Virus record (IMG/VR): IMGVR_UViG_2513237141_000003
Coordinates: 1-64,000 of that record
Strand: one strand, 5' to 3'
Length of the DNA: 64,000 nt
Source of the DNA: a virus
Lineage: Duplodnaviria; Heunggongvirae; Uroviricota; Caudoviricetes
Shown: in pieces, positions 1 through 64,000 of the stretch
Numbering within the stretch: position 1 is the first letter of the stretch
Layout of the letters: every line of letters starts with the position of its first letter
Notes under the pieces: model-generated
Seen by the model: the letters and a program-made list of their open reading frames with translations, nothing else
Told to the model about the DNA's origin: nothing
The model's database searches: none
Made by a program: the position numbers and the translations under genes

Positions 1-1173
1 CTAAACCGCTGCTTGCGTGCCTGTTTTTGTGCCTGCTTCGGAGCGGCCAAACATCACCCGATGCTTCTCCTCCGCGGTCAAAAACGCCAGATACATCTCG
101 GTCGTCTTGACGCTCGTGTGCCCGAGGCGTTGCTGTAAAACGTAGATAGAACGGCCACTTTTCAGCCAATTGACCGCATGCAGGTGCCGCAGATCGTGGA
201 AGCGGAAGGGGTGAAAGTCCTGTGCCTGTTTTTGTGCCTGCTTGGCCACGATCGCGACGATCCGGCGGAAGTTGCTCGAGACCTGGCTGTAAGGGCGCGC
301 GGCGGGCGCGCCTTCCTCTCGTAGACCCTTTGGCGGGCGGTACCAGAACAGGGCCTTGGTATCGAGGCTCGCCGGCAAGCTGGAGAATAGCCGGAAGCCA
401 AAATCCTCCTCACCATCGACCAGATCGACGACGCGCATCTTGTTCCGCTTGCCGACCACGGTGAGCTGCTTGCGCTCATTGTCGAAGTGGCGTCTGGCGC
501 CCTTGGCGAGCTCGTCAAGTCTAGCTCCGGTCATGACCGCCGCGCGGATCATATCGGCGAAAAGGCCTGGCGCCTTGGCGATCACCATCTCGACATGCCC
601 AGCCTCCGGCAGCACGATCGGGTCGCGCCGCTCCTGCAGGCGAGACTTCTTGCGGTGACCCGGCTTGAGCCAGTCCATCGCCGGGTTGGTCGAGATCCAT
701 TCCTCATCGACGCAGAAGTCGAAGACGGAGGAGAGCGCGGTGAGGTCGCGCTTGATGGTCGCTGGCTTGACCGTGATGGGGTGCTTCTTGCCCTTGGGGA
801 CGTAGGGCGTGTTCTGACGGCTCTCGACGATGGAGCCGATCAGTTTCTTGTCGATCTCGTCGAGATAGAGCCCCTCCAAATGTGGCTGCAGCACCGCCAG
901 CGAAGACAGGTATCGATTGAAGGTCTTGGGCCCGATCTTGTTGACGATGAACCGTCCCCATGCCTCCGTGGCCTCGCTGAGGGTCCTGCGGTGGTCCCCG
1001 TAGTACTGGGCGGCGACTACCCTATCCCTTTCGACTTCCCGACGTTTTGTCGCAGTTTTTGGATCGTCTGTGCGAAGTGACCATCGGTAGTCGCGGCCCC
1101 CGGCCTGAATCCGGCCCCAGAGGACGCCATCCCGCCAGTAACAACCCTTTGGGGCCTTCGGCTGTTTAGACAC
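1..1173 (-). CDS. int: tyrosine recombinase (phage integrase)
   Basis: 390 aa; C-terminal R..HxxR..Y catalytic motifs (HDLRH, LGHTSVKTTEMY); N-terminal arm-type domain. Confidence 0.9.
   Translation of the reverse strand: MSKQPKAPKGCYWRDGVLWGRIQAGGRDYRWSLRTDDPKTATKRREVERDRVVAAQYYGDHRRTLSEATEAWGRFIVNKIGPKTFNRYLSSLAVLQPHLEGLYLDEIDKKLIGSIVESRQNTPYVPKGKKHPITVKPATIKRDLTALSSVFDFCVDEEWISTNPAMDWLKPGHRKKSRLQERRDPIVLPEAGHVEMVIAKAPGLFADMIRAAVMTGARLDELAKGARRHFDNERKQLTVVGKRNKMRVVDLVDGEEDFGFRLFSSLPASLDTKALFWYRPPKGLREEGAPAARPYSQVSSNFRRIVAIVAKQAQKQAQDFHPFRFHDLRHLHAVNWLKSGRSIYVLQQRLGHTSVKTTEMYLAFLTAEEKHRVMFGRSEAGTKTGTQAAV
17..38. repeat. 22-bp direct repeat inside the int 3' end (copy 1)
   Basis: gtgcctgtttttgtgcctgctt; second copy at 222-243. 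Confidence 0.7.
222..243. repeat. 22-bp direct repeat inside int (copy 2)
   Basis: identical 22-mer, translated in a different frame (AKQAQKQAQ vs AGTKTGT). Confidence 0.7.
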
Positions 1174-1361
1174 GTCTCACGCTCCTTCTCGGAAACAAAG
1201 GCGTCCAGCATAGCCACGTCAAAGGTCCAGGTGTCGCCAAACTTCGCGGCACCGGGAATCTTGCCAGCAGCGGCCATATTGCGGATGGAGCGGGGCTCCA
1301 GACCTAAGCGTGCGACAGCGCCATCGATCTTGCAACGGTTTCGTGACCTGCGCTCGGTCAT
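1017..1361 (-). CDS. AlpA-like HTH excisionase/regulator; ORF overlaps int start by ~157 nt
   Basis: N-terminal ~60 aa match the AlpA/Xis HTH pattern (LGL..RSI....A.GKIP...K.G....F); the C-terminal half is probably out-of-frame read-through. Confidence 0.5.
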   Translation of the reverse strand: MTERRSRNRCKIDGAVARLGLEPRSIRNMAAAGKIPGAAKFGDTWTFDVAMLDAFVSEKERETCLNSRRPQRVVTGGMASSGAGFRPGAATTDGHFAQTIQKLRQNVGKSKGIG

Positions 1362-1364
1362 AGT

Positions 1365-2306
1365 CTATAGGGCCCCGGCCGGGCCCAGCGCCGCCTTCAG
1401 GCACTCCAGCACGGGCGCACTGGTCGAGTTGCGCTCGATGGCCTCGATGGCGCCGGTGACGGCATCGCGGAGGCGGGCGTTCTCGGCCTCCAGCTTCGCT
1501 GACTTCTCAGCCGGCGTCATCGCCCCATCCCCGCGTTTCTGGACGTAGAACAGGTAGGACTCGAATGGCTCCGTCTTGGCGTTGATGGTGATCTCGACGA
1601 AGTTCTTGGCGTCGCTATCGCGGAACCATTCGGTCATGATCGTGGCGAGCCGTTCGACGACATTGCCGGCCAAGGACATGTCGAGCTTGCCGTTCTCGAG
1701 CCGCATGCTCTTGAGGGTGGGGTCGGTGAGGTCGTTGATCTGCTTTTGCAGTACCGCAATCAAATCGTCTTTGGCGTCTGGCGCCTGCACGCGGTTGTTG
1801 GCGGCGTACCGAAGCGCCCACACGATGGTCTGATCATCGAACTCGCAGACGAACCACTCGGGGTCATCCTCGATCAGCTGCGCAAGCCCGAGCAGCTCCT
1901 CGCGCTCGGCTTGGCAGATCTCATCAATGGGTTTCTCCGGCAACGGCGAGTGCTTCGGCTTCGCCGCCTGCTTTGCACGGATCTTGTCGATGTTGCTCCA
2001 GACGCGGGCGAGCTCGGTCTCGCTGGCTTGTTCGATGCTGATGTTGTTGCAGTTGGCGAGCGCCGCCAGCGTCACCATGGTGCCGCCAAGCTCCTGGTTG
2101 ATCTCACCTTGCGGGCGTCCGTACACGTAGTCGACCAGCTGATGCGCCTCGCTCACGGTGCAGCCGAGCGACTGCACAAGCTCAAGCGCCTCCTCCAGGA
2201 AACGATGGTTGCGCTCGGTGACGTCGCGGGCGATATCCTCTCCGAAGCACGCCAGCATCCAGTCATAGACGCGCTCTTGGAAGGAGCGCACATAAATCTG
2301 ATTCAT
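1365..2306 (-). CDS. hypothetical protein, N-terminal MazG-like NTP pyrophosphohydrolase-like segment
   Basis: ORF starts at MNQIYVR; EExLELVQS...E.NQELGG resembles the MazG helix motif. Confidence 0.45.
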   Translation of the reverse strand: MNQIYVRSFQERVYDWMLACFGEDIARDVTERNHRFLEEALELVQSLGCTVSEAHQLVDYVYGRPQGEINQELGGTMVTLAALANCNNISIEQASETELARVWSNIDKIRAKQAAKPKHSPLPEKPIDEICQAEREELLGLAQLIEDDPEWFVCEFDDQTIVWALRYAANNRVQAPDAKDDLIAVLQKQINDLTDPTLKSMRLENGKLDMSLAGNVVERLATIMTEWFRDSDAKNFVEITINAKTEPFESYLFYVQKRGDGAMTPAEKSAKLEAENARLRDAVTGAIEAIERNSTSAPVLECLKAALGPAGAL

Positions 2307-2319
2307 GACGGCCCCCCCC

Positions 2320-3264
2320 TCACGCTGCGGTCGGCGCATGGACTTCGGGCAGACCGTGGCCGATGCTCGGCCGCGCGTGCTCGGGATGGTCCTTGAACCA
2401 CTCTTGGACCCTCCACAATTGGCCACATCCACCTCCTATGGTGTCCTGGCCGGCGGGATCGAACACACGGACATCGAAGCCGCGCGCGAGTAGGCGGTTG
2501 GCAAACGAGGTCGCCAGATCGCGCTGGTGCTGGTTGGTGGCTGGGATGCCCTCCGAGCGCTCGCACACGACGGAGACCGTGGCGCAGAAGATGGCAGGGT
2601 CGAACCACCCGAGGATGCGGTTGGCATCGGCGTCTGTCTCGTTGCCGTCGTGGGCGCAGTAGTTGAAGAACGGCTTGCGACCGGTGGCTACGTGCCAGTC
2701 CACACCGAACTCCATGATCTCGCGCAAAGTCATCTTCTGCTTGAACGGGATCAGCGCGTCACGTGCCTCGTCCGTGCTCTCGTGAACAGAGAACTGCAGG
2801 CCGATGGTCGGGATCTCGCGGCTGATGTCGAGGACCTCATTGAGGCCATGCCGGGTGAGTTTCGGCGCCGATGTCGAGATGAGCAACGCCGCCTTCGGAT
2901 AGCTGTAGTAGAGGTCCCGCAGTGCCGGCACGAGCGCTTTCAGATTGAGCAGCGGCTCGCCCATCGACATGAACATGATCTGCAGCCGACCGATCTCCTG
3001 CGGATCGGCGCCGACCAGGGAGAGTAGGTGGGCAGGCTGGGAGACGATCTCGCCGGCCGTGAGCGAGCGGGCGAAGTGATCGCCCGCGCCGCAGAACCTG
3101 CACCCAACGGGGCAACCCGACTGCGTGGAGCAACAGATCACGGTGCGGGTCTTGTAGTCTGGGTATTTGTAGAGCACGGCCTCAGCGACCGCGGTGTCCT
3201 TGGTGAACACGAATTTTGCGACGTTCTGGGCGGAATCGTCGATGCGACGGATATCGTTCCACAT
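2320..3264 (-). CDS. RlmN/Cfr-family radical SAM RNA methyltransferase-like protein
   Basis: CxxxCxxC (CPVGCRFCGAG), GMGEPLLN motif, C-terminal GGGCGQLW as in RlmN Cys355 region; hairpin-SD cassette upstream. Confidence 0.8.
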   Translation of the reverse strand: MWNDIRRIDDSAQNVAKFVFTKDTAVAEAVLYKYPDYKTRTVICCSTQSGCPVGCRFCGAGDHFARSLTAGEIVSQPAHLLSLVGADPQEIGRLQIMFMSMGEPLLNLKALVPALRDLYYSYPKAALLISTSAPKLTRHGLNEVLDISREIPTIGLQFSVHESTDEARDALIPFKQKMTLREIMEFGVDWHVATGRKPFFNYCAHDGNETDADANRILGWFDPAIFCATVSVVCERSEGIPATNQHQRDLATSFANRLLARGFDVRVFDPAGQDTIGGGCGQLWRVQEWFKDHPEHARPSIGHGLPEVHAPTAA

Positions 3265-3269
3265 TATTG

Positions 3270-3304
3270 GGTCTCCTTGTTGGCACCTCCTGCGAAGAGG
3301 CGCT
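3270..3304 (-). promoter_or_regulatory. 5'-UTR hairpin (UUCGCAG loop) + CAAGGAGACC SD cassette
   Basis: ggtctccttg + cctcCTGCGAAgagg; upstream of the RlmN-like gene. Confidence 0.6.
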
Positions 3305-3311
3305 GATGGAA

Positions 3312-3413
3312 TTAGTGCCAGATCAGAATAGCCGCAACGATCGCCACGCCGGTCACGATCAAGTAGCGGATCAGAATCTGCATGTTGCGATGGTTGATCT
3401 CTTGATAGTTCAT
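3312..3413 (-). CDS. 33-aa hydrophobic micro-peptide (MNYQEINHRNMQILIRYLIVTGVAIVAAILIWH)
   Basis: ATG 8 nt after the conserved SD 10-mer; own hairpin cassette; one TM helix; not in ORF track (<60 aa). Confidence 0.35.
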   Translation of the reverse strand: MNYQEINHRNMQILIRYLIVTGVAIVAAILIWH

Positions 3414-3418
3414 GGACG

Positions 3419-3455
3419 GGTCTCCTTGTGGGAAGACCCCGCTGCGAACGGGGTC
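3419..3455 (-). promoter_or_regulatory. hairpin-SD cassette
   Basis: ggtctccttg + gaccccgCTGCGAAcggggtc; micro-peptide gene. Confidence 0.6.
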
Positions 3456-3464
3456 GGGGATTGT

Positions 3465-4661
3465 TTACTTGCTAGGCGCCACTGCTTTGCTCAGCCAGTC
3501 GCTGATGCTGGATGGCAGCCACCACAGCGAGACGCTAGAGGGCAGGGCGCCATTCCACTTGTTGGCGATGGTGCGAGTACCCTCGGCGGTCGCAAGTGCT
3601 TGCAGCGTCGCGGTATAGGGCGCCATGGTCTTGGCCACCTCGATATCCTGGGAGGCGACATAGCGACGGTTGACGGCGTCCTGCACGTCCTTGTTGAACT
3701 CGAACGTGTCGGCCCAACCGATGAAGTCGAGCGTGATGCCGACCGACGCCATGTATTCGGTCACCGCTTTCTTGATGTCCTCCATGATCTTAGCCGCTTG
3801 CTTGTTGTTATCGTCAAGCGAGCGCGCGGAGACCTGATCACACACAAGCGCCTGCACGCGGGACCGCACCGGGCCGTCCATTACTTCGGACAGCGACTTG
3901 CCCCGGTAAACAGACGTGAACACGATTTCCGGGTTATTGCGATCTCCGGCGGGCGGATTAACGCCAAACCGAAAGAGGAACTTCGGCGCGTTCTCCTCAT
4001 AGACCGAGGCGCCGATCGCCACACCCACCGTGACGTCAAGGCCTTCGGAAGACTGGCACGGGAAGGATTGATCGCCGGCGGTGGAGCCGCGGTGAGGCGA
4101 CTTGACCCATTCGCGCGAGACCGGCGTACGGTCGACGACGATCAGGCGTCCCGCAGGAACATAGTAGTTCGACCATGCGCCCGAATTGGGCAGCTTGGTG
4201 TGCGGGATCTCGAAGCGCTTGGCAGCGATCTTGTGCTCGTTGAGATACTGTTCGGAGCCGAACGATGCCTGCGACGACTTGTTGTCGCCGACATCGGGTA
4301 TGAAGAACGCCGATTCGTTCGGGAGGATGAAGTAGTTCTCCGTATAGTCGGACTGGCTGTAATAGGCGGACGCGGGCTGCGGGACGCCCGCCAGCAAGAG
4401 CACGATCAGACTGGCGAACAGCGCGCGCAGCGGCTTCAGCCAGATCAGGAACAGCCCTGCCACGACGGCGATGCCGATCAGAAACATTGCGCCGTTGTAG
4501 GCGCGGAAGGCGCCTTGGGTCGCCAGATATGACAGGTCACTGGCCTCGAACTGTTTACCGGCGATCTGTCCGAGCGCGAGCGTCGCCGGAGTATTGAATA
4601 AGAATGATGCAAGCGCCGCGCCAGCCAAGAGGGCGAGCGTCAGGAAGATGCGGAACTTCAT
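3465..4661 (-). CDS. SPFH/band-7-like membrane protein
   Basis: 398 aa; two N-terminal TM helices; SPFH-like core; cassette upstream. Confidence 0.5.
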   Translation of the reverse strand: MKFRIFLTLALLAGAALASFLFNTPATLALGQIAGKQFEASDLSYLATQGAFRAYNGAMFLIGIAVVAGLFLIWLKPLRALFASLIVLLLAGVPQPASAYYSQSDYTENYFILPNESAFFIPDVGDNKSSQASFGSEQYLNEHKIAAKRFEIPHTKLPNSGAWSNYYVPAGRLIVVDRTPVSREWVKSPHRGSTAGDQSFPCQSSEGLDVTVGVAIGASVYEENAPKFLFRFGVNPPAGDRNNPEIVFTSVYRGKSLSEVMDGPVRSRVQALVCDQVSARSLDDNNKQAAKIMEDIKKAVTEYMASVGITLDFIGWADTFEFNKDVQDAVNRRYVASQDIEVAKTMAPYTATLQALATAEGTRTIANKWNGALPSSVSLWWLPSSISDWLSKAVAPSK

Positions 4662-4668
4662 GGGATGA

Positions 4669-4704
4669 GGTCTCCTTGTGGATAATGCCGCTGCGAACGG
4701 CGGT
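4669..4704 (-). promoter_or_regulatory. hairpin-SD cassette
   Basis: gccgCTGCGAAcggc; SPFH gene. Confidence 0.6.
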
Positions 4705-4880
4705 TAAGAAGCTTGTTGACGACCCTCGCGGCGGGCCTGCCAGATGATGGCTGCAATGATGCCAACGTTGAGAGCGTGCATGCTGAGGCTGGGCCATGAC
4801 GGGAACGCCGAGAAAGCCGTCATGACAACCGATCCGATCCCGAGCCAGGTCGAAGGCCTTGTATGGATATCAAAGTTCAT
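4704..4880 (-). CDS. 58-aa membrane protein
   Basis: MNFDIHTRPSTWLGIGSVVMTAF...; hydrophobic; intergenic position between SPFH and SBP genes. Confidence 0.35.
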   Translation of the reverse strand: MNFDIHTRPSTWLGIGSVVMTAFSAFPSWPSLSMHALNVGIIAAIIWQARREGRQQAS

Positions 4881-4982
4881 GGTCGCCCCTTGAATTTGTT
4901 GGGAGGCTTGCGGCGCCTCCCGTGCCGTTTACGCGACGGAACGCAGGTTGGTCGCCTCGCGCGAGAGGTGACGCATGGGGGA

Positions 4983-5864
4983 TTACTGAGGCTGAGCGAG
5001 CTTAGCGATCTCAGGCCTTGCCGCCTGGAAGGACCGAAGCAGGCCGTCGTAGGCGCTGTCGTTGGCATTGATCCAGTTGGTGTTGGCGACAAAGATCGCG
5101 TCCACCTGGATCGTGCCGATGGCCTTGGTGCCGTAGACGGTCCCCGAGGGCTGGATTCGCGGGTAGGTGCCAGCCGGGATCTCTCCATAGCTGTAGACGT
5201 ACTGGCCACGCGCATCCTTGGCGACCGTAGTCATGTCGCGGTCGTCGGTCCCGACCAGCACGACGTTGTCGCCGGCATTCGAGGCGTCGTTCTTCATGAA
5301 CGAGCTGTTGAGTGCCGCGATCACGAGGGCGCACTGGACCTGCGTCCCATCTGCAACGGCCTGTACGGCGCGGATGCCGGAACGGATGTCCGTGTTGATC
5401 TGGCCATAACGCTTCTTGTCGGCCAGGACGAACGCGTCCCATGTGGTGTGCGCGCCGGAGCCCTCGGGGCCGATCGCGACCGTCATGTCCTTGGTCAGGT
5501 TGACCATGCGGCCGAGATCAAGCTTGCGGTTGCAGATCATGTGCGCCTGCTCCTTGTAGAGCACTCCGGCGCGCTCGATCGCCGCGATCGCCTTGGCGTT
5601 GCGGTTCGAATAGACGAGCAGGGCGTCCGACTGCACAAAGGCTCCGTCACAGTCGCCGTTCGTCACCTTGTCGAGGTTGTCCAGCGAGCCCTTGGTCTCG
5701 ATCACATCGACCTGAACGCTGGTCGATTTTGACTTCAACATGTAGCCAGCCTTGTAATAGTTCAGCTGGCTGTTGCCGGTGCAGAGCTTGAAGCTGGCCG
5801 CTTCGGCAGAGCTTGCCGTTGCGATCAGCGCGAGCGCTGCGAGGATCAGGTAAGGCGTCTTCAT
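4983..5864 (-). CDS. secreted periplasmic substrate-binding-like protein (TAXI/PhnD-like fold suspected)
   Basis: 293 aa; signal peptide (ALALIATASSAEA); cassette upstream. Confidence 0.5.
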   Translation of the reverse strand: MKTPYLILAALALIATASSAEAASFKLCTGNSQLNYYKAGYMLKSKSTSVQVDVIETKGSLDNLDKVTNGDCDGAFVQSDALLVYSNRNAKAIAAIERAGVLYKEQAHMICNRKLDLGRMVNLTKDMTVAIGPEGSGAHTTWDAFVLADKKRYGQINTDIRSGIRAVQAVADGTQVQCALVIAALNSSFMKNDASNAGDNVVLVGTDDRDMTTVAKDARGQYVYSYGEIPAGTYPRIQPSGTVYGTKAIGTIQVDAIFVANTNWINANDSAYDGLLRSFQAARPEIAKLAQPQ

Positions 5865-5866
5865 GC

Positions 5867-5895
5867 GGTCTCCTTGTTGCCTCTCGCGAAGAGGG
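5867..5895 (-). promoter_or_regulatory. hairpin-SD cassette (loop TCGCGAA variant)
   Basis: SBP gene. Confidence 0.5.
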
Positions 5896-5909
5896 CGGTT
5901 GGTGGTGGT

Positions 5910-6152
5910 TTAAGAGCTGCTAGAGTTGTTCGCGCTGACGATCTTCGGGACGAACACATCCTTGAGGATGCTGACGACGACGAAGATCGCGACGCAGTCG
6001 AAGAAGCCGGGGTGGCGATAGACGTCCGGCAGCCAATAGGCGTAGGTCTCGCCGATGCCAAAGACCGTCCACAGCAGCCAGAACGGAACGGCAAGGCAGA
6101 AGGCGAAAAAGATGGCCAGCAGCCAGCCGACGAGCGGGATCTTGTTCAACAC
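5910..6152 (-). CDS. ~80-aa membrane protein
   Basis: GTG start after variant cassette; two predicted TM helices (WLLAIFFAFCLAVPFWLLWTVFGI; VAIFVVVSIL). Confidence 0.4.
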   Translation of the reverse strand: MLNKIPLVGWLLAIFFAFCLAVPFWLLWTVFGIGETYAYWLPDVYRHPGFFDCVAIFVVVSILKDVFVPKIVSANNSSSS

Positions 6153-6703
6153 GGCACGAGGTCTCCTTGTGATGCGTCGCGAGGCGCAGGCGACGGAGGT
6201 GGCGCGATCTGTTTCAAAAACTCTGGCCAGATCACCTGCCAGAACCCGACGCATTGCGGGCTAGGTCGGTTTCGGATGACTTCATCGAAATCGTGACGAT
6301 AGGCGTGGCAGATGGGGCGAGAGTCGTAGACGTCCTCAACAAACAATTCGACGCTCTGCCGATTTTCGATGCGCTCCACATCATCCCACGCGTCTCGCGC
6401 TTCGACCTTGTCGACCGCGCCGTCGCGTCGGCGCTCCTTTATGTAGTCCTTCATGCCCTTGATGGTGGCGTGGAAATCGAACTCCATGTAGTCGCGACGT
6501 CCGATGGTCTTGCCCATGAAGTAGCCGAACTCGATGTCGGACAAGAACTCCTTCAGCGTCGCCGTGCCGATGTGCGACCAGCAATACGCATAGGTGCCGA
6601 ACGAGGTGTAGGCCGAGAACACACCCGTCTCCTCGTCGAGATAGATGAAGGCCCATTCGAGCTTGTGCGGGCCTGCGCCGCGGACGATGTAGCGATCAAC
6701 CAT
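6146..6703 (-). CDS. hypothetical protein
   Basis: start MVDRYIV; TAATG stop/start overlap with the upstream HNH gene. Confidence 0.55.
   Translation of the reverse strand: MVDRYIVRGAGPHKLEWAFIYLDEETGVFSAYTSFGTYAYCWSHIGTATLKEFLSDIEFGYFMGKTIGRRDYMEFDFHATIKGMKDYIKERRRDGAVDKVEARDAWDDVERIENRQSVELFVEDVYDSRPICHAYRHDFDEVIRNRPSPQCVGFWQVIWPEFLKQIAPPPSPAPRDASQGDLVPC
6160..6188 (-). promoter_or_regulatory. SD 10-mer + variant hairpin
   Basis: cgtcgc-gaggcgcag-gcgacg. Confidence 0.4.
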
Positions 6704-7113
6704 TAGAAGCCTTTCCACTTTTCAACAGGCGTTGACGCTCGACGCTGACCCGGAGCCTTCTCAAACCCCTTGCTCTGGATCTTCTTGGTCTTGCGTTTGA
6801 GGCCGTAGCTCGCCTTGAGCACGTTGTCGGCCTTGGTCATGATCGCGTTGTCGACCTTATCCTTGGTCTTCTTGCAGTTGCGGCAGCGGACCTGGCAGTT
6901 CTCGGCCGTGGGATCGCCGCCAAGGCCGTCCGGGTCCATGTGCTCATAGAAGATGTTGCCGGGCCGCAGCTCGGTGCCGCAGCCCTCGCATTGAGGCACG
7001 CCGGGGATGTTCTCGACGCCTTTGACGCGACAGCCCAGGCAGCAGCGGCGGAACGCCGCCTTGCGGACGCTCTGCGGAAACTCGGTCCGCTCGTCGCCGC
7101 GGAGGCTGGTCAC
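6703..7113 (-). CDS. HNH endonuclease
   Basis: CxxC...CxxC zinc knuckles plus H-N-N motif (EHMDPDG...ENCQVRCRNCKK). Confidence 0.7.
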   Translation of the reverse strand: MTSLRGDERTEFPQSVRKAAFRRCCLGCRVKGVENIPGVPQCEGCGTELRPGNIFYEHMDPDGLGGDPTAENCQVRCRNCKKTKDKVDNAIMTKADNVLKASYGLKRKTKKIQSKGFEKAPGQRRASTPVEKWKGF

Positions 7114-7415
7114 TGCCGGACCTCCGCGACCTTGCAGCCACCCGCCACGAAGGCGATGAAGCCGCCCTGATAGCGATACATCCCCATGTCGCGCGCGCGT
7201 TTGAAGGCGGCGTACTTAGCTGCCGACGGCGTCGCCGCCTGCACCACGCAAGAGGTGCTCGCAGACTCGACCGTGTAGAGCCGAACCTGCAGCGAGAGCT
7301 GCTTCGATCGCTTGCGTGGGGCCTTTGGGCGAGGGGAGGGGGTGTCCGGCGTCTCGCTCACCGGAGCCGAGACCTCGGGCAGCTGCATGAGCTCCATCTG
7401 CTTGGCGTCAACCAT
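7110..7415 (-). CDS. hypothetical protein
   Basis: ORF; ATGGTTGA overlap coupling with the upstream gene. Confidence 0.5.
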   Translation of the reverse strand: MVDAKQMELMQLPEVSAPVSETPDTPSPRPKAPRKRSKQLSLQVRLYTVESASTSCVVQAATPSAAKYAAFKRARDMGMYRYQGGFIAFVAGGCKVAEVRQ

Positions 7416-7809
7416 TGTCGACTTCCTTGAAGACGACGCCGTTTTGCGTGCCCCAGGCCTCGATAAAGGCCAGAAGTTCATTCATGTCGGAGGTTTCCAT
7501 CCGCGACGAACGTCCCTCGTACGGCAGGAAGGTCGAGCCATCGAGTGATGGCATCATGTCAACCTCTTGCCCGCAAGCGTGCATGCAGAGAAGCTTCCAC
7601 TGCTCGGGCGCGTAGAAGCGCTCGTTGCCGTTCATGTCGATGTGCGGTTTCTGTTTGGCGATCTCGCCCAGCATGGCCCACATCTTGCGCCGTTGTTTCT
7701 CCGAGGCGAGGTCGACGCGCATCTCGACCAGCGTGCCTGGTGCCGCCCGGTCGATCATGGTGTGTACGAAGGCGCGGTCATCGTCGTTGGTGATGAGGAT
7801 GCCGGTCAT
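7408..7809 (-). CDS. ninB: NinB-family recombination mediator
   Basis: alignable with lambda NinB (..QRRKMWAMLGEIAKQ...W..EQWKLLCMHA....SRM...E..ELLAFIEAWGTQNGV). Confidence 0.75.
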   Translation of the reverse strand: MTGILITNDDDRAFVHTMIDRAAPGTLVEMRVDLASEKQRRKMWAMLGEIAKQKPHIDMNGNERFYAPEQWKLLCMHACGQEVDMMPSLDGSTFLPYEGRSSRMETSDMNELLAFIEAWGTQNGVVFKEVDNG

Positions 7810-7811
7810 GA

Positions 7812-8114
7812 CTACCCCTTCATCTCGGCGTAGGTCGCTGCGCGCCACAGGTGCACAGACATGCCTGACGGATTGCGGCCACGCCCATCGTTTACAATCA
7901 TGCCGGTCTTGCGCAGCTCAGAGACGCGCGGACGGATCGCCCAAGGACTCTCGCCAAGAGCCTCCGCGATCGTATCGGCGGATCGACCGGGGTGGGCGAC
8001 GATGTAGACGTAGACCCTGTCGCGCAGCGCGCTGGCGCGCAATGCGACCGCCTGCGCCGCCTCGCGAGAGGTCTCGCTCTCTTTGAAGCCAGGGCCGTTT
8101 GGATATCCGGTCAC
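7812..8114 (-). CDS. winged-helix DNA-binding protein
   Basis: 100 aa; MarR/wHTH-like segment. Confidence 0.5.
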   Translation of the reverse strand: MTGYPNGPGFKESETSREAAQAVALRASALRDRVYVYIVAHPGRSADTIAEALGESPWAIRPRVSELRKTGMIVNDGRGRNPSGMSVHLWRAATYAEMKG

Positions 8115-8320
8115 AGCGACACCTCAGTTTCGTCGATCATTTGCAGCATGCCGTCCACGTTCTGGAGTAGGCCGGCGGTCAGGATGTCCTTCGGGGCGAC
8201 CTGCAGGTCGCGCCGCGCAAATTGCAGGGCCACACGCAAGGCCCCCGACTGCGTCTGCGAGAGTTTCCTGCCGTTGATGGTGATATCGGCCTCAATGATC
8301 CCGCGCGGTAACCGAGCCAT
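8111..8320 (-). CDS. hypothetical protein
   Basis: ORF; overlapping stop/start. Confidence 0.45.
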   Translation of the reverse strand: MARLPRGIIEADITINGRKLSQTQSGALRVALQFARRDLQVAPKDILTAGLLQNVDGMLQMIDETEVSL

Positions 8321-8490
8321 CAGGCCGCCACCTTCTCTTTGAGCGCGCGCTCGATCACCTCAAGGCTGCGCTCGATGACGTCGAACGGATCGAACTCCTC
8401 GCCGTCGTCGCCGCCCTTGAGGTTGGCGCGGACAGTGAGGAGGGCGGCCTCAAGCTTCTCGATCCGCTCGTGCGCGTCCTGCCTTGGCAT
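8320..8490 (-). CDS. hypothetical protein (56 aa)
   Basis: start MPRQDAHE after GGAGGG; acidic coiled-coil-like. Confidence 0.4.
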   Translation of the reverse strand: MPRQDAHERIEKLEAALLTVRANLKGGDDGEEFDPFDVIERSLEVIERALKEKVAA

Positions 8491-8615
8491 CAGACCCTCC
8501 AGAGCCAGAAGAAGGCGTCGGCGTAGAGCTGCACCCACGCCTTGAGCCAGGCCTCGCCGCGGCGCTTGTCGCGCTCGGTTTCGAGAATGATGATCTTGGC
8601 GCTCTGCATGGTCAT
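8490..8615 (-). CDS. 41-aa ORF (MTMQSAKIIILETERDKRRGEAWLKAWVQLYADAFFWLWRV)
   Basis: ATGA overlap with the upstream Zn-ribbon gene; TGATG overlap with the downstream gene. Confidence 0.3.
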   Translation of the reverse strand: MTMQSAKIIILETERDKRRGEAWLKAWVQLYADAFFWLWRV

Positions 8616-8809
8616 GCCGTGATCTCTTTCCGTTGATCGTTCTTTTCATCGAGCGCGCGCATACAGTTGGTGCAGAGGCGCTTCTCGAACTGGATGAGGG
8701 TGTAGGGGGAGTGAATACCGACCTCGCTGGCGAGGTGGACGTCTGCTCCGCACCCGCCGCATGCGAAGCGGCGGTCCCTTGGTGGCGCGATTGTGATTTC
8801 GCCGTACAT
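8612..8809 (-). CDS. zinc-ribbon protein
   Basis: CGGCG...CTNC four-Cys pattern, 65 aa. Confidence 0.5.
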   Translation of the reverse strand: MYGEITIAPPRDRRFACGGCGADVHLASEVGIHSPYTLIQFEKRLCTNCMRALDEKNDQRKEITA

Positions 8810-8823
8810 CAGACGTCGACTCC

Positions 8824-9309
8824 TCAGAACGGAATGTCGTCGTCCATGTCGTTGTGGCGAGAGCCGCCGCCGGACTGACGCGAGTTGCCACCGCCGCTGC
8901 GGCCACCGCCTCCGCCGCTATCCCCGCCACGGTCGCCGCCGCTGTTGCGGTTGTCACCACCGGTGTCGAGCATCGTCAGTGTCGAGTTGAAGCCTTGCAG
9001 TACCACCTCGGTGGTGTACTTCTCGGCGCCGCTCTGGTCGGTCCATTTGCGCGTCTGCAGCTGGCCCTCGACATAGACCTTGGCGCCTTTCTTCAGGTAC
9101 TGCTCGGCGATCTTGGCAAGGCCCTCATTGAAAATTACGACCCTGTGCCATTCGACTTTTTCGCGGCGCTCGCCGGAGTTTTTGTCGCGCCAGCTCTCGC
9201 TGGTGGCGATCGATAGATTGGCTATCGGGCGCCCATCCTGGGTCCGTCTAACTTCGGGGTCCTTGCCAAGATTGCCCACCAGAATCACTTTGTTCACGCT
9301 GCCAGCCAC
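8824..9309 (-). CDS. ssb: single-stranded DNA-binding protein
   Basis: OB-fold SSB sequence, Gly-rich tail, C-terminal DDDIPF; GTG start; cassette upstream. Confidence 0.9.
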
Positions 9310-9312
9310 GTC

Positions 9313-9345
9313 GGTCTCCTTGTCGTGCGGCCCTGCGAAGGCCGC
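9313..9345 (-). promoter_or_regulatory. hairpin-SD cassette
   Basis: gcggccCTGCGAAggccgc; ssb. Confidence 0.6.
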
Positions 9346-9418
9346 GAATTAGATGCGCGCGTTGACAGCCTTGTCCGGTACGATGTCCCCGCTCCATGGT
9401 TTTCCTTCATGGAGCGGA

Positions 9419-9497
9419 CGGTGTGAGCCTCCGGAGGCTGTCTTGCCGTTGTTCGAGCCGCGCGCCTTACCCGTCAGAAAGGTCTGGGCTCACACCG
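9419..9497. repeat. 11-bp inverted repeat cggtgtgagcc / ggctcacaccg flanking a 57-bp segment with a central cctccggagg palindrome
   Basis: SSAP-ssb intergenic; possible structured RNA or terminator. Confidence 0.4.
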
Positions 9498-9505
9498 CAA
9501 TCCTG

Positions 9506-10777
9506 CTACGACGCCTGCTTCAGCTCCTGCACACGCGCCTTCATCAGCGCGTCCAGCTCTGCTGTGATGGTTGCAGAGACGCCGCATGTCTTGCGCATGT
9601 CCTTCTCGCGCGACCAGCGGGCACGACATTCTTCCGCACTGGTCTGCTCGGCGATCCAGGCCATGGCGTAGTCCCGATATTCTTCGGCAGTCCTGGGAGT
9701 GGGTGACGACGAGGCGTTAGAAGCTTGGCCGCTGTTTCCCGCCTCGGCGCCACCCTTCGCGTCCCCGGCAACGGAGGGGGTGGGGCCCGCATCCGAGGTC
9801 TGCGAATTTTGATCTGGCTGCTCACCGGTATTGCCGGTGACCTTGTCTTGATATTCCTTGGATGCGCTATCGGTCTGGCCGAAGTCTGGGTTAACGCGCA
9901 TGCCATGGCCCTTGTCGGTGCCGTCTCCGGCCTTCTCTCCGCTGTTGGCGAACTGGTCGAGCTTGGCTCCAGCGTCGGACTTCTCCGCCTCACGCGCGGG
10001 GAAGGTCTCGTCGACCGTGGCCATACCATCAGCGATCCCCTTCATCAGGGCGATCACGCGCGCGACATCCGGCGCTGTCCAGTCCTTGGCGGGCTTGCCG
10101 ATGACAAGCTCGACGCGCACAAGCTCGATGTCCTGATTGGCGATGCCCTGGACGACACGGTCGCGGTAACCCTGCAGGTTCTTGCCGATCTTTTCGACCA
10201 GCGAGTTCCGGGCAGCATCGAAGGCGTAGTCCGCGAAGGTCTGCAACGCGTTCACCACGACGTTGCGGCAGGCCTTGGAGACGCCGATCTGCAGCGCGAT
10301 ATCAAGACGGCGCGCGTCGTCGTCGCCGCCGAGCTTGGCACCGCCCTTGGTCTGCTGGAATGGGCGCTCCAGCGCAAAGCCGGTCTCATAGTCGGAGAAG
10401 CGGGCGTAGATCAGCCAGCTTGCGCCGAGGTCGAGCACGCGCGTCTGCACCTCGCAGTTGCCGTAGATGCGGGCGAGGTCATTGGCGAGCTTGATCGAGG
10501 GCCCCTCAATGTAATCTGTGGTGCCCTTGCGACGGTTCTTCACTGGAAAGCGATAGAACCAGTCGTCGCCGGCCGCCGCGCCCAGCGCGGCGAGCTTCTG
10601 CAGCACAACCGTCTCATTGCGGTGAACGGCAACCGGCTGCGCGCCTACGATGCGCTCGGCCGAAATCGCCGCCACGGACGGCGCCGCCGGGAGGTTGTTA
10701 TTGTTCGTCGGCGCCACGTTGGCAAACTCGTCCAGTGAGCGCAGCCTGTCGTCCTTGTCGAGAACCTGAGTGTTCAT
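9506..10777 (-). CDS. putative single-strand annealing protein (ERF-like) with long disordered C-terminal tail
   Basis: sits between the YqaJ exonuclease and ssb; core loosely ERF-like (..SKACRNVVVNAL..). Confidence 0.5.
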   Translation of the reverse strand: MNTQVLDKDDRLRSLDEFANVAPTNNNNLPAAPSVAAISAERIVGAQPVAVHRNETVVLQKLAALGAAAGDDWFYRFPVKNRRKGTTDYIEGPSIKLANDLARIYGNCEVQTRVLDLGASWLIYARFSDYETGFALERPFQQTKGGAKLGGDDDARRLDIALQIGVSKACRNVVVNALQTFADYAFDAARNSLVEKIGKNLQGYRDRVVQGIANQDIELVRVELVIGKPAKDWTAPDVARVIALMKGIADGMATVDETFPAREAEKSDAGAKLDQFANSGEKAGDGTDKGHGMRVNPDFGQTDSASKEYQDKVTGNTGEQPDQNSQTSDAGPTPSVAGDAKGGAEAGNSGQASNASSSPTPRTAEEYRDYAMAWIAEQTSAEECRARWSREKDMRKTCGVSATITAELDALMKARVQELKQAS

Positions 10778-10810
10778 TCAATTCATCTCCGTTGAAAAAT
10801 CCGTTGGGTG

Positions 10811-11833
10811 TTACTTGACCTTCACTTCCCGCAATGAGCGGAAGCTGTAGGCAGCGCGCTGCTGTTCCTTGACGTTGGTGACCTTGAGCGAGAGCTTGCG
10901 GCCGCCAGCAATCAGCGCGAACGTGGCGGCGCCGATCTTGGCCATGATCTCGGTGGAGATCTCATCGCGGCGCTTCTCGCTTGAGCTGATCACCTCGCCG
11001 AGCTTCTTGCGCTCGTCGAACAGGTCGGGGAGCAGGTTATCGCTCGACAAGTCGATGATGCTGCCGTCGTCGACCGGATAGAGCTTGCGGACCAGGTCGT
11101 GGTCGCGGGTCGGGTCGATTGCAGGTACGCCGCCCGCATCCAACAGGTCCCAGAAGCCCTTGACGGTTTCGAGTATCTTCTGCTCGGCCACGGGGTGGCG
11201 CACGAGCGGGATCATCTTCAGGTCCTCGCTGAAGGTGTCGATCACCCATGCCGCGACGTAGGGGTGGATCACCTGCTTGAACGCAATCGAAGCAAGCATG
11301 GTCTCGGCCAGCGTCTGCAGCTGGTAGCCAAGGGGGACGATGGGGTTCGTCCCCTCGCGGTCGCCGCCGAGCCAGTCAGCCACGAACACCGGCTTCGCCA
11401 CGACCTTGCCCTGGATCAGGATCAGGCCCGGACGCTCCGGATCGATCGCCATGGCGTCGGGGGTCGCGCCAAAGCGCAAGGAAGGCGCGCGCAAGTAGAC
11501 CTTGCCGGCGCGGATTTCCCAGGAGGGGTTTTCTTCCTTGATCGTGGCCCACAACGAGGGCTCGAAGCGGCGACCGCGCCGCAGAACGGGGGTATCGGCC
11601 TTCTGGCCGATCTGGCCGGTTTTATCAGCCCAGACCTCGCGCGGAGACCGGTAACCGACGCCAGCAATCGAAGCGACGTCGGACGCCGTGACGTCCTTCT
11701 GGCGCAGCTTCAGCCAGCCCTCCCGGTCTCTTACGGGATCGACCTTGTGGATCTCGACGTCGCCGAGGGACAGCTCGCGGACGATGCCCATGGCGACATC
11801 GCCGATGGACCGGAACGAATCAACTTCGCTCAA
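10811..11833 (-). CDS. YqaJ-like (lambda Exo-type) recombination exonuclease
   Basis: YqaJ N-terminal motif (VTASDVASIAGVGYRSPREVWADKTG); TTG start 5 nt after the cassette SD. Confidence 0.8.
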   Translation of the reverse strand: MSEVDSFRSIGDVAMGIVRELSLGDVEIHKVDPVRDREGWLKLRQKDVTASDVASIAGVGYRSPREVWADKTGQIGQKADTPVLRRGRRFEPSLWATIKEENPSWEIRAGKVYLRAPSLRFGATPDAMAIDPERPGLILIQGKVVAKPVFVADWLGGDREGTNPIVPLGYQLQTLAETMLASIAFKQVIHPYVAAWVIDTFSEDLKMIPLVRHPVAEQKILETVKGFWDLLDAGGVPAIDPTRDHDLVRKLYPVDDGSIIDLSSDNLLPDLFDERKKLGEVISSSEKRRDEISTEIMAKIGAATFALIAGGRKLSLKVTNVKEQQRAAYSFRSLREVKVK

Positions 11834-11838
11834 GGTTT

Positions 11839-11886
11839 GGTCTCCTTGCCCGCCCGCCGGAGAGCTGCACCGTCTGCGAAACGGTG
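11839..11886 (-). promoter_or_regulatory. hairpin-SD cassette
   Basis: caccgtCTGCGAAacggtg; exonuclease gene. Confidence 0.6.
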
Positions 11887-11964
11887 GGGGATCAGCTTCG
11901 GGCGGGCGAGTGTTCGAGGTGGACGACTGGGGTTTGGTCTCCGTCAGCGACGCAACACTTGCAC

Positions 11965-12030
11965 CAACTCGGTGAAATGGTCAAGCGGCAATCGAACCAA
12001 ATTGGTGAAAAAATATATTCGTTGTGGGTG
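11965..12030. promoter_or_regulatory. candidate OL/pL region: TTGCACC-aactc-GGTGAAA palindrome + TTGGTGAAAAAA half-site
   Basis: same half-site family as the cI/cro intergenic sites; lies upstream of the leftward exo-int operon. Confidence 0.4.
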
Positions 12031-12039
12031 TCAACCATT

Positions 12040-12075
12040 CCTGACGGGGACATCGGGGGACGTCGGGGACATCGA
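12040..12075 (+). repeat. GGGGACRTCG iteron x3, direct
   Basis: ggggacatcgggggacgtcggggacatcg. Confidence 0.7.
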
Positions 12076-12116
12076 CTCGCGCGCATCCCTCAAAGCAAAG
12101 ATTCTATCGGGTATGA

Positions 12117-12146
12117 AAAAAGGCGGCCCTGAAGGCCGCCTATTTA
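12117..12146 (-). terminator. rho-independent terminator downstream of the cI-like gene (A/T tracts on both sides)
   Basis: aaaaaaggcggccctgaaggccgcctattt. Confidence 0.6.
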
Positions 12147-12236
12147 ATTCGATAAATCTCTTTCCAATTACTGAGATCTGTATGTGTCTTAGAGTCTACT
12201 ATCTATTGTTTGTCTAATAGCAAAAGTCGTGCCAGG

Positions 12237-12275
12237 GACGATGTCCCCGCAATGTCCACTTTCAATGTCCCCGTT
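12237..12275 (-). repeat. GGGGACAT-family iteron x3, inverted relative to the 12040 array
   Basis: cgatgtccccgcaatgtccactttcaatgtcccc. Confidence 0.7.
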
Positions 12276-12292
12276 TTATAAAACTTTTAAAA

Positions 12293-12910
12293 CTACTCCC
12301 AGGTGACGGGGGTCGCGAAGTAGGAGCCGATGATATCGCTGACCCAGACTATGCCGACATTTCGGATCGGCTCTATGCCGGCGGGGCCCGTTAGTCGGTA
12401 GCGATGGTCCTGCGTCTCCCTTGAGACCTCCCGCAGGAGGAGGGGGCGGTGGTTGGCACGCACGACCAGCATGTCGGTCCTGCCGTTGTGCTTGAAATCA
12501 GCGTGGACGAGCTCGCGCTGGTAGCTCTTGTCGTACAGGAGGTACTGGCCGAGCGAGGCGCCGGCATCGTCGGTCAGCTCGAGCGCCACGGTGTCGGCTG
12601 AGACCTCGACGCCGGTTGCAATCTTGCCTTTCGGTTCATCGAACATCTCGATCCGCAACCCCTTGCGGACGGCGCCGACTAGCGGCACCACGCCGGCCGT
12701 GAACCCGATCTCGGCGGGCGAGCAGCCGAAAGCCTTGGCAATGCGCTGCGCCCACGCCAGATCGATCGGACGCTGCCCCGTTTCCAGTTTTTGAATCTGT
12801 TGTTGCGAGGTGCCGGCCTTCCCGGCGACCGTTTCGCGTGACCAGCCGCGCTCATTTCGCATCTCAATGAGCCTCTCCGGCGGCGCTCGGTCCTTTCTAC
12901 GGTCCAGCAT
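12293..12910 (-). CDS. CI-like repressor (XRE HTH + C-terminal domain)
   Basis: HTH (LIEMRNERGWSRETVAGKAGTSQQQIQKLETGQR); divergent from the cro-like gene; operator repeats in the shared intergenic region. Confidence 0.7.
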   Translation of the reverse strand: MLDRRKDRAPPERLIEMRNERGWSRETVAGKAGTSQQQIQKLETGQRPIDLAWAQRIAKAFGCSPAEIGFTAGVVPLVGAVRKGLRIEMFDEPKGKIATGVEVSADTVALELTDDAGASLGQYLLYDKSYQRELVHADFKHNGRTDMLVVRANHRPLLLREVSRETQDHRYRLTGPAGIEPIRNVGIVWVSDIIGSYFATPVTWE

Positions 12911-12939
12911 TAATCCTCTCTGCTTTCCAATGCTGAAAA

Positions 12940-13025
12940 AAGTACCAGATTGGTGCAAGTCAGTCATCGAAACCGGATTGGTGAAAATGCCCGCTTGACA
13001 CTTCACCGACTTGGTGCAATTTTGC
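12940..13025. promoter_or_regulatory. cI/cro divergent control region with three TTGGTG(C/A)AA operator half-sites incl. TTCACC-gactt-GGTGCAA; TTGACA -35 for cro
   Basis: gattggtgcaag, gattggtgaaaa, cttgacacttcaccgacttggtgcaatttt. Confidence 0.45.
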
Positions 13026-13061
13026 GTGTCGCTGGCCGCACCCATCACGCAAGACGAATCC

Positions 13062-13313
13062 ATGTTCCTTCAAGACTATCTCTTGAAGACCTACCCCGGT
13101 CTTCGCTCTGGGCAGACCAGCTGGAACCAAGTCGAGATCGATTTCGCCGAAAAGGTTGGGACCAGTCGGCAGAACATCAACCGTTATCGCAAGTTTCAGC
13201 GCCACCCGCGACCGCCAATGGTCGCGCGAATCAGGAAGCTCACCAACGGACTGGTGGCCGCAGACGATCATCTGCCGCCTGAGCAACATCCGAGCAAGTC
13301 GAGATCGATCTGA
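13062..13313 (+). CDS. Cro-like HTH regulator
   Basis: 83 aa; HTH (FAEKVGTSRQNINRYRKF); divergent from the cI-like gene. Confidence 0.5.
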   Translation: MFLQDYLLKTYPGLRSGQTSWNQVEIDFAEKVGTSRQNINRYRKFQRHPRPPMVARIRKLTNGLVAADDHLPPEQHPSKSRSI

Positions 13314-13324
13314 TGAAGTCGAGT

Positions 13325-13549
13325 TCAGCCAGCTACGTCGCGAAGGACTTCCGCCAGGTGCTCGTTGATCAGCTGCTGCTTGCGGCTGACGGCGCGCATG
13401 TAAGCTTCGGTCCTGATCGTGTAGGCGGTCCGAGATCCATCGCTGAGAATCAGCGAGATGAGAAACTTGCCACCGACGTATCGGTAACTCACGCTCTTGA
13501 TCTCCAGCACAGGAGTTGTTTCTCCTGCGGTCTGCCCCACCGCACCCAT
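13325..13549 (-). CDS. hypothetical small protein (antisense to the rightward operon)
   Basis: protein-like composition, whereas the overlapping + ORF 13313-13801 is S/R-rich junk. Confidence 0.3.
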   Translation of the reverse strand: MGAVGQTAGETTPVLEIKSVSYRYVGGKFLISLILSDGSRTAYTIRTEAYMRAVSRKQQLINEHLAEVLRDVAG

Positions 13550-13791
13550 TGTCGCCACCACTTTGACCAATTGATCTTCTTGTCGTCGCCGAAGCGGCGG
13601 GAATATGGCAGCGACATGCCGCTGCACGCAAGAGGATTTTGTACGCCACGCAACGCATCGCTCATTACCTTAATTTTTACGCCTACTTTTTTGTCGTCAA
13701 ACGATTCAAAATCTAAACGCACAACTTTAGATCGACGCCGTAATTTCACGGGGGCCTTCCAGCGCGGGCCTCAATCAACAGAGGGTCGCGC

Positions 13792-14232
13792 ATGGCTTTA
13801 ATGACGCCCACCATACAATCCGTACATCTGAAAATCTCGGAATTTTCGTCTCCGGCCTTCGCCTCCAAGGCGGACGAAGCAAAAGCGCTCGTGCGTCGGT
13901 GCGCGGAGCCGTGCCCGGCCGGTGACTCCGTCAAGGAAGCCATCAACCGCGCGACAGACCGGCTCGGCTTCTCGACTTCGCGAACACAGGACTTTTGGTA
14001 TGGGGAGGCCAGACGAATTGACGACAACGAAATCGACAGGCTGCGCTACGTGGCGGACGCGACTGAGATGTTGGTCGCTCAGGAAGCGCTCAAGACGCTT
14101 CGTAAGCGCATGGCGGTATCGGATTCTCCGCTGTCTCGTGAGGTCGTGCACCGCCTTGATGCTTGCTTCAGCCTTCTCCGCGGCGTTCCTTTCGGAATGC
14201 ATGTCGGACGGCAGCGGGGCTGCCGATCGTGA
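13792..14232 (+). CDS. hypothetical protein
   Basis: AGAGGG SD; AT-rich promoter-like region upstream. Confidence 0.45.
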   Translation: MALMTPTIQSVHLKISEFSSPAFASKADEAKALVRRCAEPCPAGDSVKEAINRATDRLGFSTSRTQDFWYGEARRIDDNEIDRLRYVADATEMLVAQEALKTLRKRMAVSDSPLSREVVHRLDACFSLLRGVPFGMHVGRQRGCRS

Positions 14233-14768
14233 ATAGGGTGCAGCACATATGGAGCGACGACAACATCGCCATGGTCCGCAATCTTGCGGACAAGGGTGAC
14301 AGTTCGGCCGAGATCGCCGCCAAGTTGAGCGCGGCCACAGCCCGGCGCGTCACGAAGAATGCGGTGGTCGGCATCTGCACGCGGAGGGGCATCCAGCTCA
14401 AGAACAAGAGTTTTGCGCCCGCAAAGCCGAAGCGGGAGCCGCAGCCAAGGTCTTATCTCGCGCCAAAGAATACTACCCCCGCACCCAAGGGGTTCGTGAG
14501 GGTGCCTACTCCGGTGATGTCGCCGGAGGCGACGCTGCCCATCACGAAATTTACTCCGGCTAAACCGTCGGAGACTAGCGTTTCGATTTACGAGCTTAAC
14601 TCTGATCTATGCCACTGGCCGTTGGGAGATTTCGCAGATCGCCCTCCGTACCGGTACTGCGGCGCGAGGGTCTTCGCAGGACCCTGGTGCCTCTGCCACT
14701 TCAGGCAGGCGACTGAAAACAAGGAGACCAGCCATGCCCAAGGGACATTCAAGGCCGAAGCAGCGTAG
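14229..14768 (+). CDS. gcrA: GcrA-like cell-cycle transcriptional regulator
   Basis: N-terminal W.DD...L..L...G.SA.EIAA.L....R.AV.GK..R.GL; C-terminal C.WP.GD.......CG......YC..H motif. Confidence 0.75.
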   Translation: MNRVQHIWSDDNIAMVRNLADKGDSSAEIAAKLSAATARRVTKNAVVGICTRRGIQLKNKSFAPAKPKREPQPRSYLAPKNTTPAPKGFVRVPTPVMSPEATLPITKFTPAKPSETSVSIYELNSDLCHWPLGDFADRPPYRYCGARVFAGPWCLCHFRQATENKETSHAQGTFKAEAA

Positions 14769-14799
14769 CTGGTATTCCGCGTGGCGGTCATGACCCGCC

Positions 14800-15303
14800 A
14801 TGCCCAGCAAACCCGTTGTGATCGGGCTCGATCCGAGCCGTAAGCTCGGCTGCGCCGTCGGACCTATCGGCGGCAGGCCAAGCCTTTCGACCATCATCAT
14901 CGGCAAGGACTCAACGCCGCACGAGGACGTGTTCGGCGGCGGCGCGCAGCTGCTCGATGGACTGATCCGCAAGAGCGGGGCTGTCGCCGTCGGCATCGAG
15001 CGCCCCTTCTACAAGAAGGGCGAGAGCAACTACGACACCACGGTTCTGATGCACGGCCTCTACGGCGCGCTCGTTGGCGTCGCGCAACTGCATGGACTGA
15101 AGGTCATGCCGTGCGCGGTCGCAACGTGGCGCAAGGTGGCGCTCGGTACCGCGAAGCTCGGGTCTCGCCAAGCCGGCAAGAAAGCAATGATGGATCTGTG
15201 CGCCCAGCTCGGCTGGGACGCAGACGACGATAATGCAGCCGACGCCGGCGGCGTCTGGATGTGGACCGGCGCAGAGTACGCGCCATACGGCATCGTTGGG
15301 TAG
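14800..15303 (+). CDS. RuvC-family Holliday junction resolvase
   Basis: VIGLDPS...GCAV...VAVGIERPF...and acidic C-terminal segment typical of RuvC-like resolvases. Confidence 0.75.
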   Translation: MPSKPVVIGLDPSRKLGCAVGPIGGRPSLSTIIIGKDSTPHEDVFGGGAQLLDGLIRKSGAVAVGIERPFYKKGESNYDTTVLMHGLYGALVGVAQLHGLKVMPCAVATWRKVALGTAKLGSRQAGKKAMMDLCAQLGWDADDDNAADAGGVWMWTGAEYAPYGIVG

Positions 15304-15313
15304 GGGAGACAGC

Positions 15314-15826
15314 ATGCAGCTCTACAGCGTCAAATTTCGTCACCACAAGGAACGCACGATCGATTTCGGAGAGGTCATCGTGATGGCGTCATCGAACGAG
15401 ACGGCCTCCGACCAGGTCCTGATGCGGCTGGACTTGCCGCGGTCCTCGACCACCACCGAGGTGATGCGGCTCAAGCCGAATATGTTTCAGGTCATGCGCG
15501 GCGAGATGCCGAAGGAGCGGCCAATCAACGGCACATTCCCTCGTTCGCAGGCCGAGCTCGACCGTCTTCTGGAGCCGGAGCGTGAGCGCTTCTCCGTACA
15601 GATCTCTGGATTTGCATGGGCGCACTCCGAGGACAACGCCGTCAAGAAGATCGCCAAGGCTGCACTTGCGGAAGCCGAGGGGCGCGATCCTTCAGGCAAG
15701 GCCGTGAGCGATCTTCAGATATTTGCCGACAAGCAGGAGGCTGCACCACGCTCTCCCGCGATCGAGCAAAACTCCATCTTCACGCACATGAAGATGTTTC
15801 AGGGTGGGGCGGTTCGTCCGCGCTAA
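15314..15826 (+). CDS. hypothetical protein
   Basis: GGGAGA SD then ATG. Confidence 0.5.
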   Translation: MQLYSVKFRHHKERTIDFGEVIVMASSNETASDQVLMRLDLPRSSTTTEVMRLKPNMFQVMRGEMPKERPINGTFPRSQAELDRLLEPERERFSVQISGFAWAHSEDNAVKKIAKAALAEAEGRDPSGKAVSDLQIFADKQEAAPRSPAIEQNSIFTHMKMFQGGAVRPR

Positions 15827-15836
15827 GGGGGTTGAG

Positions 15837-16106
15837 ATGCGACAGGTCAACACCGAGCGGCTTCCGGCCGACAAGATGCCCGTCACCAACCAGCACATCT
15901 GGGACATGGCGCTCAAGGATTACGACGACGCGGTCCTGATGCGCGATGCCATCAAGGCGCAGCCTGATGCGACGCCCGATGACATCGCCCGGCGCGAACG
16001 CGTGGTGCGTCAGCGGCTGGCCTTCTGCAACATCGTGGATTTTCTGATCACCAACAAGGAGGACATCAGCAAGGTGATGGCGGCCAGGAAGGGCAAGCCA
16101 TCGTGA
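15837..16106 (+). CDS. hypothetical protein
   Basis: AAGGGGG SD. Confidence 0.45.
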   Translation: MRQVNTERLPADKMPVTNQHIWDMALKDYDDAVLMRDAIKAQPDATPDDIARRERVVRQRLAFCNIVDFLITNKEDISKVMAARKGKPS

Positions 16107-16157
16107 GATTTCATGCAGCCGTTTTGAAATTGGTCTTGGGGAAGGTGGGGGATTGCA

Positions 16158-16343
16158 ATGCCGAAGGGGATCGAGGCGCGCGAGGCGCGCAGGTCGTTCG
16201 TACGTGTTCCGGTAGCGTCGCGCGTTTCTGAGGATCTTCGGGCGGAAGCAAAGCGCCGCGGTGTCGAATACGACGATCTCGCCGCCGAGATCATCGACAC
16301 CGTTGTCAATCATGGGCTCTACGCCGCTGTGTTGGATCACTGA
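16158..16343 (+). CDS. hypothetical small protein
   Basis: 61 aa; ATGA coupling to the primase gene. Confidence 0.45.
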   Translation: MPKGIEAREARRSFVRVPVASRVSEDLRAEAKRRGVEYDDLAAEIIDTVVNHGLYAAVLDH

Positions 16344-18700
16344 TGCCGGACGATTTGGGCCGCTACATCGAGCCGGTTGCCGAGGCTCTCTTTGGGAAAC
16401 CGACGTCGCGCAAGTCTGACGAGCTGCGCTACGGAAAGAACGGTTCACTCAAGATCAACCTGAAAACCGGCTTCTGGGATGACTGGGAGGCCGGGCAGAG
16501 CGGCGGCGTGCTCGCACTGATCGAGCGCGAGAAGGGGTTAAAGAACGGCGAGGCCATCGACTGGATGCGCTCGACGCTTGGCCTGGACATCGAGGACCGG
16601 CGCCCGCAGCAGCGACAGTCGGCGCCCTCGCGCGCTCCCGATCGCAACCCGCCGCCGCAGGACCCGCCAAGGGACGAACCAAGAGAGCAGCCGAAGGCGC
16701 GCCCCCAGCTCGTCAAGGCCTACGACTATACGAACGAGGCCGGCGATCTCGTCTTTCAGGTCTGCCGCATGGAGCCCAAGAACTTCCTGCAGCGCAGGAA
16801 GCCGCGGCCCGACGATCCCAAGGAGGACATCAAGGGCGGCTGGGTGTGGAAGCGCGACGGCATCACCCAGGTGCCGTACCGCCTGCCGGAGCTGGTCGAG
16901 GCGCTCGCCGATGAGCGGATGATCTTTCTTCCAGAGGGGGAGAAGGATGTCGACAACGTCTGCGCCCTCGGCGTCCCGGCGTCGACCAATGCCGGAGGTG
17001 CCGGCAAATGGCCTGACGAACTCACGCCATACTTCAAGGATGCTGACGTCGTCGTCCTGGCCGACAACGATCCGCAGACGAGAAACTCCAAGACCGGCGA
17101 GCTGCAATGGCATCCTGACGGGCGCCCGAAGTTGCCCGGGCAGGATCATGCCAAGCTGGTCGCCTCCAAGCTCGCAGGTGTTGCCAAGCGGGTTCGCATC
17201 CTCTCGCTGCCGAACCTTCCGGTTAAGGGCGACGCCACCGACTGGATCGAGGCCGGCGGCACCTCGGCTGAACTCTATCGGCTGGCGGAATCGCAGGCGA
17301 TGACGCTTGCGGAATATCAGGTCTATCTCGACCTCACATTCAAACCGAAGGCGTTCATCTCCAAATTCGGCGCGGTGATGTGGGGAGACCCGCGCGGGAA
17401 TCGCAAGCGGTACGAGTACATCATCAAGGGCATGATCCCGCGTCGCGAGACCGTACTGATCTACGGCGCGAGCCAGTCGGGCAAGAGCTTCTTCACCCAT
17501 GACATGGCGATGGCTGTTGCGCGCGGTGGAGACTATCTCGGGCGCAAGGTTAGGCGCGGCATCATCGTCTATTGCGCAGCAGAGGCCGGCGACGGCTTCG
17601 TCGACACTCGTTTCGCAGGCTACGCCACCGGCAAGGGCATCTCCGAAAACGAGGTGCTGCCGTTCTTCTGTCTGACCAAGAAGTTTGATCTGTTCGGCAA
17701 CGAGCAGCAGGCGATCGACCTGATCGCTGAGATCAAGGCGTTGGTTGCCATGTGGAACCAGCGCTTCCCGGACGATCAGCTCGAGCTCGAAGCGGTCGTC
17801 ATCGATACCTTCAACAAGACCACGCCTGGCATGGACGAGATCAACGGCAAGGAAGTTGGTCTCGTGATGTCGCGCCTCGACCGCATCCGCGAGGAGTGCA
17901 ACTGCGGGCTCTGGCTGGTGCACCACATGAACGCCTCCGGCACGGGGCCCCGCGGTCACACCTCGCTGTTCGCCGCATTCGAGACCGCCTTCCGGGTCGG
18001 GAAATACGACTACACGCTGAAGGACGCCCCGCCAAAGATCCGCGACGGGGACAGGATGAGGGAGCGCCGTTTCATCCAGAACACCAAGCAGCGCGAGGGC
18101 GAGGACGGCGAGGTCACCGACTTCTACCTGCGCGGCGTCATATCGAGCTACGACGAGGACAATCAGCCGGTCCCAGGGGCGGTGGTCGAATGGATCGACA
18201 CGCCGGCTTCGCGCGCCGCTGACAAGGCCGTCGAGGAGATCGGCATCGCGCTCACCGACCAGCGCGCCAACGTCTATCGGGCCATCCAGCGGGCCCTGGA
18301 GGAGAACGGCGTGCCGACGCCCCCAAGCCTCGGCCTGCCCAAGTCGATCCAACGCGTGGTCAACAGCCGGTTCATCAGGCCCGCATACCTTAAATATTTC
18401 GCAGCGGAGGACGACTCGGAGGACGCGATCAAGAAGGCGCTGTCACGCTCCAACGATTTCCTCGTCCGCAACGGCATCATTGCGCGCAACAACCCATGGA
18501 TCTGGATCACAGGTAAGCGGATCAAGGGCGAGCAGCGGCGGCCAGAGCCGCCGCCGGAGGAGCCGGCGCCGGGAGATGTCGTCGAGGCGCCAGACGAAAG
18601 CGGCGACGAGATGGATTGGTCGGAGATCGGTGACGATGTCGGCGAGATGCCGCCGCCATCTCCGGCCGTGGAGCCGGAATTTGCGGGAGCGATGGAATGA
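16343..18700 (+). CDS. DNA primase/helicase (TOPRIM + RecA-like AAA_25/D5-type NTPase)
   Basis: TOPRIM EGEKD...DxD region; Walker A GASQSGKS, Walker B VVIDTF; acidic C-terminal tail. Confidence 0.85.
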   Translation: MPDDLGRYIEPVAEALFGKPTSRKSDELRYGKNGSLKINLKTGFWDDWEAGQSGGVLALIEREKGLKNGEAIDWMRSTLGLDIEDRRPQQRQSAPSRAPDRNPPPQDPPRDEPREQPKARPQLVKAYDYTNEAGDLVFQVCRMEPKNFLQRRKPRPDDPKEDIKGGWVWKRDGITQVPYRLPELVEALADERMIFLPEGEKDVDNVCALGVPASTNAGGAGKWPDELTPYFKDADVVVLADNDPQTRNSKTGELQWHPDGRPKLPGQDHAKLVASKLAGVAKRVRILSLPNLPVKGDATDWIEAGGTSAELYRLAESQAMTLAEYQVYLDLTFKPKAFISKFGAVMWGDPRGNRKRYEYIIKGMIPRRETVLIYGASQSGKSFFTHDMAMAVARGGDYLGRKVRRGIIVYCAAEAGDGFVDTRFAGYATGKGISENEVLPFFCLTKKFDLFGNEQQAIDLIAEIKALVAMWNQRFPDDQLELEAVVIDTFNKTTPGMDEINGKEVGLVMSRLDRIREECNCGLWLVHHMNASGTGPRGHTSLFAAFETAFRVGKYDYTLKDAPPKIRDGDRMRERRFIQNTKQREGEDGEVTDFYLRGVISSYDEDNQPVPGAVVEWIDTPASRAADKAVEEIGIALTDQRANVYRAIQRALEENGVPTPPSLGLPKSIQRVVNSRFIRPAYLKYFAAEDDSEDAIKKALSRSNDFLVRNGIIARNNPWIWITGKRIKGEQRRPEPPPEEPAPGDVVEAPDESGDEMDWSEIGDDVGEMPPPSPAVEPEFAGAME

Positions 18701-19149
18701 GCGAGACTATCGAAGTCGCCTGGCACCATGAGATGGTGGGCGTGCGCCTGATTGAGGCGGCCTCTACCATCCGCCGCATGCCGATGCGGGTTTGGCCGAA
18801 GGAATACGGCACGATCTGGCCGACGTACAACCCGATGACGCCGTCCGAGTTGCATGCGCTCAAGAACGAGATCATGCAGGTCGGCGGCGAGGCTGCGCTG
18901 CGCGAATGGGAGCGCGAGCAGAACCGCGTCGTCATCCAGCCATCAAGCGTCGAGATCGAGCGCGCCACCGAGGCTCTCGCCTGGCCGATGCGGTATTTGC
19001 TCAACGATCGCGAGACCGCGCAGGCCGTCGGATTCTGGGCGAGCACGACCTTCGATATTGAGGAGGCAGAGATCCCCTCCTTCGTGCGTGAGGGGCTGAA
19101 GGTCATCTCGCGCGGTTTGAAGCAGGACCGCGTACCGGTGAGGGCATGA
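18697..19149 (+). CDS. hypothetical protein (coupled to the primase gene)
   Basis: ATGA overlap. Confidence 0.55.
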   Translation: MSETIEVAWHHEMVGVRLIEAASTIRRMPMRVWPKEYGTIWPTYNPMTPSELHALKNEIMQVGGEAALREWEREQNRVVIQPSSVEIERATEALAWPMRYLLNDRETAQAVGFWASTTFDIEEAEIPSFVREGLKVISRGLKQDRVPVRA

Positions 19150-19152
19150 ACC

Positions 19153-19368
19153 GTGCGCAACTCAAGGCACCTTTACACCGACCTCAACAATAACATTGAC
19201 CCCGCGGTTCTGGCTGAGGGCGAGTCCTGCTTTGTGCTGACGAACCTTGCGCGGGTTGCCGCCATCAAGTTGCTCGGCAGCCATTCGCGCGACGCCTACG
19301 CCAAGCTTGGCCTCAGCGAAAAGGAGGTGGACGCACTCAACGGCCTTTACCACACACTGCAATGCTGA
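19153..19368 (+). CDS. hypothetical protein
   Basis: GTG start after GAGGG. Confidence 0.4.
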   Translation: MRNSRHLYTDLNNNIDPAVLAEGESCFVLTNLARVAAIKLLGSHSRDAYAKLGLSEKEVDALNGLYHTLQC

Positions 19369-19379
19369 CTTTCGACCAT

Positions 19380-19410
19380 CCCGTTCGCAGCGGGATCAAC
19401 CAAGGAGACC
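19380..19410 (+). promoter_or_regulatory. hairpin-SD cassette (plus-strand copy)
   Basis: cccgTTCGCAGcggg + caaggagacc; CHAP-like gene. Confidence 0.6.
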
Positions 19411-19416
19411 AGACTA

Positions 19417-19836
19417 GTGAAGCTTCGTTATATCGTGCTCGTCGCCGCGCTCGCGCTCGGCGTCGGATCAAGCGCCAGCGCGCGCTCGCACCATCACCAT
19501 CGTCACCATCATCGTGCATATCATCATGAGGTGAGCCACACCCAAGAGGTGGAAGGTAGTCGTCCAGCGGGATGCCCGAGCGCGTGGTGCGGGTGTTTCC
19601 TCGCCAGATATCTCCACATGGCGAACGAGCGGGTCCTATGGCTTGCCGCGTCATGGTTCCGCGTAGGCAGCGCGCTGAGCGCGCCCGAGGCCGGCGCAAT
19701 CGCGGTGCGCAACCATCACGTCGGCCTCGTGCGCGATGTGCGCCCCGGCCAGATCCTTTTGTTGTCGGGCAATGACGGTCACCGGGTGCGCGAGCGCTGG
19801 GTGTCGTCGGGATCGTATCGTTACCGTCGTATCTGA
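19417..19836 (+). CDS. secreted His-rich CHAP/NlpC-P60-like domain protein (possible peptidoglycan hydrolase)
   Basis: signal peptide, HHHHRHHH run, Cys (AWCGCF) and His (NHHVGLV) in CHAP-like spacing; cassette upstream. Confidence 0.5.
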   Translation: MKLRYIVLVAALALGVGSSASARSHHHHRHHHRAYHHEVSHTQEVEGSRPAGCPSAWCGCFLARYLHMANERVLWLAASWFRVGSALSAPEAGAIAVRNHHVGLVRDVRPGQILLLSGNDGHRVRERWVSSGSYRYRRI

Positions 19837-19875
19837 AAACCACCCGTTCGCAGCGGGTTCAACCAAGGAGACCAG
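19831..19875 (+). repeat. 45-bp direct repeat copy A (atctgaaaaccacccgttcgcagcgggttcaaccaaggagaccag)
   Basis: near-identical to 20781-20825. Confidence 0.75.
19843..19873 (+). promoter_or_regulatory. hairpin-SD cassette (plus-strand copy)
   Basis: part of a 45-bp direct repeat; DHH gene. Confidence 0.6.
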
Positions 19876-19878
19876 CAT

Positions 19879-20781
19879 ATGAAAACACTTTGCATCTACC
19901 ACGGCGGCTGTCCCGATGGATATGCGGCCGCATGGTGCGTCCGCAAGGCGCTTGGCGATGCCGTCGAGTTCTATCCCGGCGTCTACCAGAAGGACCCGCC
20001 GCCGTGCGACGGGCGCGACGTCATCCTCGTCGACTTTAGTTACAAGGCGCACGTCCTGCATGAGATGGCGTCGAAGGCCGCCACGATCCTGATCTTGGAT
20101 CACCACAAGACGGCGCAGGAGGACCTTGCCTCGCTGCCGCCGCCACTCGATGGACCGTACAACCCGGCCGCCATGCTGGCGTGGCAACGCGAATGCAATT
20201 CGCCGAACGCGATGCACGCCCTGTTCGACATGGACCGTTCAGGCGCGGCGATTGCCTGGGACTATTTCGTCGCCGGCGAGCGCCCGGACTTCATCGAATA
20301 TGTCCAGGACCGCGACCTCTGGCGCAAGCAAAAGGCTTTCGGCGACCAGTTCTCGATCGCGCTGGCGTCCTACCCGCAGGACTTCATGGTCTGGGATATG
20401 TTGATCGAGAGGGGCGTGAGCTCATTGATTGAGGAGGGGTACTCGATCAATCGCTACTACCGCCAGCGCGTCGAGGAGCTGAAGAGCCACGCCTACATGG
20501 CCAAGCTCGGCAACCATCTCGTCTGCATCGCGAACGCGCCGTATTTCGCCGCAAGCGAGGTGGCGGGCGAGCTGTCCCACCGGGAAGGGGCGGCCTTCGG
20601 CGCCTGCTACTTCGAGGTCGAGCCGGGCAAATTCCAGTATTCGCTGCGCTCGCGCGGCGACTTCGATGTCAGCGCGGTGGCAAAACAGTTCGGCGGTGGC
20701 GGCCACAAGGCCGCGGCCGGCTTTGCCTTGCGTGGTGTTGCCCATCGGCCTGTCGACAGTCTCGGTAACGAGACCAAGTGA
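19879..20781 (+). CDS. DHH-family phosphoesterase (NrnA/RecJ-like)
   Basis: motifs HGGCPDG, D(x)D, ILDHHK, GGGGHKAAAGF; cassette upstream. Confidence 0.8.
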   Translation: MKTLCIYHGGCPDGYAAAWCVRKALGDAVEFYPGVYQKDPPPCDGRDVILVDFSYKAHVLHEMASKAATILILDHHKTAQEDLASLPPPLDGPYNPAAMLAWQRECNSPNAMHALFDMDRSGAAIAWDYFVAGERPDFIEYVQDRDLWRKQKAFGDQFSIALASYPQDFMVWDMLIERGVSSLIEEGYSINRYYRQRVEELKSHAYMAKLGNHLVCIANAPYFAASEVAGELSHREGAAFGACYFEVEPGKFQYSLRSRGDFDVSAVAKQFGGGGHKAAAGFALRGVAHRPVDSLGNETK

Positions 20782-20825
20782 TCTGAAAACCACCCGTTCG
20801 CAGCGGGTTAAACCAAGGAGACCAA
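20781..20825 (+). repeat. 45-bp direct repeat copy B
   Basis: two mismatches vs copy A. Confidence 0.75.
20793..20823 (+). promoter_or_regulatory. hairpin-SD cassette (plus-strand copy)
   Basis: part of a 45-bp direct repeat; DUF3310 gene. Confidence 0.6.
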
Positions 20826-20826
20826 C

Positions 20827-21225
20827 GTGACAGACAACGTAAACAATCCCGCCCACTATGGCGGCAAGGACAATCCGTTCGAAACGATCAAGGTTCTGGA
20901 GGCGTGGCTGACGCCGCAGGAAGTCGTCGGCTTCCTCAAGGGCAACGTCATCAAGTACCAGTCGCGTGCCAACGCCAAGAACGGCGCGGAAGATTACGCG
21001 AAATCATCCTGGTACGCGAACCGGCTCGCCGAGTTCATCAAGACCGTCAATCTGCCGACCGCGCCAGTCGTGAACCCCAAGCAGGCCGAGGCTGACGGCA
21101 AGATCATCTTTGCGCAGGCCGCCAAGATTCAGATCCTGCGAGATGGCATCCGCGGCGCCATGTTCAAAATGGCTTCGCGCAACCCGCTCCGCTCGACTCT
21201 GAAGAAGCTACTGGAGATTGCCTGA
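20827..21225 (+). CDS. DUF3310-family phage protein
   Basis: N-terminal NNPAHYGG...E.I.VLEAW signature; GTG after cassette. Confidence 0.6.
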   Translation: MTDNVNNPAHYGGKDNPFETIKVLEAWLTPQEVVGFLKGNVIKYQSRANAKNGAEDYAKSSWYANRLAEFIKTVNLPTAPVVNPKQAEADGKIIFAQAAKIQILRDGIRGAMFKMASRNPLRSTLKKLLEIA

Positions 21226-21935
21226 TGGACAAGATCAGCATTCTCCCGGAGACCAAGATCGACGTGCTCGACCATGGGTTCGTGCGCCTCGTTGACCACC
21301 TTGGTAACGATCTTTCCGTTGTTCGCGCGGCGAGGGTTTCTTACGACGCCGCATGGCGGGCTGGCGAGGACACGGGGTCGGATCACCGCCTTATCCACTA
21401 CCTGATGCGTAACCGGCACACGACGCCATTCGAGAGCGTGGAGTTTCAGTTCGAGGTGATGGCGCCGATCTCGGTGTTCCGTCAGTGGCACCGGCACCGG
21501 ACGGCCACGATCAACGAGCTGTCCGCTCGCTACCGTGAACTGCCGGAGGTGTTCTATGTGCCGCTGCAGCGTCACGTCGGGGTGCAGTCGCTGTCGTCGA
21601 AGCAGGCGCGTATCTTCATCAAGGAAGGCGACCCCTTGCCGGAGGATCTGTGCGGGCAGATCGGCGCCTATGTGGAGTCGTGCCAAAACTCGTTCCGGAC
21701 CTATCGGGCGCTGCTCGCGGCCGGTTGGCCGCGCGAACTCGCCAGGAACGTTCTTCCGCTGGCGACCTATTCGCACATGTTCTGGAAGTGCGACCTGCAC
21801 AATCTGCTTCACTTCCTGAACCTGCGGACGCACGAGCACGCGCAATACGAAATACGCGTGTTTGCCGAGGCGATCCTCAAGCTAATCCGCCCGATGGTGC
21901 CGGTCTGTGTGGCGGCGTGGGAGGAACAGATCTGA
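21225..21935 (+). CDS. thyX: FAD-dependent thymidylate synthase
   Basis: ThyX motif RHRTATINELSARY; length 236 aa. Confidence 0.9.
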   Translation: MDKISILPETKIDVLDHGFVRLVDHLGNDLSVVRAARVSYDAAWRAGEDTGSDHRLIHYLMRNRHTTPFESVEFQFEVMAPISVFRQWHRHRTATINELSARYRELPEVFYVPLQRHVGVQSLSSKQARIFIKEGDPLPEDLCGQIGAYVESCQNSFRTYRALLAAGWPRELARNVLPLATYSHMFWKCDLHNLLHFLNLRTHEHAQYEIRVFAEAILKLIRPMVPVCVAAWEEQI

Positions 21936-22333
21936 TGGGGCGGCTTCCTCAAACCCACTGCAAACAAGGTCACGCGTTCACGCCGGAAAACACCGGACGC
22001 AGCGGCAAGAGCCGCGCCTGCCTCACCTGCCAGCGGGTGCGTGACAAGCTGCGGTATCGCAACGACCCCAATCGGCGCGAGAAGGTGCTCACGCGTGCCC
22101 GCAGCCAACGAAGGGAGACCACCAAGGCCTCTCCCGGCAAATCCCACTGCAGGAACGGCCATCTCATGAGCGAGAAAAACACGAGCTGGGAGGTCGCCGC
22201 TAGCGGCGCCAAGGTCAGGCGCTGCCGCACCTGCAAGAGCGCGAGAAACCGCCGGCGCCGCCGCCTGCACGACAAGCTCTGGAACCTGCCGCACGTCTCG
22301 CGATGGCTGCCAAGCATGGGGGCGATCCTATGA
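21935..22333 (+). CDS. tandem HNH-like zinc-finger protein
   Basis: two repeats HCxxGH...N...R.CxxC; ATGA overlap with thyX. Confidence 0.5.
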   Translation: MGRLPQTHCKQGHAFTPENTGRSGKSRACLTCQRVRDKLRYRNDPNRREKVLTRARSQRRETTKASPGKSHCRNGHLMSEKNTSWEVAASGAKVRRCRTCKSARNRRRRRLHDKLWNLPHVSRWLPSMGAIL

Positions 22334-22527
22334 GGGATATGGGGTTTCTGGTTTGGCTGCGCGGCAACAAGGGGCCGACGGCACAGCTGCGTCTCATGGA
22401 CCCGCGCTCTTCGATCGACTGGAAGGTGATGCAGGAGAACGTCATCCAGATCGTGACGTTGGCCGAGCACGAGCGGGGCTACTCGCTCGACCAGGCCGTC
22501 GCCGCGCATCCGTGTCCGGCGACCTGA
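22330..22527 (+). CDS. hypothetical protein
   Basis: coupled start. Confidence 0.4.
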   Translation: MRDMGFLVWLRGNKGPTAQLRLMDPRSSIDWKVMQENVIQIVTLAEHERGYSLDQAVAAHPCPAT

Positions 22528-22654
22528 TTTCCGAATCCTGCCGGGGAGTTCAACGCCCGTCGGCGGGTCACTAGCGCGCTGCCAGCGTGCAGCCACGGGA
22601 GACGAGAAACGGGCCGTGGGCGTCGGGTAGCCAACCCGCTTTGCCGACCTCGCC

Positions 22655-22690
22655 GACATTCCGCGTATCGCTCCCGGTTTTTTTTTCTTT
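22655..22690 (+). terminator. T9 tract after a weak hairpin (possible terminator/UP region before 22702 gene)
   Basis: cgcgtatcgctcccggtttttttttc; a T9 run is rare in this GC-rich DNA. Confidence 0.3.
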
Positions 22691-22701
22691 TGGAGGGCCT
22701 G

Positions 22702-23100
22702 ATGGCTGATGTGACCGGACCAATATCGACGCTCGCCGGCGCCATGCACGGTGTGCCTGACGGGCAGATGTGCGACCGACATCCCGACCGCCCTGCGATC
22801 GCGCGGGTGCAGGGCGAAACCGACTCGTTCGGCTGCGAGATGCACGACATGTGCAAGGAGTGCCTCGACGATCACCGCGCCTACAAGAACTCGCCCGAAG
22901 CCGCTGAACGCCGCAAAGGCAAATGCGAGTGGTGCAAGAATGATGCGACTGATCTCCGCGATGCCCGCGATTTCGAGGAGGGGTTGAGCGGCCGCGTCTA
23001 CCGCGTCTGCGGTGCCTGCATCAATCGGCAGCAAGACGAGCTGCGCGCCGAGCTCGATGACATGGACGAGGGGTGCGACGATGACTGCTACCTCGACTGA
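22702..23100 (+). CDS. Cys-rich hypothetical protein
   Basis: GGAGGG SD; multiple CxxC. Confidence 0.5.
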   Translation: MADVTGPISTLAGAMHGVPDGQMCDRHPDRPAIARVQGETDSFGCEMHDMCKECLDDHRAYKNSPEAAERRKGKCEWCKNDATDLRDARDFEEGLSGRVYRVCGACINRQQDELRAELDDMDEGCDDDCYLD

Positions 23101-23338
23101 TCGCGCCCGCTGCGTGGTGCCTTTCTGTCGCCGCACCACCAAGAGGTTCAAGGCGGAATGGATTTGCGGAAATCATTGGCCGCTGATCCCGAAGGCGCAG
23201 CGCCGCGTCTGGGGTCGCCTACGCAAACGATGGCGTCGCTACGGCCCCGAGGCTGGCGTGCATTTCGATGCCCGCTGGTGGCGGATCTGGGACCGGCTGA
23301 AGCGCGAGGCGATCGAACGTGCCGCGGGGATCAGCTGA
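23081..23338 (+). CDS. hypothetical protein
   Basis: overlapping start; basic. Confidence 0.4.
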   Translation: MTATSTDRARCVVPFCRRTTKRFKAEWICGNHWPLIPKAQRRVWGRLRKRWRRYGPEAGVHFDARWWRIWDRLKREAIERAAGIS

Positions 23339-23581
23339 ATGATCAAGCTAACGCACAGCGAACGCCACTTCCTGGGCCTGCTCATGGAGGAGGGCGCTAC
23401 TATCAGCGTCGGCACGAACGTCGGCAAGTCGCTGCACCGGCGCGGCCTTGTCACCATCGCGAGGTGGAAGCGATACGGCATCACGCAAGAGGGCAAGGAC
23501 GCTTTCACCGGCGGCGCCGCGAAAGCCAAAACGCAAGAGCGCAAGCAAGCCTTGGCGGACGCGCAACTAGCCTTGTTGTGA
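23339..23581 (+). CDS. hypothetical protein
   Basis: TGAATG junction. Confidence 0.45.
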   Translation: MIKLTHSERHFLGLLMEEGATISVGTNVGKSLHRRGLVTIARWKRYGITQEGKDAFTGGAAKAKTQERKQALADAQLALL

Positions 23582-23815
23582 GGGGCCCTGCCAAGGGGCC
23601 ATGGGACCTAGCCAAGGGCCCGGAACCGCCCCTTTTGCAGTGCACAAACCGGGCCCGGATGAGGGGCCCGAAAGCAGGGGAAACCCTGCCATATGGCAGG
23701 GCCCGCAGGCTTGGCAGGGCAGGCAGGGAACCGCTTAGGCGAGGGGCCCGCTACCCGTGACCGGACAAGGGGAACCGGGCCCCGAGGGGCCCGCTTTTAG
23801 GGGCCCGAACTGCCG
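23581..23815. repeat. GGGCCC-rich cluster (about 9 copies of RGGGGCCCG-like motif in about 235 bp) at the convergent block junction
   Basis: counted by eye; expected <0.5 copies by composition. Confidence 0.7.
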
Positions 23816-23881
23816 GGAAATGGGCTATTTTACCCGGATATAAATAGAATACCTAAATACCGCCAAATGGGCAAATAAAAG

Positions 23882-23922
23882 GCCGTTGGCACTGGGTCGA
23901 AACCCATCGCCAACGGCCCCCC
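23882..23922 (-). terminator. rho-independent terminator ending the leftward late block
   Basis: 10-bp stem ggccgttggc/gccaacggcc followed on the minus strand by UUUUAUUU. Confidence 0.55.
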
Positions 23923-23926
23923 ATCC

Positions 23927-24313
23927 TCACTTGAACAGAAGCAGGCTTACGCGCTCCCACGGAAAATGTTCTCGCGCAATCTTGGCCTCGGTCTGAGCGC
24001 GACCGTTGCCTTTCTTGTTCATGTCGTTGATGGCCATCCGGATCTGCACCGGACTCACACCCAAGGCTTCCACAAGCCAAAGAATCATGGGCCCACAATT
24101 GAGTCTCTGGTACAGCGTGCGGGCGTCAGTGACGGTCGTGTCCGACCTGCCGTAATACCCGCCATCTTCCGAGTTGTAATCTCCCGCCCAGCCAAGCCAG
24201 TGATCCTGGTGGGTCGGGTATCCGCTCTTATACAAACGGTCCGTCTCCGGCATGGTGGCCGGCAGGCGCCGGACCGCTGCCAAGAGCTCCTTGATCGAAT
24301 GTGCTTTCATCAT
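23927..24313 (-). CDS. hypothetical protein
   Basis: last gene of the leftward block; variant cassette upstream; terminator downstream. Confidence 0.5.
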   Translation of the reverse strand: MMKAHSIKELLAAVRRLPATMPETDRLYKSGYPTHQDHWLGWAGDYNSEDGGYYGRSDTTVTDARTLYQRLNCGPMILWLVEALGVSPVQIRMAINDMNKKGNGRAQTEAKIAREHFPWERVSLLLFK

Positions 24314-24332
24314 CGTTGCAATCGCATCCCTT

Positions 24333-24375
24333 GGTCTCCTTGTTTGGTTTCAGGTGAACCCCGCCTGAAGGGCAA
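24333..24375 (-). promoter_or_regulatory. SD 10-mer + variant hairpin
   Basis: ttcagg-tgaaccccgc-cctgaa. Confidence 0.4.
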
Positions 24376-24424
24376 TACCAAGACCGGGCGGGGGACGGTT
24401 TTGGTGGATCGGTGTTGCTGGCGC

Positions 24425-24441
24425 TTGCACCAACGTGGTGC
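24425..24441. promoter_or_regulatory. operator-like palindrome TTGCACC-aacgt-GGTGCTC
   Basis: same family as cI/cro operators; in the non-coding stretch next to the orphan cassette. Confidence 0.35.
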
Positions 24442-24476
24442 TCGGCTTAAGAAGTGAGTGTCTCTGGTGGAGAGCT

Positions 24477-24536
24477 GGGATGGTCTCCTTGCGGCTCCTT
24501 GAGACACCGGCCCCGGAGCTGCGAACTCCGGGGCCA
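24477..24536 (-). promoter_or_regulatory. orphan hairpin-SD cassette with no ORF
   Basis: ggccccggagCTGCGAActccggggcc (10-bp stem) + caaggagacc; no start codon follows. Confidence 0.5.
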
Positions 24537-24547
24537 ACTTTTTTTAT
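24510..24547 (+). terminator. hairpin + T7 tract (plus-strand intrinsic-terminator form); same hairpin as the orphan cassette
   Basis: ggccccggagctgcgaactccggggcc aacttttttt. Confidence 0.45.
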
Positions 24548-24795
24548 GGCCGCAGCTTGCCGCTCAGCCATCGGTCCAGCGCTATGCCGCCGGCGTGAAG
24601 CCGGCAATATGGTTTACCGTCGATCTCAACGGTGCTTTCACGCTGGCACCTGTCCGGGTCCATGTGTGGCCTTAACCGCAAATAGCGATCTCGGCGCCAC
24701 ATGGTGGCGTGTGTCGGAGGGTCCACTGGCGAGCTGCACTGCGCCGTATGCACAGGCTCCGGCTTGATGGCCTTTGGCTTGATCTCGGCGATCAT
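24544..24795 (-). CDS. hypothetical Cys/His small protein
   Basis: ATGA coupling to the upstream gene. Confidence 0.35.
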   Translation of the reverse strand: MIAEIKPKAIKPEPVHTAQCSSPVDPPTHATMWRRDRYLRLRPHMDPDRCQRESTVEIDGKPYCRLHAGGIALDRWLSGKLRP

Positions 24796-25757
24796 GTCCG
24801 CGTCCCATCAGTCGATGAGATCTGCGCTCTAATCTTTTCGAGCGTGTCCAGCCGCGCGTCCTCGTGGCTCATTCCCTCCGGGGTGTCGCCAAGAATGCAG
24901 CACTGCGCCTGTTCGAGCGTGCGTGTCAGTTGCTCGACCAGATCGCGCATGAGCCTCACGCGCTTCAAGGCGCGCTCTTGGGGTTCGCAGGGCAATCCGT
25001 CGCCTTGGCAACGACCATTGAAGTCCGCACAGTCACGGCAGCGCGGTTCGGGACCGCCGGCAATTGCCTCCCATAGCTTGAGCTTGTCTTGATGTGCAGC
25101 GCGAAGCTTGCCGGCTAGGTCGTCCGTCTCAGGCTGCGACTGAGAGGGAGCGGCATAGAGGGGCCGAACTTCGTAAGTGCCATTGTCGAGATTGAAGGCG
25201 AAGAGTTGGCGGAATTTCTCGATCGGATCATTCAGGTATAGCCATGATCCCCACTGCCCGCTGATGCAGGCGCGCCATTGCCACGCCACCGCCTCCTGCG
25301 CCGCACTGGCTGCGGGTTCGTGGGCATAGGGGCACATGCCGTCATGTCCGCTCAGTTCGCCGCCGCCGCATGAACAGTCGTCTTCGGGCTCAGGAGCACT
25401 GGCTGCGGGGTGGGGCTCGCCGCTTGGCAGGGCGTTGCGCGCGGCCAGCCAGTCCACGACCTCGTTTAGCGTCTGCTGGAACGTGTTGCCGGCGTCTTCC
25501 TCGTTGAAATAGAGGTTTGCCCAGACGCGCTGCATCAATTCGACTGATACAGCATCCGTCCCTGCCGGGGAGCGGTGCGCAAGCGCATCTTCCAATTCGA
25601 TCAGGTATGCGAGCGTTTTGCGTGTCGCCGCAGTGTGCTTGGCAAAGTCGTCATCGGTCCAGTTTTCGAGATGAAACCGGCCATAAATGCTATCTGGCCG
25701 CTTCAGCCGCGATTGTTGGGCATGAGCGCCCGCGGGCGCCTGTTCTCTATCGCTCAT
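24792..25757 (-). CDS. hypothetical Cys-rich protein
   Basis: 321 aa; cassette upstream. Confidence 0.55.
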   Translation of the reverse strand: MSDREQAPAGAHAQQSRLKRPDSIYGRFHLENWTDDDFAKHTAATRKTLAYLIELEDALAHRSPAGTDAVSVELMQRVWANLYFNEEDAGNTFQQTLNEVVDWLAARNALPSGEPHPAASAPEPEDDCSCGGGELSGHDGMCPYAHEPAASAAQEAVAWQWRACISGQWGSWLYLNDPIEKFRQLFAFNLDNGTYEVRPLYAAPSQSQPETDDLAGKLRAAHQDKLKLWEAIAGGPEPRCRDCADFNGRCQGDGLPCEPQERALKRVRLMRDLVEQLTRTLEQAQCCILGDTPEGMSHEDARLDTLEKIRAQISSTDGTRT

Positions 25758-25929
25758 GTTTGGTCTCCTTGTCTGCCGCCTGCGAGCGGCGCTCGAGTTG
25801 CTGCTCTGCCCACGCGAGGGCTCCTTCGTAGAACTCGCGTGGGATATTGGTGTCGTCGAGGTGGCCGGCGAGGCGCGCGTGCAGCGCCTCCTCGATGGCT
25901 TCGAGGCGGCGCTTACTGAGCTTGGTCAT
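25747..25929 (-). CDS. hypothetical protein (60 aa)
   Basis: TAATGA coupling. Confidence 0.4.
   Translation of the reverse strand: MTKLSKRRLEAIEEALHARLAGHLDDTNIPREFYEGALAWAEQQLERRSQAADKETKHER
25761..25790 (-). promoter_or_regulatory. hairpin-SD cassette (loop CTGCGAG)
   Basis: ccgcCTGCGAGcggcg. Confidence 0.55.
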
Positions 25930-26141
25930 TACGGCAGGCTCGTGCAATCGCGAAGCATCTCGCGGGAGCTCTCGATCGTGGAGTCGAAGTCGACGCGATG
26001 AGCGTCGCACCACTCGATGAGGTCGCCCAGGAGATGGATCAGGATGATCTCGTCGTCGCCTTCCAGGCCCGCCTCCTGACGGTGTCGGTGGAGCAGGAGC
26101 GAGGCCCGCGATCGGCCTTCGGTATATTCAATGATGCTCAT
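25929..26141 (-). CDS. hypothetical protein
   Basis: cassette upstream. Confidence 0.5.
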   Translation of the reverse strand: MSIIEYTEGRSRASLLLHRHRQEAGLEGDDEIILIHLLGDLIEWCDAHRVDFDSTIESSREMLRDCTSLP

Positions 26142-26145
26142 GTTG

Positions 26146-26174
26146 GTCTCCTTGATGCCGGCTGCGACCGGCGG
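26146..26174 (-). promoter_or_regulatory. hairpin-SD cassette (loop CTGCGAC)
   Basis: gccggCTGCGACcggc. Confidence 0.55.
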
Positions 26175-26180
26175 TTGGAA

Positions 26181-26600
26181 TTATTTGCGGACGCGGAGTG
26201 CAAACGACGGCTGCGATCCGATCCGATATTGCTTGCCGTCGTACTTCTCGACCTCCTCGGGTGTGAGATCGCGCGTGGTGGCCTTGGGGAAGCGCACGTT
26301 GATGAAGCCGAATCCCGTCACCCAGGCCCCAATATAGTCGTCGCCTTCTTCCCGCTCGATGTGGCAGATGTCCGGCGTATCGCTTGAGATATCACCAAGA
26401 AGGTGAATGGCCGTAGTGGCCATCATATATTTCGGGTAGTCGTCCCGACGCGTATCGTATTCGAAAACCGCGTCGGCGAGCTCGATCGTGTAGACCGGCT
26501 TGCGCTCGATGATGGTCCCCGACTGGCCTTCGGCGACCAGGACCTTACGAATGGCGTCGTAGAGTTCCTTGCTGACGTCGATCTTTCGTTTCTCGCTCAT
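26181..26600 (-). CDS. hypothetical protein
   Basis: cassette upstream. Confidence 0.55.
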   Translation of the reverse strand: MSEKRKIDVSKELYDAIRKVLVAEGQSGTIIERKPVYTIELADAVFEYDTRRDDYPKYMMATTAIHLLGDISSDTPDICHIEREEGDDYIGAWVTGFGFINVRFPKATTRDLTPEEVEKYDGKQYRIGSQPSFALRVRK

Positions 26601-26603
26601 GGT

Positions 26604-26632
26604 GGTCTCCTTGATTGCCGGCTGCGAGCGGC
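26604..26632 (-). promoter_or_regulatory. hairpin-SD cassette (loop CTGCGAG)
   Basis: gccggCTGCGAGcggc. Confidence 0.55.
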
Positions 26633-26642
26633 GTTGGTTGAA

Positions 26643-27050
26643 CTATCGTTCCCAGACGGTGTCGCCGTCCTTATCGAGCACGGCGTAGACGCCGCCGTAC
26701 CCCATGTTTCCTTCATCGAGAATGTCGTCGCCGGCTTCCCAAGAGGTTATTGCTTCAGGGCGATCCTTCATCAGTCGACTCGCGATGGAGGCAGCGTGAC
26801 TGGGACTAACGGCCTCGACCTCGAGCGTGGCCGTCTCCTCGACGTAGCGCTGCACGCGCACTTTGAATTTTCTCAGCGCGTGCGGCTTCGGAGGAGGCCC
26901 CTTGAATTTGTTAATGACGCCCCAGAGGATTTCATCCTCTTCCTCCGTCAGGTCCTTCTCGAGTTCGGCGCCGATGCCGAACTCAATGTGCTTAGAGAGC
27001 AACAGTTTTTTGATCACGCTCCACTCTGGTTCGGTCAGTTCAACAGGCAT
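26643..27050 (-). CDS. hypothetical protein
   Basis: cassette upstream. Confidence 0.55.
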   Translation of the reverse strand: MPVELTEPEWSVIKKLLLSKHIEFGIGAELEKDLTEEEDEILWGVINKFKGPPPKPHALRKFKVRVQRYVEETATLEVEAVSPSHAASIASRLMKDRPEAITSWEAGDDILDEGNMGYGGVYAVLDKDGDTVWER

Positions 27051-27053
27051 TGT

Positions 27054-27083
27054 GGTCTCCTTGATTGCCCTCTGCGAAGGGCG
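27054..27083 (-). promoter_or_regulatory. hairpin-SD cassette
   Basis: gccctCTGCGAAgggc. Confidence 0.6.
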
Positions 27084-27085
27084 GG

Positions 27086-27289
27086 TTACGGGTTGTATTC
27101 GTCGAGCAGGTAGAACGATCCATCGTCGCGTCTGACGATGGTCCTTCGTTGACGGGCGTTGTCGTGCATGAAGTAGCTGCCGTCGGACCGCTGATAGACA
27201 GATCTATCCTGAGTCATGGCGAGGACTGGTCGGCCACGGAAGTAGTGGTCGACCAGAATGGTCTGACGACCTAATGCCCTTTGTGCCAC
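27086..27289 (-). CDS. hypothetical protein
   Basis: GTG start; overlaps the upstream gene end. Confidence 0.4.
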   Translation of the reverse strand: MAQRALGRQTILVDHYFRGRPVLAMTQDRSVYQRSDGSYFMHDNARQRRTIVRRDDGSFYLLDEYNP

Positions 27290-27624
27290 GACACGTTCCC
27301 ATTGCTGTCGAAGTGGCCGTGGGTGCCGCCGGCCACCACCTTCTGATCGACGCGCCGGCCTGCCAGCTGTTCGGCGCGCGCGATCTGCTGCCGTGCCATG
27401 GCGGAGCCGGTCGCGAGCAGCCTGCGATATACGCAGGAATCGGTTACGCCGTTTCGCTCGGAGTTCGGAACCCCAGTGAAGGCAATTGCCCCCTGGGGTC
27501 CGACAACCGCCTTGACGGTGCCGTCAGCGAGACCGCGAGCGAACTTCTCAACCGTCCGCCGCACCTCCTCCTTGCGTTCCGCCAATGTCTGCTGCGGTCT
27601 GAAGGGCTTGCTGTCGCATGGCAT
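27271..27624 (-). CDS. hypothetical protein
   Basis: AGGAGA SD 7 nt before ATG (MPCDSK). Confidence 0.5.
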
Positions 27625-28177
27625 TGTTCTTTCTCCTTGTGATCCACGGGTTTTGTCTGTTGAGGTTCTGCTCTCGCTTGGTCGCCCACCGACAGTTGTC
27701 CGGCTCATAGTTCCCGTCATTATCAGGGTAACGATCCAGCGAGTGAGTGGGGCTTGGTCGCGGGCCTACGTCCGCGAGGAAGTCTTCGAATGAGTTGCGC
27801 CAGCGCTCGCACACCTTGATCCCGCGACCTCCATATCGATGGAAGCCGCGGTAACTCGGTCGTTCGCAACGATGGATCATGGCAGACCACGCCGCGTACT
27901 CTGGCGTAGCTTTCTTCTTGATGGTCTCAGATTGACCGTGGCGCGTGTTGATGCGTGAAAGCGCTTGGTTTCTGCACGCCTTGCACTGCTTGGACTGTCC
28001 GGCGGTGAGGAACCTGCGCTGCACTGGGCTCTCCGTCCCGCAATCGCATCGGCACAGCCAAAAGACCTGACTCTTTCCCTTGGCGTATGACTTGCTGTGC
28101 GAGTAGGAGAGGACGAGCCAGCGCCCAAAGCGCTGGCCCGTGAGGTCGGTTCTGATCGAACCGAATGACGCAACCAT
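27548..28177 (-). CDS. HNH-type homing-endonuclease-like protein with AP2 DNA-binding domain
   Basis: N-terminal zinc knuckles (WLCRCDCG...CKAC); AP2-like [18 protein letters not shown]. Confidence 0.6.
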
Positions 28178-28187
28178 TTCCGCTCAC

Positions 28188-29039
28188 TCAGAACTCGAGC
28201 GCTGGCACTGGGGCTTCCGGCACGCTGGTGTCGGCCTGTAGATCGACGGTCTCAATCTCGACGACGGGCACGGCCGCCTCTGCCGGCTGCTCGATCTCGA
28301 CCGGTGCCAGGTCGATCGCGCGACCCTCGTGGGTGGGGGCCTCGACTTCCTTGTGCTCGGCGTCGAGGTCGAGGAACGCTCCCCGGCCTTCAGTCAGCTT
28401 GCGGATCGAGGCCAGGTCGATCTCTGCCGCTCCTTGCTCACCGGCCTTGTTGATGGCGGTCGCGGCCTTGCGGGCAACCGCAACGACCTCGGACAAGCGC
28501 TCCTGCTGCGCGGGCGAGAGCATGGCGCCGAGTGATCGGGCCTTGTCGGCGGCATCGCGCACCTTCTTGACATCGAGGTTCTGCAAGCCGGCCTCCATGA
28601 GCCCGATCAAATCACGGACCTCGCTGTTGATGGCGCGCGCGGCCTGAGCATCGTCCGCGGCCACGCGACCCGGGATGACGTAGATACCGATGCGCGTGGT
28701 CTTGGCGCGAGCGTTAAACTCCTCAGCCAAGGACTGGGCCTCGGTCACTCTCTCCCCAAGCTGATCGGCTCGCTCTTCAGGACAGAGCAGGCCGAAAGCC
28801 GTCTGCACGCACAGGTTCGAGATGACCTGTCGCGCGCGGTTGCGGATCTTCGTGGCCTCCTCGTGCTCGGCCGGATCGGCAACCGTGCGCTCGGTCTCCC
28901 ATTTCGCTCGCAGCTTGCCTTCCTCGTCGAGCGTGTCGGCCTCGATCGTGTTCTTGATGTACGAGACGTTGCCAGTGAGGGAGGTCTTGAGAACGACGAG
29001 CAGGCCGGGGCGGATGGTGGAAGCTTTGATCTCAGTCAT
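28188..29039 (-). CDS. hypothetical protein
   Basis: 283 aa; cassette upstream. Confidence 0.55.
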   Translation of the reverse strand: MTEIKASTIRPGLLVVLKTSLTGNVSYIKNTIEADTLDEEGKLRAKWETERTVADPAEHEEATKIRNRARQVISNLCVQTAFGLLCPEERADQLGERVTEAQSLAEEFNARAKTTRIGIYVIPGRVAADDAQAARAINSEVRDLIGLMEAGLQNLDVKKVRDAADKARSLGAMLSPAQQERLSEVVAVARKAATAINKAGEQGAAEIDLASIRKLTEGRGAFLDLDAEHKEVEAPTHEGRAIDLAPVEIEQPAEAAVPVVEIETVDLQADTSVPEAPVPALEF

Positions 29040-29043
29040 GGAT

Positions 29044-29075
29044 GGTCTCCTTGTGATGCGGTCTGCGAAACCGCG
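29044..29075 (-). promoter_or_regulatory. hairpin-SD cassette
   Basis: gcggtCTGCGAAaccgc. Confidence 0.6.
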
Positions 29076-29090
29076 TTGGTGGTGGGTGGT

Positions 29091-29267
29091 TCAGTTCCAG
29101 ATGGTCAGGCGTTGCCGCCTGCAGTTTGCGACGGAGCGAGCAAGCTCCGCCGTATCGCATGCGATCGGCAGCCCGCGGGCATCGCGGGCGATGCGCCATA
29201 CACCAAGCCGATCGGTATACATGGCGATCCAGCCGCCATGCGTGTTGCTGTAGATCGTGTCGGCCAT
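29091..29267 (-). CDS. 58-aa hypothetical protein (MADTIYSNTHGGWIAMYTDRLGVWRIARD...)
   Basis: fills the gap between the AAA gene stop and the next cassette; not in ORF track. Confidence 0.3.
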   Translation of the reverse strand: MADTIYSNTHGGWIAMYTDRLGVWRIARDARGLPIACDTAELARSVANCRRQRLTIWN

Positions 29268-29276
29268 GCTGTGACC

Positions 29277-30959
29277 TTAGAGGTCCAGCGCGCGGCCGCC
29301 GGAGACGGCCGCCAACTCGACGACGTTCTCAGGCGCGGAGGCAAAGCGGGCCCGCTTCTCGGCCCACTCCTTCAGCTTTTTGATCTTGGCCTCGGCGGTC
29401 TGGGCTAGCGGCGTCGTGGCCTTGGCGCACTTGACGAGGTCGGCGACCTTGATCGGCCGCTCGCCGTCGGCGAAGGCGGCGAACATGGCGCTGGGGACGA
29501 GCTCGGCGATCTCCGATCCGGTGAATTTATCGGTCGCCGCCACGATCAGTGGCAAATCGTCCTGATCGAGGTCGTCGAGCTTCCGCCCCTTGGCCTTGAG
29601 CGCCGCCCGCAACACCTCCAGGCGCTCCCGCTTGTTCGGCAGGTCGACGAAGAACAATTCGTCAAACCGGCCCTTGCGCAGGAACTCGGGCGCATTGGTC
29701 GTTATGCTGTCGAGATCGTTGGCGGTGGCGATGACAAAGGCCTCGTGCGGCTCGTTCATCCACTGCAGCAGCGCGCCGAGTTGGTCGCTCGACACGCCGC
29801 CATCGGCTGCGCCGCCGGTGGCGCCAGCGAGCGCCTTCTCGACCTCGTCGATCAGGAGCACGCAACGCCCAATCGCTTCGATGGTGCGAAGCGCCTTGCG
29901 TAGGTTGGCCTCACTCTCACCAACGAACTTGCCCTTGAGGGCGCCGAGGTCGAGCTTGATCAACGGACAGCCGAATGCCGAGGCGAGTGCCTTGGCGGTC
30001 AGCGTCTTGCCGCAGCCGGGGATGCCGCCGAGGAAGCAGCCCTTGGGCGGCGGCAGGCCATAGGCGCGGGCCTTCGCGCTGTACGCCAGCTTGCGCTCCA
30101 ACGCCCACGCCTTGAGGACTTCGAGACCGCCGACGCCGTCGATGCCGTCGGGCAGGGGGTCCATCCACTCCAACACGCCCGACTTGGAGATGACGCGCTT
30201 TTTCTCCTTGGTCACGGCGATCGGGTCGATCTTGCGCAGCTGCACCAGGCTCTTGGCGTAGCAGGCCTGAGCCTCCTCACCGGAGAGGCCGGTCGCAGCA
30301 TCAATCGCCGCATCCCGAACGCCGTTGGGTGCGGCGAGCGCGCGCATCGGCTTGGTGGGATCAGGGATAGGCATCCGCGTTGCCGCATCGAGGATCGGCT
30401 TGCCGGTGTCCGGATCGACCTTGTTCTCGAACTCAGGCAACGAGTTGATCTGGGCATCGAGCAGGGCCGCAACCTCGTTGCGGTCCGGCATCGGCCATTC
30501 GATCACGGTGGCATGGTTGCCGAGCTCGGCCGGCACGTCGCCCGAGGGCGAGATCACGATCAGGGCCTGTGCTGCATCGCGCGGCATGCCGGGCAGGTCG
30601 AGGGCCAGGTTGCGCACCTGACGGCAGGTCACCATGCCGCCAGGGCCGACGATCCACGGCGGCAGGTCGCGCATGATCCATGCGCCGCGATCGCTCTTGG
30701 CCTCCGCGCGGCTCCGGATCACCTTCAAGGTCTCGCCGATGTCCATCGTCTCGGGGCCGAACTCATTCTGCTCGCCCTTGACATCGACGACGCCGCGGCC
30801 GCAGTCCCACGATCTCGGGATATAGCCGGCGGCGATCGCCGCCTCCTTGAGGTACTTCTCGACCCGGGGCTCCTCTTTCGTCACGATCCAGATCAACGGA
30901 TTGCGCGCGCGAAGCAGGAAGGCGACGTCGGCCGCCACTTCTTCAGACTTGGTTTTCAC
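29277..30959 (-). CDS. AAA+ ATPase (classical clade) with ~300-aa N-terminal domain
   Basis: Walker A GIPGCGKT; Walker B LLIDEVE; second region of homology RKGRFDELFFVDLP; GTG start after cassette. Confidence 0.8.
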   Translation of the reverse strand: MKTKSEEVAADVAFLLRARNPLIWIVTKEEPRVEKYLKEAAIAAGYIPRSWDCGRGVVDVKGEQNEFGPETMDIGETLKVIRSRAEAKSDRGAWIMRDLPPWIVGPGGMVTCRQVRNLALDLPGMPRDAAQALIVISPSGDVPAELGNHATVIEWPMPDRNEVAALLDAQINSLPEFENKVDPDTGKPILDAATRMPIPDPTKPMRALAAPNGVRDAAIDAATGLSGEEAQACYAKSLVQLRKIDPIAVTKEKKRVISKSGVLEWMDPLPDGIDGVGGLEVLKAWALERKLAYSAKARAYGLPPPKGCFLGGIPGCGKTLTAKALASAFGCPLIKLDLGALKGKFVGESEANLRKALRTIEAIGRCVLLIDEVEKALAGATGGAADGGVSSDQLGALLQWMNEPHEAFVIATANDLDSITTNAPEFLRKGRFDELFFVDLPNKRERLEVLRAALKAKGRKLDDLDQDDLPLIVAATDKFTGSEIAELVPSAMFAAFADGERPIKVADLVKCAKATTPLAQTAEAKIKKLKEWAEKRARFASAPENVVELAAVSGGRALDL

Positions 30960-30963
30960 GATT

Positions 30964-31006
30964 GGTCTCCTTGGAGGGAAATGCCGGGCGCTGCGAACGC
31001 CCGGCG
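30964..31006 (-). promoter_or_regulatory. hairpin-SD cassette
   Basis: gccgggcgCTGCGAAcgcccggc; AAA+ gene. Confidence 0.6.
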
Positions 31007-31014
31007 GGTTGAAG

Positions 31015-32109
31015 TCAGATGTGGCAGTCGACGACGGCGAGCCAGGTCTCCGGGGGCAGGTCGTCAAGCAGCTTGGCGAACTCCTCGTCCCAGACGTCGC
31101 CGTCCTTCTCGTTGGATACGCAGGCGAACCAGCCCATCTCGCCTCGTTCGTACCATTGGCCGTCTTTCACGACGGCGAAGGTCTGCACGGCGCGGCGTCG
31201 GGCGCGGGTGGCCACCTGAGCCCGTGTCATCCAGAACTTCTTGATGACATCGTCATCATCGAAGAAGCCGATTATCTCGGCTTTCTTGAGGTCCTCGATC
31301 GGGGGCTGGCTCCAGTATGATTCGCGGGTCTGCTCGATGTCGCCGCCGCACTCCTCCTTGACTGTATCCCACGACTTGTAGGAGCGGCCGGCGATGACCT
31401 CCTGCGCTTTATCGAACTGCTTCAGTGCAGCGACCTCCGCCTCGTTGCGGAGCGCTTCGAGCGGGATGTCCTTGAGCTGGGCGACGTTGCCGACGTTCTT
31501 CCACCTCGACGGCCACTTCGTCTTTACGCCTTTGCCGTTGCAGTGAGGGCAGGGCCTCGGGCCGTCATCGCGCAATTGCTTCCCCTTGTGACAGAAGTCG
31601 CAAATCTCCTCATTGTCAGGGTCAGTCTCCGGCTGATAGTTCGGGGCGAACATGCCAGCCCAGCGGCCGCCGATCGTCCAGCCATCCCATTTCGCATTGG
31701 GGTTGGTGTGGCGATAGAAGCGGCCGTCGCGCTCGAAGGCGCCGAAATAGTCGGTAGCGCATTCGGCCGGCGTCGCATAGCCGAGGCCGTGCTGGCGGGC
31801 CTCCACGGCCGGCAACTCCAGCTCGACGGCGCCATCCGGTAGCTTGAACTCCTTGTCACCCCAGCTCTGATCTGGAACTTCGACATAGAAACATGGGTCG
31901 TATCGATCCAGGAACGTGCCGCACACGAGCTTCACCACGGACACCGGCTTGTTGAACTGCTCCATGACCTCGTCGGTCTTGTCCACGTCGATGACGTATT
32001 GGTCGTCAATTCCCGTGCACTCGAACTCGTGGAACGGCTGTAGGATCGGGCGGAGGCTCTCCTCGTCGAGCTTGGTGGGAGAGATGACGAGAACGGTAAA
32101 GTGACTCAT
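31015..32109 (-). CDS. hypothetical protein with CxxC...CxxC zinc ribbon
   Basis: 364 aa; WDGWTIGGRW segment; cassette upstream. Confidence 0.55.
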   Translation of the reverse strand: MSHFTVLVISPTKLDEESLRPILQPFHEFECTGIDDQYVIDVDKTDEVMEQFNKPVSVVKLVCGTFLDRYDPCFYVEVPDQSWGDKEFKLPDGAVELELPAVEARQHGLGYATPAECATDYFGAFERDGRFYRHTNPNAKWDGWTIGGRWAGMFAPNYQPETDPDNEEICDFCHKGKQLRDDGPRPCPHCNGKGVKTKWPSRWKNVGNVAQLKDIPLEALRNEAEVAALKQFDKAQEVIAGRSYKSWDTVKEECGGDIEQTRESYWSQPPIEDLKKAEIIGFFDDDDVIKKFWMTRAQVATRARRRAVQTFAVVKDGQWYERGEMGWFACVSNEKDGDVWDEEFAKLLDDLPPETWLAVVDCHI

Positions 32110-32114
32110 AGTCT

Positions 32115-32146
32115 GGTCTCCTTGAATTGGCGTCTGCGAAACGCCA
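32115..32146 (-). promoter_or_regulatory. hairpin-SD cassette
   Basis: ggcgtCTGCGAAacgcc. Confidence 0.6.
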
Positions 32147-32157
32147 AGCGGTTGGGG

Positions 32158-32700
32158 TTAGTGGAAGTCGACGGCGCCATTATCGGAGGCCATCTCGAAG
32201 GCTTTGCGCCAGTCACGGTACTTGGCGATGAACCAGTCACCGTCCAGCAACGACTGAGCCCATTGTTCGGCCTTCTCTTGGTGTTCCGCAAAGTCCTTGG
32301 CGAGCTTGGCCGAGACGACGGGTCCGATTGTCCCTTCGTTGTCGGCGAAGTTGATCAGCTCGGCGAACGGACCGGTCTGCCCGTTCCAGCAGGCGACGCA
32401 ATGGCTCTCGCGTTGCCCGACTTGTCCATCGTAATGGCCGAGCGGATAACCGGCCATCTTGGCCAGCTGCTCGCGCCATGCGTTGTAGCCGCTGTAAGAG
32501 CCGGCGCGGAAGCCGAAGCTATCGGCGCAGTCATAAACCGCGCCAGTTTCGATCCCGGCCGTGCGACCGGGCCAGTTCTGTTCGGTCCATTCGATGACCG
32601 AGGCAGTCGCCTGAAATCCGTCATCGTAAAAACCATCCTCATCGAGGGTTGGGTTTTCGATCTTGGTCAGGCGCGTGTAGGCAGTGATATCGAGTCCCAT
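32158..32700 (-). CDS. hypothetical protein
   Basis: start MGLDITAY; cassette upstream. Confidence 0.55.
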   Translation of the reverse strand: MGLDITAYTRLTKIENPTLDEDGFYDDGFQATASVIEWTEQNWPGRTAGIETGAVYDCADSFGFRAGSYSGYNAWREQLAKMAGYPLGHYDGQVGQRESHCVACWNGQTGPFAELINFADNEGTIGPVVSAKLAKDFAEHQEKAEQWAQSLLDGDWFIAKYRDWRKAFEMASDNGAVDFH

Positions 32701-32705
32701 TTGGT

Positions 32706-32735
32706 GGTCTCCTTGTTGGCGTCTGCGAAACGCCG
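32706..32735 (-). promoter_or_regulatory. hairpin-SD cassette (hairpin identical to 32129-32146)
   Basis: ggcgtCTGCGAAacgcc. Confidence 0.6.
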
Positions 32736-32747
32736 TTGGTGGTGGGT

Positions 32748-32840
32748 TTAGAGCAGGCCGAGGGCTACAGCGAAACCGATCGCGATACCGATCAGAAGAA
32801 ACACGGCATCGCGCTCGATGGAGGCGGGTTTCAGGTGCAT
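32748..32840 (-). CDS. 30-aa hydrophobic micro-peptide (MHLKPASIERDAVFLLIGIAIGFAVALGLL)
   Basis: GGAG SD 6 nt upstream; single TM helix. Confidence 0.35.
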   Translation of the reverse strand: MHLKPASIERDAVFLLIGIAIGFAVALGLL

Positions 32841-33217
32841 GGCTGCTCCATGCAGTCTGCAATGAACGCCACCGCCGGCTGGTCGATCGAGTGCTTCTTG
32901 AGCAGGCGCACGATGTCTGGCCTCGTGTAGAATCCGGGTTTGACACCGTGGTGGTTGGCGGGGACCATGATCGGAGGGACGGTCAGGTCGCCGGTGAGTT
33001 CGGCCTCATCGAGAACGTGCCATTCATCGCCGCGTTGCGATTGACGCTCCCAATAGACGCGAGCTAGATCATCGTCGGCTGGCCGGTCCTCCGAGAACTC
33101 CTGAGACCAATTTTGATCGCAATAGGCGAAATTGGCGGCCTCTGCCGAGGCCTGTGAGGTGTGCACCGAGAAGTCGGTGCCGTGCCGGTGGTCAATGATC
33201 AGAACCCAGACTTTCAT
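32831..33217 (-). CDS. hypothetical protein (MKVWVL.. paralog)
   Basis: GGAGG SD; TAATG coupling; N-terminus similar to the neighbouring gene. Confidence 0.5.
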   Translation of the reverse strand: MKVWVLIIDHRHGTDFSVHTSQASAEAANFAYCDQNWSQEFSEDRPADDDLARVYWERQSQRGDEWHVLDEAELTGDLTVPPIMVPANHHGVKPGFYTRPDIVRLLKKHSIDQPAVAFIADCMEQPCT

Positions 33218-33522
33218 TATTTCCTCCAAAATGTCAGCATGACGATCAGCGTTGCCAGCAGCGGCACCTTGACCTCGTGCTCGGTGATTTCCCACTGGCC
33301 CCACGAAGATCCGAGGATGTCTTTCAGCTCCTCGTGGGCGTCGAACGGGTCGTCGGGGAAATCGCGCTTGTTGCCATCCTCGTCGTTGGGCTCGGCGCGC
33401 TCCCACTCGCCGCGCATCACCTGCTCGAATGCGTTGTCGGCTTCCTCGACCGAAGTGAACACGCGCGGCCAACAGGGCTCGGGATCGTCGGGAACGCAGG
33501 TTGAGAGGACCCAGATTTTCAT
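33217..33522 (-). CDS. hypothetical protein (MKIWVL.. paralog)
   Basis: tandem paralog of 32831-33217. Confidence 0.5.
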   Translation of the reverse strand: MKIWVLSTCVPDDPEPCWPRVFTSVEEADNAFEQVMRGEWERAEPNDEDGNKRDFPDDPFDAHEELKDILGSSWGQWEITEHEVKVPLLATLIVMLTFWRK

Positions 33523-33743
33523 GACTGGGCCTCTTTGATCAGCTGTTCGCCCACATAGGCGCTATCACCGGCCCAAGCGCCGGTGACGCGCTCGGGGCCG
33601 GTGGTCTCCCAGTCGGCCTTCTGCCCCTCCCAGTCGTCGTTCTCGGCGTCCATCTTGAGCGCCGCTTCGAGGTCTGGTGCTTCGTACGTCTCATGCCGAT
33701 AGTGCGGAACGTCATACGTCCGCTCGATGGTGAACTTAGGCAT
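33519..33743 (-). CDS. hypothetical acidic protein
   Basis: cassette upstream. Confidence 0.5.
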   Translation of the reverse strand: MPKFTIERTYDVPHYRHETYEAPDLEAALKMDAENDDWEGQKADWETTGPERVTGAWAGDSAYVGEQLIKEAQS

Positions 33744-33747
33744 TGTT

Positions 33748-33779
33748 GGTCTCCTTGCCTTGTGGCGCCTGCGAGCGCC
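33748..33779 (-). promoter_or_regulatory. hairpin-SD cassette (loop CTGCGAG)
   Basis: ggcgcCTGCGAGcgcc. Confidence 0.55.
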
Positions 33780-33787
33780 GTTGGTGA

Positions 33788-34594
33788 TTACTCGATAACA
33801 GCCTTGATCTCATCGATCACGGCGTCCCACAGCTCGTTGTAGGTGCCGCCGGTTGGCACTTCGTCTTGCTCGTCGGGGCCGAGGTCACGGTAGTGGCTTT
33901 TAGTGACGCTCCGGCTTTCGATCTCCGCCATCCGCTTCAGTATATTTATGAGGGCTATTGCATATGCGCTTGTCGGCCGATCGACATCTATCAATGCGTC
34001 ACGGTAACGCTGCAACGGTCCAAGACTTGGGACCACTGCGAAGAACTGCGATGGAGGCCCGTCGGTCTCGTCGAAGACGTTGACGATGGTTATCGGATCG
34101 CCGTCCTTGTCGCGCTTGCCGGTATCGATCACGACGGTGATGGTGATGCCTTGGTCACCGGCGTAGCGTTCGATCGAGTCGATCGTTCCCTTCGCGCCTG
34201 GCTCGACCTCTTGGTAGGCGCCCTCGTGGTCTTCGCCCGAGCAGTCACAGAGCATGCGGACGGCCTGTCCGACGCTGAAGCCGAAGGCTTCCTTGAGTGT
34301 GCCGGTCTCTGGCTCCTCCTTGCTGTCGAGCTTCTGCAGGGTCTCGATCAGGTCCCGGGACGCCTTCGCGTCCTCCTCCCGGCCGTTCTCGTCGTCGATG
34401 CCATGCATAAGGCTCAGGGCTGCGATGATGTGGTCGCCGTGATCCAGAAAGATCTTCTCGATCGCCTGTAGTCGGTCGATCTCGGCGAGAGCGAGGTCCG
34501 CCTGCTTATCGGGCTGATCATATGCATCCTCCGGCACCACAATGTTGAGTGCGGAGAGAATGCTATCGGTGAAGTCGGTGCAGCTGTAGGTCAC
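33788..34594 (-). CDS. hypothetical protein
   Basis: 268 aa; GGAGGAAC SD. Confidence 0.55.
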   Translation of the reverse strand: MTYSCTDFTDSILSALNIVVPEDAYDQPDKQADLALAEIDRLQAIEKIFLDHGDHIIAALSLMHGIDDENGREEDAKASRDLIETLQKLDSKEEPETGTLKEAFGFSVGQAVRMLCDCSGEDHEGAYQEVEPGAKGTIDSIERYAGDQGITITVVIDTGKRDKDGDPITIVNVFDETDGPPSQFFAVVPSLGPLQRYRDALIDVDRPTSAYAIALINILKRMAEIESRSVTKSHYRDLGPDEQDEVPTGGTYNELWDAVIDEIKAVIE

Positions 34595-34607
34595 GACTGT
34601 TCCTCCT

Positions 34608-34709
34608 TCAAAACAAGAGCCAGAACAGCAGCGCGACGAGGACGCCGATGACGCCGATGATAATCAGCAGCGCGTAAAGCGGCGCGCTATCCGACATGCG
34701 ATAGTTCAT
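34608..34709 (-). CDS. 33-aa hydrophobic micro-peptide (MNYRMSDSAPLYALLIIIGVIGVLVALLFWLLF)
   Basis: own cassette; same MNY start as the 3312-3413 peptide. Confidence 0.4.
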   Translation of the reverse strand: MNYRMSDSAPLYALLIIIGVIGVLVALLFWLLF

Positions 34710-34716
34710 GATGGTT

Positions 34717-34746
34717 GGTCTCCTTGTGATAGGGCCTGCGAAGCCC
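34717..34746 (-). promoter_or_regulatory. hairpin-SD cassette
   Basis: gggcCTGCGAAgccc; micro-peptide gene. Confidence 0.6.
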
Positions 34747-34750
34747 GTTG

Positions 34751-35149
34751 CTAGTGAGTCTTCTTTTCGATGGTGCCGCGATCAAGAAGAACGGGAGCGA
34801 ACTTGCGGCAGTAGGCCTCCCTGTTCCTGGACGCCGTGGCCATATAGTCGACAGTCTCGTTGACGAAGCGCGTCACCTCCGGAATGAGCATGGCGCGGTC
34901 GTAGTCAGTACCCATGCCAACCTTGAGGGCCTCGATAGCTGCGGTGCCGATTCTGTCGTCGACACCCATCTGGTCGCCGAGCTTGCTGAGCGACCCTCGG
35001 ACGACAGAGTATCCGCAGATATTCGCGACTGAGAGCGAACCGAGCTCGATCGTGATGTAGGATTTCTCCTCATCCGTCAGCGGCGCTGCGCTTGCCGGTG
35101 AGATGATGATTGACGCAATAAGTGCCGTGACAGCTATAAGCTTGTTCAT
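34751..35149 (-). CDS. secreted hypothetical protein
   Basis: signal peptide MNKLIAVTALIASIIISPASA; cassette upstream. Confidence 0.5.
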   Translation of the reverse strand: MNKLIAVTALIASIIISPASAAPLTDEEKSYITIELGSLSVANICGYSVVRGSLSKLGDQMGVDDRIGTAAIEALKVGMGTDYDRAMLIPEVTRFVNETVDYMATASRNREAYCRKFAPVLLDRGTIEKKTH

Positions 35150-35156
35150 TGGCTTT

Positions 35157-35183
35157 GGTCTCCTTGGTGGGCCTGCGAAGCCC
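35157..35183 (-). promoter_or_regulatory. hairpin-SD cassette (hairpin identical to 34732-34746)
   Basis: gggcCTGCGAAgccc. Confidence 0.6.
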
Positions 35184-35192
35184 GGCTGGTGA

Positions 35193-35432
35193 TTAGAGGT
35201 TCCTGACGATGACATCGTTGCGGTAGGCGGCCATCCGCTTGGAATTGCCGCCAGAGCGAACGACGCCGCGGCCAAGCGAACCGCCGGTCTTTTCCTCGAA
35301 CTTGTCGGCGATGTAGCGCCGCAGCTCGTGGCCGTCCCAGTCCTCCGGCATTCGAGGGATGTTCTCGATGATCTCCTCCACGATGGCGGTCGTCAGATCG
35401 TTGACGAACTGGATCTTGGTTGGCGCATCCAT
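35193..35432 (-). CDS. hypothetical protein
   Basis: cassette variant upstream. Confidence 0.5.
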   Translation of the reverse strand: MDAPTKIQFVNDLTTAIVEEIIENIPRMPEDWDGHELRRYIADKFEEKTGGSLGRGVVRSGGNSKRMAAYRNDVIVRNL

Positions 35433-35436
35433 TGCT

Positions 35437-35467
35437 GGTCTCCTTACGTATTGGGTCTGCGAACCCG
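35437..35467 (-). promoter_or_regulatory. hairpin-SD cassette (SD variant ggtctcctta)
   Basis: gggtCTGCGAAccc. Confidence 0.5.
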
Positions 35468-35950
35468 GTTGAAGTGGTCGAGCCACTCACGGAGTTGGTG
35501 GCGTTGCTCGCCGATGCCTCCGTGGGTGCGGGTGATGTCGGCATCGGCCGCGATCCAGCCTTCTTGCTGGAAATGGCCGATGTAGTGGTCGAGCACCCGG
35601 CGATATTCCGATCCCGCCGCCACCAGGATGCGCCGCCGAGCGGGGCGCATCTGTTGCTGGTGCGAGAGGGGCATGAATGTGTCGGATGCCTTGGTGAGGC
35701 CGCGCCGCTCCATGAAGGTGTCGGCGCGGCCCGGCGTCAGCCGCTGTTCGTACGGCTGTATCCACCGCTGGGCTTCAATGAAGCCGTACTCGGCTGAGAG
35801 GACGTAGACATCCGTCCAGTCGAACGCGCCGCGGTGCGTCTTGAGCGTGAGCCACATCGGCCCTTGGTAGAGCCGATGTGGTGGGCCTGGGTCTTTGCTC
35901 TTGGTGGCGCTACAGGCCATGAAGATGGCGGCGTCGCTATAGCGCCGCAT
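35444..35950 (-). CDS. hypothetical protein
   Basis: overlaps the upstream MTase stop. Confidence 0.5.
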   Translation of the reverse strand: MRRYSDAAIFMACSATKSKDPGPPHRLYQGPMWLTLKTHRGAFDWTDVYVLSAEYGFIEAQRWIQPYEQRLTPGRADTFMERRGLTKASDTFMPLSHQQQMRPARRRILVAAGSEYRRVLDHYIGHFQQEGWIAADADITRTHGGIGEQRHQLREWLDHFNRVRRPNT

Positions 35951-37742
35951 CGATCACGACCAGGGCGGTGTTGACCATCGTGCCGGACTCCTTGAACGTG
36001 CCGGCAGGAAGGTCACGCCACTCGACCGCGATCGGCTGAAGCTTGGCGCGCTGGCGCGGACCGTTGGCGCAGATCGCCACGATCCGGCCGCCCGGCCTTA
36101 ACAAGGTCCGCGCGTGCTCGATGTGGCGGATGTCTGCGCCGTTCTCGAATGGCGGGTTCATCACGATGCGGTCGAACTTCGCATCCTGCGTGCAGCCTGC
36201 CATGTCGAGAAAGTCCGCATTGACGACGGTCACGCCCGGGAAGCGTTGCGCCAGACCCTGCGCCAGCTGCGGATTGATCTCGACGGCGACCGCGCTCAGG
36301 CAGCCATCGACTGATCGGCGGGCGACATCAAGCAGCATGCCAGTGCCGGCGCTTGGCTCCAGCAAACGATGACCATCCTGCAAGTCGGCCAGCTCCGCCA
36401 CCTCTTCAGCCAGCGACGCTGGCGTCGGGAACAGTTGCGGAGCGGTAACGACCTGCACGCCGCCATTACGGAGAGTATCTGCCATGGCTTCGAACGACGA
36501 GGCTTCCGGCTTTTCCGTTTGCTCGGTGCGAGGCGGGCGGGCGACGAACTCCCGCACGAACTCGGCGGGCTCGGTCTTTTTCGGTTCCTGGTGTGCCTTG
36601 CTGTCGGTCAGGAACACGCTCACAAGGCTGTGCTTGATCATGGCCGTCCGGAAGCGGTGCAGCTTGTCCGACCCCAATCGCACGCCGCGATAGTCGTTAT
36701 TGATCTTGGCGTATTCCGCCTTTGTCATCTCGACCTGGGGGTAGGTGATCGTGCGGCCCCGGTCGTACTGGTTCTCCGTCGTGATGGCGCCGCCGGTTGC
36801 GCGGTAGTTGAGAAGCGGCATCAATTCCCGACGAGGCTTTGGCGCCAGCAGCTGGGTTGCGCCCTGTTCCTCAAGCATGGCGCGTTCGTAGGCCAAGCGG
36901 TTGTCGTAATGTTCGATCCAGCGGTCGCACTGCTCGATCGATCGCGGGTAAACCCGCTTTGCATGCTCGACGACCTCGGCCACGGTGCGCGGCGCGTAGA
37001 GGTTGGGGTAGCGGTTTGTCAGTCCGTCAGATGCTGTCGGACGCTGATCGAAATCCGGCTTGTCTCCTTCCTTGCGTGGCAGATGAAGCCAACAGCGATC
37101 TGCGATGGCGATCGCAATTTTCATTTGCTTGTCGGCATCCGCCTCACCCCCGCAAGCGGTCCAGAGCTTAAGCCACATTTCGGACTCAGCCTTGCTGCGC
37201 TCGCTCTTGCGCTTGTCGGCTTCAATGGTCTTGATGCGACGCGCGCGCACCTCCGGCAGTTCCTTGTACTTGGCATGCCGGACGGCGCCAGCGGCGCGCG
37301 CCGTCCAATATTGCGAGGTGCGCCACATCTTGACGGCCTTGCGCATGCCGTTCTCGATCCGCTCCGCATCCCTGCGTGCGTGCTTCTCGGAATGGTGACC
37401 CACGAGGATGGGTTGGCCAAGCGGGATATTGTCCGCGATCGCATCGACGGTGGCCTTTGCGCGATTGGCGTCGGCCATCCGCTTGTCGCTATAGTCCTCG
37501 AAGCGCTCTGCGCGCTCCTCGGCGCGGTCGATCAAGCTTGTGTCCTCGTCTCCGATCTCCTCGCAGAGTTCGGTCAACAGGTCCTCACGATCCGGCGTCC
37601 ACATGGGCGCAACGAATAGCTCTTGCTTCGGCGCCCACTTGAAGCCGGCGGCTTTCACGCGGGCATAGGTCTCGGCGTCGAGACGGGTCGAGGCATAGAG
37701 GCGGAGCTTGTTGTCGTCGGGGGAATAGGTGGCATTCATCAT
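35937..37742 (-). CDS. orphan N6-adenine DNA methyltransferase with ~450-aa N-terminal domain
   Basis: C-terminal motif I LEPSAGTG then motif IV NPPF (gamma-like order); no adjacent restriction-enzyme gene; cassette upstream. Confidence 0.8.
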   Translation of the reverse strand: MMNATYSPDDNKLRLYASTRLDAETYARVKAAGFKWAPKQELFVAPMWTPDREDLLTELCEEIGDEDTSLIDRAEERAERFEDYSDKRMADANRAKATVDAIADNIPLGQPILVGHHSEKHARRDAERIENGMRKAVKMWRTSQYWTARAAGAVRHAKYKELPEVRARRIKTIEADKRKSERSKAESEMWLKLWTACGGEADADKQMKIAIAIADRCWLHLPRKEGDKPDFDQRPTASDGLTNRYPNLYAPRTVAEVVEHAKRVYPRSIEQCDRWIEHYDNRLAYERAMLEEQGATQLLAPKPRRELMPLLNYRATGGAITTENQYDRGRTITYPQVEMTKAEYAKINNDYRGVRLGSDKLHRFRTAMIKHSLVSVFLTDSKAHQEPKKTEPAEFVREFVARPPRTEQTEKPEASSFEAMADTLRNGGVQVVTAPQLFPTPASLAEEVAELADLQDGHRLLEPSAGTGMLLDVARRSVDGCLSAVAVEINPQLAQGLAQRFPGVTVVNADFLDMAGCTQDAKFDRIVMNPPFENGADIRHIEHARTLLRPGGRIVAICANGPRQRAKLQPIAVEWRDLPAGTFKESGTMVNTALVVIDAAL

Positions 37743-37747
37743 TGATT

Positions 37748-37779
37748 GGTCTCCTTGAGTTATCCCGCTGCGAACGGGG
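37748..37779 (-). promoter_or_regulatory. hairpin-SD cassette
   Basis: cccgCTGCGAAcggg; MTase gene. Confidence 0.6.
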
Positions 37780-37783
37780 GTGG

Positions 37784-38161
37784 TTAGGCAGTGAGGAAGG
37801 TCAGGCCCTTGTCGAGCGCTCCAACGAAGTCGGTCAGCGTGTACTTGATCGTGGTCGCCTTCTGCCGATGGAATTGATTGATGGAGCCGACGACACAGAA
37901 CTCGTCGGGGTAGGTCGCATCGGACCTGCTGCTTGTGTGCCAGTGGCCGAGATAGGCGCCGATCTTCTCGGAACCGTCGAAGTGCATCATGCACTGGTAT
38001 GGTCCGCAGATCAGTTCGAGGCCGATCTCGCGAGGGCCGTTGAACTCATGCAGCTCGATGGTCGCGCCGTGCTTGTCGGCGATGGTGCGAACGGCGTCGA
38101 GACACTGCTGGCGTCCCTTCTTCGTGGCGCACAGGCGGTCGTACTCATTGTGTCGTGACAT
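37784..38161 (-). CDS. hypothetical protein
   Basis: cassette upstream. Confidence 0.5.
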   Translation of the reverse strand: MSRHNEYDRLCATKKGRQQCLDAVRTIADKHGATIELHEFNGPREIGLELICGPYQCMMHFDGSEKIGAYLGHWHTSSRSDATYPDEFCVVGSINQFHRQKATTIKYTLTDFVGALDKGLTFLTA

Positions 38162-38165
38162 TGGT

Positions 38166-38211
38166 GGTCTCCTTGCGATGGTGGGGCGCGGCCGCTGCGA
38201 ACGGCCGCGCG
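38166..38211 (-). promoter_or_regulatory. hairpin-SD cassette
   Basis: gcgcggccgCTGCGAAcggccgcgc (9-bp stem). Confidence 0.6.
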
Positions 38212-38219
38212 TTGAGGGA

Positions 38220-38831
38220 TCAGCAGGTTGCGAAGTACTCTTCCGGATTGGCGATGCTGTAGATTCTGGTCTCATCGTTATTCCACGCCACCGTGATTGT
38301 GGCGCTGGCTATCTCCTCGACCTTGCCGGTCTGACGATAATGGTTTGGTGAGATCCCCTTCCAGCGCCAGACCTTGCTGTCCTTGCTGATGAACTGCTTC
38401 CACCCGCTGCCGACGTACCTGCCATCGTAGAGGCGCTCCAGATAGGCGCAGACGAGAGGGGTGATGTCGGTGAAGGCTTTCGAGAGATCATCAGCCGACA
38501 GATCGCCGCTCGCGACATCCTCGGCATCAACGCAGAGGCCATAGATTTCGCTCGCCGGGACCGGGTAGTCCTTGATGTCGCTATCCTCGGCATAATCGCC
38601 GATGATAGCGACGCGATCGCCGCCCCAGCGACCGACGATGTCGTCGGGATCATTTTCACCGAAATCGCCGCCGCCGCGCCCGTTAGACACGGCAAGCAGG
38701 ATGGTGAGCGCATCCTGTATGCCGCCGGGGCCGCCGTTGAGTTGCTCCCAGAGCTTGAGCCCGTTGCCAAGATCGTGCGGCATGAGAAACTCGCGCTTCG
38801 TGAGGTTTACAGTCTTATGGTACTGACCCAT
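38220..38831 (-). CDS. hypothetical protein
   Basis: double-hairpin cassette upstream. Confidence 0.55.
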   Translation of the reverse strand: MGQYHKTVNLTKREFLMPHDLGNGLKLWEQLNGGPGGIQDALTILLAVSNGRGGGDFGENDPDDIVGRWGGDRVAIIGDYAEDSDIKDYPVPASEIYGLCVDAEDVASGDLSADDLSKAFTDITPLVCAYLERLYDGRYVGSGWKQFISKDSKVWRWKGISPNHYRQTGKVEEIASATITVAWNNDETRIYSIANPEEYFATC

Positions 38832-38834
38832 GGT

Positions 38835-38915
38835 TGGTCTCCTTGGTGTGATCCCGGCTGCGACCGGGGAGGGGGAGTGAAACCACGCGACGGCCTGCGA
38901 AACCGTCGCGCGGGT
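38835..38915 (-). promoter_or_regulatory. hairpin-SD cassette with two tandem hairpins
   Basis: cccggCTGCGACcggg and cgacggcCTGCGAAaccgtcg. Confidence 0.55.
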
Positions 38916-38917
38916 GA

Positions 38918-39187
38918 TCAGAAGTAGCAGTGACGGAAAACCAGGTTCCCGTCAGTTGAGGTGATGTAACCGCGCACACGGCGGCCACGGTGGTTGCAGT
39001 AGGCGGGGATCGAGAAGTAGGTGTCGGCCTCGCCGGTCACGAAAGCGGTGACACGCATGTCACCGGCAATCGACTCCCATTGGCAGTTCTCGATCTTGGC
39101 GAGGGAGGGACCGCCGATCCAGTCGGCGTACCAGACGGTGGCGCCGTCTGACTGGCTCTCGGAGCGATCACAGCGGACGCGGACCAT
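38918..39187 (-). CDS. hypothetical protein
   Basis: GGAGG SD. Confidence 0.5.
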   Translation of the reverse strand: MVRVRCDRSESQSDGATVWYADWIGGPSLAKIENCQWESIAGDMRVTAFVTGEADTYFSIPAYCNHRGRRVRGYITSTDGNLVFRHCYF

Positions 39188-39188
39188 G

Positions 39189-39440
39189 TCACGCCTCCTT
39201 CCGCATCGACTGCGTGATCATGTGCAGCATCTCGTCCTCGGTCACGCCGAGGCGCGAGTTCATGTGGCGGACGAAGGCCTCGACCGAGAGGCCGGACGAC
39301 GCGATGGTCGGCAGCGAGCCGTCGTCGAGATCGGTCGTGTAGTAGCCGGTCTCGCCGCGCTTGACGATGCCGATGCGCTCGCCGCGCTCGGCGGCGGGGA
39401 CGACGATGTAGCAGAGGGGCGGGTTCATTTTGACGGTCAT
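39189..39440 (-). CDS. hypothetical protein
   Basis: coupled. Confidence 0.5.
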   Translation of the reverse strand: MTVKMNPPLCYIVVPAAERGERIGIVKRGETGYYTTDLDDGSLPTIASSGLSVEAFVRHMNSRLGVTEDEMLHMITQSMRKEA

Positions 39441-39443
39441 GGG

Positions 39444-40037
39444 TCAGGCCTCCAGACGCCAGAAGGCGTCGCTGTTGATCGATGGGGCGGGATACATGTC
39501 GGGGCGCGAGGCCTCGACTTCGGCGGCGAATGCATCGTTGAGGCGAGCGTTGATCTCGTCCGCCAATTCGTCGGCGACCTCGACGTGATAGTCGTGGCAA
39601 TCGCTCTCGATGCCCCAGAGCGACTCCTGCTCGTCGCTCTTGACCTCCTCGATGATGATGCCGACGTAGGACCAGTCATCGTTGAGCCAGCCGGCGAGGT
39701 ATTGAAAGTCCTGCTCGACGGCCTCACGGACGATCTGCTTGCGTGAGGGCTTGCGACCGAGCTTGCGTTCCAGCTTGGCAAGGTCTTTCTCGCCAAGGCC
39801 CCAGCCGTCGCGCTTGGCGATGCGTGTCGCCTCCGCGAAATCGTAGAAGTAGGCGCCCCAGCGGGTGCGATGCAGGAGGCGCTCGCCCGGGGACTTGGCG
39901 TCGCCATAGTGATCCTCGCGCACCGGGCCATGGCAATCGTGCTCCTTCCATGGCGGCCCCATGCTATCATCGTGCACGGTCTTGAAGCGAAACTTGCGCC
40001 CGCCTCGTTCGAACACGTCTCCATCGAATAGGTTCAT
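39444..40037 (-). CDS. hypothetical protein
   Basis: cassette upstream. Confidence 0.55.
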   Translation of the reverse strand: MNLFDGDVFERGGRKFRFKTVHDDSMGPPWKEHDCHGPVREDHYGDAKSPGERLLHRTRWGAYFYDFAEATRIAKRDGWGLGEKDLAKLERKLGRKPSRKQIVREAVEQDFQYLAGWLNDDWSYVGIIIEEVKSDEQESLWGIESDCHDYHVEVADELADEINARLNDAFAAEVEASRPDMYPAPSINSDAFWRLEA

Positions 40038-40041
40038 GATT

Positions 40042-40091
40042 GGTCTCCTTGGTGGTGGGTGAAACCGCATCGCCGGCTCTGCGAAAGCCGG
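40042..40091 (-). promoter_or_regulatory. hairpin-SD cassette
   Basis: gccggctCTGCGAAagccggc. Confidence 0.6.
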
Positions 40092-40107
40092 CGCGCGGGG
40101 CGGTTCC

Positions 40108-40413
40108 TTATGCGACCTCCTTGACGTTCTCGGCGGTGCGGCCTGAGACGGTCACCTTGGTAACCGGCGTCTTGGTGGTGTTGGCCTTGATGAACTGGCG
40201 CGAGAGCTTGGCTCGCGCCGCCTTCATGTCCAGCTTGGACTGCTCGTACTCGCTCACGGTGGCGCGGTAGAAATCGCCCTCGTAACTGCCGGCGCCCATG
40301 GCCTTGATCTGCTCGTAGATCGGCTCGGCCTTGAGCTTGAGATCGGCGATCTGGGCCTGGATCAGGCCGTACTCGTCGATTAGGGGTCCGATGTTGGATT
40401 TGGGCATGGGCAT
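40108..40413 (-). CDS. hypothetical protein
   Basis: GGAGGTG SD; alternative ATG at 40407. Confidence 0.5.
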   Translation of the reverse strand: MPMPKSNIGPLIDEYGLIQAQIADLKLKAEPIYEQIKAMGAGSYEGDFYRATVSEYEQSKLDMKAARAKLSRQFIKANTTKTPVTKVTVSGRTAENVKEVA

Positions 40414-40616
40414 CACACCTCCGCCTCGAAGTGCATCTCGGACAGGCGGATCGCTGTTGCGAAGTCGCCCGCCGGAACGGCATGACGCAGGTCCGTCAGG
40501 AGATCGGTCAGGACCTGAGACAGCGGCGCGCCGTCATCTCGTGTCTCGACACCGGGGATGCGCTCATAGGCTGCGAGCACGGCATTGCCGTTCCGCATGC
40601 GGTCGTGGTTCGACAT
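40413..40616 (-). CDS. hypothetical protein
   Basis: cassette upstream. Confidence 0.45.
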   Translation of the reverse strand: MSNHDRMRNGNAVLAAYERIPGVETRDDGAPLSQVLTDLLTDLRHAVPAGDFATAIRLSEMHFEAEV

Positions 40617-40623
40617 GATGGTT

Positions 40624-40666
40624 GGTCTCCTTGGATCGGGGAATAGCCCGCGCTGCGAACGCGGGC
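40624..40666 (-). promoter_or_regulatory. hairpin-SD cassette
   Basis: cccgcgCTGCGAAcgcggg. Confidence 0.6.
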
Positions 40667-40680
40667 CGGTTGAGGAATTG

Positions 40681-41382
40681 CTACTCCGCCGCCTGGGCGA
40701 TCGGCTCACGCCGCACGAACCAGCTCGGCAGGTGTGGCGTCTCCTTCTGCTTGAAGTCGACGGGCATCAGGATGCCGAAGGCGAAGTCGCAAGCCGGGAA
40801 CAGGATCAGCGCAGGCGATGTCTCCGGCTTGTGCTCGGCGGAGCAGAGGATGCGCAATGCGTCCTTGCGGTCGCGGTTGTAATCAACCCGCGGCGGCTTC
40901 CAGCCGGTGTGCAGAGCAAGCTCGCGCGCCATCTGGGTGAAGGAAGCGAGGTGCTCGGCCTGGAACGCCGGGGCCCCGACATCTTTGAAAGCCAGCGGCA
41001 CCACGCGCCGGTAGTCGGGATAGGTGCCATCGACCCGCACGCCGTCCACGACGGCTACCCGCTTGAAGCTGGTCTCGGCCGCAGGGTCGTCGCCCTCATA
41101 CAGCGTGGCCGAGTTCTCGCCGGTGCCGATCTGGACCACGCGATAGAAGCCGGGCTTGCTCTTGCACTGCTTGAGCATATCGCCGAGGTTGACGATGGCC
41201 TTCTCGTCGGCCTTGCCGTGCTCGTCGTGGATCGAGACGAGGCGGGTGCCGTCGGTGGCGGTCAGGGTGACGCCGCGCCACGGGTGCGGCTCGACGAACA
41301 CGCCTTGCAGGTAGTAGCGGGTCTCCTCACCGGAGGCGCAGGCGAAGGCGATACGAAACAGGTTCGCATTGAAGCGTAGCAT
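40681..41382 (-). CDS. DnaN (beta sliding clamp)-like domain protein
   Basis: N-terminal LRFNANLFRIAFACASGEETRYYLQGVFVEP...LTATDGTRL resembles the clamp domain I signature; shorter than full DnaN. Confidence 0.5.
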   Translation of the reverse strand: MLRFNANLFRIAFACASGEETRYYLQGVFVEPHPWRGVTLTATDGTRLVSIHDEHGKADEKAIVNLGDMLKQCKSKPGFYRVVQIGTGENSATLYEGDDPAAETSFKRVAVVDGVRVDGTYPDYRRVVPLAFKDVGAPAFQAEHLASFTQMARELALHTGWKPPRVDYNRDRKDALRILCSAEHKPETSPALILFPACDFAFGILMPVDFKQKETPHLPSWFVRREPIAQAAE

Positions 41383-41385
41383 GGT

Positions 41386-41417
41386 GGTCTCCTTGTGATC
41401 CGCTCTGCGAAAGCGGT
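41386..41417 (-). promoter_or_regulatory. hairpin-SD cassette
   Basis: ccgctCTGCGAAagcgg; clamp-like gene. Confidence 0.6.
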
Positions 41418-41424
41418 GGTTTGG

Positions 41425-41745
41425 TCAGGCTGGGATGCAGATGAAGGAAGCCTCGCGGGCGACCTGCTGTCGCCTCGCGGTCTCCATGATGGACTGGCAG
41501 ATGCGACACGTTCTGGTGCCGCGTGATGAGACGTAGGTGTTCTTGGTGGTGCGCCTGTGGCCTCGCTTGCAGTGAGTATCGAGGCGAGGACGGCCACCGG
41601 GTCGCCCAGTCTTGGGTCGCTTCTCCCGCTTTGCCGCAAGCCGGCAGGGGCGGGAGCAATAGATCATGTGGCCGCGATGCCCGTCGTTCGCGAACGAGAA
41701 TGGCTTCTGGCATATGCGGCAAGTGCGAGTGACGACGACAGGCAT
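41425..41745 (-). CDS. HNH-like zinc-finger endonuclease
   Basis: CRICQ...HCKRGH...N...R.CRICQ; same family as 21935-22333. Confidence 0.55.
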   Translation of the reverse strand: MPVVVTRTCRICQKPFSFANDGHRGHMIYCSRPCRLAAKREKRPKTGRPGGRPRLDTHCKRGHRRTTKNTYVSSRGTRTCRICQSIMETARRQQVAREASFICIPA

Positions 41746-41748
41746 GGT

Positions 41749-42012
41749 CTATCCGGTGATCCAGTTGAAGAAAGCGGTTCCGACGATGATGCCGAGGGCG
41801 ACGTGCCCGACGGCAAAGCAGATTGCCTCGATCGGAGAGGTGGAGATGGTCTGGTCAAGCCAGAGGCGAATGCCGATCGGCTCGGGATCGCGCGCCAGCG
41901 ATTGCGGGGGCAGGGGATAGAGCCGGTGATCCTCGGCGGGGCGCGCGGGGAAGGGGTACTTGCTGGTCAGGACGATGTCACCGTCGATGACGGTATAGGC
42001 GTGATGCTTCAT
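41749..42012 (-). CDS. hypothetical protein
   Basis: cassette upstream. Confidence 0.45.
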   Translation of the reverse strand: MKHHAYTVIDGDIVLTSKYPFPARPAEDHRLYPLPPQSLARDPEPIGIRLWLDQTISTSPIEAICFAVGHVALGIIVGTAFFNWITG

Positions 42013-42016
42013 TGGT

Positions 42017-42053
42017 GGTCTCCTTGGAATGGGGCCCGCACTGCGAATGCGGT
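42017..42053 (-). promoter_or_regulatory. hairpin-SD cassette
   Basis: ccgcaCTGCGAAtgcgg. Confidence 0.6.
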
Positions 42054-42059
42054 GTTGGA

Positions 42060-42356
42060 TCAGAGCTTGATGGCTGGCGGCTTGCCGGAGCCGAGGGCGA
42101 TGCCGGCCATCGCCGCCCGGAACACGTCGCCGCACGCCTGTTCGGATGCACGGACAGCCGAGTTGAGCGCCTCGTTGCGGCCCTCTTCGACCATCTTGCG
42201 GGCGGCATCGAGCTGGTTTGCGTAGTTGAACAACTGCTCCGCCACGCGCTCGTTGCCGGTGATGTCGAAGGCGCGGGCGAGGATGTTGAGCTCGCCCGCG
42301 ATCCAGTTGAGCATCTTCGGGCCGTCAGTGAGCTTGTCGAGCGATTGAGTATCCAT
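42060..42356 (-). CDS. hypothetical protein
   Basis: AGGAGA SD. Confidence 0.5.
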   Translation of the reverse strand: MDTQSLDKLTDGPKMLNWIAGELNILARAFDITGNERVAEQLFNYANQLDAARKMVEEGRNEALNSAVRASEQACGDVFRAAMAGIALGSGKPPAIKL

Positions 42357-42366
42357 GGGGTTTCTC

Positions 42367-42654
42367 CTAGTCGTCTTCGTAGGTTGGAAGATCCGCGACC
42401 GCGTCGGCGGCGCCATCGAACAGGATGTAGGCGGCGCCGTTCTCTCGTGCGTAGGTGAAACAGGCGAACAGGTCGTCGGGGAAGGAGTTGTCGCCGTTCT
42501 CCTCGTCGCAGTACAGGAACCACCCGTACGGCGTCTGAGCGACCCAGTGAGAGAGGTTGTCCTGGCCGTCGAGACTGTCGAGCCACTCGCGTGTCGATGG
42601 CTTGAGGTGCGCCGTCGACAAATCCATGAAGGACTGGAGGTTCGGATGTGACAT
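42367..42654 (-). CDS. hypothetical acidic protein
   Basis: ORF. Confidence 0.5.
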   Translation of the reverse strand: MSHPNLQSFMDLSTAHLKPSTREWLDSLDGQDNLSHWVAQTPYGWFLYCDEENGDNSFPDDLFACFTYARENGAAYILFDGAADAVADLPTYEDD

Positions 42655-42666
42655 CGATACCTCCCC

Positions 42667-43143
42667 TCAGTACCCACTGGCCATCTGGAACGCTTCGTCC
42701 TTGGTCTTGCCGGCGGCGATGTGCTCGTCGTATGAGCGCTGCCATTTGATCCAGTGGCGAAGCTCGTCGGCACGCTCGGCCTTGAGGCCGGACTTTGCTA
42801 TATGGTCCTCGTCGCTGCCCGCCCGATTCCACGCGTTCTGCGCGACGCTGTAGCGAGCCTCGGCAATTGCCTGCGCCAAGGTGCCGTTCATGACGCATGT
42901 GGGGTACAGGTGCTTGCCGTGCTCGCCATTGATGAGGTCGGGCCCGATGGTGCGGTAGGCGACATCGCCGCTCGGCATCTGGAATGCGATCAGGACGTAA
43001 CCGAACCTGATCTCCATGTGCGGATCGCCCGCGCCGCACCAGTAATCGATACGGTGCTTGAGGTCGGCTTTCGCCTCGGTCGTGTTCGGTCCGTATCCGG
43101 GGACGCGGCCTTGGGACACGGCGACGGTCTTGGGTTTGGGCAT
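42667..43143 (-). CDS. hypothetical protein
   Basis: variant SD ggttccttg. Confidence 0.5.
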   Translation of the reverse strand: MPKPKTVAVSQGRVPGYGPNTTEAKADLKHRIDYWCGAGDPHMEIRFGYVLIAFQMPSGDVAYRTIGPDLINGEHGKHLYPTCVMNGTLAQAIAEARYSVAQNAWNRAGSDEDHIAKSGLKAERADELRHWIKWQRSYDEHIAAGKTKDEAFQMASGY

Positions 43144-43177
43144 TGGATGGTTCCTTGAGTTGAAATGGGGAAATGGA

Positions 43178-43339
43178 TCAGTCGACTTCGAGAATGATCG
43201 GCTCTCGCGAGGCGGCGACGCTGAGCTTGAACAGCTCGGCATCGCTGTAGCGGATGAAGCGTCGGCTGGTGGCCAGGACGTAGTGCGTGCCGCTCTTGGC
43301 GCGGCACAGCACCATGTAGACAGCGCTGGTCTTAGCCAT
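43178..43339 (-). CDS. hypothetical protein (53 aa)
   Basis: coupled. Confidence 0.35.
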   Translation of the reverse strand: MAKTSAVYMVLCRAKSGTHYVLATSRRFIRYSDAELFKLSVAASREPIILEVD

Positions 43340-43556
43340 GGTAGTCGTCGTGGCAGGACTTGGAGCAGAACAGGCCGAGGTGATCGTCGCGGCGCCCGGC
43401 ATCGTTCTCGATGTAGTAGCCGTTCAGGTAACGTCGGCCGGTCTTGGTCGCGCGGGTGCTGCCGCACCATTTGCAGGAGCCGATCGCATTCACATAGACG
43501 CGGAAGCTGTGCAGCTCCTGGCGCGCGAATGGGTCGCGGGAGATGAGGCGTGACAT
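43332..43556 (-). CDS. zinc-binding hypothetical protein
   Basis: CKWCG...CSKSC. Confidence 0.45.
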   Translation of the reverse strand: MSRLISRDPFARQELHSFRVYVNAIGSCKWCGSTRATKTGRRYLNGYYIENDAGRRDDHLGLFCSKSCHDDYHG

Positions 43557-43795
43557 CAGAGCACCTCGTACTCTGAGATGTCATAGTAGCAGTGCGCCTC
43601 GCCGTATTCGTCGGCCAGCAACTCCACTGCCGCGGCCATCTCCTGCTCGGTTGAGACGAGTGGCCTCCCTTTGTCTTGTTGCATGATGTTGACGCACACC
43701 ATGGCCTCGGCGACCGCCTTCTCGCGTGTGGCGCACACCTTGATGATGATTCCGGGCACCTCGTAGTGCTCGGCCTGCATGAGGTAAACTTTCAT
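43556..43795 (-). CDS. hypothetical protein
   Basis: cassette upstream. Confidence 0.5.
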   Translation of the reverse strand: MKVYLMQAEHYEVPGIIIKVCATREKAVAEAMVCVNIMQQDKGRPLVSTEQEMAAAVELLADEYGEAHCYYDISEYEVL

Positions 43796-43799
43796 TGAT

Positions 43800-43832
43800 G
43801 GTCTCCTTGGTGGTGCCGTCTGCGAAACGGCG
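43800..43832 (-). promoter_or_regulatory. hairpin-SD cassette
   Basis: gccgtCTGCGAAacggc. Confidence 0.6.
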
Positions 43833-43839
43833 GGGGTGG

Positions 43840-44190
43840 TTACTCGTAATGCGGACGCGTCTCGGGGTAGTGCTTCGGCGAGTGGCCGTTGTGGACCTCG
43901 GCATAGTATTTGCCGGTCGAGAGCACGCTGCCGATATCGCGGCGGCCGACATTGACGGTTTCGTCGAGCAGCGCCTGCAGGCTGGCGCACCATGCGTCGG
44001 AGGATTTCTCGTCCGGCTTGACGGTGAGCAGGTATTCCGGCTCGATGCCGTCGAGCGCGTGGTCGACGCGATCGCCGCAGTTGTAGTACCAGCCACCTTC
44101 CTCGGGGCCGCCGTAGGCGCGATCGACCAGATAGATGGCGACGGTCCAGAACGGGGCCGGCGTCGGTGGGCTTTCGATTTCTTCGGTCAT
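43840..44190 (-). CDS. hypothetical protein
   Basis: GGGAGA SD inside the upstream micro-ORF. Confidence 0.5.
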   Translation of the reverse strand: MTEEIESPPTPAPFWTVAIYLVDRAYGGPEEGGWYYNCGDRVDHALDGIEPEYLLTVKPDEKSSDAWCASLQALLDETVNVGRRDIGSVLSTGKYYAEVHNGHSPKHYPETRPHYE

Positions 44191-44270
44191 TGCTGTCTCC
44201 CATAGTGCAGCGCGCAGAGCGCTGCGATCGAGATGAATGTCATGGTGAGGATGAAGGCGCCGGCGATCAT
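44187..44270 (-). CDS. 27-aa hydrophobic micro-peptide (MIAGAFILTMTFISIAALCALHYGRQQ)
   Basis: ATGA overlaps at both ends. Confidence 0.35.
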   Translation of the reverse strand: MIAGAFILTMTFISIAALCALHYGRQQ

Positions 44271-44461
44271 GTCGCGCCTTCATTGGCTTCACGTCGCTCG
44301 GCAATCTTGAGTCGGGTCTCAAGCTCGAAGCGGCGGGCGTTGTATTGATAGGTATCCCGGTCCAGCCCGCCGTTGAACGGCGAGATCTTGCGGATGCCGA
44401 GCACGCGCATCGCGCTGCGCAGCTCACGGAGCTGGCGGCGCAGATCCTTGGTTTCACTCAT
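44267..44461 (-). CDS. hypothetical protein (64 aa)
   Basis: CAAGGAGG SD. Confidence 0.45.
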   Translation of the reverse strand: MSETKDLRRQLRELRSAMRVLGIRKISPFNGGLDRDTYQYNARRFELETRLKIAERREANEGAT

Positions 44462-44604
44462 CCGCGCCTCCTTGCGACACGGTCGGCCAGGGCGAGCGCG
44501 CAGACGCCGCCAAGGCGGCAGGATGCGTTGAGGCAATCGGCGATGGCGTGCTTGCGGTCGTCGCAAAAGTCGGCGGGGTTGGGTTTCTGTGTGGTGGGCT
44601 GCAT
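44458..44604 (-). CDS. 48-aa Cys-containing protein
   Basis: GGAGG SD; ATGA overlap; not in ORF track. Confidence 0.4.
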   Translation of the reverse strand: MQPTTQKPNPADFCDDRKHAIADCLNASCRLGGVCALALADRVARRRG

Positions 44605-44607
44605 CGG

Positions 44608-44955
44608 TCAGGCCTCCACGCAGTCGGCGATGGCGCGGTCTAGGACCTTAAGGACGTTCGCGTGCCGATCTGCTAGCGGCCGCATGCTGGCGTATTCGTC
44701 GTTAACCCGCATCGGGCTCAAGCCGAAAAGCGCTTCGGATGCCGCCCCGATCGCATGTTCGGCGCCCCAGCTCGAGCCGCCTCCGTCAAGTCGATTGATA
44801 CGGTCCACGGCGCCCAGCAGGCACCACGCGCACGCTCTCTCGCTCTCCGGTGCGACATGCTCGCCATCGTCGTCGATGGCGTAGGTGCCCTGGGTCCAGT
44901 GTGCGATATCAGCGAGCAGCGTGCGGGTTTCGATCAGAATTTGTTTGATATTCAT
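44608..44955 (-). CDS. hypothetical protein
   Basis: cassette upstream. Confidence 0.5.
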   Translation of the reverse strand: MNIKQILIETRTLLADIAHWTQGTYAIDDDGEHVAPESERACAWCLLGAVDRINRLDGGGSSWGAEHAIGAASEALFGLSPMRVNDEYASMRPLADRHANVLKVLDRAIADCVEA

Positions 44956-44961
44956 GGCTTT

Positions 44962-44997
44962 GGTCTCCTTGGGAAGGGGCCGCCTGCGAAGCGGCCT
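44962..44997 (-). promoter_or_regulatory. hairpin-SD cassette
   Basis: ggccgcCTGCGAAgcggcc. Confidence 0.6.
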
Positions 44998-45009
44998 TGG
45001 TGGTGGGGA

Positions 45010-45366
45010 TCACACCGGATCGAAGGCATCCGGGTTGCGGGAGATGAAGTTGCGAAGTTCCGGCGTTGGGAATCCGAGCGCATCCTGCTCGCGGACGAAA
45101 CGCCGCTCTTGACGGCGGTCACGTCCGCGGTCGGTCTTGGCGAAGGGTGCCGGGTGATGCGTGAAGCGGTGGTCGGTCGCCACCTCGCAGGCAACGACCG
45201 TGAACACGGCCCAGCGCCGTCGGCGCGGCGGCAGCATGGAGCGGCGCGCCTGATCGGTGGCGCGATCCTTGGCCATGTCCTCGTTGTAGGCGAGGACGCG
45301 GAGCTTGAGGTCGCCGCCGCCATAACCGAGGCGGCGCACGGTGACGTCATAGGCGGTGATGGTCAT
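45010..45366 (-). CDS. hypothetical protein
   Basis: ORF. Confidence 0.5.
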   Translation of the reverse strand: MTITAYDVTVRRLGYGGGDLKLRVLAYNEDMAKDRATDQARRSMLPPRRRRWAVFTVVACEVATDHRFTHHPAPFAKTDRGRDRRQERRFVREQDALGFPTPELRNFISRNPDAFDPV

Positions 45367-45369
45367 GGC

Positions 45370-45735
45370 TCAGTACCCCGCCCAATCACGCAGCGCACCG
45401 AACGAGCCGCCCCAGATCACCCGGTTGGTGTAGGACCGTCCGCGGTAGGTGAAGCGGTCGTAGACGAACAACACGCCATCGGCCGTGGCGTCATCGAACC
45501 AGTCGTGCGAGCGGGCCCAGGCGATCTGGTCGCGGGTGAGCTTTGTGCCGTGCTCGATCGAGGAGGCGGCCTTGACGAGCTCGTCCATCGGCAAGAGCTT
45601 GACCATCTCCTGCTCAAGGCGGGCGATCTCGGCCCATTGCTGGCCGGTCTCGGCGGTGCGCTTGAGGAACTCGATCCGCTCCTCGAAGGCTGAAATCTGG
45701 TCCTCGATCGAGAGGACCGGTGCGTCGAATGTCAT
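45370..45735 (-). CDS. hypothetical protein
   Basis: cassette upstream. Confidence 0.5.
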   Translation of the reverse strand: MTFDAPVLSIEDQISAFEERIEFLKRTAETGQQWAEIARLEQEMVKLLPMDELVKAASSIEHGTKLTRDQIAWARSHDWFDDATADGVLFVYDRFTYRGRSYTNRVIWGGSFGALRDWAGY

Positions 45736-45739
45736 TGCT

Positions 45740-45780
45740 GGTCTCCTTGGGTGTGGGGTTGAGCCTGACTGCGATCAGGT
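45740..45780 (-). promoter_or_regulatory. hairpin-SD cassette (loop CTGCGAT)
   Basis: cctgaCTGCGATcagg. Confidence 0.5.
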
Positions 45781-45969
45781 GCGAGGCGGCAGGACGTCGA
45801 GCCAGCCGGCGAAGCGGCTGTAGCGCTCGGGCCGTAGCTTGATGAGCGCGGCCAGGTCGTCGCGGGTCATGGGATTGGTCTTGTGGGTGACCATCTCCAT
45901 GAAGGCGAGGTTGCTATCCGCCAGACGGCGGCGGGCGGCTTCGTACTGCTGAAGCTGGGTGAGGGACAT
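45775..45969 (-). CDS. hypothetical protein
   Basis: coupled. Confidence 0.45.
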   Translation of the reverse strand: MSLTQLQQYEAARRRLADSNLAFMEMVTHKTNPMTRDDLAALIKLRPERYSRFAGWLDVLPPRT

Positions 45970-45970
45970 G

Positions 45971-46141
45971 TCAGCTTCTCACCCCAAGGACTTGGAGGCT
46001 CGCGCAGCGAACGGTGGTGTCATACAGAGCCAAGAAGGCGTCGCGGAGTTCGCGGGCCTTTTCTTCGGTGTGGCACGGGAAACGAAACCGTGAGCCGTGC
46101 TGCATCAGAATGACGGTCGTTCCCTCAATCTTGACGTACAT
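45971..46141 (-). CDS. hypothetical protein (56 aa)
   Basis: GGGAGG SD. Confidence 0.45.
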   Translation of the reverse strand: MYVKIEGTTVILMQHGSRFRFPCHTEEKARELRDAFLALYDTTVRCASLQVLGVRS

Positions 46142-46152
46142 GCTCGCCTCCC

Positions 46153-46221
46153 TCACTTCTTGCCGTTGCGGTAGGAAGCGAGTTCGAGCTTGCGGAGGAG
46201 GATGATGACTTTCTTGGACAT
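46153..46221 (-). CDS. 22-aa basic micro-peptide (MSKKVIILLRKLELASYRNGKK)
   Basis: dedicated cassette; its stop lies in the next gene's SD. Confidence 0.35.
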   Translation of the reverse strand: MSKKVIILLRKLELASYRNGKK

Positions 46222-46223
46222 GG

Positions 46224-46258
46224 TGGTCTCCTTGGGGTTGAACCGTCTGCGAAACGGT
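46224..46258 (-). promoter_or_regulatory. hairpin-SD cassette
   Basis: accgtCTGCGAAacggt; 22-aa peptide gene. Confidence 0.6.
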
Positions 46259-46328
46259 CGTGCATAAGCGCACGCTGGAGCGCCGCCATCAGGCGACGCT
46301 CGGACTTGCGCTCTTGGGTGTGGGGTAA

Positions 46329-46634
46329 TCAGTCGCGAACCGGCCAGCCGCGCTCGGCGGCGGCGTGCTTGGCGAGGGCGATGTGATAGGGCGTGACCCC
46401 CTTGCGCTGCTCGAAGCATTCGAGCAGCGTCACGCCCTCGGCCGGCGTGTGCAGGTGTCCGCGCTCTTTCGTCACGGCGACGGGCCAAGTATCGGCGATG
46501 CCGACAACCTTCTCGCTCTCGATCACGAGGATGTCGCCGGTCTCGACTGGGTACTCGCCGTCGAAGGCGTAGTGCACTCCGGTCTGGCAGGCATCGTATG
46601 CGTCGCCGGTCGTGCGGAAGGTGTGGGTGCTCAT
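46329..46634 (-). CDS. hypothetical protein
   Basis: cassette upstream. Confidence 0.5.
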   Translation of the reverse strand: MSTHTFRTTGDAYDACQTGVHYAFDGEYPVETGDILVIESEKVVGIADTWPVAVTKERGHLHTPAEGVTLLECFEQRKGVTPYHIALAKHAAAERGWPVRD

Positions 46635-46640
46635 GGTCGT

Positions 46641-46673
46641 GGTCTCCTTGGGGTTGGCCTGACTGCGATCAGG
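46641..46673 (-). promoter_or_regulatory. hairpin-SD cassette (loop CTGCGAT)
   Basis: gcctgaCTGCGATcaggc. Confidence 0.5.
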
Positions 46674-46878
46674 CGTTGAGCTTGGCGACTTCGGCGTCGA
46701 TGTGCGCCTGCGTTCCGCCGGTGGTGATGATCTTGGTGTTACCCTTGGCGTATTGTTCGCCATCGACGATGTCGTCGCGCTCCTGCTTGACGGTCTCAAG
46801 CTCCCAGTCGCCGAAGTGGATGCACCAGGGTTCGGTCTTGCTCTCGCGGACGAGGAGCGAGTGATACTTGCGGGACAT
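46669..46878 (-). CDS. hypothetical protein
   Basis: GGGAGG SD. Confidence 0.5.
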   Translation of the reverse strand: MSRKYHSLLVRESKTEPWCIHFGDWELETVKQERDDIVDGEQYAKGNTKIITTGGTQAHIDAEVAKLNA

Positions 46879-46889
46879 GATCGCCTCCC

Positions 46890-47243
46890 TCAGCCGCGAC
46901 CGTAGGCGCCGCGGCCGCCGCCCTTGCCCTTACGGCCCTTGCTGTTCGGGTACTTGGCCGCGTACTCGCGCTCCTCGCGCTCCCAGAGCTTGTCCTCGAC
47001 CTTCTCGTTTTGCTTGAGGATCGCGTCGTAGAGCTGATTCAGCTTGGTCCCCCAGGCGAAGTGGTAGCTGCAAACGCGGCGGGCGAGTTCCTCGCGCACG
47101 TCCAGGTCCTTGTAGGTCTTGCACGGCATCGCCTTGATCTTGAGCATCGTCTTGATCGCGGCCTGCTCTGCCGCCTTGGTCACGGCGTCGATGGAGGCGT
47201 CGGCTTTCTTCATGGCGGCGGTAACGGTCTTGAGGTTCAACAT
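46890..47243 (-). CDS. hypothetical protein
   Basis: SD 10-mer upstream. Confidence 0.5.
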   Translation of the reverse strand: MLNLKTVTAAMKKADASIDAVTKAAEQAAIKTMLKIKAMPCKTYKDLDVREELARRVCSYHFAWGTKLNQLYDAILKQNEKVEDKLWEREEREYAAKYPNSKGRKGKGGGRGAYGRG

Positions 47244-47271
47244 TGTTGGTCTCCTTGGGTGTGGGGTGAAA

Positions 47272-47577
47272 TCAGGCGGCGACGGGGATCAAGCCGAGGG
47301 TGATCGCCCGGAGGATGGCGCGCTCGTTCTCGCGGTTCTGGAAGTTGATGTAGGTCCGGGCGGAGCGGCGGTCGGCGAAGCGCTCGCCGTTGACCCAGAA
47401 GCCGACGGCTGATCCGTCAGTGCGCTCGATCATCCAGATGCCATCGTAGTTGATCGAGGCGGTGACGGCGTTGCGGATCGCGTCGGCTTGGTAAGCCCAG
47501 AGCGTCTGACGAACCTGCGTCTCGTTCTTGGCGGCGACGTTGCGGAGCGAATAGCGGGCATCGGTGTGGCGTTTCAT
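47272..47577 (-). CDS. hypothetical protein
   Basis: cassette upstream. Confidence 0.5.
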   Translation of the reverse strand: MKRHTDARYSLRNVAAKNETQVRQTLWAYQADAIRNAVTASINYDGIWMIERTDGSAVGFWVNGERFADRRSARTYINFQNRENERAILRAITLGLIPVAA

Positions 47578-47580
47578 GGT

Positions 47581-47631
47581 CGGTCTCCTTGGTTGCAGGC
47601 ATGAAAAAGGCCCCGCTGCGAACGGGGCCTA
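47581..47631 (-). promoter_or_regulatory. hairpin-SD cassette
   Basis: aggccccgCTGCGAAcggggcct. Confidence 0.6.
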
Positions 47632-47654
47632 GTTGGAAGGGCGGTGGCAGCAGA

Positions 47655-47843
47655 TCAGGCGCCGGTTTTGATCTCGGTGCCGTTGGCGAAGATCGAGACG
47701 ATCTTATCGCCGGAATGAACGAGAAACACGCCGTTATACCGGCGTGAGTGTTTGGCGGCATCCTCTTTGGCCTGCCGGATCGAGCGGCGCGGATGGGTTT
47801 CGAGTTCGCCATCGCCAGCGAGATGGCTGATTTTGATTTGCAT
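47655..47843 (-). CDS. hypothetical protein (first gene of the leftward block)
   Basis: cassette upstream; adjacent to the 1-kb control region. Confidence 0.5.
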   Translation of the reverse strand: MQIKISHLAGDGELETHPRRSIRQAKEDAAKHSRRYNGVFLVHSGDKIVSIFANGTEIKTGA

Positions 47844-47847
47844 GATC

Positions 47848-47906
47848 GGTCTCCTTGGTTTGAGGCGTAGAACGGTGCGGCGAAACATGCGCCGCACTGC
47901 GCTACG
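47848..47906 (-). promoter_or_regulatory. SD 10-mer + long nested palindrome
   Basis: ggcgtag..gtgcggcgaaacatgcgccgcac..ctacgcc. Confidence 0.45.
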
Positions 47907-48308
47907 CCTAGGGCCCGGTATATGACGGGGCCCTAGGGCATAGTGCGCAAAGCCCGGTTGCCCATTTGCGAAGCGGGGCCGGTTGCTACGAACAGCGCGG
48001 GAAACCACTGCAACGATGCGGAGGCCGATGCTTAATGAAGCGGGGCCAAAATGCGGGTGCAGTACCCGACAAGCCTAGACGGTGCTGTAAGCCTTGGCCC
48101 CATGCTGCGAGCGCAGACGGAGAGGCAAGCCACTATGCTTTGGACACCGGTGCATTGCCTTTTGTTTGAGGAGGCATTGCGCACCCGACCCGAGGCGGGA
48201 CTCTGCAAGGCTAACAGCGACTAGCTTGCTGTTAGGGCCATTCCGAGTAGGGGCGCAGTAGCGCAGGCCGGGCACTGCCAAGAGGCAAGCCCTTGGCAAG
48301 GGAGAGAA

Positions 48309-48360
48309 TGCACCAAGATGGTGAAAAACGGAAGCGAAAGTTTGCACCGCTTTGGTGCAA
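48309..48360. promoter_or_regulatory. two operator-like sites: TGCACCA-aga-TGGTGAAAAA and perfect TTGCACC-gcttt-GGTGCAA
   Basis: within the 1-kb control region between the divergent gene blocks. Confidence 0.45.
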
Positions 48361-48439
48361 TATATAGAGAGTGCCCTATTTTGGCCTAAGCCTTTGAAAT
48401 TGCTAGGTTTTACCCCAAAAACAGGCCCAAAACCGCCCA

Positions 48440-48735
48440 AAGGGGCCCCAAATTGGCCCCACACCCAAGGAATGGGCCCGGCCGGGCCCCGATAGAGCAG
48501 GGGACCCGCTACAGGGGCGGAAAGACCGGCGGCGCTAGGCAAGGCAGGGCCCGGGAAACGGCCCTATTGGGCCCGCGCTAGGGCCCCAGAGCTACCCCAA
48601 AATGGGCCCAAAAACGGGCCCCAAAAGATGAGCTGGCGAGGGGCCCCTGCGCCCAGGTACGCAGGGGTAAACAGGGAACGGCCCGAAACGGGGCCCATAG
48701 GCGGGAAGGCTGATTCGGGGCCCCAAAAGGGCCCG
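48440..48735. repeat. GGGCCC-rich cluster (about 12 copies, often GGGCCCCAAAA units) in the divergent control region
   Basis: e.g. tgggcccaaaaacgggccccaaaag; ttcggggccccaaaagggcccgcaa. Confidence 0.7.
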
Positions 48736-48744
48736 CAACCCCAT

Positions 48745-48985
48745 AGGGGACATTTGGCCCCGTAAGGGGACAACGAGACAGAGCGCGGAACGCCAAGGGG
48801 ACATTCGGGGGACATCGGCCTTTCGGCACCATGTCCCCTTCAACGGCGCCATTAGAGAAATCAATCACTTAAGCCCGTTATCGGAATCCCGACATCGGTC
48901 CCCGGCACCAGCCGTCCCGATGTCCACGTTCCCAGTCGAATGTCCCCATGTCCCCAAAGTGTCCCCTTTCGATGTCCCTTTAATG
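48745..48985. repeat. GGGGACAT iteron field: about 4 forward copies then about 6 inverted copies
   Basis: ggggacattt, ggggacaacg, ggggacattcgggggacatcg | atgtcccc x3, atgtccac, gtgtcccc, atgtccc. Confidence 0.7.
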
Positions 48986-49585
48986 TTCTGGCTGAGGACT
49001 CGCGACGCAGCTAACATCCTGATCCGCATGGCGGATATCGCGCAGACATTGGCGGCGGACGTTCTGGAGGCATCGGGGCTGTCGTGCCTGTATGCCGAGC
49101 CAGGCGCAGGAAGTGTGCGGATCACCATCGGCGGCATCGCTGCGCGCAAGAAACCCGGCACAAGGCTCTGGCTTCGCTCGCAAAAGCAGGCCGAACGGGT
49201 ATTGGCCGAGTTGATGGCCAGTCACCGCGAGGCGCGCAAGAACGCTCGTGGCGGCCTCTTCGTGGCCGCCGAGCCCGAGATGGTCGAGAAGATGCTGCGG
49301 GTGTGCGCCGGCCGCCTCGGGTATGCGATCTCGCCCGATGAGCACCTGGACGTCACGCTGTCCTCGCTTCAGAAGCGGATCGGCAAAGCCATCGACGCCC
49401 TGCAGTCCACCGGTCAGATGAAGAAGCTCAATCGAGAATATGCCGCGCTCCGAAAGGGGACATTGCTCGGGGACATCAAGGGGACATCGGGGACATCGTT
49501 ACCATCGTACTCCGAATGGCTGGTCGATCGGCTCAAGAAGCAGCTTCCGGCCTACACCAATCTGGCGAACTTCACGATTTTGTGA
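48983..49585 (+). CDS. hypothetical protein; its gene is embedded in GGGGACAT iteron arrays
   Basis: start uncertain (48920/48983/49028); four iterons lie inside its 3' coding region. Confidence 0.45.
   Translation: MFWLRTRDAANILIRMADIAQTLAADVLEASGLSCLYAEPGAGSVRITIGGIAARKKPGTRLWLRSQKQAERVLAELMASHREARKNARGGLFVAAEPEMVEKMLRVCAGRLGYAISPDEHLDVTLSSLQKRIGKAIDALQSTGQMKKLNREYAALRKGTLLGDIKGTSGTSLPSYSEWLVDRLKKQLPAYTNLANFTIL
49447..49497 (+). repeat. GGGGACAT x4 direct, inside the coding sequence
   Basis: ggggacattgctcggggacatcaaggggacatcggggacatcg. Confidence 0.7.
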
Positions 49586-49842
49586 TCAAATCTGAAACAC
49601 AAGCAATATCATCAAGTTGATATCGATTTTCGTCGTCGGTCCAAATTCATTGCGGAAAATCAGCATTGATCTCGGGCGGAAAATCGGCTCTACACGCGCC
49701 TGCGCCACGTCGACAAGTGTGTCTTGAAGGGTGAGGCGAGCTCAAGCGAGCCTCAACCCAACTCTCAGACATCTGACAAGACTGGGTGGAGAAGGTCTCT
49801 TAGAGATTCTCCATAGCGGCGCCTTCCTCACAAGCCAAGCGA

Positions 49843-49895
49843 TGTCCCCGACCCGGCAATGTCCCGGGGGCCGGAAGAGGACATGTCCCCCTTGG
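49843..49895 (-). repeat. GGGGACAT-family x3 inverted (incl. GGACATGTCC palindrome)
   Basis: gatgtccccgacccggcaatgtcccggg...gaggacatgtccccc. Confidence 0.6.
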
Positions 49896-50148
49896 CAGTG
49901 GGTGAAACTCTTCAACCGATCAGGGCCTCGCGCGGTGACGCTTGTGTTGGTCTCGCGTCCTGCGACCGCTCGACTAGTCCTGTTCGATAGGGAGGCCCTG
50001 AGCTTTTGCCTCCAAGCTGCGCTCGGGGTCTCCTTTGAAATCTGAACCGGGAATTAATTCCGGGTCAAAACCTTATGGCCGATTCTCAATCGGCAAAAAT
50101 TCCCCAACCCCACATCGTTGATCCCCCAACGTAGTCGGAGCCCCACCG

Positions 50149-50577
50149 ATGACTGACGTCGATTACTCGCGAGGCGGCGACGGCCCGAACCTCGGGCCCG
50201 CGACCGATCCGTTCAATGGCGACCAACCCACGGTGGCCTCGCCGCGCGTCGGCCGCATCGTCTACGAGCCGAGTCACGGCCCCGCGCATGCCGCTCGCGC
50301 CGTTGGCAGCGAGACGCCCAACTTCATCTCGACGGTCGGCGGCCGGCAGCAGGCCGAGCCGGCGCCCGATCCGATGCAGTCGCGCCAGGCCGAGGTCGCC
50401 AAGCTGATCGAGGAGCGACGCTTGCGCGATCAGTTCGCGGTGGCGGCGCTGCCGACAGTGCTTGAGTTCGCGATCGGGGCGGACGTGGCGGCTGAGCGCA
50501 AGCCAGCGATCATTGCGACGACCGCCTACGACATCGCCGACGCCATGCTCGCCGAACGCGCCAAGAGGTCGACGTGA
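50149..50577 (+). CDS. hypothetical protein
   Basis: ORF. Confidence 0.5.
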   Translation: MTDVDYSRGGDGPNLGPATDPFNGDQPTVASPRVGRIVYEPSHGPAHAARAVGSETPNFISTVGGRQQAEPAPDPMQSRQAEVAKLIEERRLRDQFAVAALPTVLEFAIGADVAAERKPAIIATTAYDIADAMLAERAKRST

Positions 50578-50843
50578 GCGATCAGCTCGCGATCTCCCGC
50601 GCGGAGGTGAAAGCGCTGTTCAGTCGCTTCGTCGCCGAGCTTGAGGCCATCCCCTCGTTGATCGCGCCGCTTGTCGTGCGCGAGGGCGACACGCCCAACA
50701 GCATCATCGTCGAGAACTTCCCGCAGCCGATCCAGCGCGAATACACCGTTCGACTGAGGGGGTTGACCCAGGACCAGGTCGCCTCGCTGATGGACATCGC
50801 CAAGGACTTCCGCGACGTCACGGTGACGGAGATCAAGCCGTGA
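50574..50843 (+). CDS. hypothetical protein
   Basis: GTGA overlap. Confidence 0.45.
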   Translation: MSDQLAISRAEVKALFSRFVAELEAIPSLIAPLVVREGDTPNSIIVENFPQPIQREYTVRLRGLTQDQVASLMDIAKDFRDVTVTEIKP

Positions 50844-51121
50844 CCGACATCGCCCCCGAGTTCGAAGTCGTGAACGAGGACGTCCCGGTCTCGAAGGTCG
50901 TGACCATGCCGCACCAGTACATGGCGATCTACGCCAACCCGGTGTCGAACTGGTGGGCGGCGGCTGATACGCGCGAGAAAGCGCGCGCTGCTTTCGATCG
51001 CTTCATGGCCCATGGCGCGCAGAAGCCACTCTACCGGGTCTATACGTTCTGGGATGCGGAGAAGCTTGCCAAGATCGCTGCGTTTCTGGAGATGCCGTCA
51101 CCAAGCGGGATGATCCACTGA
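50840..51121 (+). CDS. hypothetical protein
   Basis: GTGA overlap. Confidence 0.45.
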   Translation: MTDIAPEFEVVNEDVPVSKVVTMPHQYMAIYANPVSNWWAAADTREKARAAFDRFMAHGAQKPLYRVYTFWDAEKLAKIAAFLEMPSPSGMIH

Positions 51122-51531
51122 TGGGCTCCTGGCCGCTTGACGAGCTGTCCCGGCTACGGATTGAAGTCGAGGCCTTACGCGATCGTGTCGCGCAGCTTGA
51201 GGGCATCATCGGCATCGGCGTCGACGAGCTTGGCCTGCTCAAGCGGGTGATCCCTGACATCACCGTCATGGAGAGCAAGATCCTCAACATGGTTCGCGCC
51301 CGCGGCGCGGTCCCGCGCGGGGTGCTCTATGACGCGCTGTATGCCGCGCGCCCTGACTGTGATCAGCCCGGTGGCAAGGGCATCGAGGTGGCCATGATGC
51401 GGGTCCGGCGCAAGATTGCGCCGCTCGGGCTCACCATCACGACCTACTGCGGCAGCGGCTACGTCATGGCCGAGGCCGACCGCAAGCGCCTTACCTCGAT
51501 GATGCAGGTTCCCCAAGAGGTCGCGGCATGA
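51121..51531 (+). CDS. winged-helix (OmpR/PhoB-type trans_reg_C-like) DNA-binding regulator with N-terminal coiled coil
   Basis: C-terminal ..ESKILNMVRARGAVPRGVLYDALY....VAMMRVRRKI pattern. Confidence 0.6.
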   Translation: MGSWPLDELSRLRIEVEALRDRVAQLEGIIGIGVDELGLLKRVIPDITVMESKILNMVRARGAVPRGVLYDALYAARPDCDQPGGKGIEVAMMRVRRKIAPLGLTITTYCGSGYVMAEADRKRLTSMMQVPQEVAA

Positions 51532-51626
51532 GCACCGACCACATCATCGCCTATCTCGGCTTTGCGGCATTCATGACCGTGTGGGTCTGCGTCTCGCTGC
51601 CGCGGAAGTTTCGGCGGCGGCGCTGA
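51528..51626 (+). CDS. 32-aa TM micro-peptide (holin-like?)
   Basis: ATGA overlap; MSTDHIIAYLGFAAFMTVWVCVSLPRKFRRRR. Confidence 0.35.
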   Translation: MSTDHIIAYLGFAAFMTVWVCVSLPRKFRRRR

Positions 51627-51630
51627 CGTG

Positions 51631-51726
51631 ATGATCCCCGAGATGAACCAGTGGCGTCGCTACGACAACGTGCTGCTGCTGGCGATCCTTGTGGTCGAGA
51701 TTATCGACCTGTTCCACCGATGGTAA
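51631..51726 (+). CDS. 31-aa TM micro-peptide
   Basis: MIPEMNQWRRYDNVLLLAILVVEIIDLFHRW. Confidence 0.35.
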   Translation: MIPEMNQWRRYDNVLLLAILVVEIIDLFHRW

Positions 51727-51908
51727 GCAACGTCGTCAGCCTCGAAGCGGCCCGCAACAAGCGGGCGGCCAACGCGCTGGAGCGGCACTTCGGTGTGCCG
51801 GCCGAGGCCAACGGCGTCGGCGGCGACATGTGGTCCGAGCGCCACGGGCACGACCTCTACGCCTTTGCCAAGACGGGCGCGCCGCCCGAGCAGCCATTCT
51901 CGGATTGA
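51720..51908 (+). CDS. hypothetical protein
   Basis: ATGGTAA overlap. Confidence 0.35.
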   Translation: MVSNVVSLEAARNKRAANALERHFGVPAEANGVGGDMWSERHGHDLYAFAKTGAPPEQPFSD

Positions 51909-51913
51909 GCGCC

Positions 51914-52441
51914 ATGACCCATCACCACCCGAAGCATCCAGAGCACCGCCGAGAAGAGGACAAGGTCCTTTCCGACAGCGCCGCGGCCTGGATATTCTGG
52001 GTGTGGGTGCTGCTGGCAATTGCCGTGATCTGCGCCGCCGTCGCCTTGCGAAGCGTGCAGCACGCGCACCGGCCGCAGGTCGATGTCGCGGTTCATGAGA
52101 CTGCTCCTGCACCCAAGACCCACGAGATCGAGCTGCCATCCGCGCCAGAGCCAGCGACCGTTGATCTGTCGGATCTGAAGCCCGCGATTGATATGCCCGT
52201 CACGTTGCCTGCGCCGCGCGTGGATGAGCGCGCTGCGATCAAGCCGCACGTTGATGCCCATGCTTCGATCGCGCATCACGCGGCTCCGCAAAGCCACCGG
52301 CGGCACGCGCGCCATCGGCATTCCCGACATCATCATCCCGCGTCCCGCGTCTGCCTCTCCCCAGGCTACTTCGGCCGCGAGCGCGACTTCGTGGCCTGCT
52401 TCACGTTCGATGCGGCCGACGTCGGCGGCATGGTTCGCTAA
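51914..52441 (+). CDS. membrane protein with His-rich C-terminus
   Basis: TM helix WIFWVWVLLAIAVICAAVAL. Confidence 0.5.
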   Translation: MTHHHPKHPEHRREEDKVLSDSAAAWIFWVWVLLAIAVICAAVALRSVQHAHRPQVDVAVHETAPAPKTHEIELPSAPEPATVDLSDLKPAIDMPVTLPAPRVDERAAIKPHVDAHASIAHHAAPQSHRRHARHRHSRHHHPASRVCLSPGYFGRERDFVACFTFDAADVGGMVR

Positions 52442-52677
52442 CGAGTTCTGTTTCACCAATCGGCCTTGGGGAGAGCAGCGCGCCGATCGAGGTTGAGCCA
52501 CGCTCCCTCGTGCCCTCGTCGACAGGGTTGGGGAACCTGGTCTTCGTAAACAGCGCAACCTTTTCGCGGTGGTGATTTCCATCGCGCTCCTTTCAGCCCG
52601 CAAGCCGCTGTCATTGCTCGGCTTTGGGTTGATTTCCTCCCCACCATCTCCATCCACCACCAAGAGGCATCTCCCCA

Positions 52678-53013
52678 ATGCTTCCGACCGATACAGTTAT
52701 CATCGTCAACGACTCCTACGCCCGCCCCGAGCGGGCGCGCGCCTATCAGATCGACCGCTTCAAGGCGAAGCTCACCGGCGCCGAAGAACGCAAGGCCAAG
52801 GCCCAGGCCAAGCGCGATCGCAAGAACGAGAAGCGTGTTCGGGACGCCTATCGCTCCGAGATCGGCCAGCGCCTCGCCCGCGAACAGCTCGACGGCTCAT
52901 ACGTCCTGAGCACGAGCATCAGCTCCGTGGCGGTCGAGGCTTTCTTCCCGGAGACGCCGTTCAACAAGCTGCTGGCCGGCGTCGATTATGGCGCGGGCGA
53001 GGTGCTGGCATGA
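52678..53013 (+). CDS. hypothetical basic protein
   Basis: ORF after a 240-bp intergenic region. Confidence 0.5.
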   Translation: MLPTDTVIIVNDSYARPERARAYQIDRFKAKLTGAEERKAKAQAKRDRKNEKRVRDAYRSEIGQRLAREQLDGSYVLSTSISSVAVEAFFPETPFNKLLAGVDYGAGEVLA

Positions 53014-53117
53014 GCAGCGACAATGCGCTCGCCTGGCTCGGCATCGCCATGATTGCCGCCGGCTCCGCCATGCTGAGCTGGGCCCTCCACGATGTCCTCG
53101 TGAGGGCCTGCTCATGA
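53010..53117 (+). CDS. 35-aa TM micro-peptide
   Basis: ATGA overlap; MSSDNALAWLGIAMIAAGSAMLSWALHDVLVRACS. Confidence 0.35.
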   Translation: MSSDNALAWLGIAMIAAGSAMLSWALHDVLVRACS

Positions 53118-53416
53118 CCACGTTCTATCTGAAGAGCGACTGCGTCGAGGCCCGCCGGTTCGAGACCAACAACGAGCCCGACGACAAGAACATGAACGAC
53201 ATCTGCATCTGGGCCAACCAGGGCAGGTACGATCCCGAGTGGCACTGCTGGCACAACGGCACCGACATCTGTGTGATGAAGAAAGGCGGCTCCGAACGCG
53301 CCGTCGTCGGCGACTGGATCGTGCGCGACGGTGACGGCAAGATCTGGGTGGTGAAGGACGGGATCTTTCGCAAGCGCTACGGCGTGCTTCCCTTGGTGAA
53401 AGGGGAGGGCGCATGA
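53114..53416 (+). CDS. hypothetical protein
   Basis: ATGA overlap. Confidence 0.45.
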   Translation: MTTFYLKSDCVEARRFETNNEPDDKNMNDICIWANQGRYDPEWHCWHNGTDICVMKKGGSERAVVGDWIVRDGDGKIWVVKDGIFRKRYGVLPLVKGEGA

Positions 53417-53649
53417 ACATCACCCTCATCGTCACCCTCTGCCACACGCTGGCAGTGGCTTCCCCCACCTCGACCTGCCGCCAAGAGGTTATCGCCCAGA
53501 GCGATACCATCGGGCTCCTGGGCTGCGGCGTCGCTGCCCAGCCCATCGTTGCCGAGTGGAAGGCGCAGACGATCTATCGCGATCCCGAGTGGAAGGTCGC
53601 CTCGATCAAATGCGCGATCGGCAACGTCGCACCCAAGGGGGCGATATGA
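53413..53649 (+). CDS. small secreted protein
   Basis: signal-like N-terminus. Confidence 0.45.
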   Translation: MNITLIVTLCHTLAVASPTSTCRQEVIAQSDTIGLLGCGVAAQPIVAEWKAQTIYRDPEWKVASIKCAIGNVAPKGAI

Positions 53650-53945
53650 AGACGCCGGTCTTCTTCACCGACTGGGATCGTGAGCAGCACGAGAAGCTCG
53701 TCGCGATCGAGGCTCTCGCCGCCGGTCCCAATGACGTCGCCCGCGTCCATGAGGAAGTCTGGGATATCAACAAACTCCGCGAGACCGACGGCAAGCGTCG
53801 GCTCTCGCCGGTCAAGTCCTATCGGATTGGCGTCGCCAAGATCCCCCATATGACCTATCGCCAGACGCATTGGTCGCTCCCGGCGCACGACCTTCCCCAC
53901 AATCGCAAGCGCAAGCCCGTCCGCAAGGGGAGGGCGCGCCCATGA
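53646..53945 (+). CDS. hypothetical protein
   Basis: ATGA overlap. Confidence 0.45.
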   Translation: MKTPVFFTDWDREQHEKLVAIEALAAGPNDVARVHEEVWDINKLRETDGKRRLSPVKSYRIGVAKIPHMTYRQTHWSLPAHDLPHNRKRKPVRKGRARP

Positions 53946-54151
53946 GCATCAAGACCATCCCGGCCCAGCACTGGATCATGTGCGACCGCTGCGATCTCGA
54001 GACGCCGATCGGTAGCCCGATGATCGTCCCGAGCGATTGGATGACGATCGACGCTTACTGCGAGCGGCGCGGCATGTCGCGCAAATACGCGCTCTGTTCT
54101 GCCTGCATGCAGATCTTCGATGCCTTCTTCGAGAGGCTGCGCAAGTCATGA
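53942..54151 (+). CDS. zinc-ribbon-like protein
   Basis: CDRCD...CSAC. Confidence 0.45.
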   Translation: MSIKTIPAQHWIMCDRCDLETPIGSPMIVPSDWMTIDAYCERRGMSRKYALCSACMQIFDAFFERLRKS

Positions 54152-54345
54152 TCACCGCAGCCCAGTCCGCCAACCTCCACGTCGGCCAGACGGTGATCAC
54201 CCATCACCTGAGCCGCCCCGGCACCATCACCAAGATCTTCACGCCGGCCGATGGCCAGCGTGTCATCGAGCTCGATGTCCCCGCGAGCGAGGGCCGCACC
54301 TTCAAGGTCTGGGTCGGGCCTACGCAGATCGACGAGGTACTGTGA
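54148..54345 (+). CDS. hypothetical protein
   Basis: ATGA overlap. Confidence 0.45.
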   Translation: MITAAQSANLHVGQTVITHHLSRPGTITKIFTPADGQRVIELDVPASEGRTFKVWVGPTQIDEVL

Positions 54346-54479
54346 TGAACCTCGGTCCCGTCAACAGGCATTGGATCTCTGTCGCGCTGGCGCTCGCCGC
54401 CGGCGCCATCGCCTGCTCCGGCCATGAAGGCTGGGGCTGGTGCCTGCTCATGATCGTTGTGATCGAGGAGGCCTGGTGA
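54345..54479 (+). CDS. 44-aa TM micro-peptide
   Basis: overlapping start. Confidence 0.35.
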   Translation: MNLGPVNRHWISVALALAAGAIACSGHEGWGWCLLMIVVIEEAW

Positions 54480-54766
54480 GCATCCATCGCCCCACGAAGC
54501 CACAGCGGGAGCGGGCTGAGTTCATTCCCGCCTGCCGCGAGCACCACACCGTCGGCCGCCGCGTGCAGGTCTTAGGGAAGGGCTCCAACAACGTCATCGG
54601 CACGGTGTTCTCCTTCGTCGAGGCCTCGGAGGACAAGCCGGTCCCGCGGCGCATCAAGCGCTCCCGTTACGAGGAGGCTGAGCTTTCGCCGCTCACCAAG
54701 AGCTTCTACTGCGTAGTCGACGACCAGGGCCGCAGTCACTACGCGGAAGAGGTGTTCTTCCTGTGA
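54476..54766 (+). CDS. hypothetical protein
   Basis: GTGA overlap. Confidence 0.45.
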   Translation: MSIHRPTKPQRERAEFIPACREHHTVGRRVQVLGKGSNNVIGTVFSFVEASEDKPVPRRIKRSRYEEAELSPLTKSFYCVVDDQGRSHYAEEVFFL

Positions 54767-55080
54767 TCGATTACCGGGTCGGCGATCGCGTCCGTTACGA
54801 CGGTGACCGCATCGGCACGGTGACCCGCGTCGACCACTGGACTCACACCGTCCGCATCGACGACCAGTTCTGGCTCTTCTACGGCCAGGTCGAGAAGCTG
54901 ACATACCCATTCGATCTCGGCCAGCGCGTCCGCTTCCAGACTGTTCAGGCGGCCGCCACCGGCAAGATCACCCACCTGTTCACCACGAACGGGAGCCGGC
55001 AGTACGCGATCGTCGAGGACGATCACGTCTCGCTGCCGCATCTCTGTCCCCTCAGCGATGTCGAGGCATTGCCTGCATGA
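54763..55080 (+). CDS. hypothetical protein
   Basis: GTGA overlap. Confidence 0.45.
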   Translation: MIDYRVGDRVRYDGDRIGTVTRVDHWTHTVRIDDQFWLFYGQVEKLTYPFDLGQRVRFQTVQAAATGKITHLFTTNGSRQYAIVEDDHVSLPHLCPLSDVEALPA

Positions 55081-55337
55081 GTTCTTGGTCCGAGCCCAGC
55101 GACTGGCGCTTTGCCAGATCGTACGAACCGCGTTCCTATGGCGAGAGCGATCACACACGGCGCCCGGCGCCAGAGATGATCGAGGATGCGCGGCGGCGCA
55201 ACGCCGCGCCACGCCCGCTCACCTCTTGGCTGATGGGAGATCCTCCTCCCGGCCAGAGCGCACTCGACAAGCGCAACCACTCCCCAGCTCTATCCCCACG
55301 AGGCATCACGTTATGCGAAACCTTGCCGTCGCCCTGA
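55077..55337 (+). CDS. hypothetical protein
   Basis: ATGA overlap; overlaps the next gene. Confidence 0.35.
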   Translation: MSSWSEPSDWRFARSYEPRSYGESDHTRRPAPEMIEDARRRNAAPRPLTSWLMGDPPPGQSALDKRNHSPALSPRGITLCETLPSP

Positions 55338-55888
55338 CCGCGCTCACGCTCTTGCTGCCGGGCTCCGCCCTCGCGCAAGGCAAGAAGATTGCGGCCGCTC
55401 CTGCTGCCGACACCTCGACCCCGACCACCCCCACCAAGGCCTGTCCTTTCCCGTGGGACCCGATGAAGCTCTGCGGGCTACTGACCGGCGACCCCAAGAC
55501 CGACTTCGACCGCGTGCTCGCCCGCATCAAGGCCGTTTCCAAGGACGACCTCACTTACGCCCTTGCCAAGGCCAACAACGTCGGCTCCAACGGCAGCAAG
55601 ATCCGCGCCCAGTGCATCCAGGCCATCATCGACGCCAAGACGGCGTTCGACGGCGACGACATCAAGGATGCCACCGGCGCCGTGATGAAGCGGCCAGATC
55701 CTGCCCTGGTCACGGCGATCGAGGACACGGCCGAGCTGGTCGATGGTCTTTCGCCGCAGGGCGCACTCATGACCAACTGCGCGGGCGCGGCGCAACTGAT
55801 GCAGACCAACACGCTGCAGGCCGTCAACGGCATCGTCACCGGCGCCACCGCGCTCGTTGCCAAGACAGCGATCACGGGCGTGCCGTAG
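55313..55888 (+). CDS. secreted hypothetical protein
   Basis: signal peptide LTALTLLLPGSALAQG. Confidence 0.55.
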   Translation: MRNLAVALTALTLLLPGSALAQGKKIAAAPAADTSTPTTPTKACPFPWDPMKLCGLLTGDPKTDFDRVLARIKAVSKDDLTYALAKANNVGSNGSKIRAQCIQAIIDAKTAFDGDDIKDATGAVMKRPDPALVTAIEDTAELVDGLSPQGALMTNCAGAAQLMQTNTLQAVNGIVTGATALVAKTAITGVP

Positions 55889-56109
55889 TGTTCAACCTCG
55901 GGGCGCATCTAGAGCGCATTGCGGTCCAATTTCTCAAGCGTCGTGGGCGATTCATCCTGCCGCGGGTATTCGTCGGCATTGCGGTCGGCTATGCCACGGT
56001 GCTGCGCGAGAAGGTCGGTGACGGCGCCGTCTATTACATCTACATGCCGCCCGGTCACGAGCTGATGGCGCTCAATCACACGACGGTCATCGATAAGGAC
56101 CCGTCGTAA
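55888..56109 (+). CDS. hypothetical protein
   Basis: GTG in TAGTG overlap. Confidence 0.3.
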   Translation: MFNLGAHLERIAVQFLKRRGRFILPRVFVGIAVGYATVLREKVGDGAVYYIYMPPGHELMALNHTTVIDKDPS

Positions 56110-56306
56110 TGCGTTGGATCAACGGCACCATCGCCAATCAAGAGCGCAGCCCGCGCGGCTTCGGCGGCGAGGGCGTTGTCCGCTCCTACGTCGAGAGCCG
56201 ATCCGCGCGTGATGCGCGCACCGGCGTCGAGAAGGATCTCGATGCGACGCTCGGCGGTGAGCTTGACGACTTCATGCTTGCGGCGCTATCGAAGAGGTTA
56301 TGGTAA
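56109..56306 (+). CDS. hypothetical protein
   Basis: TAATG overlap. Confidence 0.45.
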   Translation: MRWINGTIANQERSPRGFGGEGVVRSYVESRSARDARTGVEKDLDATLGGELDDFMLAALSKRLW

Positions 56307-56545
56307 GACCTCCCGACGGATACGAGTGGATGCACGAGAGCGATCCTCCCGCGGCCAAGCGCGACGTTTGGTTCGTCGATCCCTTGCTTGTCACCGGCGT
56401 AGAACTCGATCTGATGATCAAAGCCTTCGGCCTCGCGCCGCGCACCATCGGCAACGATGGCCAGCCGACAGCGGCTCCGCTGTCGGATCATGAACTACGT
56501 CAGCGTTTTATAGACTTTGCGCTCAAGCGCCCATCGAAGGACTAA
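56300..56545 (+). CDS. hypothetical protein
   Basis: overlapping start. Confidence 0.45.
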   Translation: MVRPPDGYEWMHESDPPAAKRDVWFVDPLLVTGVELDLMIKAFGLAPRTIGNDGQPTAAPLSDHELRQRFIDFALKRPSKD

Positions 56546-56606
56546 ACCGTGACCTTCAACCAACAGAGCTATCCATACCCGCGACCCTATTGAGGGTCGT
56601 CGTGTG

Positions 56607-56682
56607 TCTGGACGTAGCGCAGTTGGTAGCGTACCGCACTTGGAATGCGGGGGTCGTCGGTTCGAGCCCGACCGTCCAGACC
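56607..56682 (+). tRNA. tRNA-Pro (TGG)
   Basis: cloverleaf; acceptor ctggacg/cgtccag; anticodon loop cuUGGaa; CCA encoded. Confidence 0.8.
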
Positions 56683-56684
56683 AA

Positions 56685-56772
56685 TCCGTGAGTGCCGGAG
56701 TGGTCAATCGGGGCGGGCTGTAAACCCGCCGGCTTTCGGGCCTTCGCTAGTTCAAATCTAGCCTCACGGACC
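56685..56772 (+). tRNA. tRNA-Tyr (GTA), long variable arm
   Basis: acceptor ccgtgag/ctcacgg; loop cuGUAaa; CCA. Confidence 0.8.
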
Positions 56773-56775
56773 AAT

Positions 56776-56851
56776 TACCCGCTTGGTCCAGTGGTCTAAG
56801 ACGTCGGACTTTGACTCCGAAGACAGTCGTTCAAATCGACTAGCGGGTGCC
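56776..56851 (+). tRNA. tRNA-Gln (TTG)
   Basis: acceptor acccgct/agcgggt; loop cuUUGac; CCA. Confidence 0.75.
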
Positions 56852-56894
56852 AAGAGATTGACCAGCCGCAGGTTGATCGGCTATCAGGCTGGGC

Positions 56895-57401
56895 ATGACC
56901 CTTGCCAAGGCTTCCCTCGTTGTAGCAGTCCTCATCGCCGCCGCGTCCAGCGCAGCCGGCGAGGGGCAGCCTATTACGGAGGCCATGAAGCCGGTCATGG
57001 CCGCAGCCCGCATCTTTGCGCTCGAAAACCACCTCCACGGCGACATCGCTGTTGCCGATGAGGACGAGGGCCACATCGGCCGCAGTTTCGAGGTCAACCA
57101 CGCCCCGGGCGAAGCCTGCACCTTCACGATGCGGCGCCGCGGCGGGCCAGTGATCGAGACGATCAGCTTCGATCGTCTGTCCGGTGAATATCACGCCTGG
57201 CCGCAGCACGGTTATGCGCGGCTCGCCATTTCAGGCCAGCCTGGCGCTCAGTGCGAGGTCAGCGGCGGCGTCAAGCGCTGCTCGCCCAACCTGGATATGC
57301 TGCTGATGGTCGAAGGCTCGCCGAGCGAGCTCGACCTGGCGCGGCGCGCGCTGGATTACATCTTCGAGAACGTGTGCCGTCCGGCACAACTGCCATTCTG
57401 A
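56895..57401 (+). CDS. secreted hypothetical protein inside the tRNA island
   Basis: signal peptide; 168 aa. Confidence 0.5.
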   Translation: MTLAKASLVVAVLIAAASSAAGEGQPITEAMKPVMAAARIFALENHLHGDIAVADEDEGHIGRSFEVNHAPGEACTFTMRRRGGPVIETISFDRLSGEYHAWPQHGYARLAISGQPGAQCEVSGGVKRCSPNLDMLLMVEGSPSELDLARRALDYIFENVCRPAQLPF

Positions 57402-57493
57402 AAGCTCAAGGTCACACCATGTCGTCGTTTAGTCACTCATCACATATCGCCGGAAGGGTGACGCGGTAACACGACCGCCGCCCTTCCTGTTTG

Positions 57494-57579
57494 CGGAGGG
57501 TGGCGCCCATGGTGGGCAAACAGTCTCGAAAACTGCGCCCCGGTCTCCCGGTGATGGTTCGAATCCTTCACCCTCCGCC
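57494..57579 (+). tRNA. tRNA-Ser (CGA), long variable arm
   Basis: acceptor ggagggt/accctcc, G73, CCA; loop cuCGAaa; coordinates +/-2. Confidence 0.7.
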
Positions 57580-57580
57580 A

Positions 57581-57656
57581 CGCCGAGGTAGCTCAGCTGG
57601 TAGAGCGGCGCGTTGAAAGCGCGCGCGTCGGAGGTTCGAACCCTTCCCTCGGCACC
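57581..57656 (+). tRNA. tRNA-Phe (GAA)
   Basis: acceptor gccgagg/cctcggc; loop uuGAAag; CCA. Confidence 0.8.
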
Positions 57657-57670
57657 AACTCTTCCCAAGG

Positions 57671-57746
57671 TGCCGGCTTAGTTCAATTGGTTAGAACGCT
57701 CGATTGTGGCTCGGGAAATCGCGGTTCGAGCCCGCGGGCTGGTACC
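57671..57746 (+). tRNA. tRNA-His (GTG), alpha-proteobacterial type (no G-1, A73)
   Basis: D/anticodon/T arms canonical; loop uuGUGgc; acceptor has three G-U pairs. Confidence 0.6.
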
Positions 57747-57785
57747 AACTTTCGCGGACTCGAACGGTGTGCTAAGGCGCACGCC

Positions 57786-57977
57786 ATGACCTTCGAGGAT
57801 GAGCTCACCGCACTGCTCATGAAGTATCTCGGTCCAGACGCGCGCCCGCGAGACTGGTACCGGATCGGCGGGGAACTGGAAACCGCGTTGCACTGGGTGG
57901 ACTCGCGGTCGTCGGCTAGGTTTACTCCAGAGGAGTTTGACGCCGATCTTGAAGCCGACGAGGCGGAGAGGGAGTGA
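57786..57977 (+). CDS. hypothetical acidic protein (64 aa) between tRNAs
   Basis: ORF MTFEDELTALL... Confidence 0.4.
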   Translation: MTFEDELTALLMKYLGPDARPRDWYRIGGELETALHWVDSRSSARFTPEEFDADLEADEAERE

Positions 57978-57982
57978 ATTTC

Positions 57983-58056
57983 GACGATGTGGCCGAGTGA
58001 TGAGGCAGACGGCTGCAACCCGTCTCACGTTGGTTCGATTCCATCCATCGTCTCCA
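57983..58056 (+). tRNA. tRNA-Cys (GCA)
   Basis: acceptor gacgatg/catcgtc; loop cuGCAac; CCA. Confidence 0.75.
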
Positions 58057-58254
58057 ATTCCGAGACCTCGGTAACTCCATCCCGCCAGATGATCACTGGC
58101 GCGGCCTGGCTCGAGGTGCGGATGCTCGCAAGGTAGACGGCGTCGCGGCTTGCGGCCTGCGGCGCCCGTGTCCATGGCTTGTCCCGTCCCGCCTTGCGTT
58201 TAGGTCTCTGCGTCGTCCGCTAGCGGCGCTCCGGCTAACGGGAAAAAGTTTCGT

Positions 58255-58330
58255 TGGGTTGTAGCTCAGTCGGTAGAGCAGGCGGCTGTTAACCGCCGCG
58301 TCGCTGGTTCGAATCCAGCCTTCCCAGCCA
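58255..58330 (+). tRNA. tRNA-Asn (GTT) with two U-U mismatches in the acceptor stem
   Basis: D, anticodon (cuGUUaa) and T arms canonical; CCA present; pairs 5-68 and 6-67 mismatched. Confidence 0.55.
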
Positions 58331-58331
58331 A

Positions 58332-58406
58332 GCCGGGGTAGCTCAGCGGTAGAGCAGCGACTTTGTAAGTCGACGGTCGTCGGTTCAAATCCCTCTCTCG
58401 GCACCA
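58332..58406 (+). tRNA. tRNA-Thr (TGT)-like, non-canonical T-stem (possible pseudo-tRNA)
   Basis: acceptor gccgggg/tctcggc (2 G-U); loop uuUGUaa; T-stem has two central mismatches. Confidence 0.45.
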
Positions 58407-58444
58407 ATTTCCTTCCCCATCTTCCCCAACAGACGAGTCCCCAC

Positions 58445-59749
58445 ATGCCTGATATCGGCGAGCGCAAGCTCGCGACGATCCGTCGCGTCTCGAAGATCGA
58501 CCCCATCGAGGGTGCTGACCGCATCGTCAAGGCCACCATCGACGGCTGGGAGCTGGTCACCCAGAAGACCAACTACCAGGTCGGCGATCTCTGCCTCTAC
58601 TTCGAGATCGACAGTTTCTTGCCGGTGCGGCCAGAGTTCGAGTTCCTGCGCGACAAGTGCTTCAAGTCGGTTGCAGGCCTTGGTGACGGCTTCCGCATCA
58701 AGACCATGAAGATGAAGGGCGTGGTGTCGCAGGGGCTTAGCCTGCCGCTGTCGGACTTCTTCGATAAGGAAGATGACGGCCGCTACTTCTACATCGCCCC
58801 GGAGACCAAATGGGAGCGTGAACGCCTCGAACGTCGTGAATGGGTCGAGCCGACCCGGGTCTTCCTTGAGGAGGGCATGGACGTCACCGACTACCTCGGC
58901 GTCAAGAAGTATGAAAAGCCGGCCGCCGGTAATGGCGGCGGGTCGAAGCTTGGCCCGACGCATGCCCGCGGCGGCTTCCCCGACTTCCTGCAAAAGACCG
59001 ATCAGGAGCGCATCCAGAACTGTCTGAGCGGTGTGCTGAAATGGATCTATTACGGAGCACCCGTCGTCACCGAGGTGTTTAATCCCGTAGTCATCGAAAA
59101 CCTGAACCTGGGTCGGGTCGAGAACAGCGCGGAGTCTTACTACTTCAAGTCCGGCGACCAGTGGTTCCACAAGGCTGCGGTCCGCAACGATGATGAGACC
59201 ATCGCCAAGCGCCAGCAGTTCGAAGTGACGCTGAAGCTCGATGGATCGTCGATGACGGTCTATCACAACGACTACAGCTACGGCGTCTGCTCGCGAAACT
59301 TCGACCTCAAGCGGGACGAGGCGTCGCTATTCTGGCAGCAGGCCGCCGATGGGATCATCGCGGCGTTGGTTGTCGTCGGCAAGAACGTGGCGCTCCAAGG
59401 CGAGCTGATGGGCCCCGGCATTCAGGGTAACCGCGAAGGATTCGCCACTAACCAGTTCTTCGCCTTCGACGTCTATGACATCGATCAGTCGAGGTACATG
59501 ACGCCGGATGAGCGGTTCGGCTTCCTGCGCAATCTGCAGGGCATTGGCTGCGGCATCCAGCACGCGCCGGCACTCGCTCATGACTACGTGCTCACCGAGA
59601 CGACAACGGTGAATGATCTGCTCAAGATCGCGGATCGGGCCAGCTTCAACAACCCGATCGCTGAAGGTGTCGTGTTCAAGTCCCTCGTCGCCGGCGGACC
59701 GACCTTCAAGGTGATCAACAACAAGTTCCTGTTGGCTGAGAAGGACTGA
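58445..59749 (+). CDS. ATP-dependent RNA ligase (Rnl-like nucleotidyltransferase) with N-terminal OB-like domain
   Basis: KxDG motif I (VTLKLDGSS); covalent nucleotidyltransferase layout; embedded in the tRNA island. Confidence 0.75.
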   Translation: MPDIGERKLATIRRVSKIDPIEGADRIVKATIDGWELVTQKTNYQVGDLCLYFEIDSFLPVRPEFEFLRDKCFKSVAGLGDGFRIKTMKMKGVVSQGLSLPLSDFFDKEDDGRYFYIAPETKWERERLERREWVEPTRVFLEEGMDVTDYLGVKKYEKPAAGNGGGSKLGPTHARGGFPDFLQKTDQERIQNCLSGVLKWIYYGAPVVTEVFNPVVIENLNLGRVENSAESYYFKSGDQWFHKAAVRNDDETIAKRQQFEVTLKLDGSSMTVYHNDYSYGVCSRNFDLKRDEASLFWQQAADGIIAALVVVGKNVALQGELMGPGIQGNREGFATNQFFAFDVYDIDQSRYMTPDERFGFLRNLQGIGCGIQHAPALAHDYVLTETTTVNDLLKIADRASFNNPIAEGVVFKSLVAGGPTFKVINNKFLLAEKD

Positions 59750-59761
59750 ATACACTTTCAT

Positions 59762-59836
59762 TGCAGGGTGGAGCAGCGGTAGCTCGGCGCGCTCATAACG
59801 CGTAGGTCGCCGGTTCGATCCCGGCCTCTGCAACCA
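59762..59836 (+). tRNA. tRNA-Met/Ile2 (CAT), elongator-type
   Basis: acceptor tgcaggg/ctctgca, with 1-72 paired; loop cuCAUaa; CCA. Confidence 0.75.
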
Positions 59837-59852
59837 ACTTCCAAGAGGTCAC

Positions 59853-60326
59853 ATGGCCGGCAACTACACCGCCCTCCAGACGATCTGGGCGACGCTGCCG
59901 GCGACCATGCTGACCGGCGACAAGCTCGCCTTCGTCAATCAGCAGATGACGGCCGGCCCCGCGGTCGACGTGCCCCGCAGCGAGGTCAGGAAGGTGCTGC
60001 AGGCCTCTGGCGCGCTGGACATCCTGCAGGCCTACGCGGCCAACCCTCCGGCTGGCGCAACCGATGCCGTCAAGGCCTCGGTCAACTACATTCTCGCCGT
60101 CGTCGGCTACGAGGCGACCTACAGCGACACGCTCGAGACCTCGAACTCGACCTATTCGAGCGCCATCCAGAGCATGGTGCCGAACCTCATCACCGCGGGC
60201 ATCTCGCAGGACACGATCTCCGCCATGATGGCCCTGATCGAGCCTCTGATCCCCTGGTGGCAGGCGAATGGCTTCGCCGCGCGCGTCAATATCTGGGATC
60301 TGATCAGCGCAGGCAATCTCTACTAG
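59853..60326 (+). CDS. hypothetical protein
   Basis: 157 aa. Confidence 0.5.
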   Translation: MAGNYTALQTIWATLPATMLTGDKLAFVNQQMTAGPAVDVPRSEVRKVLQASGALDILQAYAANPPAGATDAVKASVNYILAVVGYEATYSDTLETSNSTYSSAIQSMVPNLITAGISQDTISAMMALIEPLIPWWQANGFAARVNIWDLISAGNLY

Positions 60327-60549
60327 TTTTCAAAAGTAAATCCCGAGGCCCATCGGTGCGTTTGCCGTGCACGGCGCGCATCGGTCTTGCGGAGCGGTGA
60401 GTAGCGAGAGGCCTTCGGGCATCACGCAACTCCGGATCTCATGCACACCCGCGAACAAAACCGACACCCGCCGGGGTCCTAGGCCGGCGAAGACGGGACA
60501 ATGGCGTGGGCATCATTCCCTAAACCTGCACCCAAGGAGGTCATTCCCC

Positions 60550-60756
60550 ATGACCGCTGCTAAGCACTCTGTAGCCATGGCCGAAGGCGCTCTCGTGCCC
60601 GGCGACGTCGTTCGCCTCAAGGGTCAGCTGGTCAAGATGACCATTGACTATCTGTGCCAGGGCGACAACGCGCGATGCTCATGCGTATGGTTTGTCGACA
60701 ACCATCTGCAACGCGAAACCTTCTCGCTCCAGTCTCTTGCGAGGGTGCGGGAATGA
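60550..60756 (+). CDS. hypothetical protein
   Basis: AAGGAGG SD. Confidence 0.45.
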   Translation: MTAAKHSVAMAEGALVPGDVVRLKGQLVKMTIDYLCQGDNARCSCVWFVDNHLQRETFSLQSLARVRE

Positions 60757-60932
60757 CCATCCCCGCCGACAGCGTCGTCTTCTATCGCGACGAAAAGAAC
60801 CGGATGATCCTGTTCGAGATCAACGGCCGCGTCGTCGCGCGCATGCCCATCACCGAATGGTCGTTTGCGATTGCAAACCCAGTCACGGTGAATGCGCCTG
60901 CCTACGATTTCAGCCGCGGCGAACCGGCATGA
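60753..60932 (+). CDS. hypothetical protein
   Basis: ATGA overlap. Confidence 0.4.
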   Translation: MTIPADSVVFYRDEKNRMILFEINGRVVARMPITEWSFAIANPVTVNAPAYDFSRGEPA

Positions 60933-61144
60933 AGGTTTCGATCTTCTGCGGCTCCAGCCTGGTCGCGTTAGCTGTAGTGGCGGCATTTCTCTCGTTCGGT
61001 GCCGGCAAGTATCGCGCCCACCAACTTGCCGTCAGCGAGTGGTGCCGGTCCCAAGGCTACTACATGGCGGTCGTAGGCGAAGAGGGCGGTGACTATTGCA
61101 TCGTTCACGACCGGCTGATGGTGCCGAAGGACATCGGCCCATGA
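60929..61144 (+). CDS. small membrane/secreted protein
   Basis: N-terminal hydrophobic segment. Confidence 0.45.
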   Translation: MKVSIFCGSSLVALAVVAAFLSFGAGKYRAHQLAVSEWCRSQGYYMAVVGEEGGDYCIVHDRLMVPKDIGP

Positions 61145-61728
61145 AGTGGAACGACATCAAGATCGACGGCAATCCGGCCTCCTTCCTCAACTACGAGAAC
61201 GCGCGCCTCTACGTCTGCGAGCGCTCAGGCCGGGTCGAGGCCTGGGTCGACGGTGACAAGGTCGGCAACTTCGAGACCATCGACGAGGCGAAGGCGCGGG
61301 CCTGCCTCAAGGTCGGCATTCCGGTGGAGATCCCAAGGTCGGTCGCCAAGCCCAAGAAGCAGCTCGCGCCGCCGCCCAAGGTCAAGTGCAAGGCGAAGGT
61401 CGAGACCGTCAGGGATACCCCCAAGGGGCGCCGCTTCGGCGACCCGATCGTGAAGCGCTTCGAGCACGAGAAGAAGCTCAAGCGCTTTCCCATAGCCAAC
61501 ATGAGCGAGCCGCCGGCGCTGGTCGTGGCAGTCGCGCCCGAGCCGATGCCAGCTCCTGAGCCCATCTATCGCATGGCTGGTTACTGCGCTTGCGGCGTGC
61601 GGCTCGGTCGCATGGGCAAGTGCCCTGCGCTCTGCACGCCGGTGGCCGAGGAGCCTCCGCAATATCGCGGGCCCATGGTGGTTGGCCGCTCTCATATCGG
61701 CCGCATAGGAGCGCCGGTGTCATGGTGA
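61141..61728 (+). CDS. hypothetical protein
   Basis: ATGA overlap. Confidence 0.5.
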   Translation: MKWNDIKIDGNPASFLNYENARLYVCERSGRVEAWVDGDKVGNFETIDEAKARACLKVGIPVEIPRSVAKPKKQLAPPPKVKCKAKVETVRDTPKGRRFGDPIVKRFEHEKKLKRFPIANMSEPPALVVAVAPEPMPAPEPIYRMAGYCACGVRLGRMGKCPALCTPVAEEPPQYRGPMVVGRSHIGRIGAPVSW

Positions 61729-62081
61729 AGCTGTTGGGAGCGAGCGCGCCTGAGACCTCCGCCGTGCAGCGCCACTCGCCCAGCGAGATCGACGCCGCCA
61801 AGCAACTCTTGCAGCGCCACGGCTACGTCGTGGTCGAGCGCGACCGCGTCAAGGTCGTCGAGGCCGACGTGATCGTCGGCGAGTTAGATCTGAAATATGC
61901 CAGTAATCCTTGGCAGCTCATCGAATACGTTCGGCGCTGCCTCCTCGACAAGCTCTTCGACGGCATCGCCGATATGGGCGGCTGCCTGAAAGAGACGGAG
62001 AGTAATGTCACTCACCCGCACCGAGGTCGTCGCCTGGTGTCTGAAGTGACCCTGATCGTGCCGGAGCAGGCCAAGAGCTGA
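61722..62081 (+). CDS. hypothetical protein
   Basis: overlapping start. Confidence 0.45.
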   Translation: MVKLLGASAPETSAVQRHSPSEIDAAKQLLQRHGYVVVERDRVKVVEADVIVGELDLKYASNPWQLIEYVRRCLLDKLFDGIADMGGCLKETESNVTHPHRGRRLVSEVTLIVPEQAKS

Positions 62082-62290
62082 TGACCGAGGCGCTCACTGC
62101 CGACGAGGCTCTGATCGCCGACATCATGCGCGCCGAGCTGCACGATCGCTTCCACGGCAAGAGGGTCACTCGGCAAGAGGTCGCCGAGGTGGTGGCAGGT
62201 CTCCTCGCAATGGACCCCGAAGACATCGACGTCGCCTACGTGGCCCAGACTGGCCAGTTCTTCATCGACATCAGGACGCATTCCCCATGA
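62081..62290 (+). CDS. hypothetical protein
   Basis: ATGA overlap. Confidence 0.45.
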   Translation: MTEALTADEALIADIMRAELHDRFHGKRVTRQEVAEVVAGLLAMDPEDIDVAYVAQTGQFFIDIRTHSP

Positions 62291-62487
62291 GCACCCCCTC
62301 CGTCACCGATGCGCGCACTGCGCTCGCATCGGCTATTGCCACGACTGTTGCCTGTCGCATCGACAACGGCTCCGCAGCCACACTGACGCCCGACCAGGTC
62401 GCAGAGCTGACCGGCGCGATCGAGGGCATGATCGATGCAGTGGTCTCGGCCAAGCTGCTGGCCATCAGCGCGGCGGCCGCGTCATGA
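62287..62487 (+). CDS. hypothetical protein
   Basis: ATGA overlap. Confidence 0.45.
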   Translation: MSTPSVTDARTALASAIATTVACRIDNGSAATLTPDQVAELTGAIEGMIDAVVSAKLLAISAAAAS

Positions 62488-62630
62488 TGTATGTCGTCTA
62501 CGGCCTGGCCCTTTGGAAGGGCATCGACATCCTTTTCGGCACCTACCGCCTCATCAAGGACATGTTCTTCACCGACCGCGGCCCCAGCATCTTTGACGGC
62601 CCGCCGATCGGCGGCTCCGGCATCGGCTAG
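62484..62630 (+). CDS. 48-aa membrane micro-protein
   Basis: ATGATG start; MMYVVYGLALWKGIDILFG... Confidence 0.35.
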   Translation: MMYVVYGLALWKGIDILFGTYRLIKDMFFTDRGPSIFDGPPIGGSGIG

Positions 62631-63362
62631 ATGTCCGGCCTCGACGCGATCAAGCATCCGCGCGGCGACGACCTGATCGCCTCCTACAAGGAGCGGTTCG
62701 GCGACAAGACGCTGATCGCCTTCTCCCGCGGCAAGGACTCGGTCGCAGTCGCGCTTGCGCTGCGCGACAAGATCGAGGTGATCCCATTCTACTACGACTA
62801 TCCGATGAAGCTCAGCTTCGTCGAGGAGAGCCTCGCCTATTACGAGAAGCATCTGTTCGGCAGGCGCATCCTGCGCATGCCGGACGTGGCCTTCAACAAG
62901 CATCTGCGCGACGGCTTCCTGCAGCCCGTGCGCCGCGCTGAAATTCTCACCAACGCCTCGCTGCCGCGCCTCGACCACCCCGACATCCTGCGCATGGTCA
63001 AGAAGCAGGAGGGGATTGAAGGCACTAGCATCCTGACCGCCACCGGTGTCCGCGCCCTCGACAACGCGATCCGCTTCCTCTCAATCAAGAAGCACGGCCC
63101 GATCCGCTCTACCGCCGGCAACTGGGCGCCGATCTGGCACTGGTCGAAGCAGGATCTGCTGGATGCGATCGAGAGCAGCGGCATCTCGCTGCCGCCCGAT
63201 TACACCTTCCTGCCGCGATCGCTCGACGGCTTCTCATACCTTTTCCTGATCCCGCTCAAGGAACGCTTCCCCGAGGACTACCAGCGCATCATCGAATGGC
63301 TCCCCTTAGCGCCAGTCGAGGAGAAGCGCTGGGAGCTCTATCAAAGGTACTTCGCACAGTGA
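62631..63362 (+). CDS. PAPS-reductase-family PP-loop ATPase (DndC/QueC-like superfamily)
   Basis: PP-loop SRGKDS with LIAFSRGKDSVAVALAL context. Confidence 0.75.
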   Translation: MSGLDAIKHPRGDDLIASYKERFGDKTLIAFSRGKDSVAVALALRDKIEVIPFYYDYPMKLSFVEESLAYYEKHLFGRRILRMPDVAFNKHLRDGFLQPVRRAEILTNASLPRLDHPDILRMVKKQEGIEGTSILTATGVRALDNAIRFLSIKKHGPIRSTAGNWAPIWHWSKQDLLDAIESSGISLPPDYTFLPRSLDGFSYLFLIPLKERFPEDYQRIIEWLPLAPVEEKRWELYQRYFAQ

Positions 63363-63919
63363 GTGAGCAGTCGACCTTTTTCAACGCCGTTGGATGGATC
63401 GGCACGGCGACTGGCGGCGCGTTCAACGTTCTGGACCCAAAGGTCGAGGACGTCCGCCTCAACGACATTGCGCACGCATTATCGCGCCAGTGCCGCTACG
63501 GCGGCCATTGTCGTCGCTTCTATTCGGTTGCCGAGCACTCCGTTCACGTCGCCCACAACGTGGCCGGTCCCAATCGCGTCAAACTCGCAAGCCTCCTGCA
63601 CGATGCGAGCGAGGCATTCCTCGTCGACATCCCGCGACCGATCAAGAATGCGATGCCAGAGTATCGCGCGATCGAGGATCACCTGATGCGCGTGATCTAC
63701 ACGCGGTTCGGGCTCGATGGTTTGTGGCCGCTTCCACCCGAGATCGTAGATATCGACGTACGTATTCTGCACGACGAGTGCGAGCAGAACGTCGCCAAAC
63801 CGGCTGTGCCGTGGGGTTTCCCCGGTGATCCGGTCGGGGTGACCCTCCGCTACTGGAGCCCCGAGGTAGCGGCCTCGTGGTTCCTTTCCGAGTTCTACCG
63901 CTATGGTGGCAATGACTGA
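63358..63919 (+). CDS. HD-domain phosphohydrolase (YfbR-like 5'-nucleotidase type)
   Basis: H..H (AEHSVHV), HD (LLHDASEA), downstream D; GTGA overlap. Confidence 0.7.
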
Positions 63920-64000
63920 ATGAACCAGATCGACGAGATCCTTCTCCTCCGCCGTCGCGGACTCTCCCTCCAGGAAATCGCCGACAAGGTCGGTCTCACC
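63920..64000 (+). CDS. HTH protein, 5' fragment (continues beyond window)
   Basis: RGLSLQEIADKVGL HTH-like. Confidence 0.4.
   Translation, partial: MNQIDEILLLRRRGLSLQEIADKVGLT

What the first reader, a model, noticed from the sequence alone, without database searches (positions are those of the whole stretch)
48745..49895. Second and third GGGGACAT iteron fields bracket and invade gene 48983-49585
About 10 copies at 48745-48985 switch orientation mid-array (forward 48748-48825, inverted 48832-48980) and overlap the start region of ORF 48983-49585. Four perfect direct copies lie inside the 3' coding region of the same gene at 49447-49497, encoding RKGTLLGDIKGTSGTS. Inverted copies lie 350 bp further downstream at 49843-49895. 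They flank an AT-rich segment (49585-49700) with its own short repeats: gcggaaaatc twice, and atatca-n6-tgatat. The gene product is the prime candidate for the iteron-binding protein, acting as an autoregulated initiator or partition protein. Alternatively this is the replication origin or packaging site, with the gene overlapping its own binding sites as in lambda O and ori-lambda.
Basis: partly seen in the sequence, partly recalled or inferred. Interest (0 to 1): 0.7.

Follow-up and report, generated by a model that had tools for sequence, protein, structure and literature searches.

The report
Phage iteron arrays around a novel gene
A Bradyrhizobium prophage carries three clusters of an 8-base repeat, arranged like the origins where some phage and satellite helicases load themselves; one cluster sits inside a gene of unknown function, where it is conserved as DNA rather than as protein.

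Summary
GGGGACAT occurs 18 times against 1.9 expected, almost all in three fields: 12046-12272, 48746-48979, and 49456-49496 with 49842-49890. Each field has forward copies, a low-GC spacer, then inverted copies.

The ORF is a real gene, but it starts at 49028, so the upstream array does not overlap its start. It belongs to a small unannotated family (66 representatives) with a confidently predicted fold that matches no solved structure.

In five related loci the same cassette recurs: inverted copies upstream and forward GGGACA copies in the gene's variable linker. Those copies are read in all three codon phases, so selection acts on the DNA.

The field-2 spacer holds the window's only perfect IHF consensus, conserved in relatives.

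Family members without the linker repeats have no arrays. GGGGACAT arrays do sit directly 3' of primase-helicase genes in about 13 other phage contigs, including homologues of the window's 785-aa primase-helicase (16343-18700).

Best reading, confidence about 0.45: origin-type iterons of the staphylococcal island (SaPI) or phage P4 kind, bound by the primase-helicase rather than by the ORF product. The lambda-O-like reading stays alive at about 0.25. This is a new variant of a known kind.

The parts
12046..12072 (+). Field 1, left arm: three forward iterons (GGGGACAT, GGGGACGT, GGGGACAT) spaced 10 and 9 bp.
   Evidence: The field lies between the YqaJ exonuclease gene (10811-11833, -) and the HTH_3 repressor-like gene (12293-13063, -), inside the replication and recombination module.
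12241..12272 (-). Field 1, right arm: three inverted iterons spaced 11 and 13 bp. They are separated from the left arm by about 165 bp of AT-rich DNA that contains a terminator-like hairpin.
   Evidence: The syntenic position in relatives keeps 4 ATGTCCC copies (L123, 1738-1779) or 2 copies (L121).
16343..18700 (+). 785-aa primase-helicase gene, the proposed iteron-binding, self-loading initiator.
   Evidence: Pfam AAA_25, E = 5.7e-24. PHROG 239 'DNA primase/helicase', E = 2e-39. Homologues L254/L255 carry (A)TGTCCCC arrays directly 3' of the gene.
48746..48815 (+). Field 2, left arm: four forward iterons (48746, 48766, 48797, 48808).
48831..48838 (-). First inverted iteron of field 2, 16 bp after the last forward copy.
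48859..48871 (+). AATCAATCACTTA, the only perfect match to the IHF consensus WATCARNNNNTTR in the 64-kb window. It lies in the 81-bp spacer between the opposed arrays.
   Evidence: 1 match against 0.82 expected for the whole window. The site is conserved in position in L128 (perfect) and in L130 and L127 (1 mismatch each).
48920..48979 (-). Field 2, right arm: five inverted iterons, 49-108 bp upstream of the start codon at 49028.
   Evidence: Five or six inverted copies lie at the same place in L124, L126, L127 and L128; in L130 the array mixes ATGTCCC with ATGTCAC copies.
49028..49585 (+). Gene for a 185-aa basic protein (P0001) of an unannotated family. It has an N-terminal alpha/beta domain, a helical hairpin, a variable linker and a conserved C-terminal helix (P.Y..WL..RL).
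   Evidence: AF2 pLDDT 90.8. No PDB, Pfam or PHROG match. pI 9.7.
49456..49496 (+). Field 3, left arm: four perfect forward iterons inside the linker-coding part of the gene.
   Evidence: Homologues carry 5-7 GGGACA copies at the same place, in codon phases 0, 1 and 2 (peptides GTx; GDx or RDx; xGH).
49560..49650 (.). AT-rich stretch (GC 0.37) straddling the stop codon. It includes the palindrome atatca-N6-tgatat at 49606-49623.
49652..49696 (+). Conserved promoter-like block: A-tract, TTGATC (49666-49671), a 17-nt spacer, then TCTACACG. The two 'gcggaaaatc' copies belong to it.
   Evidence: Alignment A9. The block is conserved in L126, L127, L128, L124, and also in L252, which has no iterons. 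The sigma-70 consensus scan did not call it.
49842..49890 (-). Field 3, right arm: inverted iterons at 49842, 49859 and 49883, plus a forward 1-mismatch copy at 49877 that forms a near-palindrome.
   Evidence: L126 has five inverted copies at the same distance from the stop codon (+263 to +315, against +258 to +299 here). L127, L128 and L130 have none.

Best explanation
The GGGGACAT copies (core GGGACA) are iterons: binding sites for one phage-encoded protein.

They are organised as three origin-like units. Each unit has a forward array and an inverted array facing each other across a low-GC spacer. This is the layout of origins used by self-loading primase-helicases of staphylococcal pathogenicity islands (SaPI) and phage P4.

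I propose that the prophage's own 785-aa primase-helicase (16343-18700) recognises the iterons through its C-terminal region. It would assemble on both arms and open the spacer. In field 2 it would be helped by an IHF-induced bend at 48859-48871.

At least one unit would act as the origin. Field 1 lies next to the replication genes, and field 2 is the most conserved. The other units would be auxiliary cis sites, like crr of P4 or incA of P1.

The gene 49028-49585 is real. On this reading it is a resident of the origin region whose dispensable linker hosts one array, not the binder.

Shown here: the arrays, their non-random placement, their conservation at DNA level, the IHF-consensus match, and the association of such arrays with primase-helicase genes.

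Inferred: origin function, the identity of the binder, and the unwinding mechanism.
For: 1. The arrays are highly non-random and the core motif is depleted elsewhere in the window.

2. All three fields have forward copies, a low-GC spacer, then inverted copies. This matches the SaPI origin as described in PMC9371898: short iterons, an AT-rich centre, at least two iterons on each side pointing in opposite directions, bound by the winged-helix C-terminal domain of a self-loading helicase.

3. In a scan of viral contigs, GGGGACAT arrays lie 0-100 bp 3' of primase or helicase genes in L002/L254, L255, L026, L047, L049, L052, L070, L073, L074, L079, L089, L098 and L114. These cover several unrelated primase-helicase architectures.

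4. L254 and L255 encode a homologue of the window's primase-helicase, 32% identical over the C-terminal part. They carry six (A)TGTCCCC copies right after that gene and have no homologue of the ORF within 10 kb.

5. The in-gene array is kept in all three codon phases across homologues. Origins inside genes behave this way (own knowledge: lambda O, N15 repA, SPP1 gene 38). Operators usually do not.

6. The window's only perfect IHF consensus lies in the field-2 spacer and is conserved in position.

7. Field 1 sits among SSB, YqaJ, RuvC-like and primase-helicase genes.

8. No DnaA boxes lie in or near the fields, which fits a self-loading initiator.

9. Short-form relatives of the ORF have no arrays.
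Against: - In this prophage no array lies next to the primase-helicase gene. The nearest is 4 kb upstream and the others are about 30 kb away.
- The C-terminal region of the primase-helicase has no Pfam or PDB match. Its similarity to the C-termini of other array-linked primase-helicases is weak: hhalign probability 21%. A winged-helix fold was not demonstrated.
- Microcystis phage Mae-JY30 has a 36%-identical primase-helicase and no GGGACAT arrays.
- With 2.9 million viral contigs, several unrelated lineages could share one 8-mer iteron by chance.
- Cumulative GC skew peaks at 49-50 kb. By the usual rule that marks a terminus, not an origin. The peak coincides with the switch in transcription direction, so the signal is confounded.
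- The AT-rich stretch of field 3 contains a conserved promoter-like block that also exists in a relative without iterons. It need not be an unwinding element.
- The tight coupling of the arrays with the long-form ORF in six loci is equally what a lambda-O-like initiator would show.
Confidence: 0.45

Rival explanations
1. The ORF product (P0001) is itself the iteron-binding protein. It would be a small, lambda-O-like or P1-RepA-like initiator and autoregulator. It would bind the inverted array upstream of its own promoter region and the array inside and downstream of its gene. Through its conserved C-terminal helix it would recruit the primase-helicase.
For: - The cassette is conserved in six loci down to 31% protein identity. 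It consists of an inverted array upstream, a forward array in the linker and the gene itself, always with the same GGGACA core.
- Iterons flanking and inside an initiator gene are the classical layout of lambda O/ori and of P1 incC-repA-incA (own knowledge).
- The protein is basic: pI 9.7, with the same median for the family.
- Its N-terminal domain weakly resembles T5orf172/MUG113/GIY-YIG-like and Bro folds, which are annotated as DNA-binding (best E = 1.6e-3, TMq about 0.33).
Against: - Five family members without linker repeats (L125, L129, L251, L252, L253) have no GGGACA arrays and no other obvious arrays around the gene. L252 nevertheless keeps the conserved downstream block.
- Identical arrays occur without this gene in L254 and L255 and in many other phages.
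- None of 40 members hits a Pfam family reproducibly or any PHROG family, and no solved structure matches the fold.
- The structural hint is far below a membership level.
Confidence: 0.25
2. The arrays are transcriptional control sites, not an origin. A phage regulator would coat opposed arrays that flank early promoters and repress or loop them. The promoters concerned are those of the ORF itself, the rightward operon starting near 49690, and the recombination operon at field 1.
For: - All three fields lie in promoter-bearing intergenic regions of early operons.
- Field 3 brackets a conserved promoter-like block.
- The field-2 inverted array lies just upstream of the ORF.
- IHF sites also occur at regulated promoters (own knowledge).
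Against: - A separate, classical operator set exists at these same regions: GCACC-N5-GGTGC palindromes at 11961, 24427, 48310 and 48344. These probably serve the HTH_3 repressor-like protein.
- Operators are rarely kept inside coding sequence in all three frames.
- In other phages the same kind of array sits 3' of primase-helicase genes, where no promoter is needed.
- The sigma-70 scan found no promoter in 47500-50300, though that scan is weak for this host.
Confidence: 0.15
3. The arrays are a packaging (pac) site or a partition centromere. Short repeats flanking an IHF site resemble P1 pac. Repeat arrays around a small gene resemble ParR/parC or omega-type centromeres.
For: - The architecture superficially resembles P1 pac, which has 4 + 3 hexamers around a cleavage region with an IHF site. 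It also resembles R1 parC, which has 5 + 5 repeats around a promoter (own knowledge).
- An IHF-consensus match is present.
Against: - No terminase, portal, ParA or ParM gene was found in the ORFs scanned around the fields.
- The window holds only early, replication and nucleotide-metabolism genes and tRNAs.
- There are three separate fields rather than one unique site.
- One field lies inside the replication module.
Confidence: 0.05

Closest known systems
SaPI origins with Rep / Pri-Rep self-loading helicases (Staphylococcus pathogenicity islands)
   Same: - Short iterons in 6-12 copies.
- An AT-rich centre, with at least two iterons on each side pointing in opposite directions.
- The initiator is a (primase-)helicase, and no DnaA boxes are present.

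The description is taken from PMC9371898. It matches fields 1 to 3.
   Different: - SaPI iterons are 5-6 bp and lie immediately 3' of rep. Here the iterons are 7-8 bp and the arrays lie 4 kb and about 30 kb from the primase-helicase gene.
- The spacers here are 81, about 165 and about 345 bp.
- There are three units, and one arm is inside a coding sequence.
- The helicase here is RecA-type (AAA_25), not SF3.
- Its C-terminal winged helix is not demonstrated.
Phage P4 alpha protein with ori and crr
   Same: A primase-helicase initiator binds an octamer iteron (own knowledge: TGTTCACC) at two separate loci in one genome. One locus is the origin and the other is a required cis site kilobases away. 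The several fields seen here compare with that.
   Different: - There is no sequence relationship.
- P4 alpha is an SF3 helicase with a solved winged-helix DNA-binding domain.
- The distances here are much larger.
- No Cnr-like partner was identified.
Lambda O protein and ori-lambda (also SPP1 G38P/oriL, N15 repA)
   Same: The iterons lie inside a gene, in a segment that encodes an inter-domain linker, with an AT-rich region next to them. The reading frame tolerates the repeats.
   Different: - The ORF has no similarity to O or to any Pfam replication family.
- The iterons are 8-bp asymmetric sites rather than 19-bp palindromes.
- Binding by the gene's own product is unproven.
- Family members without repeats exist.
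Iteron plasmids (P1 incC-repA-incA, F, pSC101, R6K)
   Same: Arrays lie on both sides of a gene. An IHF site sits between elements. The extra arrays may act in control (handcuffing).
   Different: - Plasmid iterons are 17-22 bp and are bound by Rep_3 or winged-helix Rep proteins, with DnaA boxes.
- None of these features was found here.
- tblastn found no homologue of the ORF in 72,556 plasmids.

Membership tests
SaPI/P4-type origin of a self-loading primase-helicase | Multiple short iterons of one sequence | tested here: met
   There are 26 copies at no more than 1 mismatch in three fields. Exact copies number 18 against 1.9 expected.
SaPI/P4-type origin of a self-loading primase-helicase | Iterons on both sides of an AT-rich centre, pointing in opposite directions | tested here: met
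   Field 1 has 3 forward copies, about 165 bp of AT-rich DNA, then 3 inverted copies. Field 2 has 4 forward and 1 inverted copy, an 81-bp spacer (GC about 0.48-0.53) with an IHF site, then 5 inverted copies. Field 3 has 4 forward copies, a 345-bp spacer with a GC 0.37 stretch, then 3 inverted copies.
SaPI/P4-type origin of a self-loading primase-helicase | Origin immediately downstream of the initiator gene | tested here: not met
   No array lies within 4 kb of 16343-18700. The feature is met in the homologous L254/L255 loci and in about 11 other primase-helicase loci.
SaPI/P4-type origin of a self-loading primase-helicase | Initiator carries a C-terminal winged-helix domain that reads the iterons | tested here: inconclusive
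   The C-terminal 100 aa is conserved in relatives (A2). It has no Pfam or PDB sequence match. hhalign against other array-linked C-termini gives only 21% probability.
SaPI/P4-type origin of a self-loading primase-helicase | Specific binding and melting of the origin by the helicase | not testable with these tools
   This needs EMSA, footprinting and permanganate (KMnO4) probing.
Lambda-O-type initiator with the origin inside its own gene | Iterons within the initiator's coding sequence, next to an AT-rich region | tested here: met
   Four copies lie at 49456-49496 in the linker, and the AT-rich stretch is 49560-49650. The arrangement is conserved in five homologous loci.
Lambda-O-type initiator with the origin inside its own gene | Homology to known phage replication initiators (Phage_rep_O, Rep_3, DnaD-like and similar) | tested here: not met
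Lambda-O-type initiator with the origin inside its own gene | The gene product binds the iterons; gene and iterons always travel together | tested here: inconclusive
   All six long-form loci have arrays. Five short-form members have none. Arrays also occur without the gene. Binding itself cannot be tested here.
Iteron-plasmid replicon (Rep_3 / RepA-RepE type) | 17-22-bp iterons, a winged-helix Rep protein, DnaA boxes | tested here: not met
   The repeat is 7-8 bp. No Rep family hit was found. No DnaA box lies within the fields.
ParR/omega-type centromere or P1-type pac site | Adjacent partition ATPase/actin gene, or terminase genes, and a single site per genome | tested here: not met
   None of the neighbouring ORFs scanned hits a partition or packaging family. 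Three fields are present.

The most novel reading that the evidence does not exclude
The ORF family would be a new class of origin-binding initiator with a previously unseen fold. It would keep its own origin iterons inside its linker-coding sequence, in whichever reading frame they happen to fall, and use its conserved C-terminal helix to recruit a separately encoded primase-helicase. This would be a lambda-O-like solution that evolved independently in large Rhizobiales phages. The genome would then carry three such iteron units that communicate over about 36 kb.
Probability: 0.2. Interest if true: 0.65.

Novelty: new variant of a known kind. Interest (0 to 1): 0.45.

Why it matters
If the reading is right, the replication origin(s) and the initiator of a large, unstudied group of Bradyrhizobium and other Rhizobiales temperate phages can be pinpointed from sequence alone.

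It would extend the SaPI/P4 'self-loading helicase plus short opposed iterons' design to a RecA-type primase-helicase whose origins lie far from its gene.

It also gives a clean natural example of a DNA signal held inside a protein-coding linker in all three reading frames.

Finally, it flags a 66-member protein family that has a confident predicted fold but no annotation and no structural relative. Either candidate binder can be tested with simple binding assays.

Tried and rejected
- Nucleotide searches of the region and the window against sequenced phages and plasmids found nothing useful.
- tblastn of the ORF against phages and plasmids found no match.
- Pattern-based searches for ORF relatives failed twice in genome contigs, once in metagenome contigs, and at first in viral contigs. 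DNA of the closest homologue, P0002, was not retrievable.
- The profile search with A4 in the word-indexed database returned only 6 proteins.
- A search with the 98-aa C-terminal domain of the primase-helicase returned nothing, so that search was wasted.
- A literature search for the octamer together with 'iteron' found 0 papers. The octamer alone returns only primer sequences.
- The first AF2 run, with 2 sequences, was too poor to use.
- Fold searches of the good model against PDB found nothing significant. The afdb50 library was unavailable.
- Rfam found only tRNAs.
- DnaA boxes are absent from the fields.
- Mae-JY30, the only sequenced phage with a near full-length homologue of the primase-helicase, has no GGGACAT arrays.
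- I first considered that one conserved DNA-binding module or a host factor explains the same octamer next to five unrelated primase-helicase architectures. I now think this is largely sampling from a very large collection. A rough estimate is several chance coincidences per 8-mer, and the control octamer also forms arrays.
- Partition and pac readings were rejected for lack of partner genes.
Full report
**What the window is**

The ORF in the finding is 100% identical to a hypothetical protein of Bradyrhizobium sp. Tv2a-2, carried on a 380-kb contig. The window contains only phage-type early, replication and nucleotide-metabolism genes:
- SSB, a YqaJ exonuclease, an HTH_3 repressor-like protein and a RuvC-like resolvase;
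- a 785-aa primase-helicase, a DHH phosphoesterase, a nucleotide kinase and thymidylate synthase;
- RusA, an AAA ATPase, a DUF3560 methyltransferase and an RNA ligase;
- nine tRNA genes.

Relatives are 105-125-kb viral contigs. This is a large prophage. Genes from about 24 to 48 kb run leftward and genes from 50.1 kb onward run rightward. The finding therefore sits in a roughly 2-kb, mostly non-coding divergence region.

**Observation**

Exact GGGGACAT occurs 18 times against 1.9 expected, and 0 of 100 shuffles reach that number. With one mismatch allowed, the copies fall into three fields.
- Field 1: three forward copies at 12046-12072, about 165 bp of AT-rich DNA with a hairpin, then three inverted copies at 12241-12272.
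- Field 2: four forward copies at 48746-48815, one inverted copy at 48831, an 81-bp spacer, then five inverted copies at 48920-48979.
- Field 3: four perfect forward copies at 49456-49496 inside the ORF, a spacer that includes a GC 0.37 stretch at 49560-49650, then inverted copies at 49842-49890.

The 6-bp core GGGACA is not enriched overall (36 against 44 +/- 6), so outside the fields it is depleted. This is expected when stray sites are harmful.

One correction applies. The NCBI model and the alignment with homologues both start at ATG 49028. The upstream array precedes the start codon and does not overlap it.

**The gene is real and belongs to an unknown family**

An exhaustive profile search found 66 cluster representatives at E < 1e-3 among 1.84 billion, 43 of them below 1e-10. 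The alignment (A4) shows four parts:
- a conserved N-terminal domain of about 145 residues;
- a variable linker;
- a conserved C-terminal helix (P.Y..WL..RL);
- in some members, an extra insert.

With this alignment AlphaFold gives pLDDT 90.8 and pTM 0.80. The model is an alpha/beta domain followed by a helical hairpin and a terminal helix.

No Pfam family is hit reproducibly and no PHROG family is hit by any of 40 members. tblastn finds no homologue in 50,697 sequenced phages or 72,556 plasmids. Pattern-based scans of 185,579 species-representative genomes also found none. The protein is basic, with pI 9.7.

**The cassette is conserved and the in-gene array is selected as DNA**

I recovered DNA for five further long-form loci: L124, L126, L127, L128 and L130.
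- L128 lies on the same 125-kb contig as a 68%-identical primase-helicase and has the same roughly 30-kb spacing.
- L130 is colinear with window positions 30-63 kb.

All five carry inverted copies 40-120 bp upstream of the start codon. There are five or six (A)TGTCCC copies in L124, L126, L127 and L128. In L130 the array mixes ATGTCCC with ATGTCAC. All five also carry five to seven forward GGGACA copies in the linker.

Across the six loci the linker copies occupy codon phases 0, 1 and 2, giving peptides GTx, then GDx or RDx, then xGH. The DNA motif is constant while the peptide changes, so selection acts on the DNA. L126 also has five inverted copies at the same distance downstream of the stop codon as the window. 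L127, L128 and L130 have none.

That test is passed.

**An IHF-consensus match in the field-2 spacer**

The only perfect match to WATCARNNNNTTR in the 64-kb window is AATCAATCACTTA at 48859-48871. It lies in the 81-bp spacer between the opposed arrays of field 2. The whole window is expected to hold 0.82 matches, so by my arithmetic about 0.001 would fall in this spacer. The site aligns with a perfect match in L128 and with one-mismatch matches in L130 and L127. A sharp bend there would bring the two arms side by side.

**What the AT-rich stretch of field 3 contains**

The sequence after the stop codon aligns among relatives into a promoter-like block: an A-tract, TTGAAA or TTGATC, 17-19 nt, then TACACACGCGC. 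A conserved hairpin region follows. The two 'gcggaaaatc' copies are part of this block.

The block is also present in L252, which has a short-form gene and no iterons. It is therefore independent of the arrays. A simple sigma-70 scan does not call it.

**Who binds?**

Two lines of co-occurrence evidence point away from the ORF product.

First, five family members without linker repeats (L125, L129, L251, L252, L253) have no GGGACA arrays and no other evident arrays beside the gene.

Second, a scan of viral contigs for tandem GGGGACAT returned many loci with true arrays. In L002/L254, L255, L026, L047, L049, L052, L070, L073, L074, L079, L089, L098 and L114 the array begins 0-100 bp after the stop codon of a primase or helicase gene. 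These genes have several unrelated architectures: Toprim + AAA_25, Prim-Pol + DUF3987, and PriCT_2 + DUF5906. In L014 and L010 the arrays lie near DnaG-like primase and helicase genes. None of these loci encodes a relative of the ORF near the array.

Most relevant are L254 and L255. They are two 66-kb phages whose primase-helicase is homologous to the window's, at 32% identity over the C-terminal part. They have six (A)TGTCCCC copies directly after the gene, a second cluster 1.8 kb further on, and no ORF homologue within 10 kb.

This is the published layout of SaPI origins. There the iterons lie immediately downstream of rep. They are split by an AT-rich centre, with opposite orientation on the two sides. 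They are read by the winged-helix C-terminal domain of a self-loading helicase (PMC9371898). No DnaA box lies in or near the fields.

**Limits of that argument**

- In the window itself the arrays are not next to the primase-helicase gene.
- The C-terminal region of the protein is conserved among relatives. It has no Pfam or PDB match. It resembles the C-termini of the other array-linked proteins only weakly, with hhalign probability 21%.
- Mae-JY30 has a 36%-identical primase-helicase and no such arrays.
- In a collection of 2.9 million contigs, several unrelated lineages may share an 8-mer iteron by chance. A control octamer also produced arrays, though fewer: 4 of 120 loci against 21 of 120, with both scans truncated.
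- Cumulative GC skew peaks at 49-50 kb. That conventionally marks a terminus, but it coincides with the switch of transcription direction.

**Verdict on mechanism**

The best-supported reading is that the arrays are origin-type iterons of the phage's replication system. They form three opposed-array units. At least one would be the origin: field 1 sits inside the replication module and field 2 is the most conserved. The others would be auxiliary cis sites, as with P4 ori and crr. The primase-helicase is the most likely binder, with confidence about 0.45.

The lambda-O-like reading, in which the ORF product is the initiator and autoregulator, remains a serious rival (about 0.25) because of the tight cassette. 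A purely transcriptional role is less likely (about 0.15). A separate palindromic operator set, GCACC-N5-GGTGC, already marks these regions, and the in-gene array is kept in all frames. Packaging or partition roles lack partner genes (about 0.05).

**Comparison and novelty**

By architecture the locus works like SaPI or P4 origins. It fails one defining feature, position next to the initiator gene, and another, the winged-helix reader, is untested. I therefore do not file it as a member.

It resembles lambda O/ori in having iterons in a linker-coding segment, but the ORF has no homology to known initiators.

I rate it a new variant of a known kind. It contains a genuinely uncharacterised protein family. 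The in-gene iterons kept in three reading frames are something I have not seen described for origin iterons. Interest is 0.45.

Noticed in passing
window 48443-48734 and 23583-23806: Two dense fields of the palindrome GGGCCC hold 12 and 9 copies. The window has 41 copies against 28.6 expected, and no shuffle reaches 41. One field lies immediately left of iteron field 2. The other lies at the convergent junction at the far end of the 25-kb leftward operon, followed by an AT-rich stretch and a hairpin. Together they bracket that operon. At the first position, relatives carry a different G-rich repeat: GGGGCAT in L126 and GGGGCAG in L127 and L128.
   Followed up: partly
window 11961, 12942, 13003, 14148, 24427, 48310, 48344: Palindromes GCACC-N5-GGTGC, allowing one mismatch, cluster at early intergenic regions (11 against 4.1 expected). 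They also occur in L128, L130 and L252. They are probably operators of the HTH_3 repressor-like protein encoded at 12293-13063.
   Followed up: partly
window 49700-50148: The leader between the promoter-like block and the gene at 50149 is conserved in blocks among relatives. Examples are a hairpin around GAGCTAGGGCGATAGCCC in the relatives, GGTCTCGCGTC at 49949-49959, and GTCAAAACC at 50065-50073. Rfam has no match. It could be a structured 5' UTR or a small RNA.
   Followed up: no
window 50050-50061: A perfect 12-bp palindrome, GGAATTAATTCC, lies about 90 bp upstream of the first rightward gene.
   Followed up: no
window 56608-59833: A cluster of nine tRNA genes is interleaved with small ORFs, next to an RNA ligase gene (58445-59749).
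   Followed up: no
L125, L251, L252 and one JGI contig for which no DNA could be retrieved: Short-form members of the ORF family repeatedly lie a few hundred bp downstream of a small serine recombinase (Resolvase) gene. The elements look like small integrative or mobilisable elements, with NikA-like, integrase or portal genes nearby.
   Followed up: partly
L026 2022-2035 and 2163-2176; L073 4388-4401 and 4529-4542; L109 4870-4883 and 5071-5084: In other phages the two half-sites are fused into a perfect 14-bp palindrome, GGGGACATGTCCCC. The window has the near-palindrome GAGGACATGTCCCC at 49877-49890. This suggests the reader protein can also bind head-to-head as a dimer.
   Followed up: no
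whole window (cumulative GC skew): Cumulative GC skew rises from about 14 kb to a maximum at 49-50 kb and then falls. Coding strands on both sides of 49 kb are C-rich, which is the opposite of the usual coding-strand bias.
   Followed up: no
L275 1996-2331: An unrelated 46-kb viral contig has 11 copies of a longer iteron, GGTAGGGACAG, in both orientations. The array lies about 5 kb from an SF3-type helicase gene. This is another use of the GGGACA core.
   Followed up: no

What the first reader, a model, noticed from the sequence alone, without database searches (positions are those of the whole stretch)
56590..63919. tRNA island with ligase-based repair potential
Ten phage-borne tRNAs are present: Pro, Tyr, Gln, Ser, Phe, His, Cys, Asn, Thr-like and Met. 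Two have suspicious stems. Asn has two U-U mismatches in the acceptor. The Thr-like tRNA has two mismatches in its T-stem. They are interleaved with small secreted or hypothetical ORFs. Immediately downstream lie an Rnl-type RNA ligase with a KxDG motif (58445-59749), then a PP-loop/PAPS-reductase-family ATPase and an HD phosphohydrolase. A ligase beside a tRNA set is the classic arrangement for countering host anticodon nucleases (PrrC, RloC, VapC or colicin-like). No Pnkp-like kinase/phosphatase was seen; the HD protein could supply 2',3'-cyclic phosphate or 3'-phosphate end healing. tRNA-His is the alpha-proteobacterial type (no G-1, A73), which gives a host-range clue.
Basis: partly seen in the sequence, partly recalled or inferred. 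Interest (0 to 1): 0.6.

Follow-up and report, generated by a model that had tools for sequence, protein, structure and literature searches.

The report
Prophage tRNA island with embedded RNA ligase

Summary
ARAGORN finds exactly the ten named tRNAs at 56608-59836, all on the + strand and all with encoded CCA. The reported stem mismatches are real. The 434-aa ORF is an intact RNA ligase.

The ligase belongs to the Rnl5 family (DraRnl/NgrRnl), not Rnl1. It lies inside the tRNA array, 38 nt after tRNA-Thr and 12 nt before an initiator-type tRNA. The window is a prophage of Bradyrhizobium sp. Tv2a-2, which fits the alpha-proteobacterial tRNA-His.

The repair reading is only partly supported. The closest ligase relatives sit in clear RNA-repair clusters: Pnkp-type phosphatase, Rnl5, T4 Rnl1-type ligase, DNA ligase, kinase. 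Some of these also adjoin tRNAs. This window has none of those partners.

The PP-loop and HD genes are not healing partners. The PP-loop gene sits upstream of the terminase in related prophages that have one tRNA and no ligase.

Most likely the tRNAs supplement or replace host tRNAs, and the ligase seals 3'-OH/5'-phosphate nicks in base-paired RNA without end healing. The second point is inferred.

This is a new member of a known kind, of moderate interest. The tRNA-Ser looks like the known non-canonical (8/4) type.

The parts
56608..56683 (+). tRNA-Pro(UGG), canonical cloverleaf, C1-G72, A73, CCA encoded; anticodon loop CUUGGAA has A37 rather than the usual G37
   Evidence: (67.6 bits); A37 is also seen in 3 of 4 phage tRNA-Pro(UGG) in other loci
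56686..56773 (+). tRNA-Tyr(GUA), class II with a long variable arm, C1-G72, A73, CCA
   Evidence: (52.3 bits)
56777..56852 (+). tRNA-Gln(UUG), A1-U72, G73, CCA
   Evidence: (61.1 bits)
56895..57401 (+). 168-aa ORF with an N-terminal signal-peptide-like segment, no family match. A 61%-identical homolog follows the single tRNA in a related B. septentrionale prophage
57494..57580 (+). tRNA-Ser(CGA), non-canonical. Best read as the (8/4) allo-type: 8-bp acceptor G57495-G57502 paired with C57569-C57576, 4-bp T stem with one U.U, long D stem with a small loop, long variable arm, G73, no U8
   Evidence: (best Rfam model is tRNA-Sec, 40.3 bits, below GA 47); class described in PMC5389517
57582..57657 (+). 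tRNA-Phe(GAA). The relative in the B. septentrionale prophage differs by compensatory stem changes
   Evidence: (62.8 bits)
57672..57747 (+). tRNA-His(GUG) of the alpha-proteobacterial type lacking G-1: T at -1, G1.U72, A73, 9-nt D loop, G37
   Evidence: (52.9 bits); PMC3064791
57786..57977 (+). 63-aa ORF between tRNA-His and tRNA-Cys, no family match
57983..58056 (+). tRNA-Cys(GCA), U73, one U.U mismatch in the T stem, 3-bp D stem
   Evidence: (54.8 bits)
58057..58254 (+). 198-nt spacer with no + strand ORF, no RNA family hit and no significant fold
   Evidence: z = -1.48
58255..58330 (+). tRNA-Asn(GUU), U1-A72, G73, with U5.U68 and U6.U67 mismatches in the acceptor stem
   Evidence: (60.4 bits)
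58332..58406 (+). tRNA-Thr(UGU) with U50.U64 and C51.C63 in the T stem, and G27.A43 giving a 4-bp anticodon stem. Two relatives have fully paired T stems
   Evidence: (53.7 bits)
58445..59749 (+). Rnl5-family ATP-dependent RNA ligase, 434 aa. N-terminal OB domain (res 9-102), NTase domain (res ~255-434), lysine nucleophile K264 (nt 59234-59236). Two insertions relative to NgrRnl, at about res 106-141 and 196-254
   Evidence: NgrRnl 5COT, E 4.6e-61; TIGR02306, 161.4 bits against cutoff 151.15
59762..59836 (+). Initiator-type tRNA(CAU), 12 nt after the ligase stop codon. 84% identical to an E. coli tRNA gene beside amiC/argA, which I take from my own knowledge to be the metZWV initiator locus. 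A11:U24, A73, but U1-A72 and anticodon-stem pairs G29-C41, C30-G40, G31-C39
   Evidence: (61.2 bits)
59853..60326 (+). 157-aa ORF starting 16 nt after the last tRNA, no family match
62631..63362 (+). PP-loop (adenine-nucleotide alpha-hydrolase) fold protein, motif F31-S-R-G-K-D36, no conserved Cys. Judged NOT part of the tRNA/ligase unit: it sits upstream of the terminase in related prophages
63359..63919 (+). HD phosphohydrolase of a widespread phage family (phrog_318, annotated as dNMP phosphatase). Judged NOT part of the tRNA/ligase unit

Best explanation
Shown. This is a cargo region of a temperate Bradyrhizobium prophage, placed at the end of the early/middle genes about 8 kb upstream of the terminase. 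It holds ten tRNA genes matched to the host, and one enzyme gene wedged between tRNA-Thr and an initiator-type tRNA. The host match shows in the tRNA-His that lacks G-1, the (8/4) tRNA-Ser and the encoded CCA ends. The enzyme is an Rnl5-family ATP-dependent RNA ligase with every catalytic residue intact.

Inferred. (1) The tight spacing (1-38 nt) and the lack of a convincing terminator suggest that tRNAs and mRNAs are made as polycistronic transcripts and cut apart by RNase P and 3' processing. (2) The tRNAs supplement or replace host tRNAs during lytic growth, which includes buffering against host tRNA-cleaving defences. (3) The ligase adenylates K264 and seals 3'-OH/5'-phosphate breaks in base-paired RNA. 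That is the kind of break metal-dependent (Toprim, PIN, HNH) tRNases leave in tRNA stems and loops, so no kinase or phosphatase is needed. (4) The PP-loop and HD proteins act elsewhere. The PP-loop protein is a lineage-conserved gene at the head of the packaging region. The HD protein is a common phage nucleotide phosphohydrolase.
For: tRNAs. They appear functional in this lineage, because tRNA-Phe differs from a related prophage's copy by compensatory stem changes.

Host: 100% identity to Bradyrhizobium sp. Tv2a-2 proteins; GcrA; tRNA-His identity set.

Ligase family and integrity. The residues equivalent to NgrRnl R4, D53, K121, T145, D146, R149, K170, D172, R190, E227, F248, E312 and K326 are all conserved.

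OB domain: after NgrRnl itself, it best matches the Trbp111/EMAPII/PheRS-B2/MetRS-C class of tRNA-binding OB folds.

Genomic association with RNA repair: the closest homologs lie in clusters of HAD_PNKP, Rnl5, Rnl1, DNA ligase and kinase. At least 17 of 72 viral Rnl5 loci have an Rnl1 homolog in the flank (17 within 7.4 kb, 16 within 4.6 kb), always on the same strand.

Association with tRNAs: tRNA density is highest in the first 500 bp from Rnl5, at 0.159 per kb in 7 loci, against 0.024-0.099 per kb further out. L002 and L094 have both the tRNAs and the repair cluster.

Cargo history: related Bradyrhizobium prophages have one tRNA and no ligase at the same place, so the array expansion and the ligase are both cargo specific to this lineage.

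Chemistry: OLD and AriB leave 5'-P/3'-OH ends. A single nick in the anticodon stem was sealed by T4 Rnl1 and Rnl2 without healing (PMC12445682; PMC12409363). Rnl5 enzymes seal 3'-OH/5'-PO4 nicks when the 3'-OH strand is RNA (PMC5397189).
Against: No biochemical or expression data exist for this protein.

The physiological role of Rnl5 is uncharted, and the only genetic evidence, from DraRnl, points to DNA repair after irradiation.

In four cultured phage groups (phiN3, 44RR2.8t, PAK_P4, CHA_P1) the Rnl5 gene has no tRNA within 5 kb. Fifty-four of 72 viral loci show no tRNA in the flank. Adjacency to tRNAs is therefore a minority pattern and could reflect shared cargo hot-spots.

Relatives keep Rnl5 together with Rnl1 and Pnkp, which may mean Rnl5 does something other than tRNA repair.

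Three tRNAs (Thr, Asn, Cys) carry stem defects that may signal decay rather than adaptation.

Host tRNAs and host nucleases could not be examined.
Confidence: 0.55

Rival explanations
1. The ligase works on DNA or on replication and repair intermediates, and its place among the tRNAs is incidental. It would seal nicks whose 3' end is ribonucleotide, such as unremoved primers, misincorporated rNMPs or damage. tRNA arrays and small accessory genes simply gather in the same variable cargo region upstream of the late genes.
For: Deleting DraRnl delays genome reassembly after irradiation, and the authors state it is unresolved whether Rnl5 and Rnl2 enzymes repair DNA, RNA or both (PMC5397189). In 44RR2.8t the gene lies among replication and nucleotide-metabolism genes (rnh, gene 32, gene 59, frd, td). 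In PAK_P4 and CHA_P1 it lies near the primase/helicase and polymerase. A DNA ligase gene is part of the conserved cluster around the closest homologs. The island region is clearly variable cargo in this prophage lineage.
Against: The same clusters hold the canonical tRNA-repair enzymes Rnl1 and Pnkp parts. tRNA genes are enriched directly next to Rnl5. The OB domain is of the tRNA-binding fold class. Here the gene is packed between tRNAs with 38-nt and 12-nt gaps.
Confidence: 0.3
2. One reading: a T4-like heal-and-seal system. The HD protein removes 2',3'-cyclic or 3'-phosphates, the PP-loop ATPase assists, and the ligase then rejoins tRNAs cut by PrrC, RloC or colicin-type anticodon nucleases.
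For: All three genes are on one strand within 5.5 kb. By my own knowledge, HD domains can have 2',3'-cyclic phosphodiesterase and phosphatase activity, as in the E. coli CCA-adding enzyme. The top fold matches of the PP-loop protein include the tRNA-modifying enzymes TtuA and TilS, although at low TM of about 0.45-0.49.
Against: No 5'-kinase is present, and metal-independent nucleases leave 5'-OH ends that an ATP-dependent ligase cannot use. Nine unrelated ORFs separate the island from these two genes. PP-loop homologs sit upstream of the terminase in phages with no ligase and no tRNA or one tRNA. HD homologs are widespread in phages without RNA ligases, for example Stx, Rhizobium and Caulobacter phages. 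None of 75 Rnl5 loci carries the PP-loop protein, and only one carries an HD homolog, 8 kb away. Rnl5 is not Rnl1.
Confidence: 0.05
3. Pure translational supplementation with partial decay. The tRNAs only adjust tRNA supply for phage gene expression. Several copies (Thr, Asn, Cys, perhaps Ser) are degenerating. The ligase is a selfish or neutral passenger with no role tied to tRNAs.
For: The T-stem defects of Thr are absent from two relatives, which keep paired stems. Asn has two adjacent U.U mismatches. Related prophages manage with a single tRNA and no ligase. Six of the tRNAs match the phage's preferred codons UAC, UUC, CAC, UGC, AAC and UCG.
Against: All ten keep CCA, intact anticodon loops and Rfam scores of 52-68 bits, with Ser best matching the tRNA-Sec model at 40 bits. 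Gln(UUG), Thr(UGU) and Pro(UGG) cognately decode A-ending codons that the phage itself rarely uses, at 8-20%. The ligase has every catalytic residue intact.
Confidence: 0.15

Closest known systems
[quoted passage not shown]
   Same: N-terminal OB domain plus C-terminal adenylyltransferase domain. E 4.6e-61 to NgrRnl, and above the TIGR02306 equivalog cutoff. All ATP, metal and nucleophile residues are conserved.
   Different: 434 aa against about 340. Two insertions, at about res 106-141 and 196-254, the first predicted with low confidence. Encoded by a temperate alpha-proteobacterial prophage and flanked by tRNA genes. Activity not tested.
Phage T4 tRNA repair (Pnkp + Rnl1) countering the PrrC anticodon nuclease
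   Same: A phage-borne RNA ligase in a genome that also carries tRNA genes. The closest Rnl5 homologs are physically clustered with Rnl1-type ligases and Pnkp-type phosphatase and kinase genes.
   Different: The window has no Rnl1, no Pnkp and no tRNA-Lys. Rnl5 seals duplex nicks with 3'-OH/5'-P ends. It cannot use the 2',3'-cyclic-P/5'-OH ends that PrrC makes unless they are healed first.
tRNA sets plus RNA-repair enzymes of jumbo phages (Iyer et al. 2021, PMC7824862)
   Same: The idea is the same: phages supply tRNAs and RNA ligases against host attacks on the translation apparatus. Several jumbo phages (GAP32, BcepSauron, Munch) carry homologs of this ligase.
   Different: This is a temperate prophage with an integrase, not a jumbo lytic phage. 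The set is minimal: one ligase, no end-healing enzymes, no RlaP.
tRNA clusters of alpha-proteobacterial phages with (8/4) tRNA-Ser and tRNA-His lacking G-1 (Mukai et al. 2017, PMC5389517)
   Same: A Sec-like or allo-type tRNA-Ser with a serine anticodon, and a tRNA-His with A73 and no G-1, in one phage tRNA cluster of an alpha-proteobacterial host.
   Different: The tRNA-His here reads more naturally as 7/5 than as 8/4. The cited paper's supplementary figures were not available for a direct comparison.
Phage tRNAs that replace or resist cleaved host tRNAs (T5 tRNA-Tyr against retron PtuAB, PARIS AriB, P2 OLD)
   Same: The phage carries tRNAs of species known to be targeted elsewhere (Tyr, Thr-UGU, initiator). 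The window's Thr(UGU) lacks the paired CNG motif and has a 4-bp anticodon stem, the two features reported to give OLD resistance.
   Different: No host nuclease is known here, and host tRNAs could not be compared. The Thr features may be coincidental: a related prophage's Thr keeps the CNG motif.

Membership tests
Rnl5 (DraRnl/NgrRnl) RNA ligase | C-terminal nucleotidyltransferase domain with the KxDG lysine nucleophile and motifs III, IV and V | tested here: met
   PF09414, E 2.4e-24. K264-L-D266-G, E320, E407 and K422 align to NgrRnl K170, D172, E227, E312 and K326.
Rnl5 (DraRnl/NgrRnl) RNA ligase | Signature N-terminal OB domain fused upstream of the NTase domain | tested here: met
   PF21189, E 2.6e-35, res 9-102. 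The model superposes on the NgrRnl N domain at rmsd 1.5-2.2 A with 40% identity. R7, D56 and K155 match NgrRnl R4, D53 and K121.
Rnl5 (DraRnl/NgrRnl) RNA ligase | Passes the curated family model (TIGR02306 RNA_lig_DRB0094, equivalog) | tested here: met
   161.4 bits against a cutoff of 151.15.
Rnl5 (DraRnl/NgrRnl) RNA ligase | Mn-dependent sealing of 3'-OH/5'-PO4 duplex nicks with RNA on the 3'-OH side | not testable with these tools
   Needs purified protein. Property taken from PMC5397189.
T4-type heal-and-seal tRNA repair (Pnkp + Rnl1) | Rnl1-type ligase (PF09511 with the T4 Rnl1 C-domain) | tested here: not met
   The ligase matches PF09414 and PF21189 only. tblastn with three Rnl1 queries finds nothing in the 64-kb window at E <= 1e-6.
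T4-type heal-and-seal tRNA repair (Pnkp + Rnl1) | 5'-kinase and 2',3'-cyclic or 3'-phosphatase end-healing enzyme | tested here: not met
   No HAD_PNKP, P-loop kinase, metallophosphoesterase, 2H or RtcB hit among about 50 window ORFs scanned, nor by tblastn. The scan did not cover every small ORF.
Phage tRNA gene cluster | Several adjacent genes that fold as tRNAs with intact anticodon loops | tested here: met
   Ten ARAGORN calls. Nine Rfam tRNA hits at 52-68 bits, and one Sec-like hit at 40.3 bits.
(8/4) allo-type tRNA-Ser | 12-bp acceptor branch split 8/4, Sec-like long D stem with a small loop, long variable arm, G73, serine anticodon | tested here: inconclusive
   The best Rfam model is tRNA-Sec rather than tRNA. 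An 8-bp acceptor and 4-bp T stem are possible, with D stem GCCC(A)/(U)GGGC, V arm CCGG-UCUC-CCGG, G73 and anticodon CGA. The 7/5 reading uses the same C65 with G49 instead of G8 and cannot be excluded without covariation. No homologous copies were found.
Alpha-proteobacterial tRNA-His lacking G-1 | No encoded G-1, A73 discriminator, G1-U72, 9-nt D loop (extra U20a), G37 | tested here: met
   The -1 base is T. G1.U72, A73, 9-nt D loop and loop UUGUGGC. Criteria from PMC3064791.
Bacterial initiator tRNA | C1xA72 mismatch, A11:U24, and three consecutive G-C pairs at the base of the anticodon stem | tested here: inconclusive
   84% identical to an E. coli tRNA gene beside amiC/argA, which I take from my own knowledge to be the metZWV initiator locus. 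A11:U24 and A73 are present. However, position 1-72 is a U-A pair and the stem reads G-C, C-G, G-C. The criteria are from my own knowledge.
PAPS reductase (CysH) sensu stricto | Pfam PF01507 match and a conserved C-terminal catalytic cysteine | tested here: not met
   No Pfam hit at E <= 0.1. No invariant Cys among 48 homologs. The fold matches the PP-loop superfamily broadly (TtuA, TilS, GMP synthetase, CysH) at TM 0.45-0.49.
PP-loop / adenine-nucleotide alpha-hydrolase superfamily | Rossmann-like fold with an N-terminal SGGxDS-type PP-loop | tested here: met
   Invariant F31, S32, G34, K35 and D36. AF2 pLDDT 95.9. Foldseek probability 1.0 to many PP-loop enzymes. The profile aligns its motif to SGGVDS of GMP synthetase.
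YfbR-like HD 5'-deoxynucleotidase | HD motif and a match to the curated family model | tested here: inconclusive
   PF12917 scores 21.8 bits, below the 25.9 cutoff, and NF003009 is far below its cutoff. phrog_318 'dNMP phosphatase' matches at 3.6e-55. The best solved relative is the uncharacterised Atu1052, 2GZ4. Substrate not testable.

The most novel reading that the evidence does not exclude
Phage Rnl5 ligases may be one-enzyme tRNA repair devices aimed at metal-dependent tRNases such as Toprim OLD/PARIS-type, PIN/VapC and HNH. These nick tRNA stems and loops and leave 3'-OH/5'-phosphate ends. The Rnl5 OB domain would descend from the Trbp111/EMAPII tRNA-binding fold and would help engage the tRNA. 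This prophage would be the minimal form: resistant or replacement tRNAs plus a sealer, with no healing enzymes. If so, the Rnl5 family would gain its first physiological RNA substrate.
Probability: 0.2. Interest if true: 0.65.

Novelty: new member of a known kind. Interest (0 to 1): 0.38.

Why it matters
The Rnl5 family is large: at least 7955 homologs at E <= 1e-10. It is well understood structurally, but its biological substrate is still unknown.

Three observations give a concrete, testable hypothesis that Rnl5 repairs tRNA. An intact Rnl5 gene is wedged inside a tRNA array. Its closest relatives lie in Pnkp/Rnl1 repair clusters. Its OB domain has a tRNA-binding-type fold.

The case also shows a temperate rhizobial prophage carrying ten tRNAs, among them a likely (8/4) tRNA-Ser and an initiator-type tRNA. 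This could matter for how Bradyrhizobium phages cope with tRNA-targeting defences.

Apart from that, this is an ordinary example of phage accessory cargo.

Tried and rejected
- Megablast of the region against 50,697 phage records found no match.
- A genome-contig scan with the ligase found only three distant relatives and no host clue. The host came instead from exact protein identity.
- A pattern scan for other copies of the (8/4) tRNA-Ser in IMG/VR found none, so no covariation test was possible.
- Distant blastn of the Ser-Phe-His segment against phages gave only generic tRNA similarity.
- The promoter and terminator scan found no sigma-70-like promoter and no convincing terminator inside the island.
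- Repeat analysis found only tRNA-to-tRNA similarity.
- The 198-nt Cys-Asn spacer has no ORF, no Rfam hit and no significant fold.
- A YrlA (Y RNA-like) hit at 58279-58389 scored 28.4 bits against GA 69 and spans two tRNA halves. I rejected it as tRNA-likeness.
- PADLOC on ten large prophage proteins gave only an IetA-like ATPase and a methyltransferase, and no tRNase.
- The look-up of the integrase flank to find attB failed because the contigs end 99 bp past the gene.
- Sequence searches of the OB domain alone for Trbp111-like families found nothing. Only the fold search showed the relationship.
- The supplementary figures of Mukai et al. are not held.
- I considered tRNA-dependent lysogeny (PMC10865867, seen) but could not test it without attB.

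Full report
**1. What is there**

ARAGORN finds ten tRNA genes in the 64-kb window. Rfam's tRNA model hits nine of them at 52-68 bits, against a gathering score of 29. The tenth, Ser(CGA), scores best against the tRNA-Sec model at 40.3 bits, below that model's cutoff of 47. All ten encode the 3' CCA.

The genes are packed in blocks with 1-14 nt between neighbours:
- Pro-Tyr-Gln;
- Ser-Phe-His;
- Cys;
- Asn-Thr;
- the CAU tRNA.

Three small ORFs and one large ORF are interleaved.

- Asn has U5.U68 and U6.U67 in the acceptor stem.
- Thr has U50.U64 and C51.C63 in the T stem, plus G27.A43.

**2. Source and host**

Two window proteins are 100% identical to NCBI proteins of Bradyrhizobium sp. Tv2a-2 on a 380-kb contig. 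These are the ligase ('RNA ligase family protein') and the PP-loop protein. The last 15.5 kb of the window is base-for-base identical to two public read-assembly contigs.

The window has the make-up of a temperate phage:
- an integrase at its start;
- a repressor-like regulator, a RecE-like exonuclease and an SSB;
- NinB and RusA;
- a primase-helicase;
- a ThyX-type thymidylate synthase;
- a GcrA-like regulator.

The identical contigs continue past the window end into the terminase and portal genes. The island therefore sits at the end of the early/middle region of a Bradyrhizobium prophage, about 8 kb upstream of the packaging genes.

The gene has T at -1, G1.U72, A73, a 9-nt D loop and G37. 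Yuan et al. describe this set for the alpha-proteobacterial group that lacks G-1 (PMC3064791).

**3. The ligase**

The 434-aa product of 58445-59749 has an N-terminal OB domain (PF21189, E 2.6e-35) and a C-terminal RNA-ligase domain (PF09414, E 2.4e-24). It matches Naegleria gruberi RNA ligase at E 4.6e-61. It also passes NCBI's equivalog model for the Deinococcus DRB0094 ligase. It is therefore an Rnl5-family enzyme, not Rnl1 or Rnl2.

I mapped the residues that the NgrRnl structures show contacting ATP, the two metals and the nucleophile (PMC7261155). Every one is conserved:

| NgrRnl residue | Window protein |
|---|---|
| R4 | R7 |
| D53 | D56 |
| K121 | K155 |
| T145 / D146 / R149 | T185 / D186 / R189 |
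| K170 (nucleophile) | K264 |
| D172 | D266 |
| R190 | R284 |
| E227 | E320 |
| F248 | F341 |
| E312 | E407 |
| K326 | K422 |

. Two insertions relative to NgrRnl, at about res 106-141 and 196-254, explain the extra length. The first is predicted with low confidence.

A model of the N-terminal region has pLDDT of about 90 over res 8-110. It superposes on the NgrRnl N domain. After that, its best matches are PheRS beta-subunit, Trbp111, MetRS C-domains, EMAPII/p43 and Arc1p, at Foldseek E from 3e-3 to 0.3. This is the 'tRNA_bind' class of OB folds, which captures tRNA 3' ends (PMC11286949). It is a fold-level resemblance only. Sequence searches do not detect it.

**4. Is the ligase functionally tied to tRNAs?**

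For a link:

- *Adjacency to tRNAs.* I fetched 72 viral loci that encode homologs and called tRNAs on them. Eighteen have a tRNA somewhere in the flank, nine within 2 kb and seven within 500 bp.
- *Density by distance.* tRNA density is highest in the first 500 bp, at 0.159 per kb, against 0.024-0.099 per kb further out.
- *Embedded arrangement elsewhere.* In L004, another ligase is embedded between tRNA-Gly and tRNA-Gln.
- *Repair clusters.* This is the more telling result. The closest non-identical homologs (63, 57, 56 and 54% identity: L091, L092, L002, L094) sit in a conserved cluster: Pnkp-type HAD phosphatase, Rnl5, T4 Rnl1-type ligase, DNA ligase and P-loop kinase, with NADAR or a metallophosphoesterase in some.
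- *Rnl1 nearby.* At least 17 of the 72 viral loci have an Rnl1 homolog in the flank, always on the same strand: 17 within 7.4 kb and 16 within 4.6 kb.
- *Both patterns together.* L002 and L094 combine the repair cluster with tRNA genes less than 350 bp upstream of Rnl5.
- *A cultured example.* In Aeromonas phage 44RR2.8t the gene lies 2.3 kb from rnlA and 4.6 kb from pseT.

Against a link:

- Four cultured phage groups have no tRNA within 5 kb.
- Most loci show none at all.
- The only genetic study of an Rnl5 enzyme points to DNA repair (PMC5397189).

Taken together, phage Rnl5 genes keep company with RNA-repair genes and, in a minority of cases, with tRNA genes. That general idea is already published for jumbo phages (PMC7824862).

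**5. What this phage lacks, and why that need not matter**

The window has no homolog of Rnl1, the HAD_PNKP phosphatase, the kinase or NADAR (tblastn). Family scans of about 50 ORFs found no kinase, phosphatase, 2H or RtcB protein. A T4-style heal-and-seal pathway is therefore absent.

Recent work shows that Toprim tRNases such as P2 OLD and PARIS AriB leave 5'-phosphate and 3'-hydroxyl ends. A tRNA nicked once in the anticodon stem was resealed by T4 Rnl1 and Rnl2 with no healing step (PMC12445682; PMC12409363). A nick in a tRNA stem is a 3'-OH/5'-PO4 nick in duplex RNA, which is the defined substrate of Rnl5. A stand-alone Rnl5 beside a tRNA set is therefore mechanistically coherent. This step is inference.

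**6. The PP-loop and HD proteins**

*PP-loop protein (62631-63362).* It has no Pfam or PDB sequence match but hits PHROG families annotated as 'PAPS reductase'.
- A deep alignment keeps the motif F-S-x-G-K-D and has no invariant cysteine.
- The AlphaFold model is confident, at pLDDT 95.9.
- It matches TtuA, TilS, GMP synthetase, APS/PAPS reductases and NcsA at TM 0.45-0.49.
- It is therefore a PP-loop-fold enzyme of unknown substrate, not a PAPS reductase proper.

Its homologs lie upstream of the terminase genes in several phages that have no ligase and no tRNA nearby. Two syntenic prophages, in B. erythrophlei and B. septentrionale, keep it at 71% identity. In the island position they carry a single tRNA, no ligase and no HD.

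*HD protein.* It belongs to a very common phage family (phrog_318, E 3.6e-55; 335 phage records). Its closest relatives are in Rhizobium, Agrobacterium, Sinorhizobium, Roseobacter and Caulobacter phages. Its best solved relative is the uncharacterised Atu1052.

None of the window's island or neighbouring proteins recurs beside Rnl5 homologs, apart from one distant HD copy. These two genes are therefore not part of a ligase module.

**7. The tRNAs themselves**

- *Ser(CGA).* It lacks U8 and has a long D stem with a small loop and a long variable arm. It can form an 8-bp acceptor with a 4-bp T stem. This fits the (8/4) tRNA-Ser that Mukai et al. found in tRNA clusters of alpha-proteobacterial phages, alongside tRNA-His lacking G-1 (PMC5389517). 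The 7/5 alternative cannot be excluded.
- *CAU tRNA.* It is 84% identical to an E. coli tRNA gene that lies beside amiC and argA. From my own knowledge I take this to be the metZWV initiator locus. It shares A11:U24 and A73, but has U1-A72 and a G-C, C-G, G-C stem. I read it as initiator-type, with reservations.
- *Thr(UGU).* The T-stem defects are specific to this copy. Relatives in L078 and in the B. erythrophlei prophage have fully paired T stems with compensatory differences.
- *Phe.* It differs from the B. septentrionale prophage copy by compensatory changes in two stems, which argues for selection on structure.
- *Pro(UGG).* It has A37, as do three of the four phage tRNA-Pro(UGG) in the other loci.
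- *Codon usage.* The window's genes are typical of a high-GC genome. Six tRNAs match preferred codons. Gln(UUG), Thr(UGU) and Pro(UGG) cognately decode A-ending codons that make up only 8-20% of their families. No host data were available for comparison.

**8. Verdict**

Right:
- There is a real tRNA island with an intact RNA ligase.
- That ligase family has genomic ties to RNA repair.

Wrong:
- It is Rnl5, not the T4-type enzyme.
- It lies inside the array rather than downstream of it.
- The proposed HD and PP-loop partners are unrelated.

The most likely working model has the tRNAs supplementing or replacing host tRNAs, and a stand-alone sealer of 3'-OH/5'-P nicks in structured RNA. The main rival is a DNA-repair or replication role, with incidental placement among cargo genes.

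This is a new member of a known kind. Its value is as a compact test case for the unknown physiological substrate of Rnl5 ligases.

Noticed in passing
window 57494-57580: The tRNA-Ser(CGA) is non-canonical. It scores better against Rfam tRNA-Sec (40.3 bits) than against the general tRNA model. It lacks U8, has a Sec-like D arm, and can form an 8-bp acceptor with a 4-bp T stem. This matches the (8/4) tRNA-Ser reported in tRNA clusters of alpha-proteobacterial phages (PMC5389517).
   Followed up: partly
window 59762-59836: The 'tRNA-Met' is initiator-type. It is 84% identical to an E. coli tRNA gene beside amiC/argA (the metZWV initiator locus by my own knowledge), with A11:U24 and A73. However, it has a U1-A72 pair and a G-C/C-G/G-C anticodon stem. 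It starts 12 nt after the ligase stop codon. One cited paper says phage-encoded initiator tRNAs are generally avoided (PMC10264068).
   Followed up: partly
window 56608-56683; L045, L063, L069: tRNA-Pro(UGG) has A37 in place of the G37 that carries m1G37 in bacterial tRNA-Pro (my own knowledge). Three of four phage tRNA-Pro(UGG) in unrelated viral loci also have loop UUUGGAA (loci listed are the likely carriers; the per-locus assignment was not printed). This may be a recurrent phage trait.
   Followed up: partly
window 56686-56773: tRNA-Tyr starts with C1-G72. Bacterial tRNA-Tyr normally has G1-C72, and C1-G72 is the archaeal/eukaryal identity pair (my own knowledge). It was not compared with host tRNA-Tyr.
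   Followed up: no
L002 748-9709; L091 3614-9279; L092 5191-11296; L094 2346-11544: A conserved phage gene cluster surrounds the closest homologs of the window's ligase: HAD_PNKP phosphatase, Rnl5, T4 Rnl1-type ligase, ATP-dependent DNA ligase and AAA_33/KTI12-type kinase, with NADAR or metallophosphoesterase in some. Three different polynucleotide ligases lie within about 5 kb.
   Followed up: partly
window 29277-31067 (- strand), with neighbours 28188-29039 and 31015-32109: An AAA ATPase matches IetA of the IetAS anti-phage system (PADLOC, E 2.2e-20) and phrog_8638 (E 1.3e-149). No IetS-like protease was detected next to it. It may be a prophage-borne defence gene or an unrelated ATPase.
   Followed up: no
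L084 14115-16765; L095 19855-20729; L096 19465-20726: Related Bradyrhizobium-type prophages encode a protein of about 1000 aa downstream of the portal. It combines an Acb1 domain (PF23474, the anti-CBASS phosphodiesterase family) with a NUDIX domain. The matching region of this prophage lies beyond the window end.
   Followed up: no
window 14160-14768: A GcrA cell-cycle-regulator homolog (PF07750, E 5.2e-17) is encoded in the prophage early region. This is a regulator specific to alpha-proteobacteria, carried by a phage.
   Followed up: no
window 57449-57494: A strong hairpin, GGAAGGGUGACGCGGUAACACGACCGCCGCCCUUCC followed by UGUUUGC, lies between the 168-aa ORF and tRNA-Ser (fold z = -2.06). 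It may be a weak terminator, attenuator or processing signal. The consensus scan did not call it.
   Followed up: no
window 1365-5864 (- strand): A block of apparent cargo lies next to the integrase: a radical-SAM protein (2320-3264), a Band_7/lipoprotein-like protein (3465-4661), an NMT1_3-like protein (4983-5864) and a 355-aa protein of unknown function.
   Followed up: no
window 19879-21935: A DHH/DHHA1 phosphoesterase (phrog_4771, E 8e-82), a DUF3310 protein and a thymidylate synthase lie in the replication module. DHH enzymes include oligoribonucleases and pAp phosphatases. No link to the ligase was found.
   Followed up: no
window 56683-59837: All ten tRNA genes encode CCA, and in nine of the ten the next base is A (CCAA).
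   Followed up: no
window 58332-58406; L095 6139-6213; L078 3580-3656: The window's tRNA-Thr(UGU) lacks the paired CNG motif and has a 4-bp anticodon stem (G27.A43). These are the two features reported to make phage tRNA-Thr resistant to the P2 OLD nuclease. The related B. erythrophlei prophage copy keeps G27.A43 but has the CNG motif, and L078 has both a 5-bp stem and the motif.
   Followed up: partly
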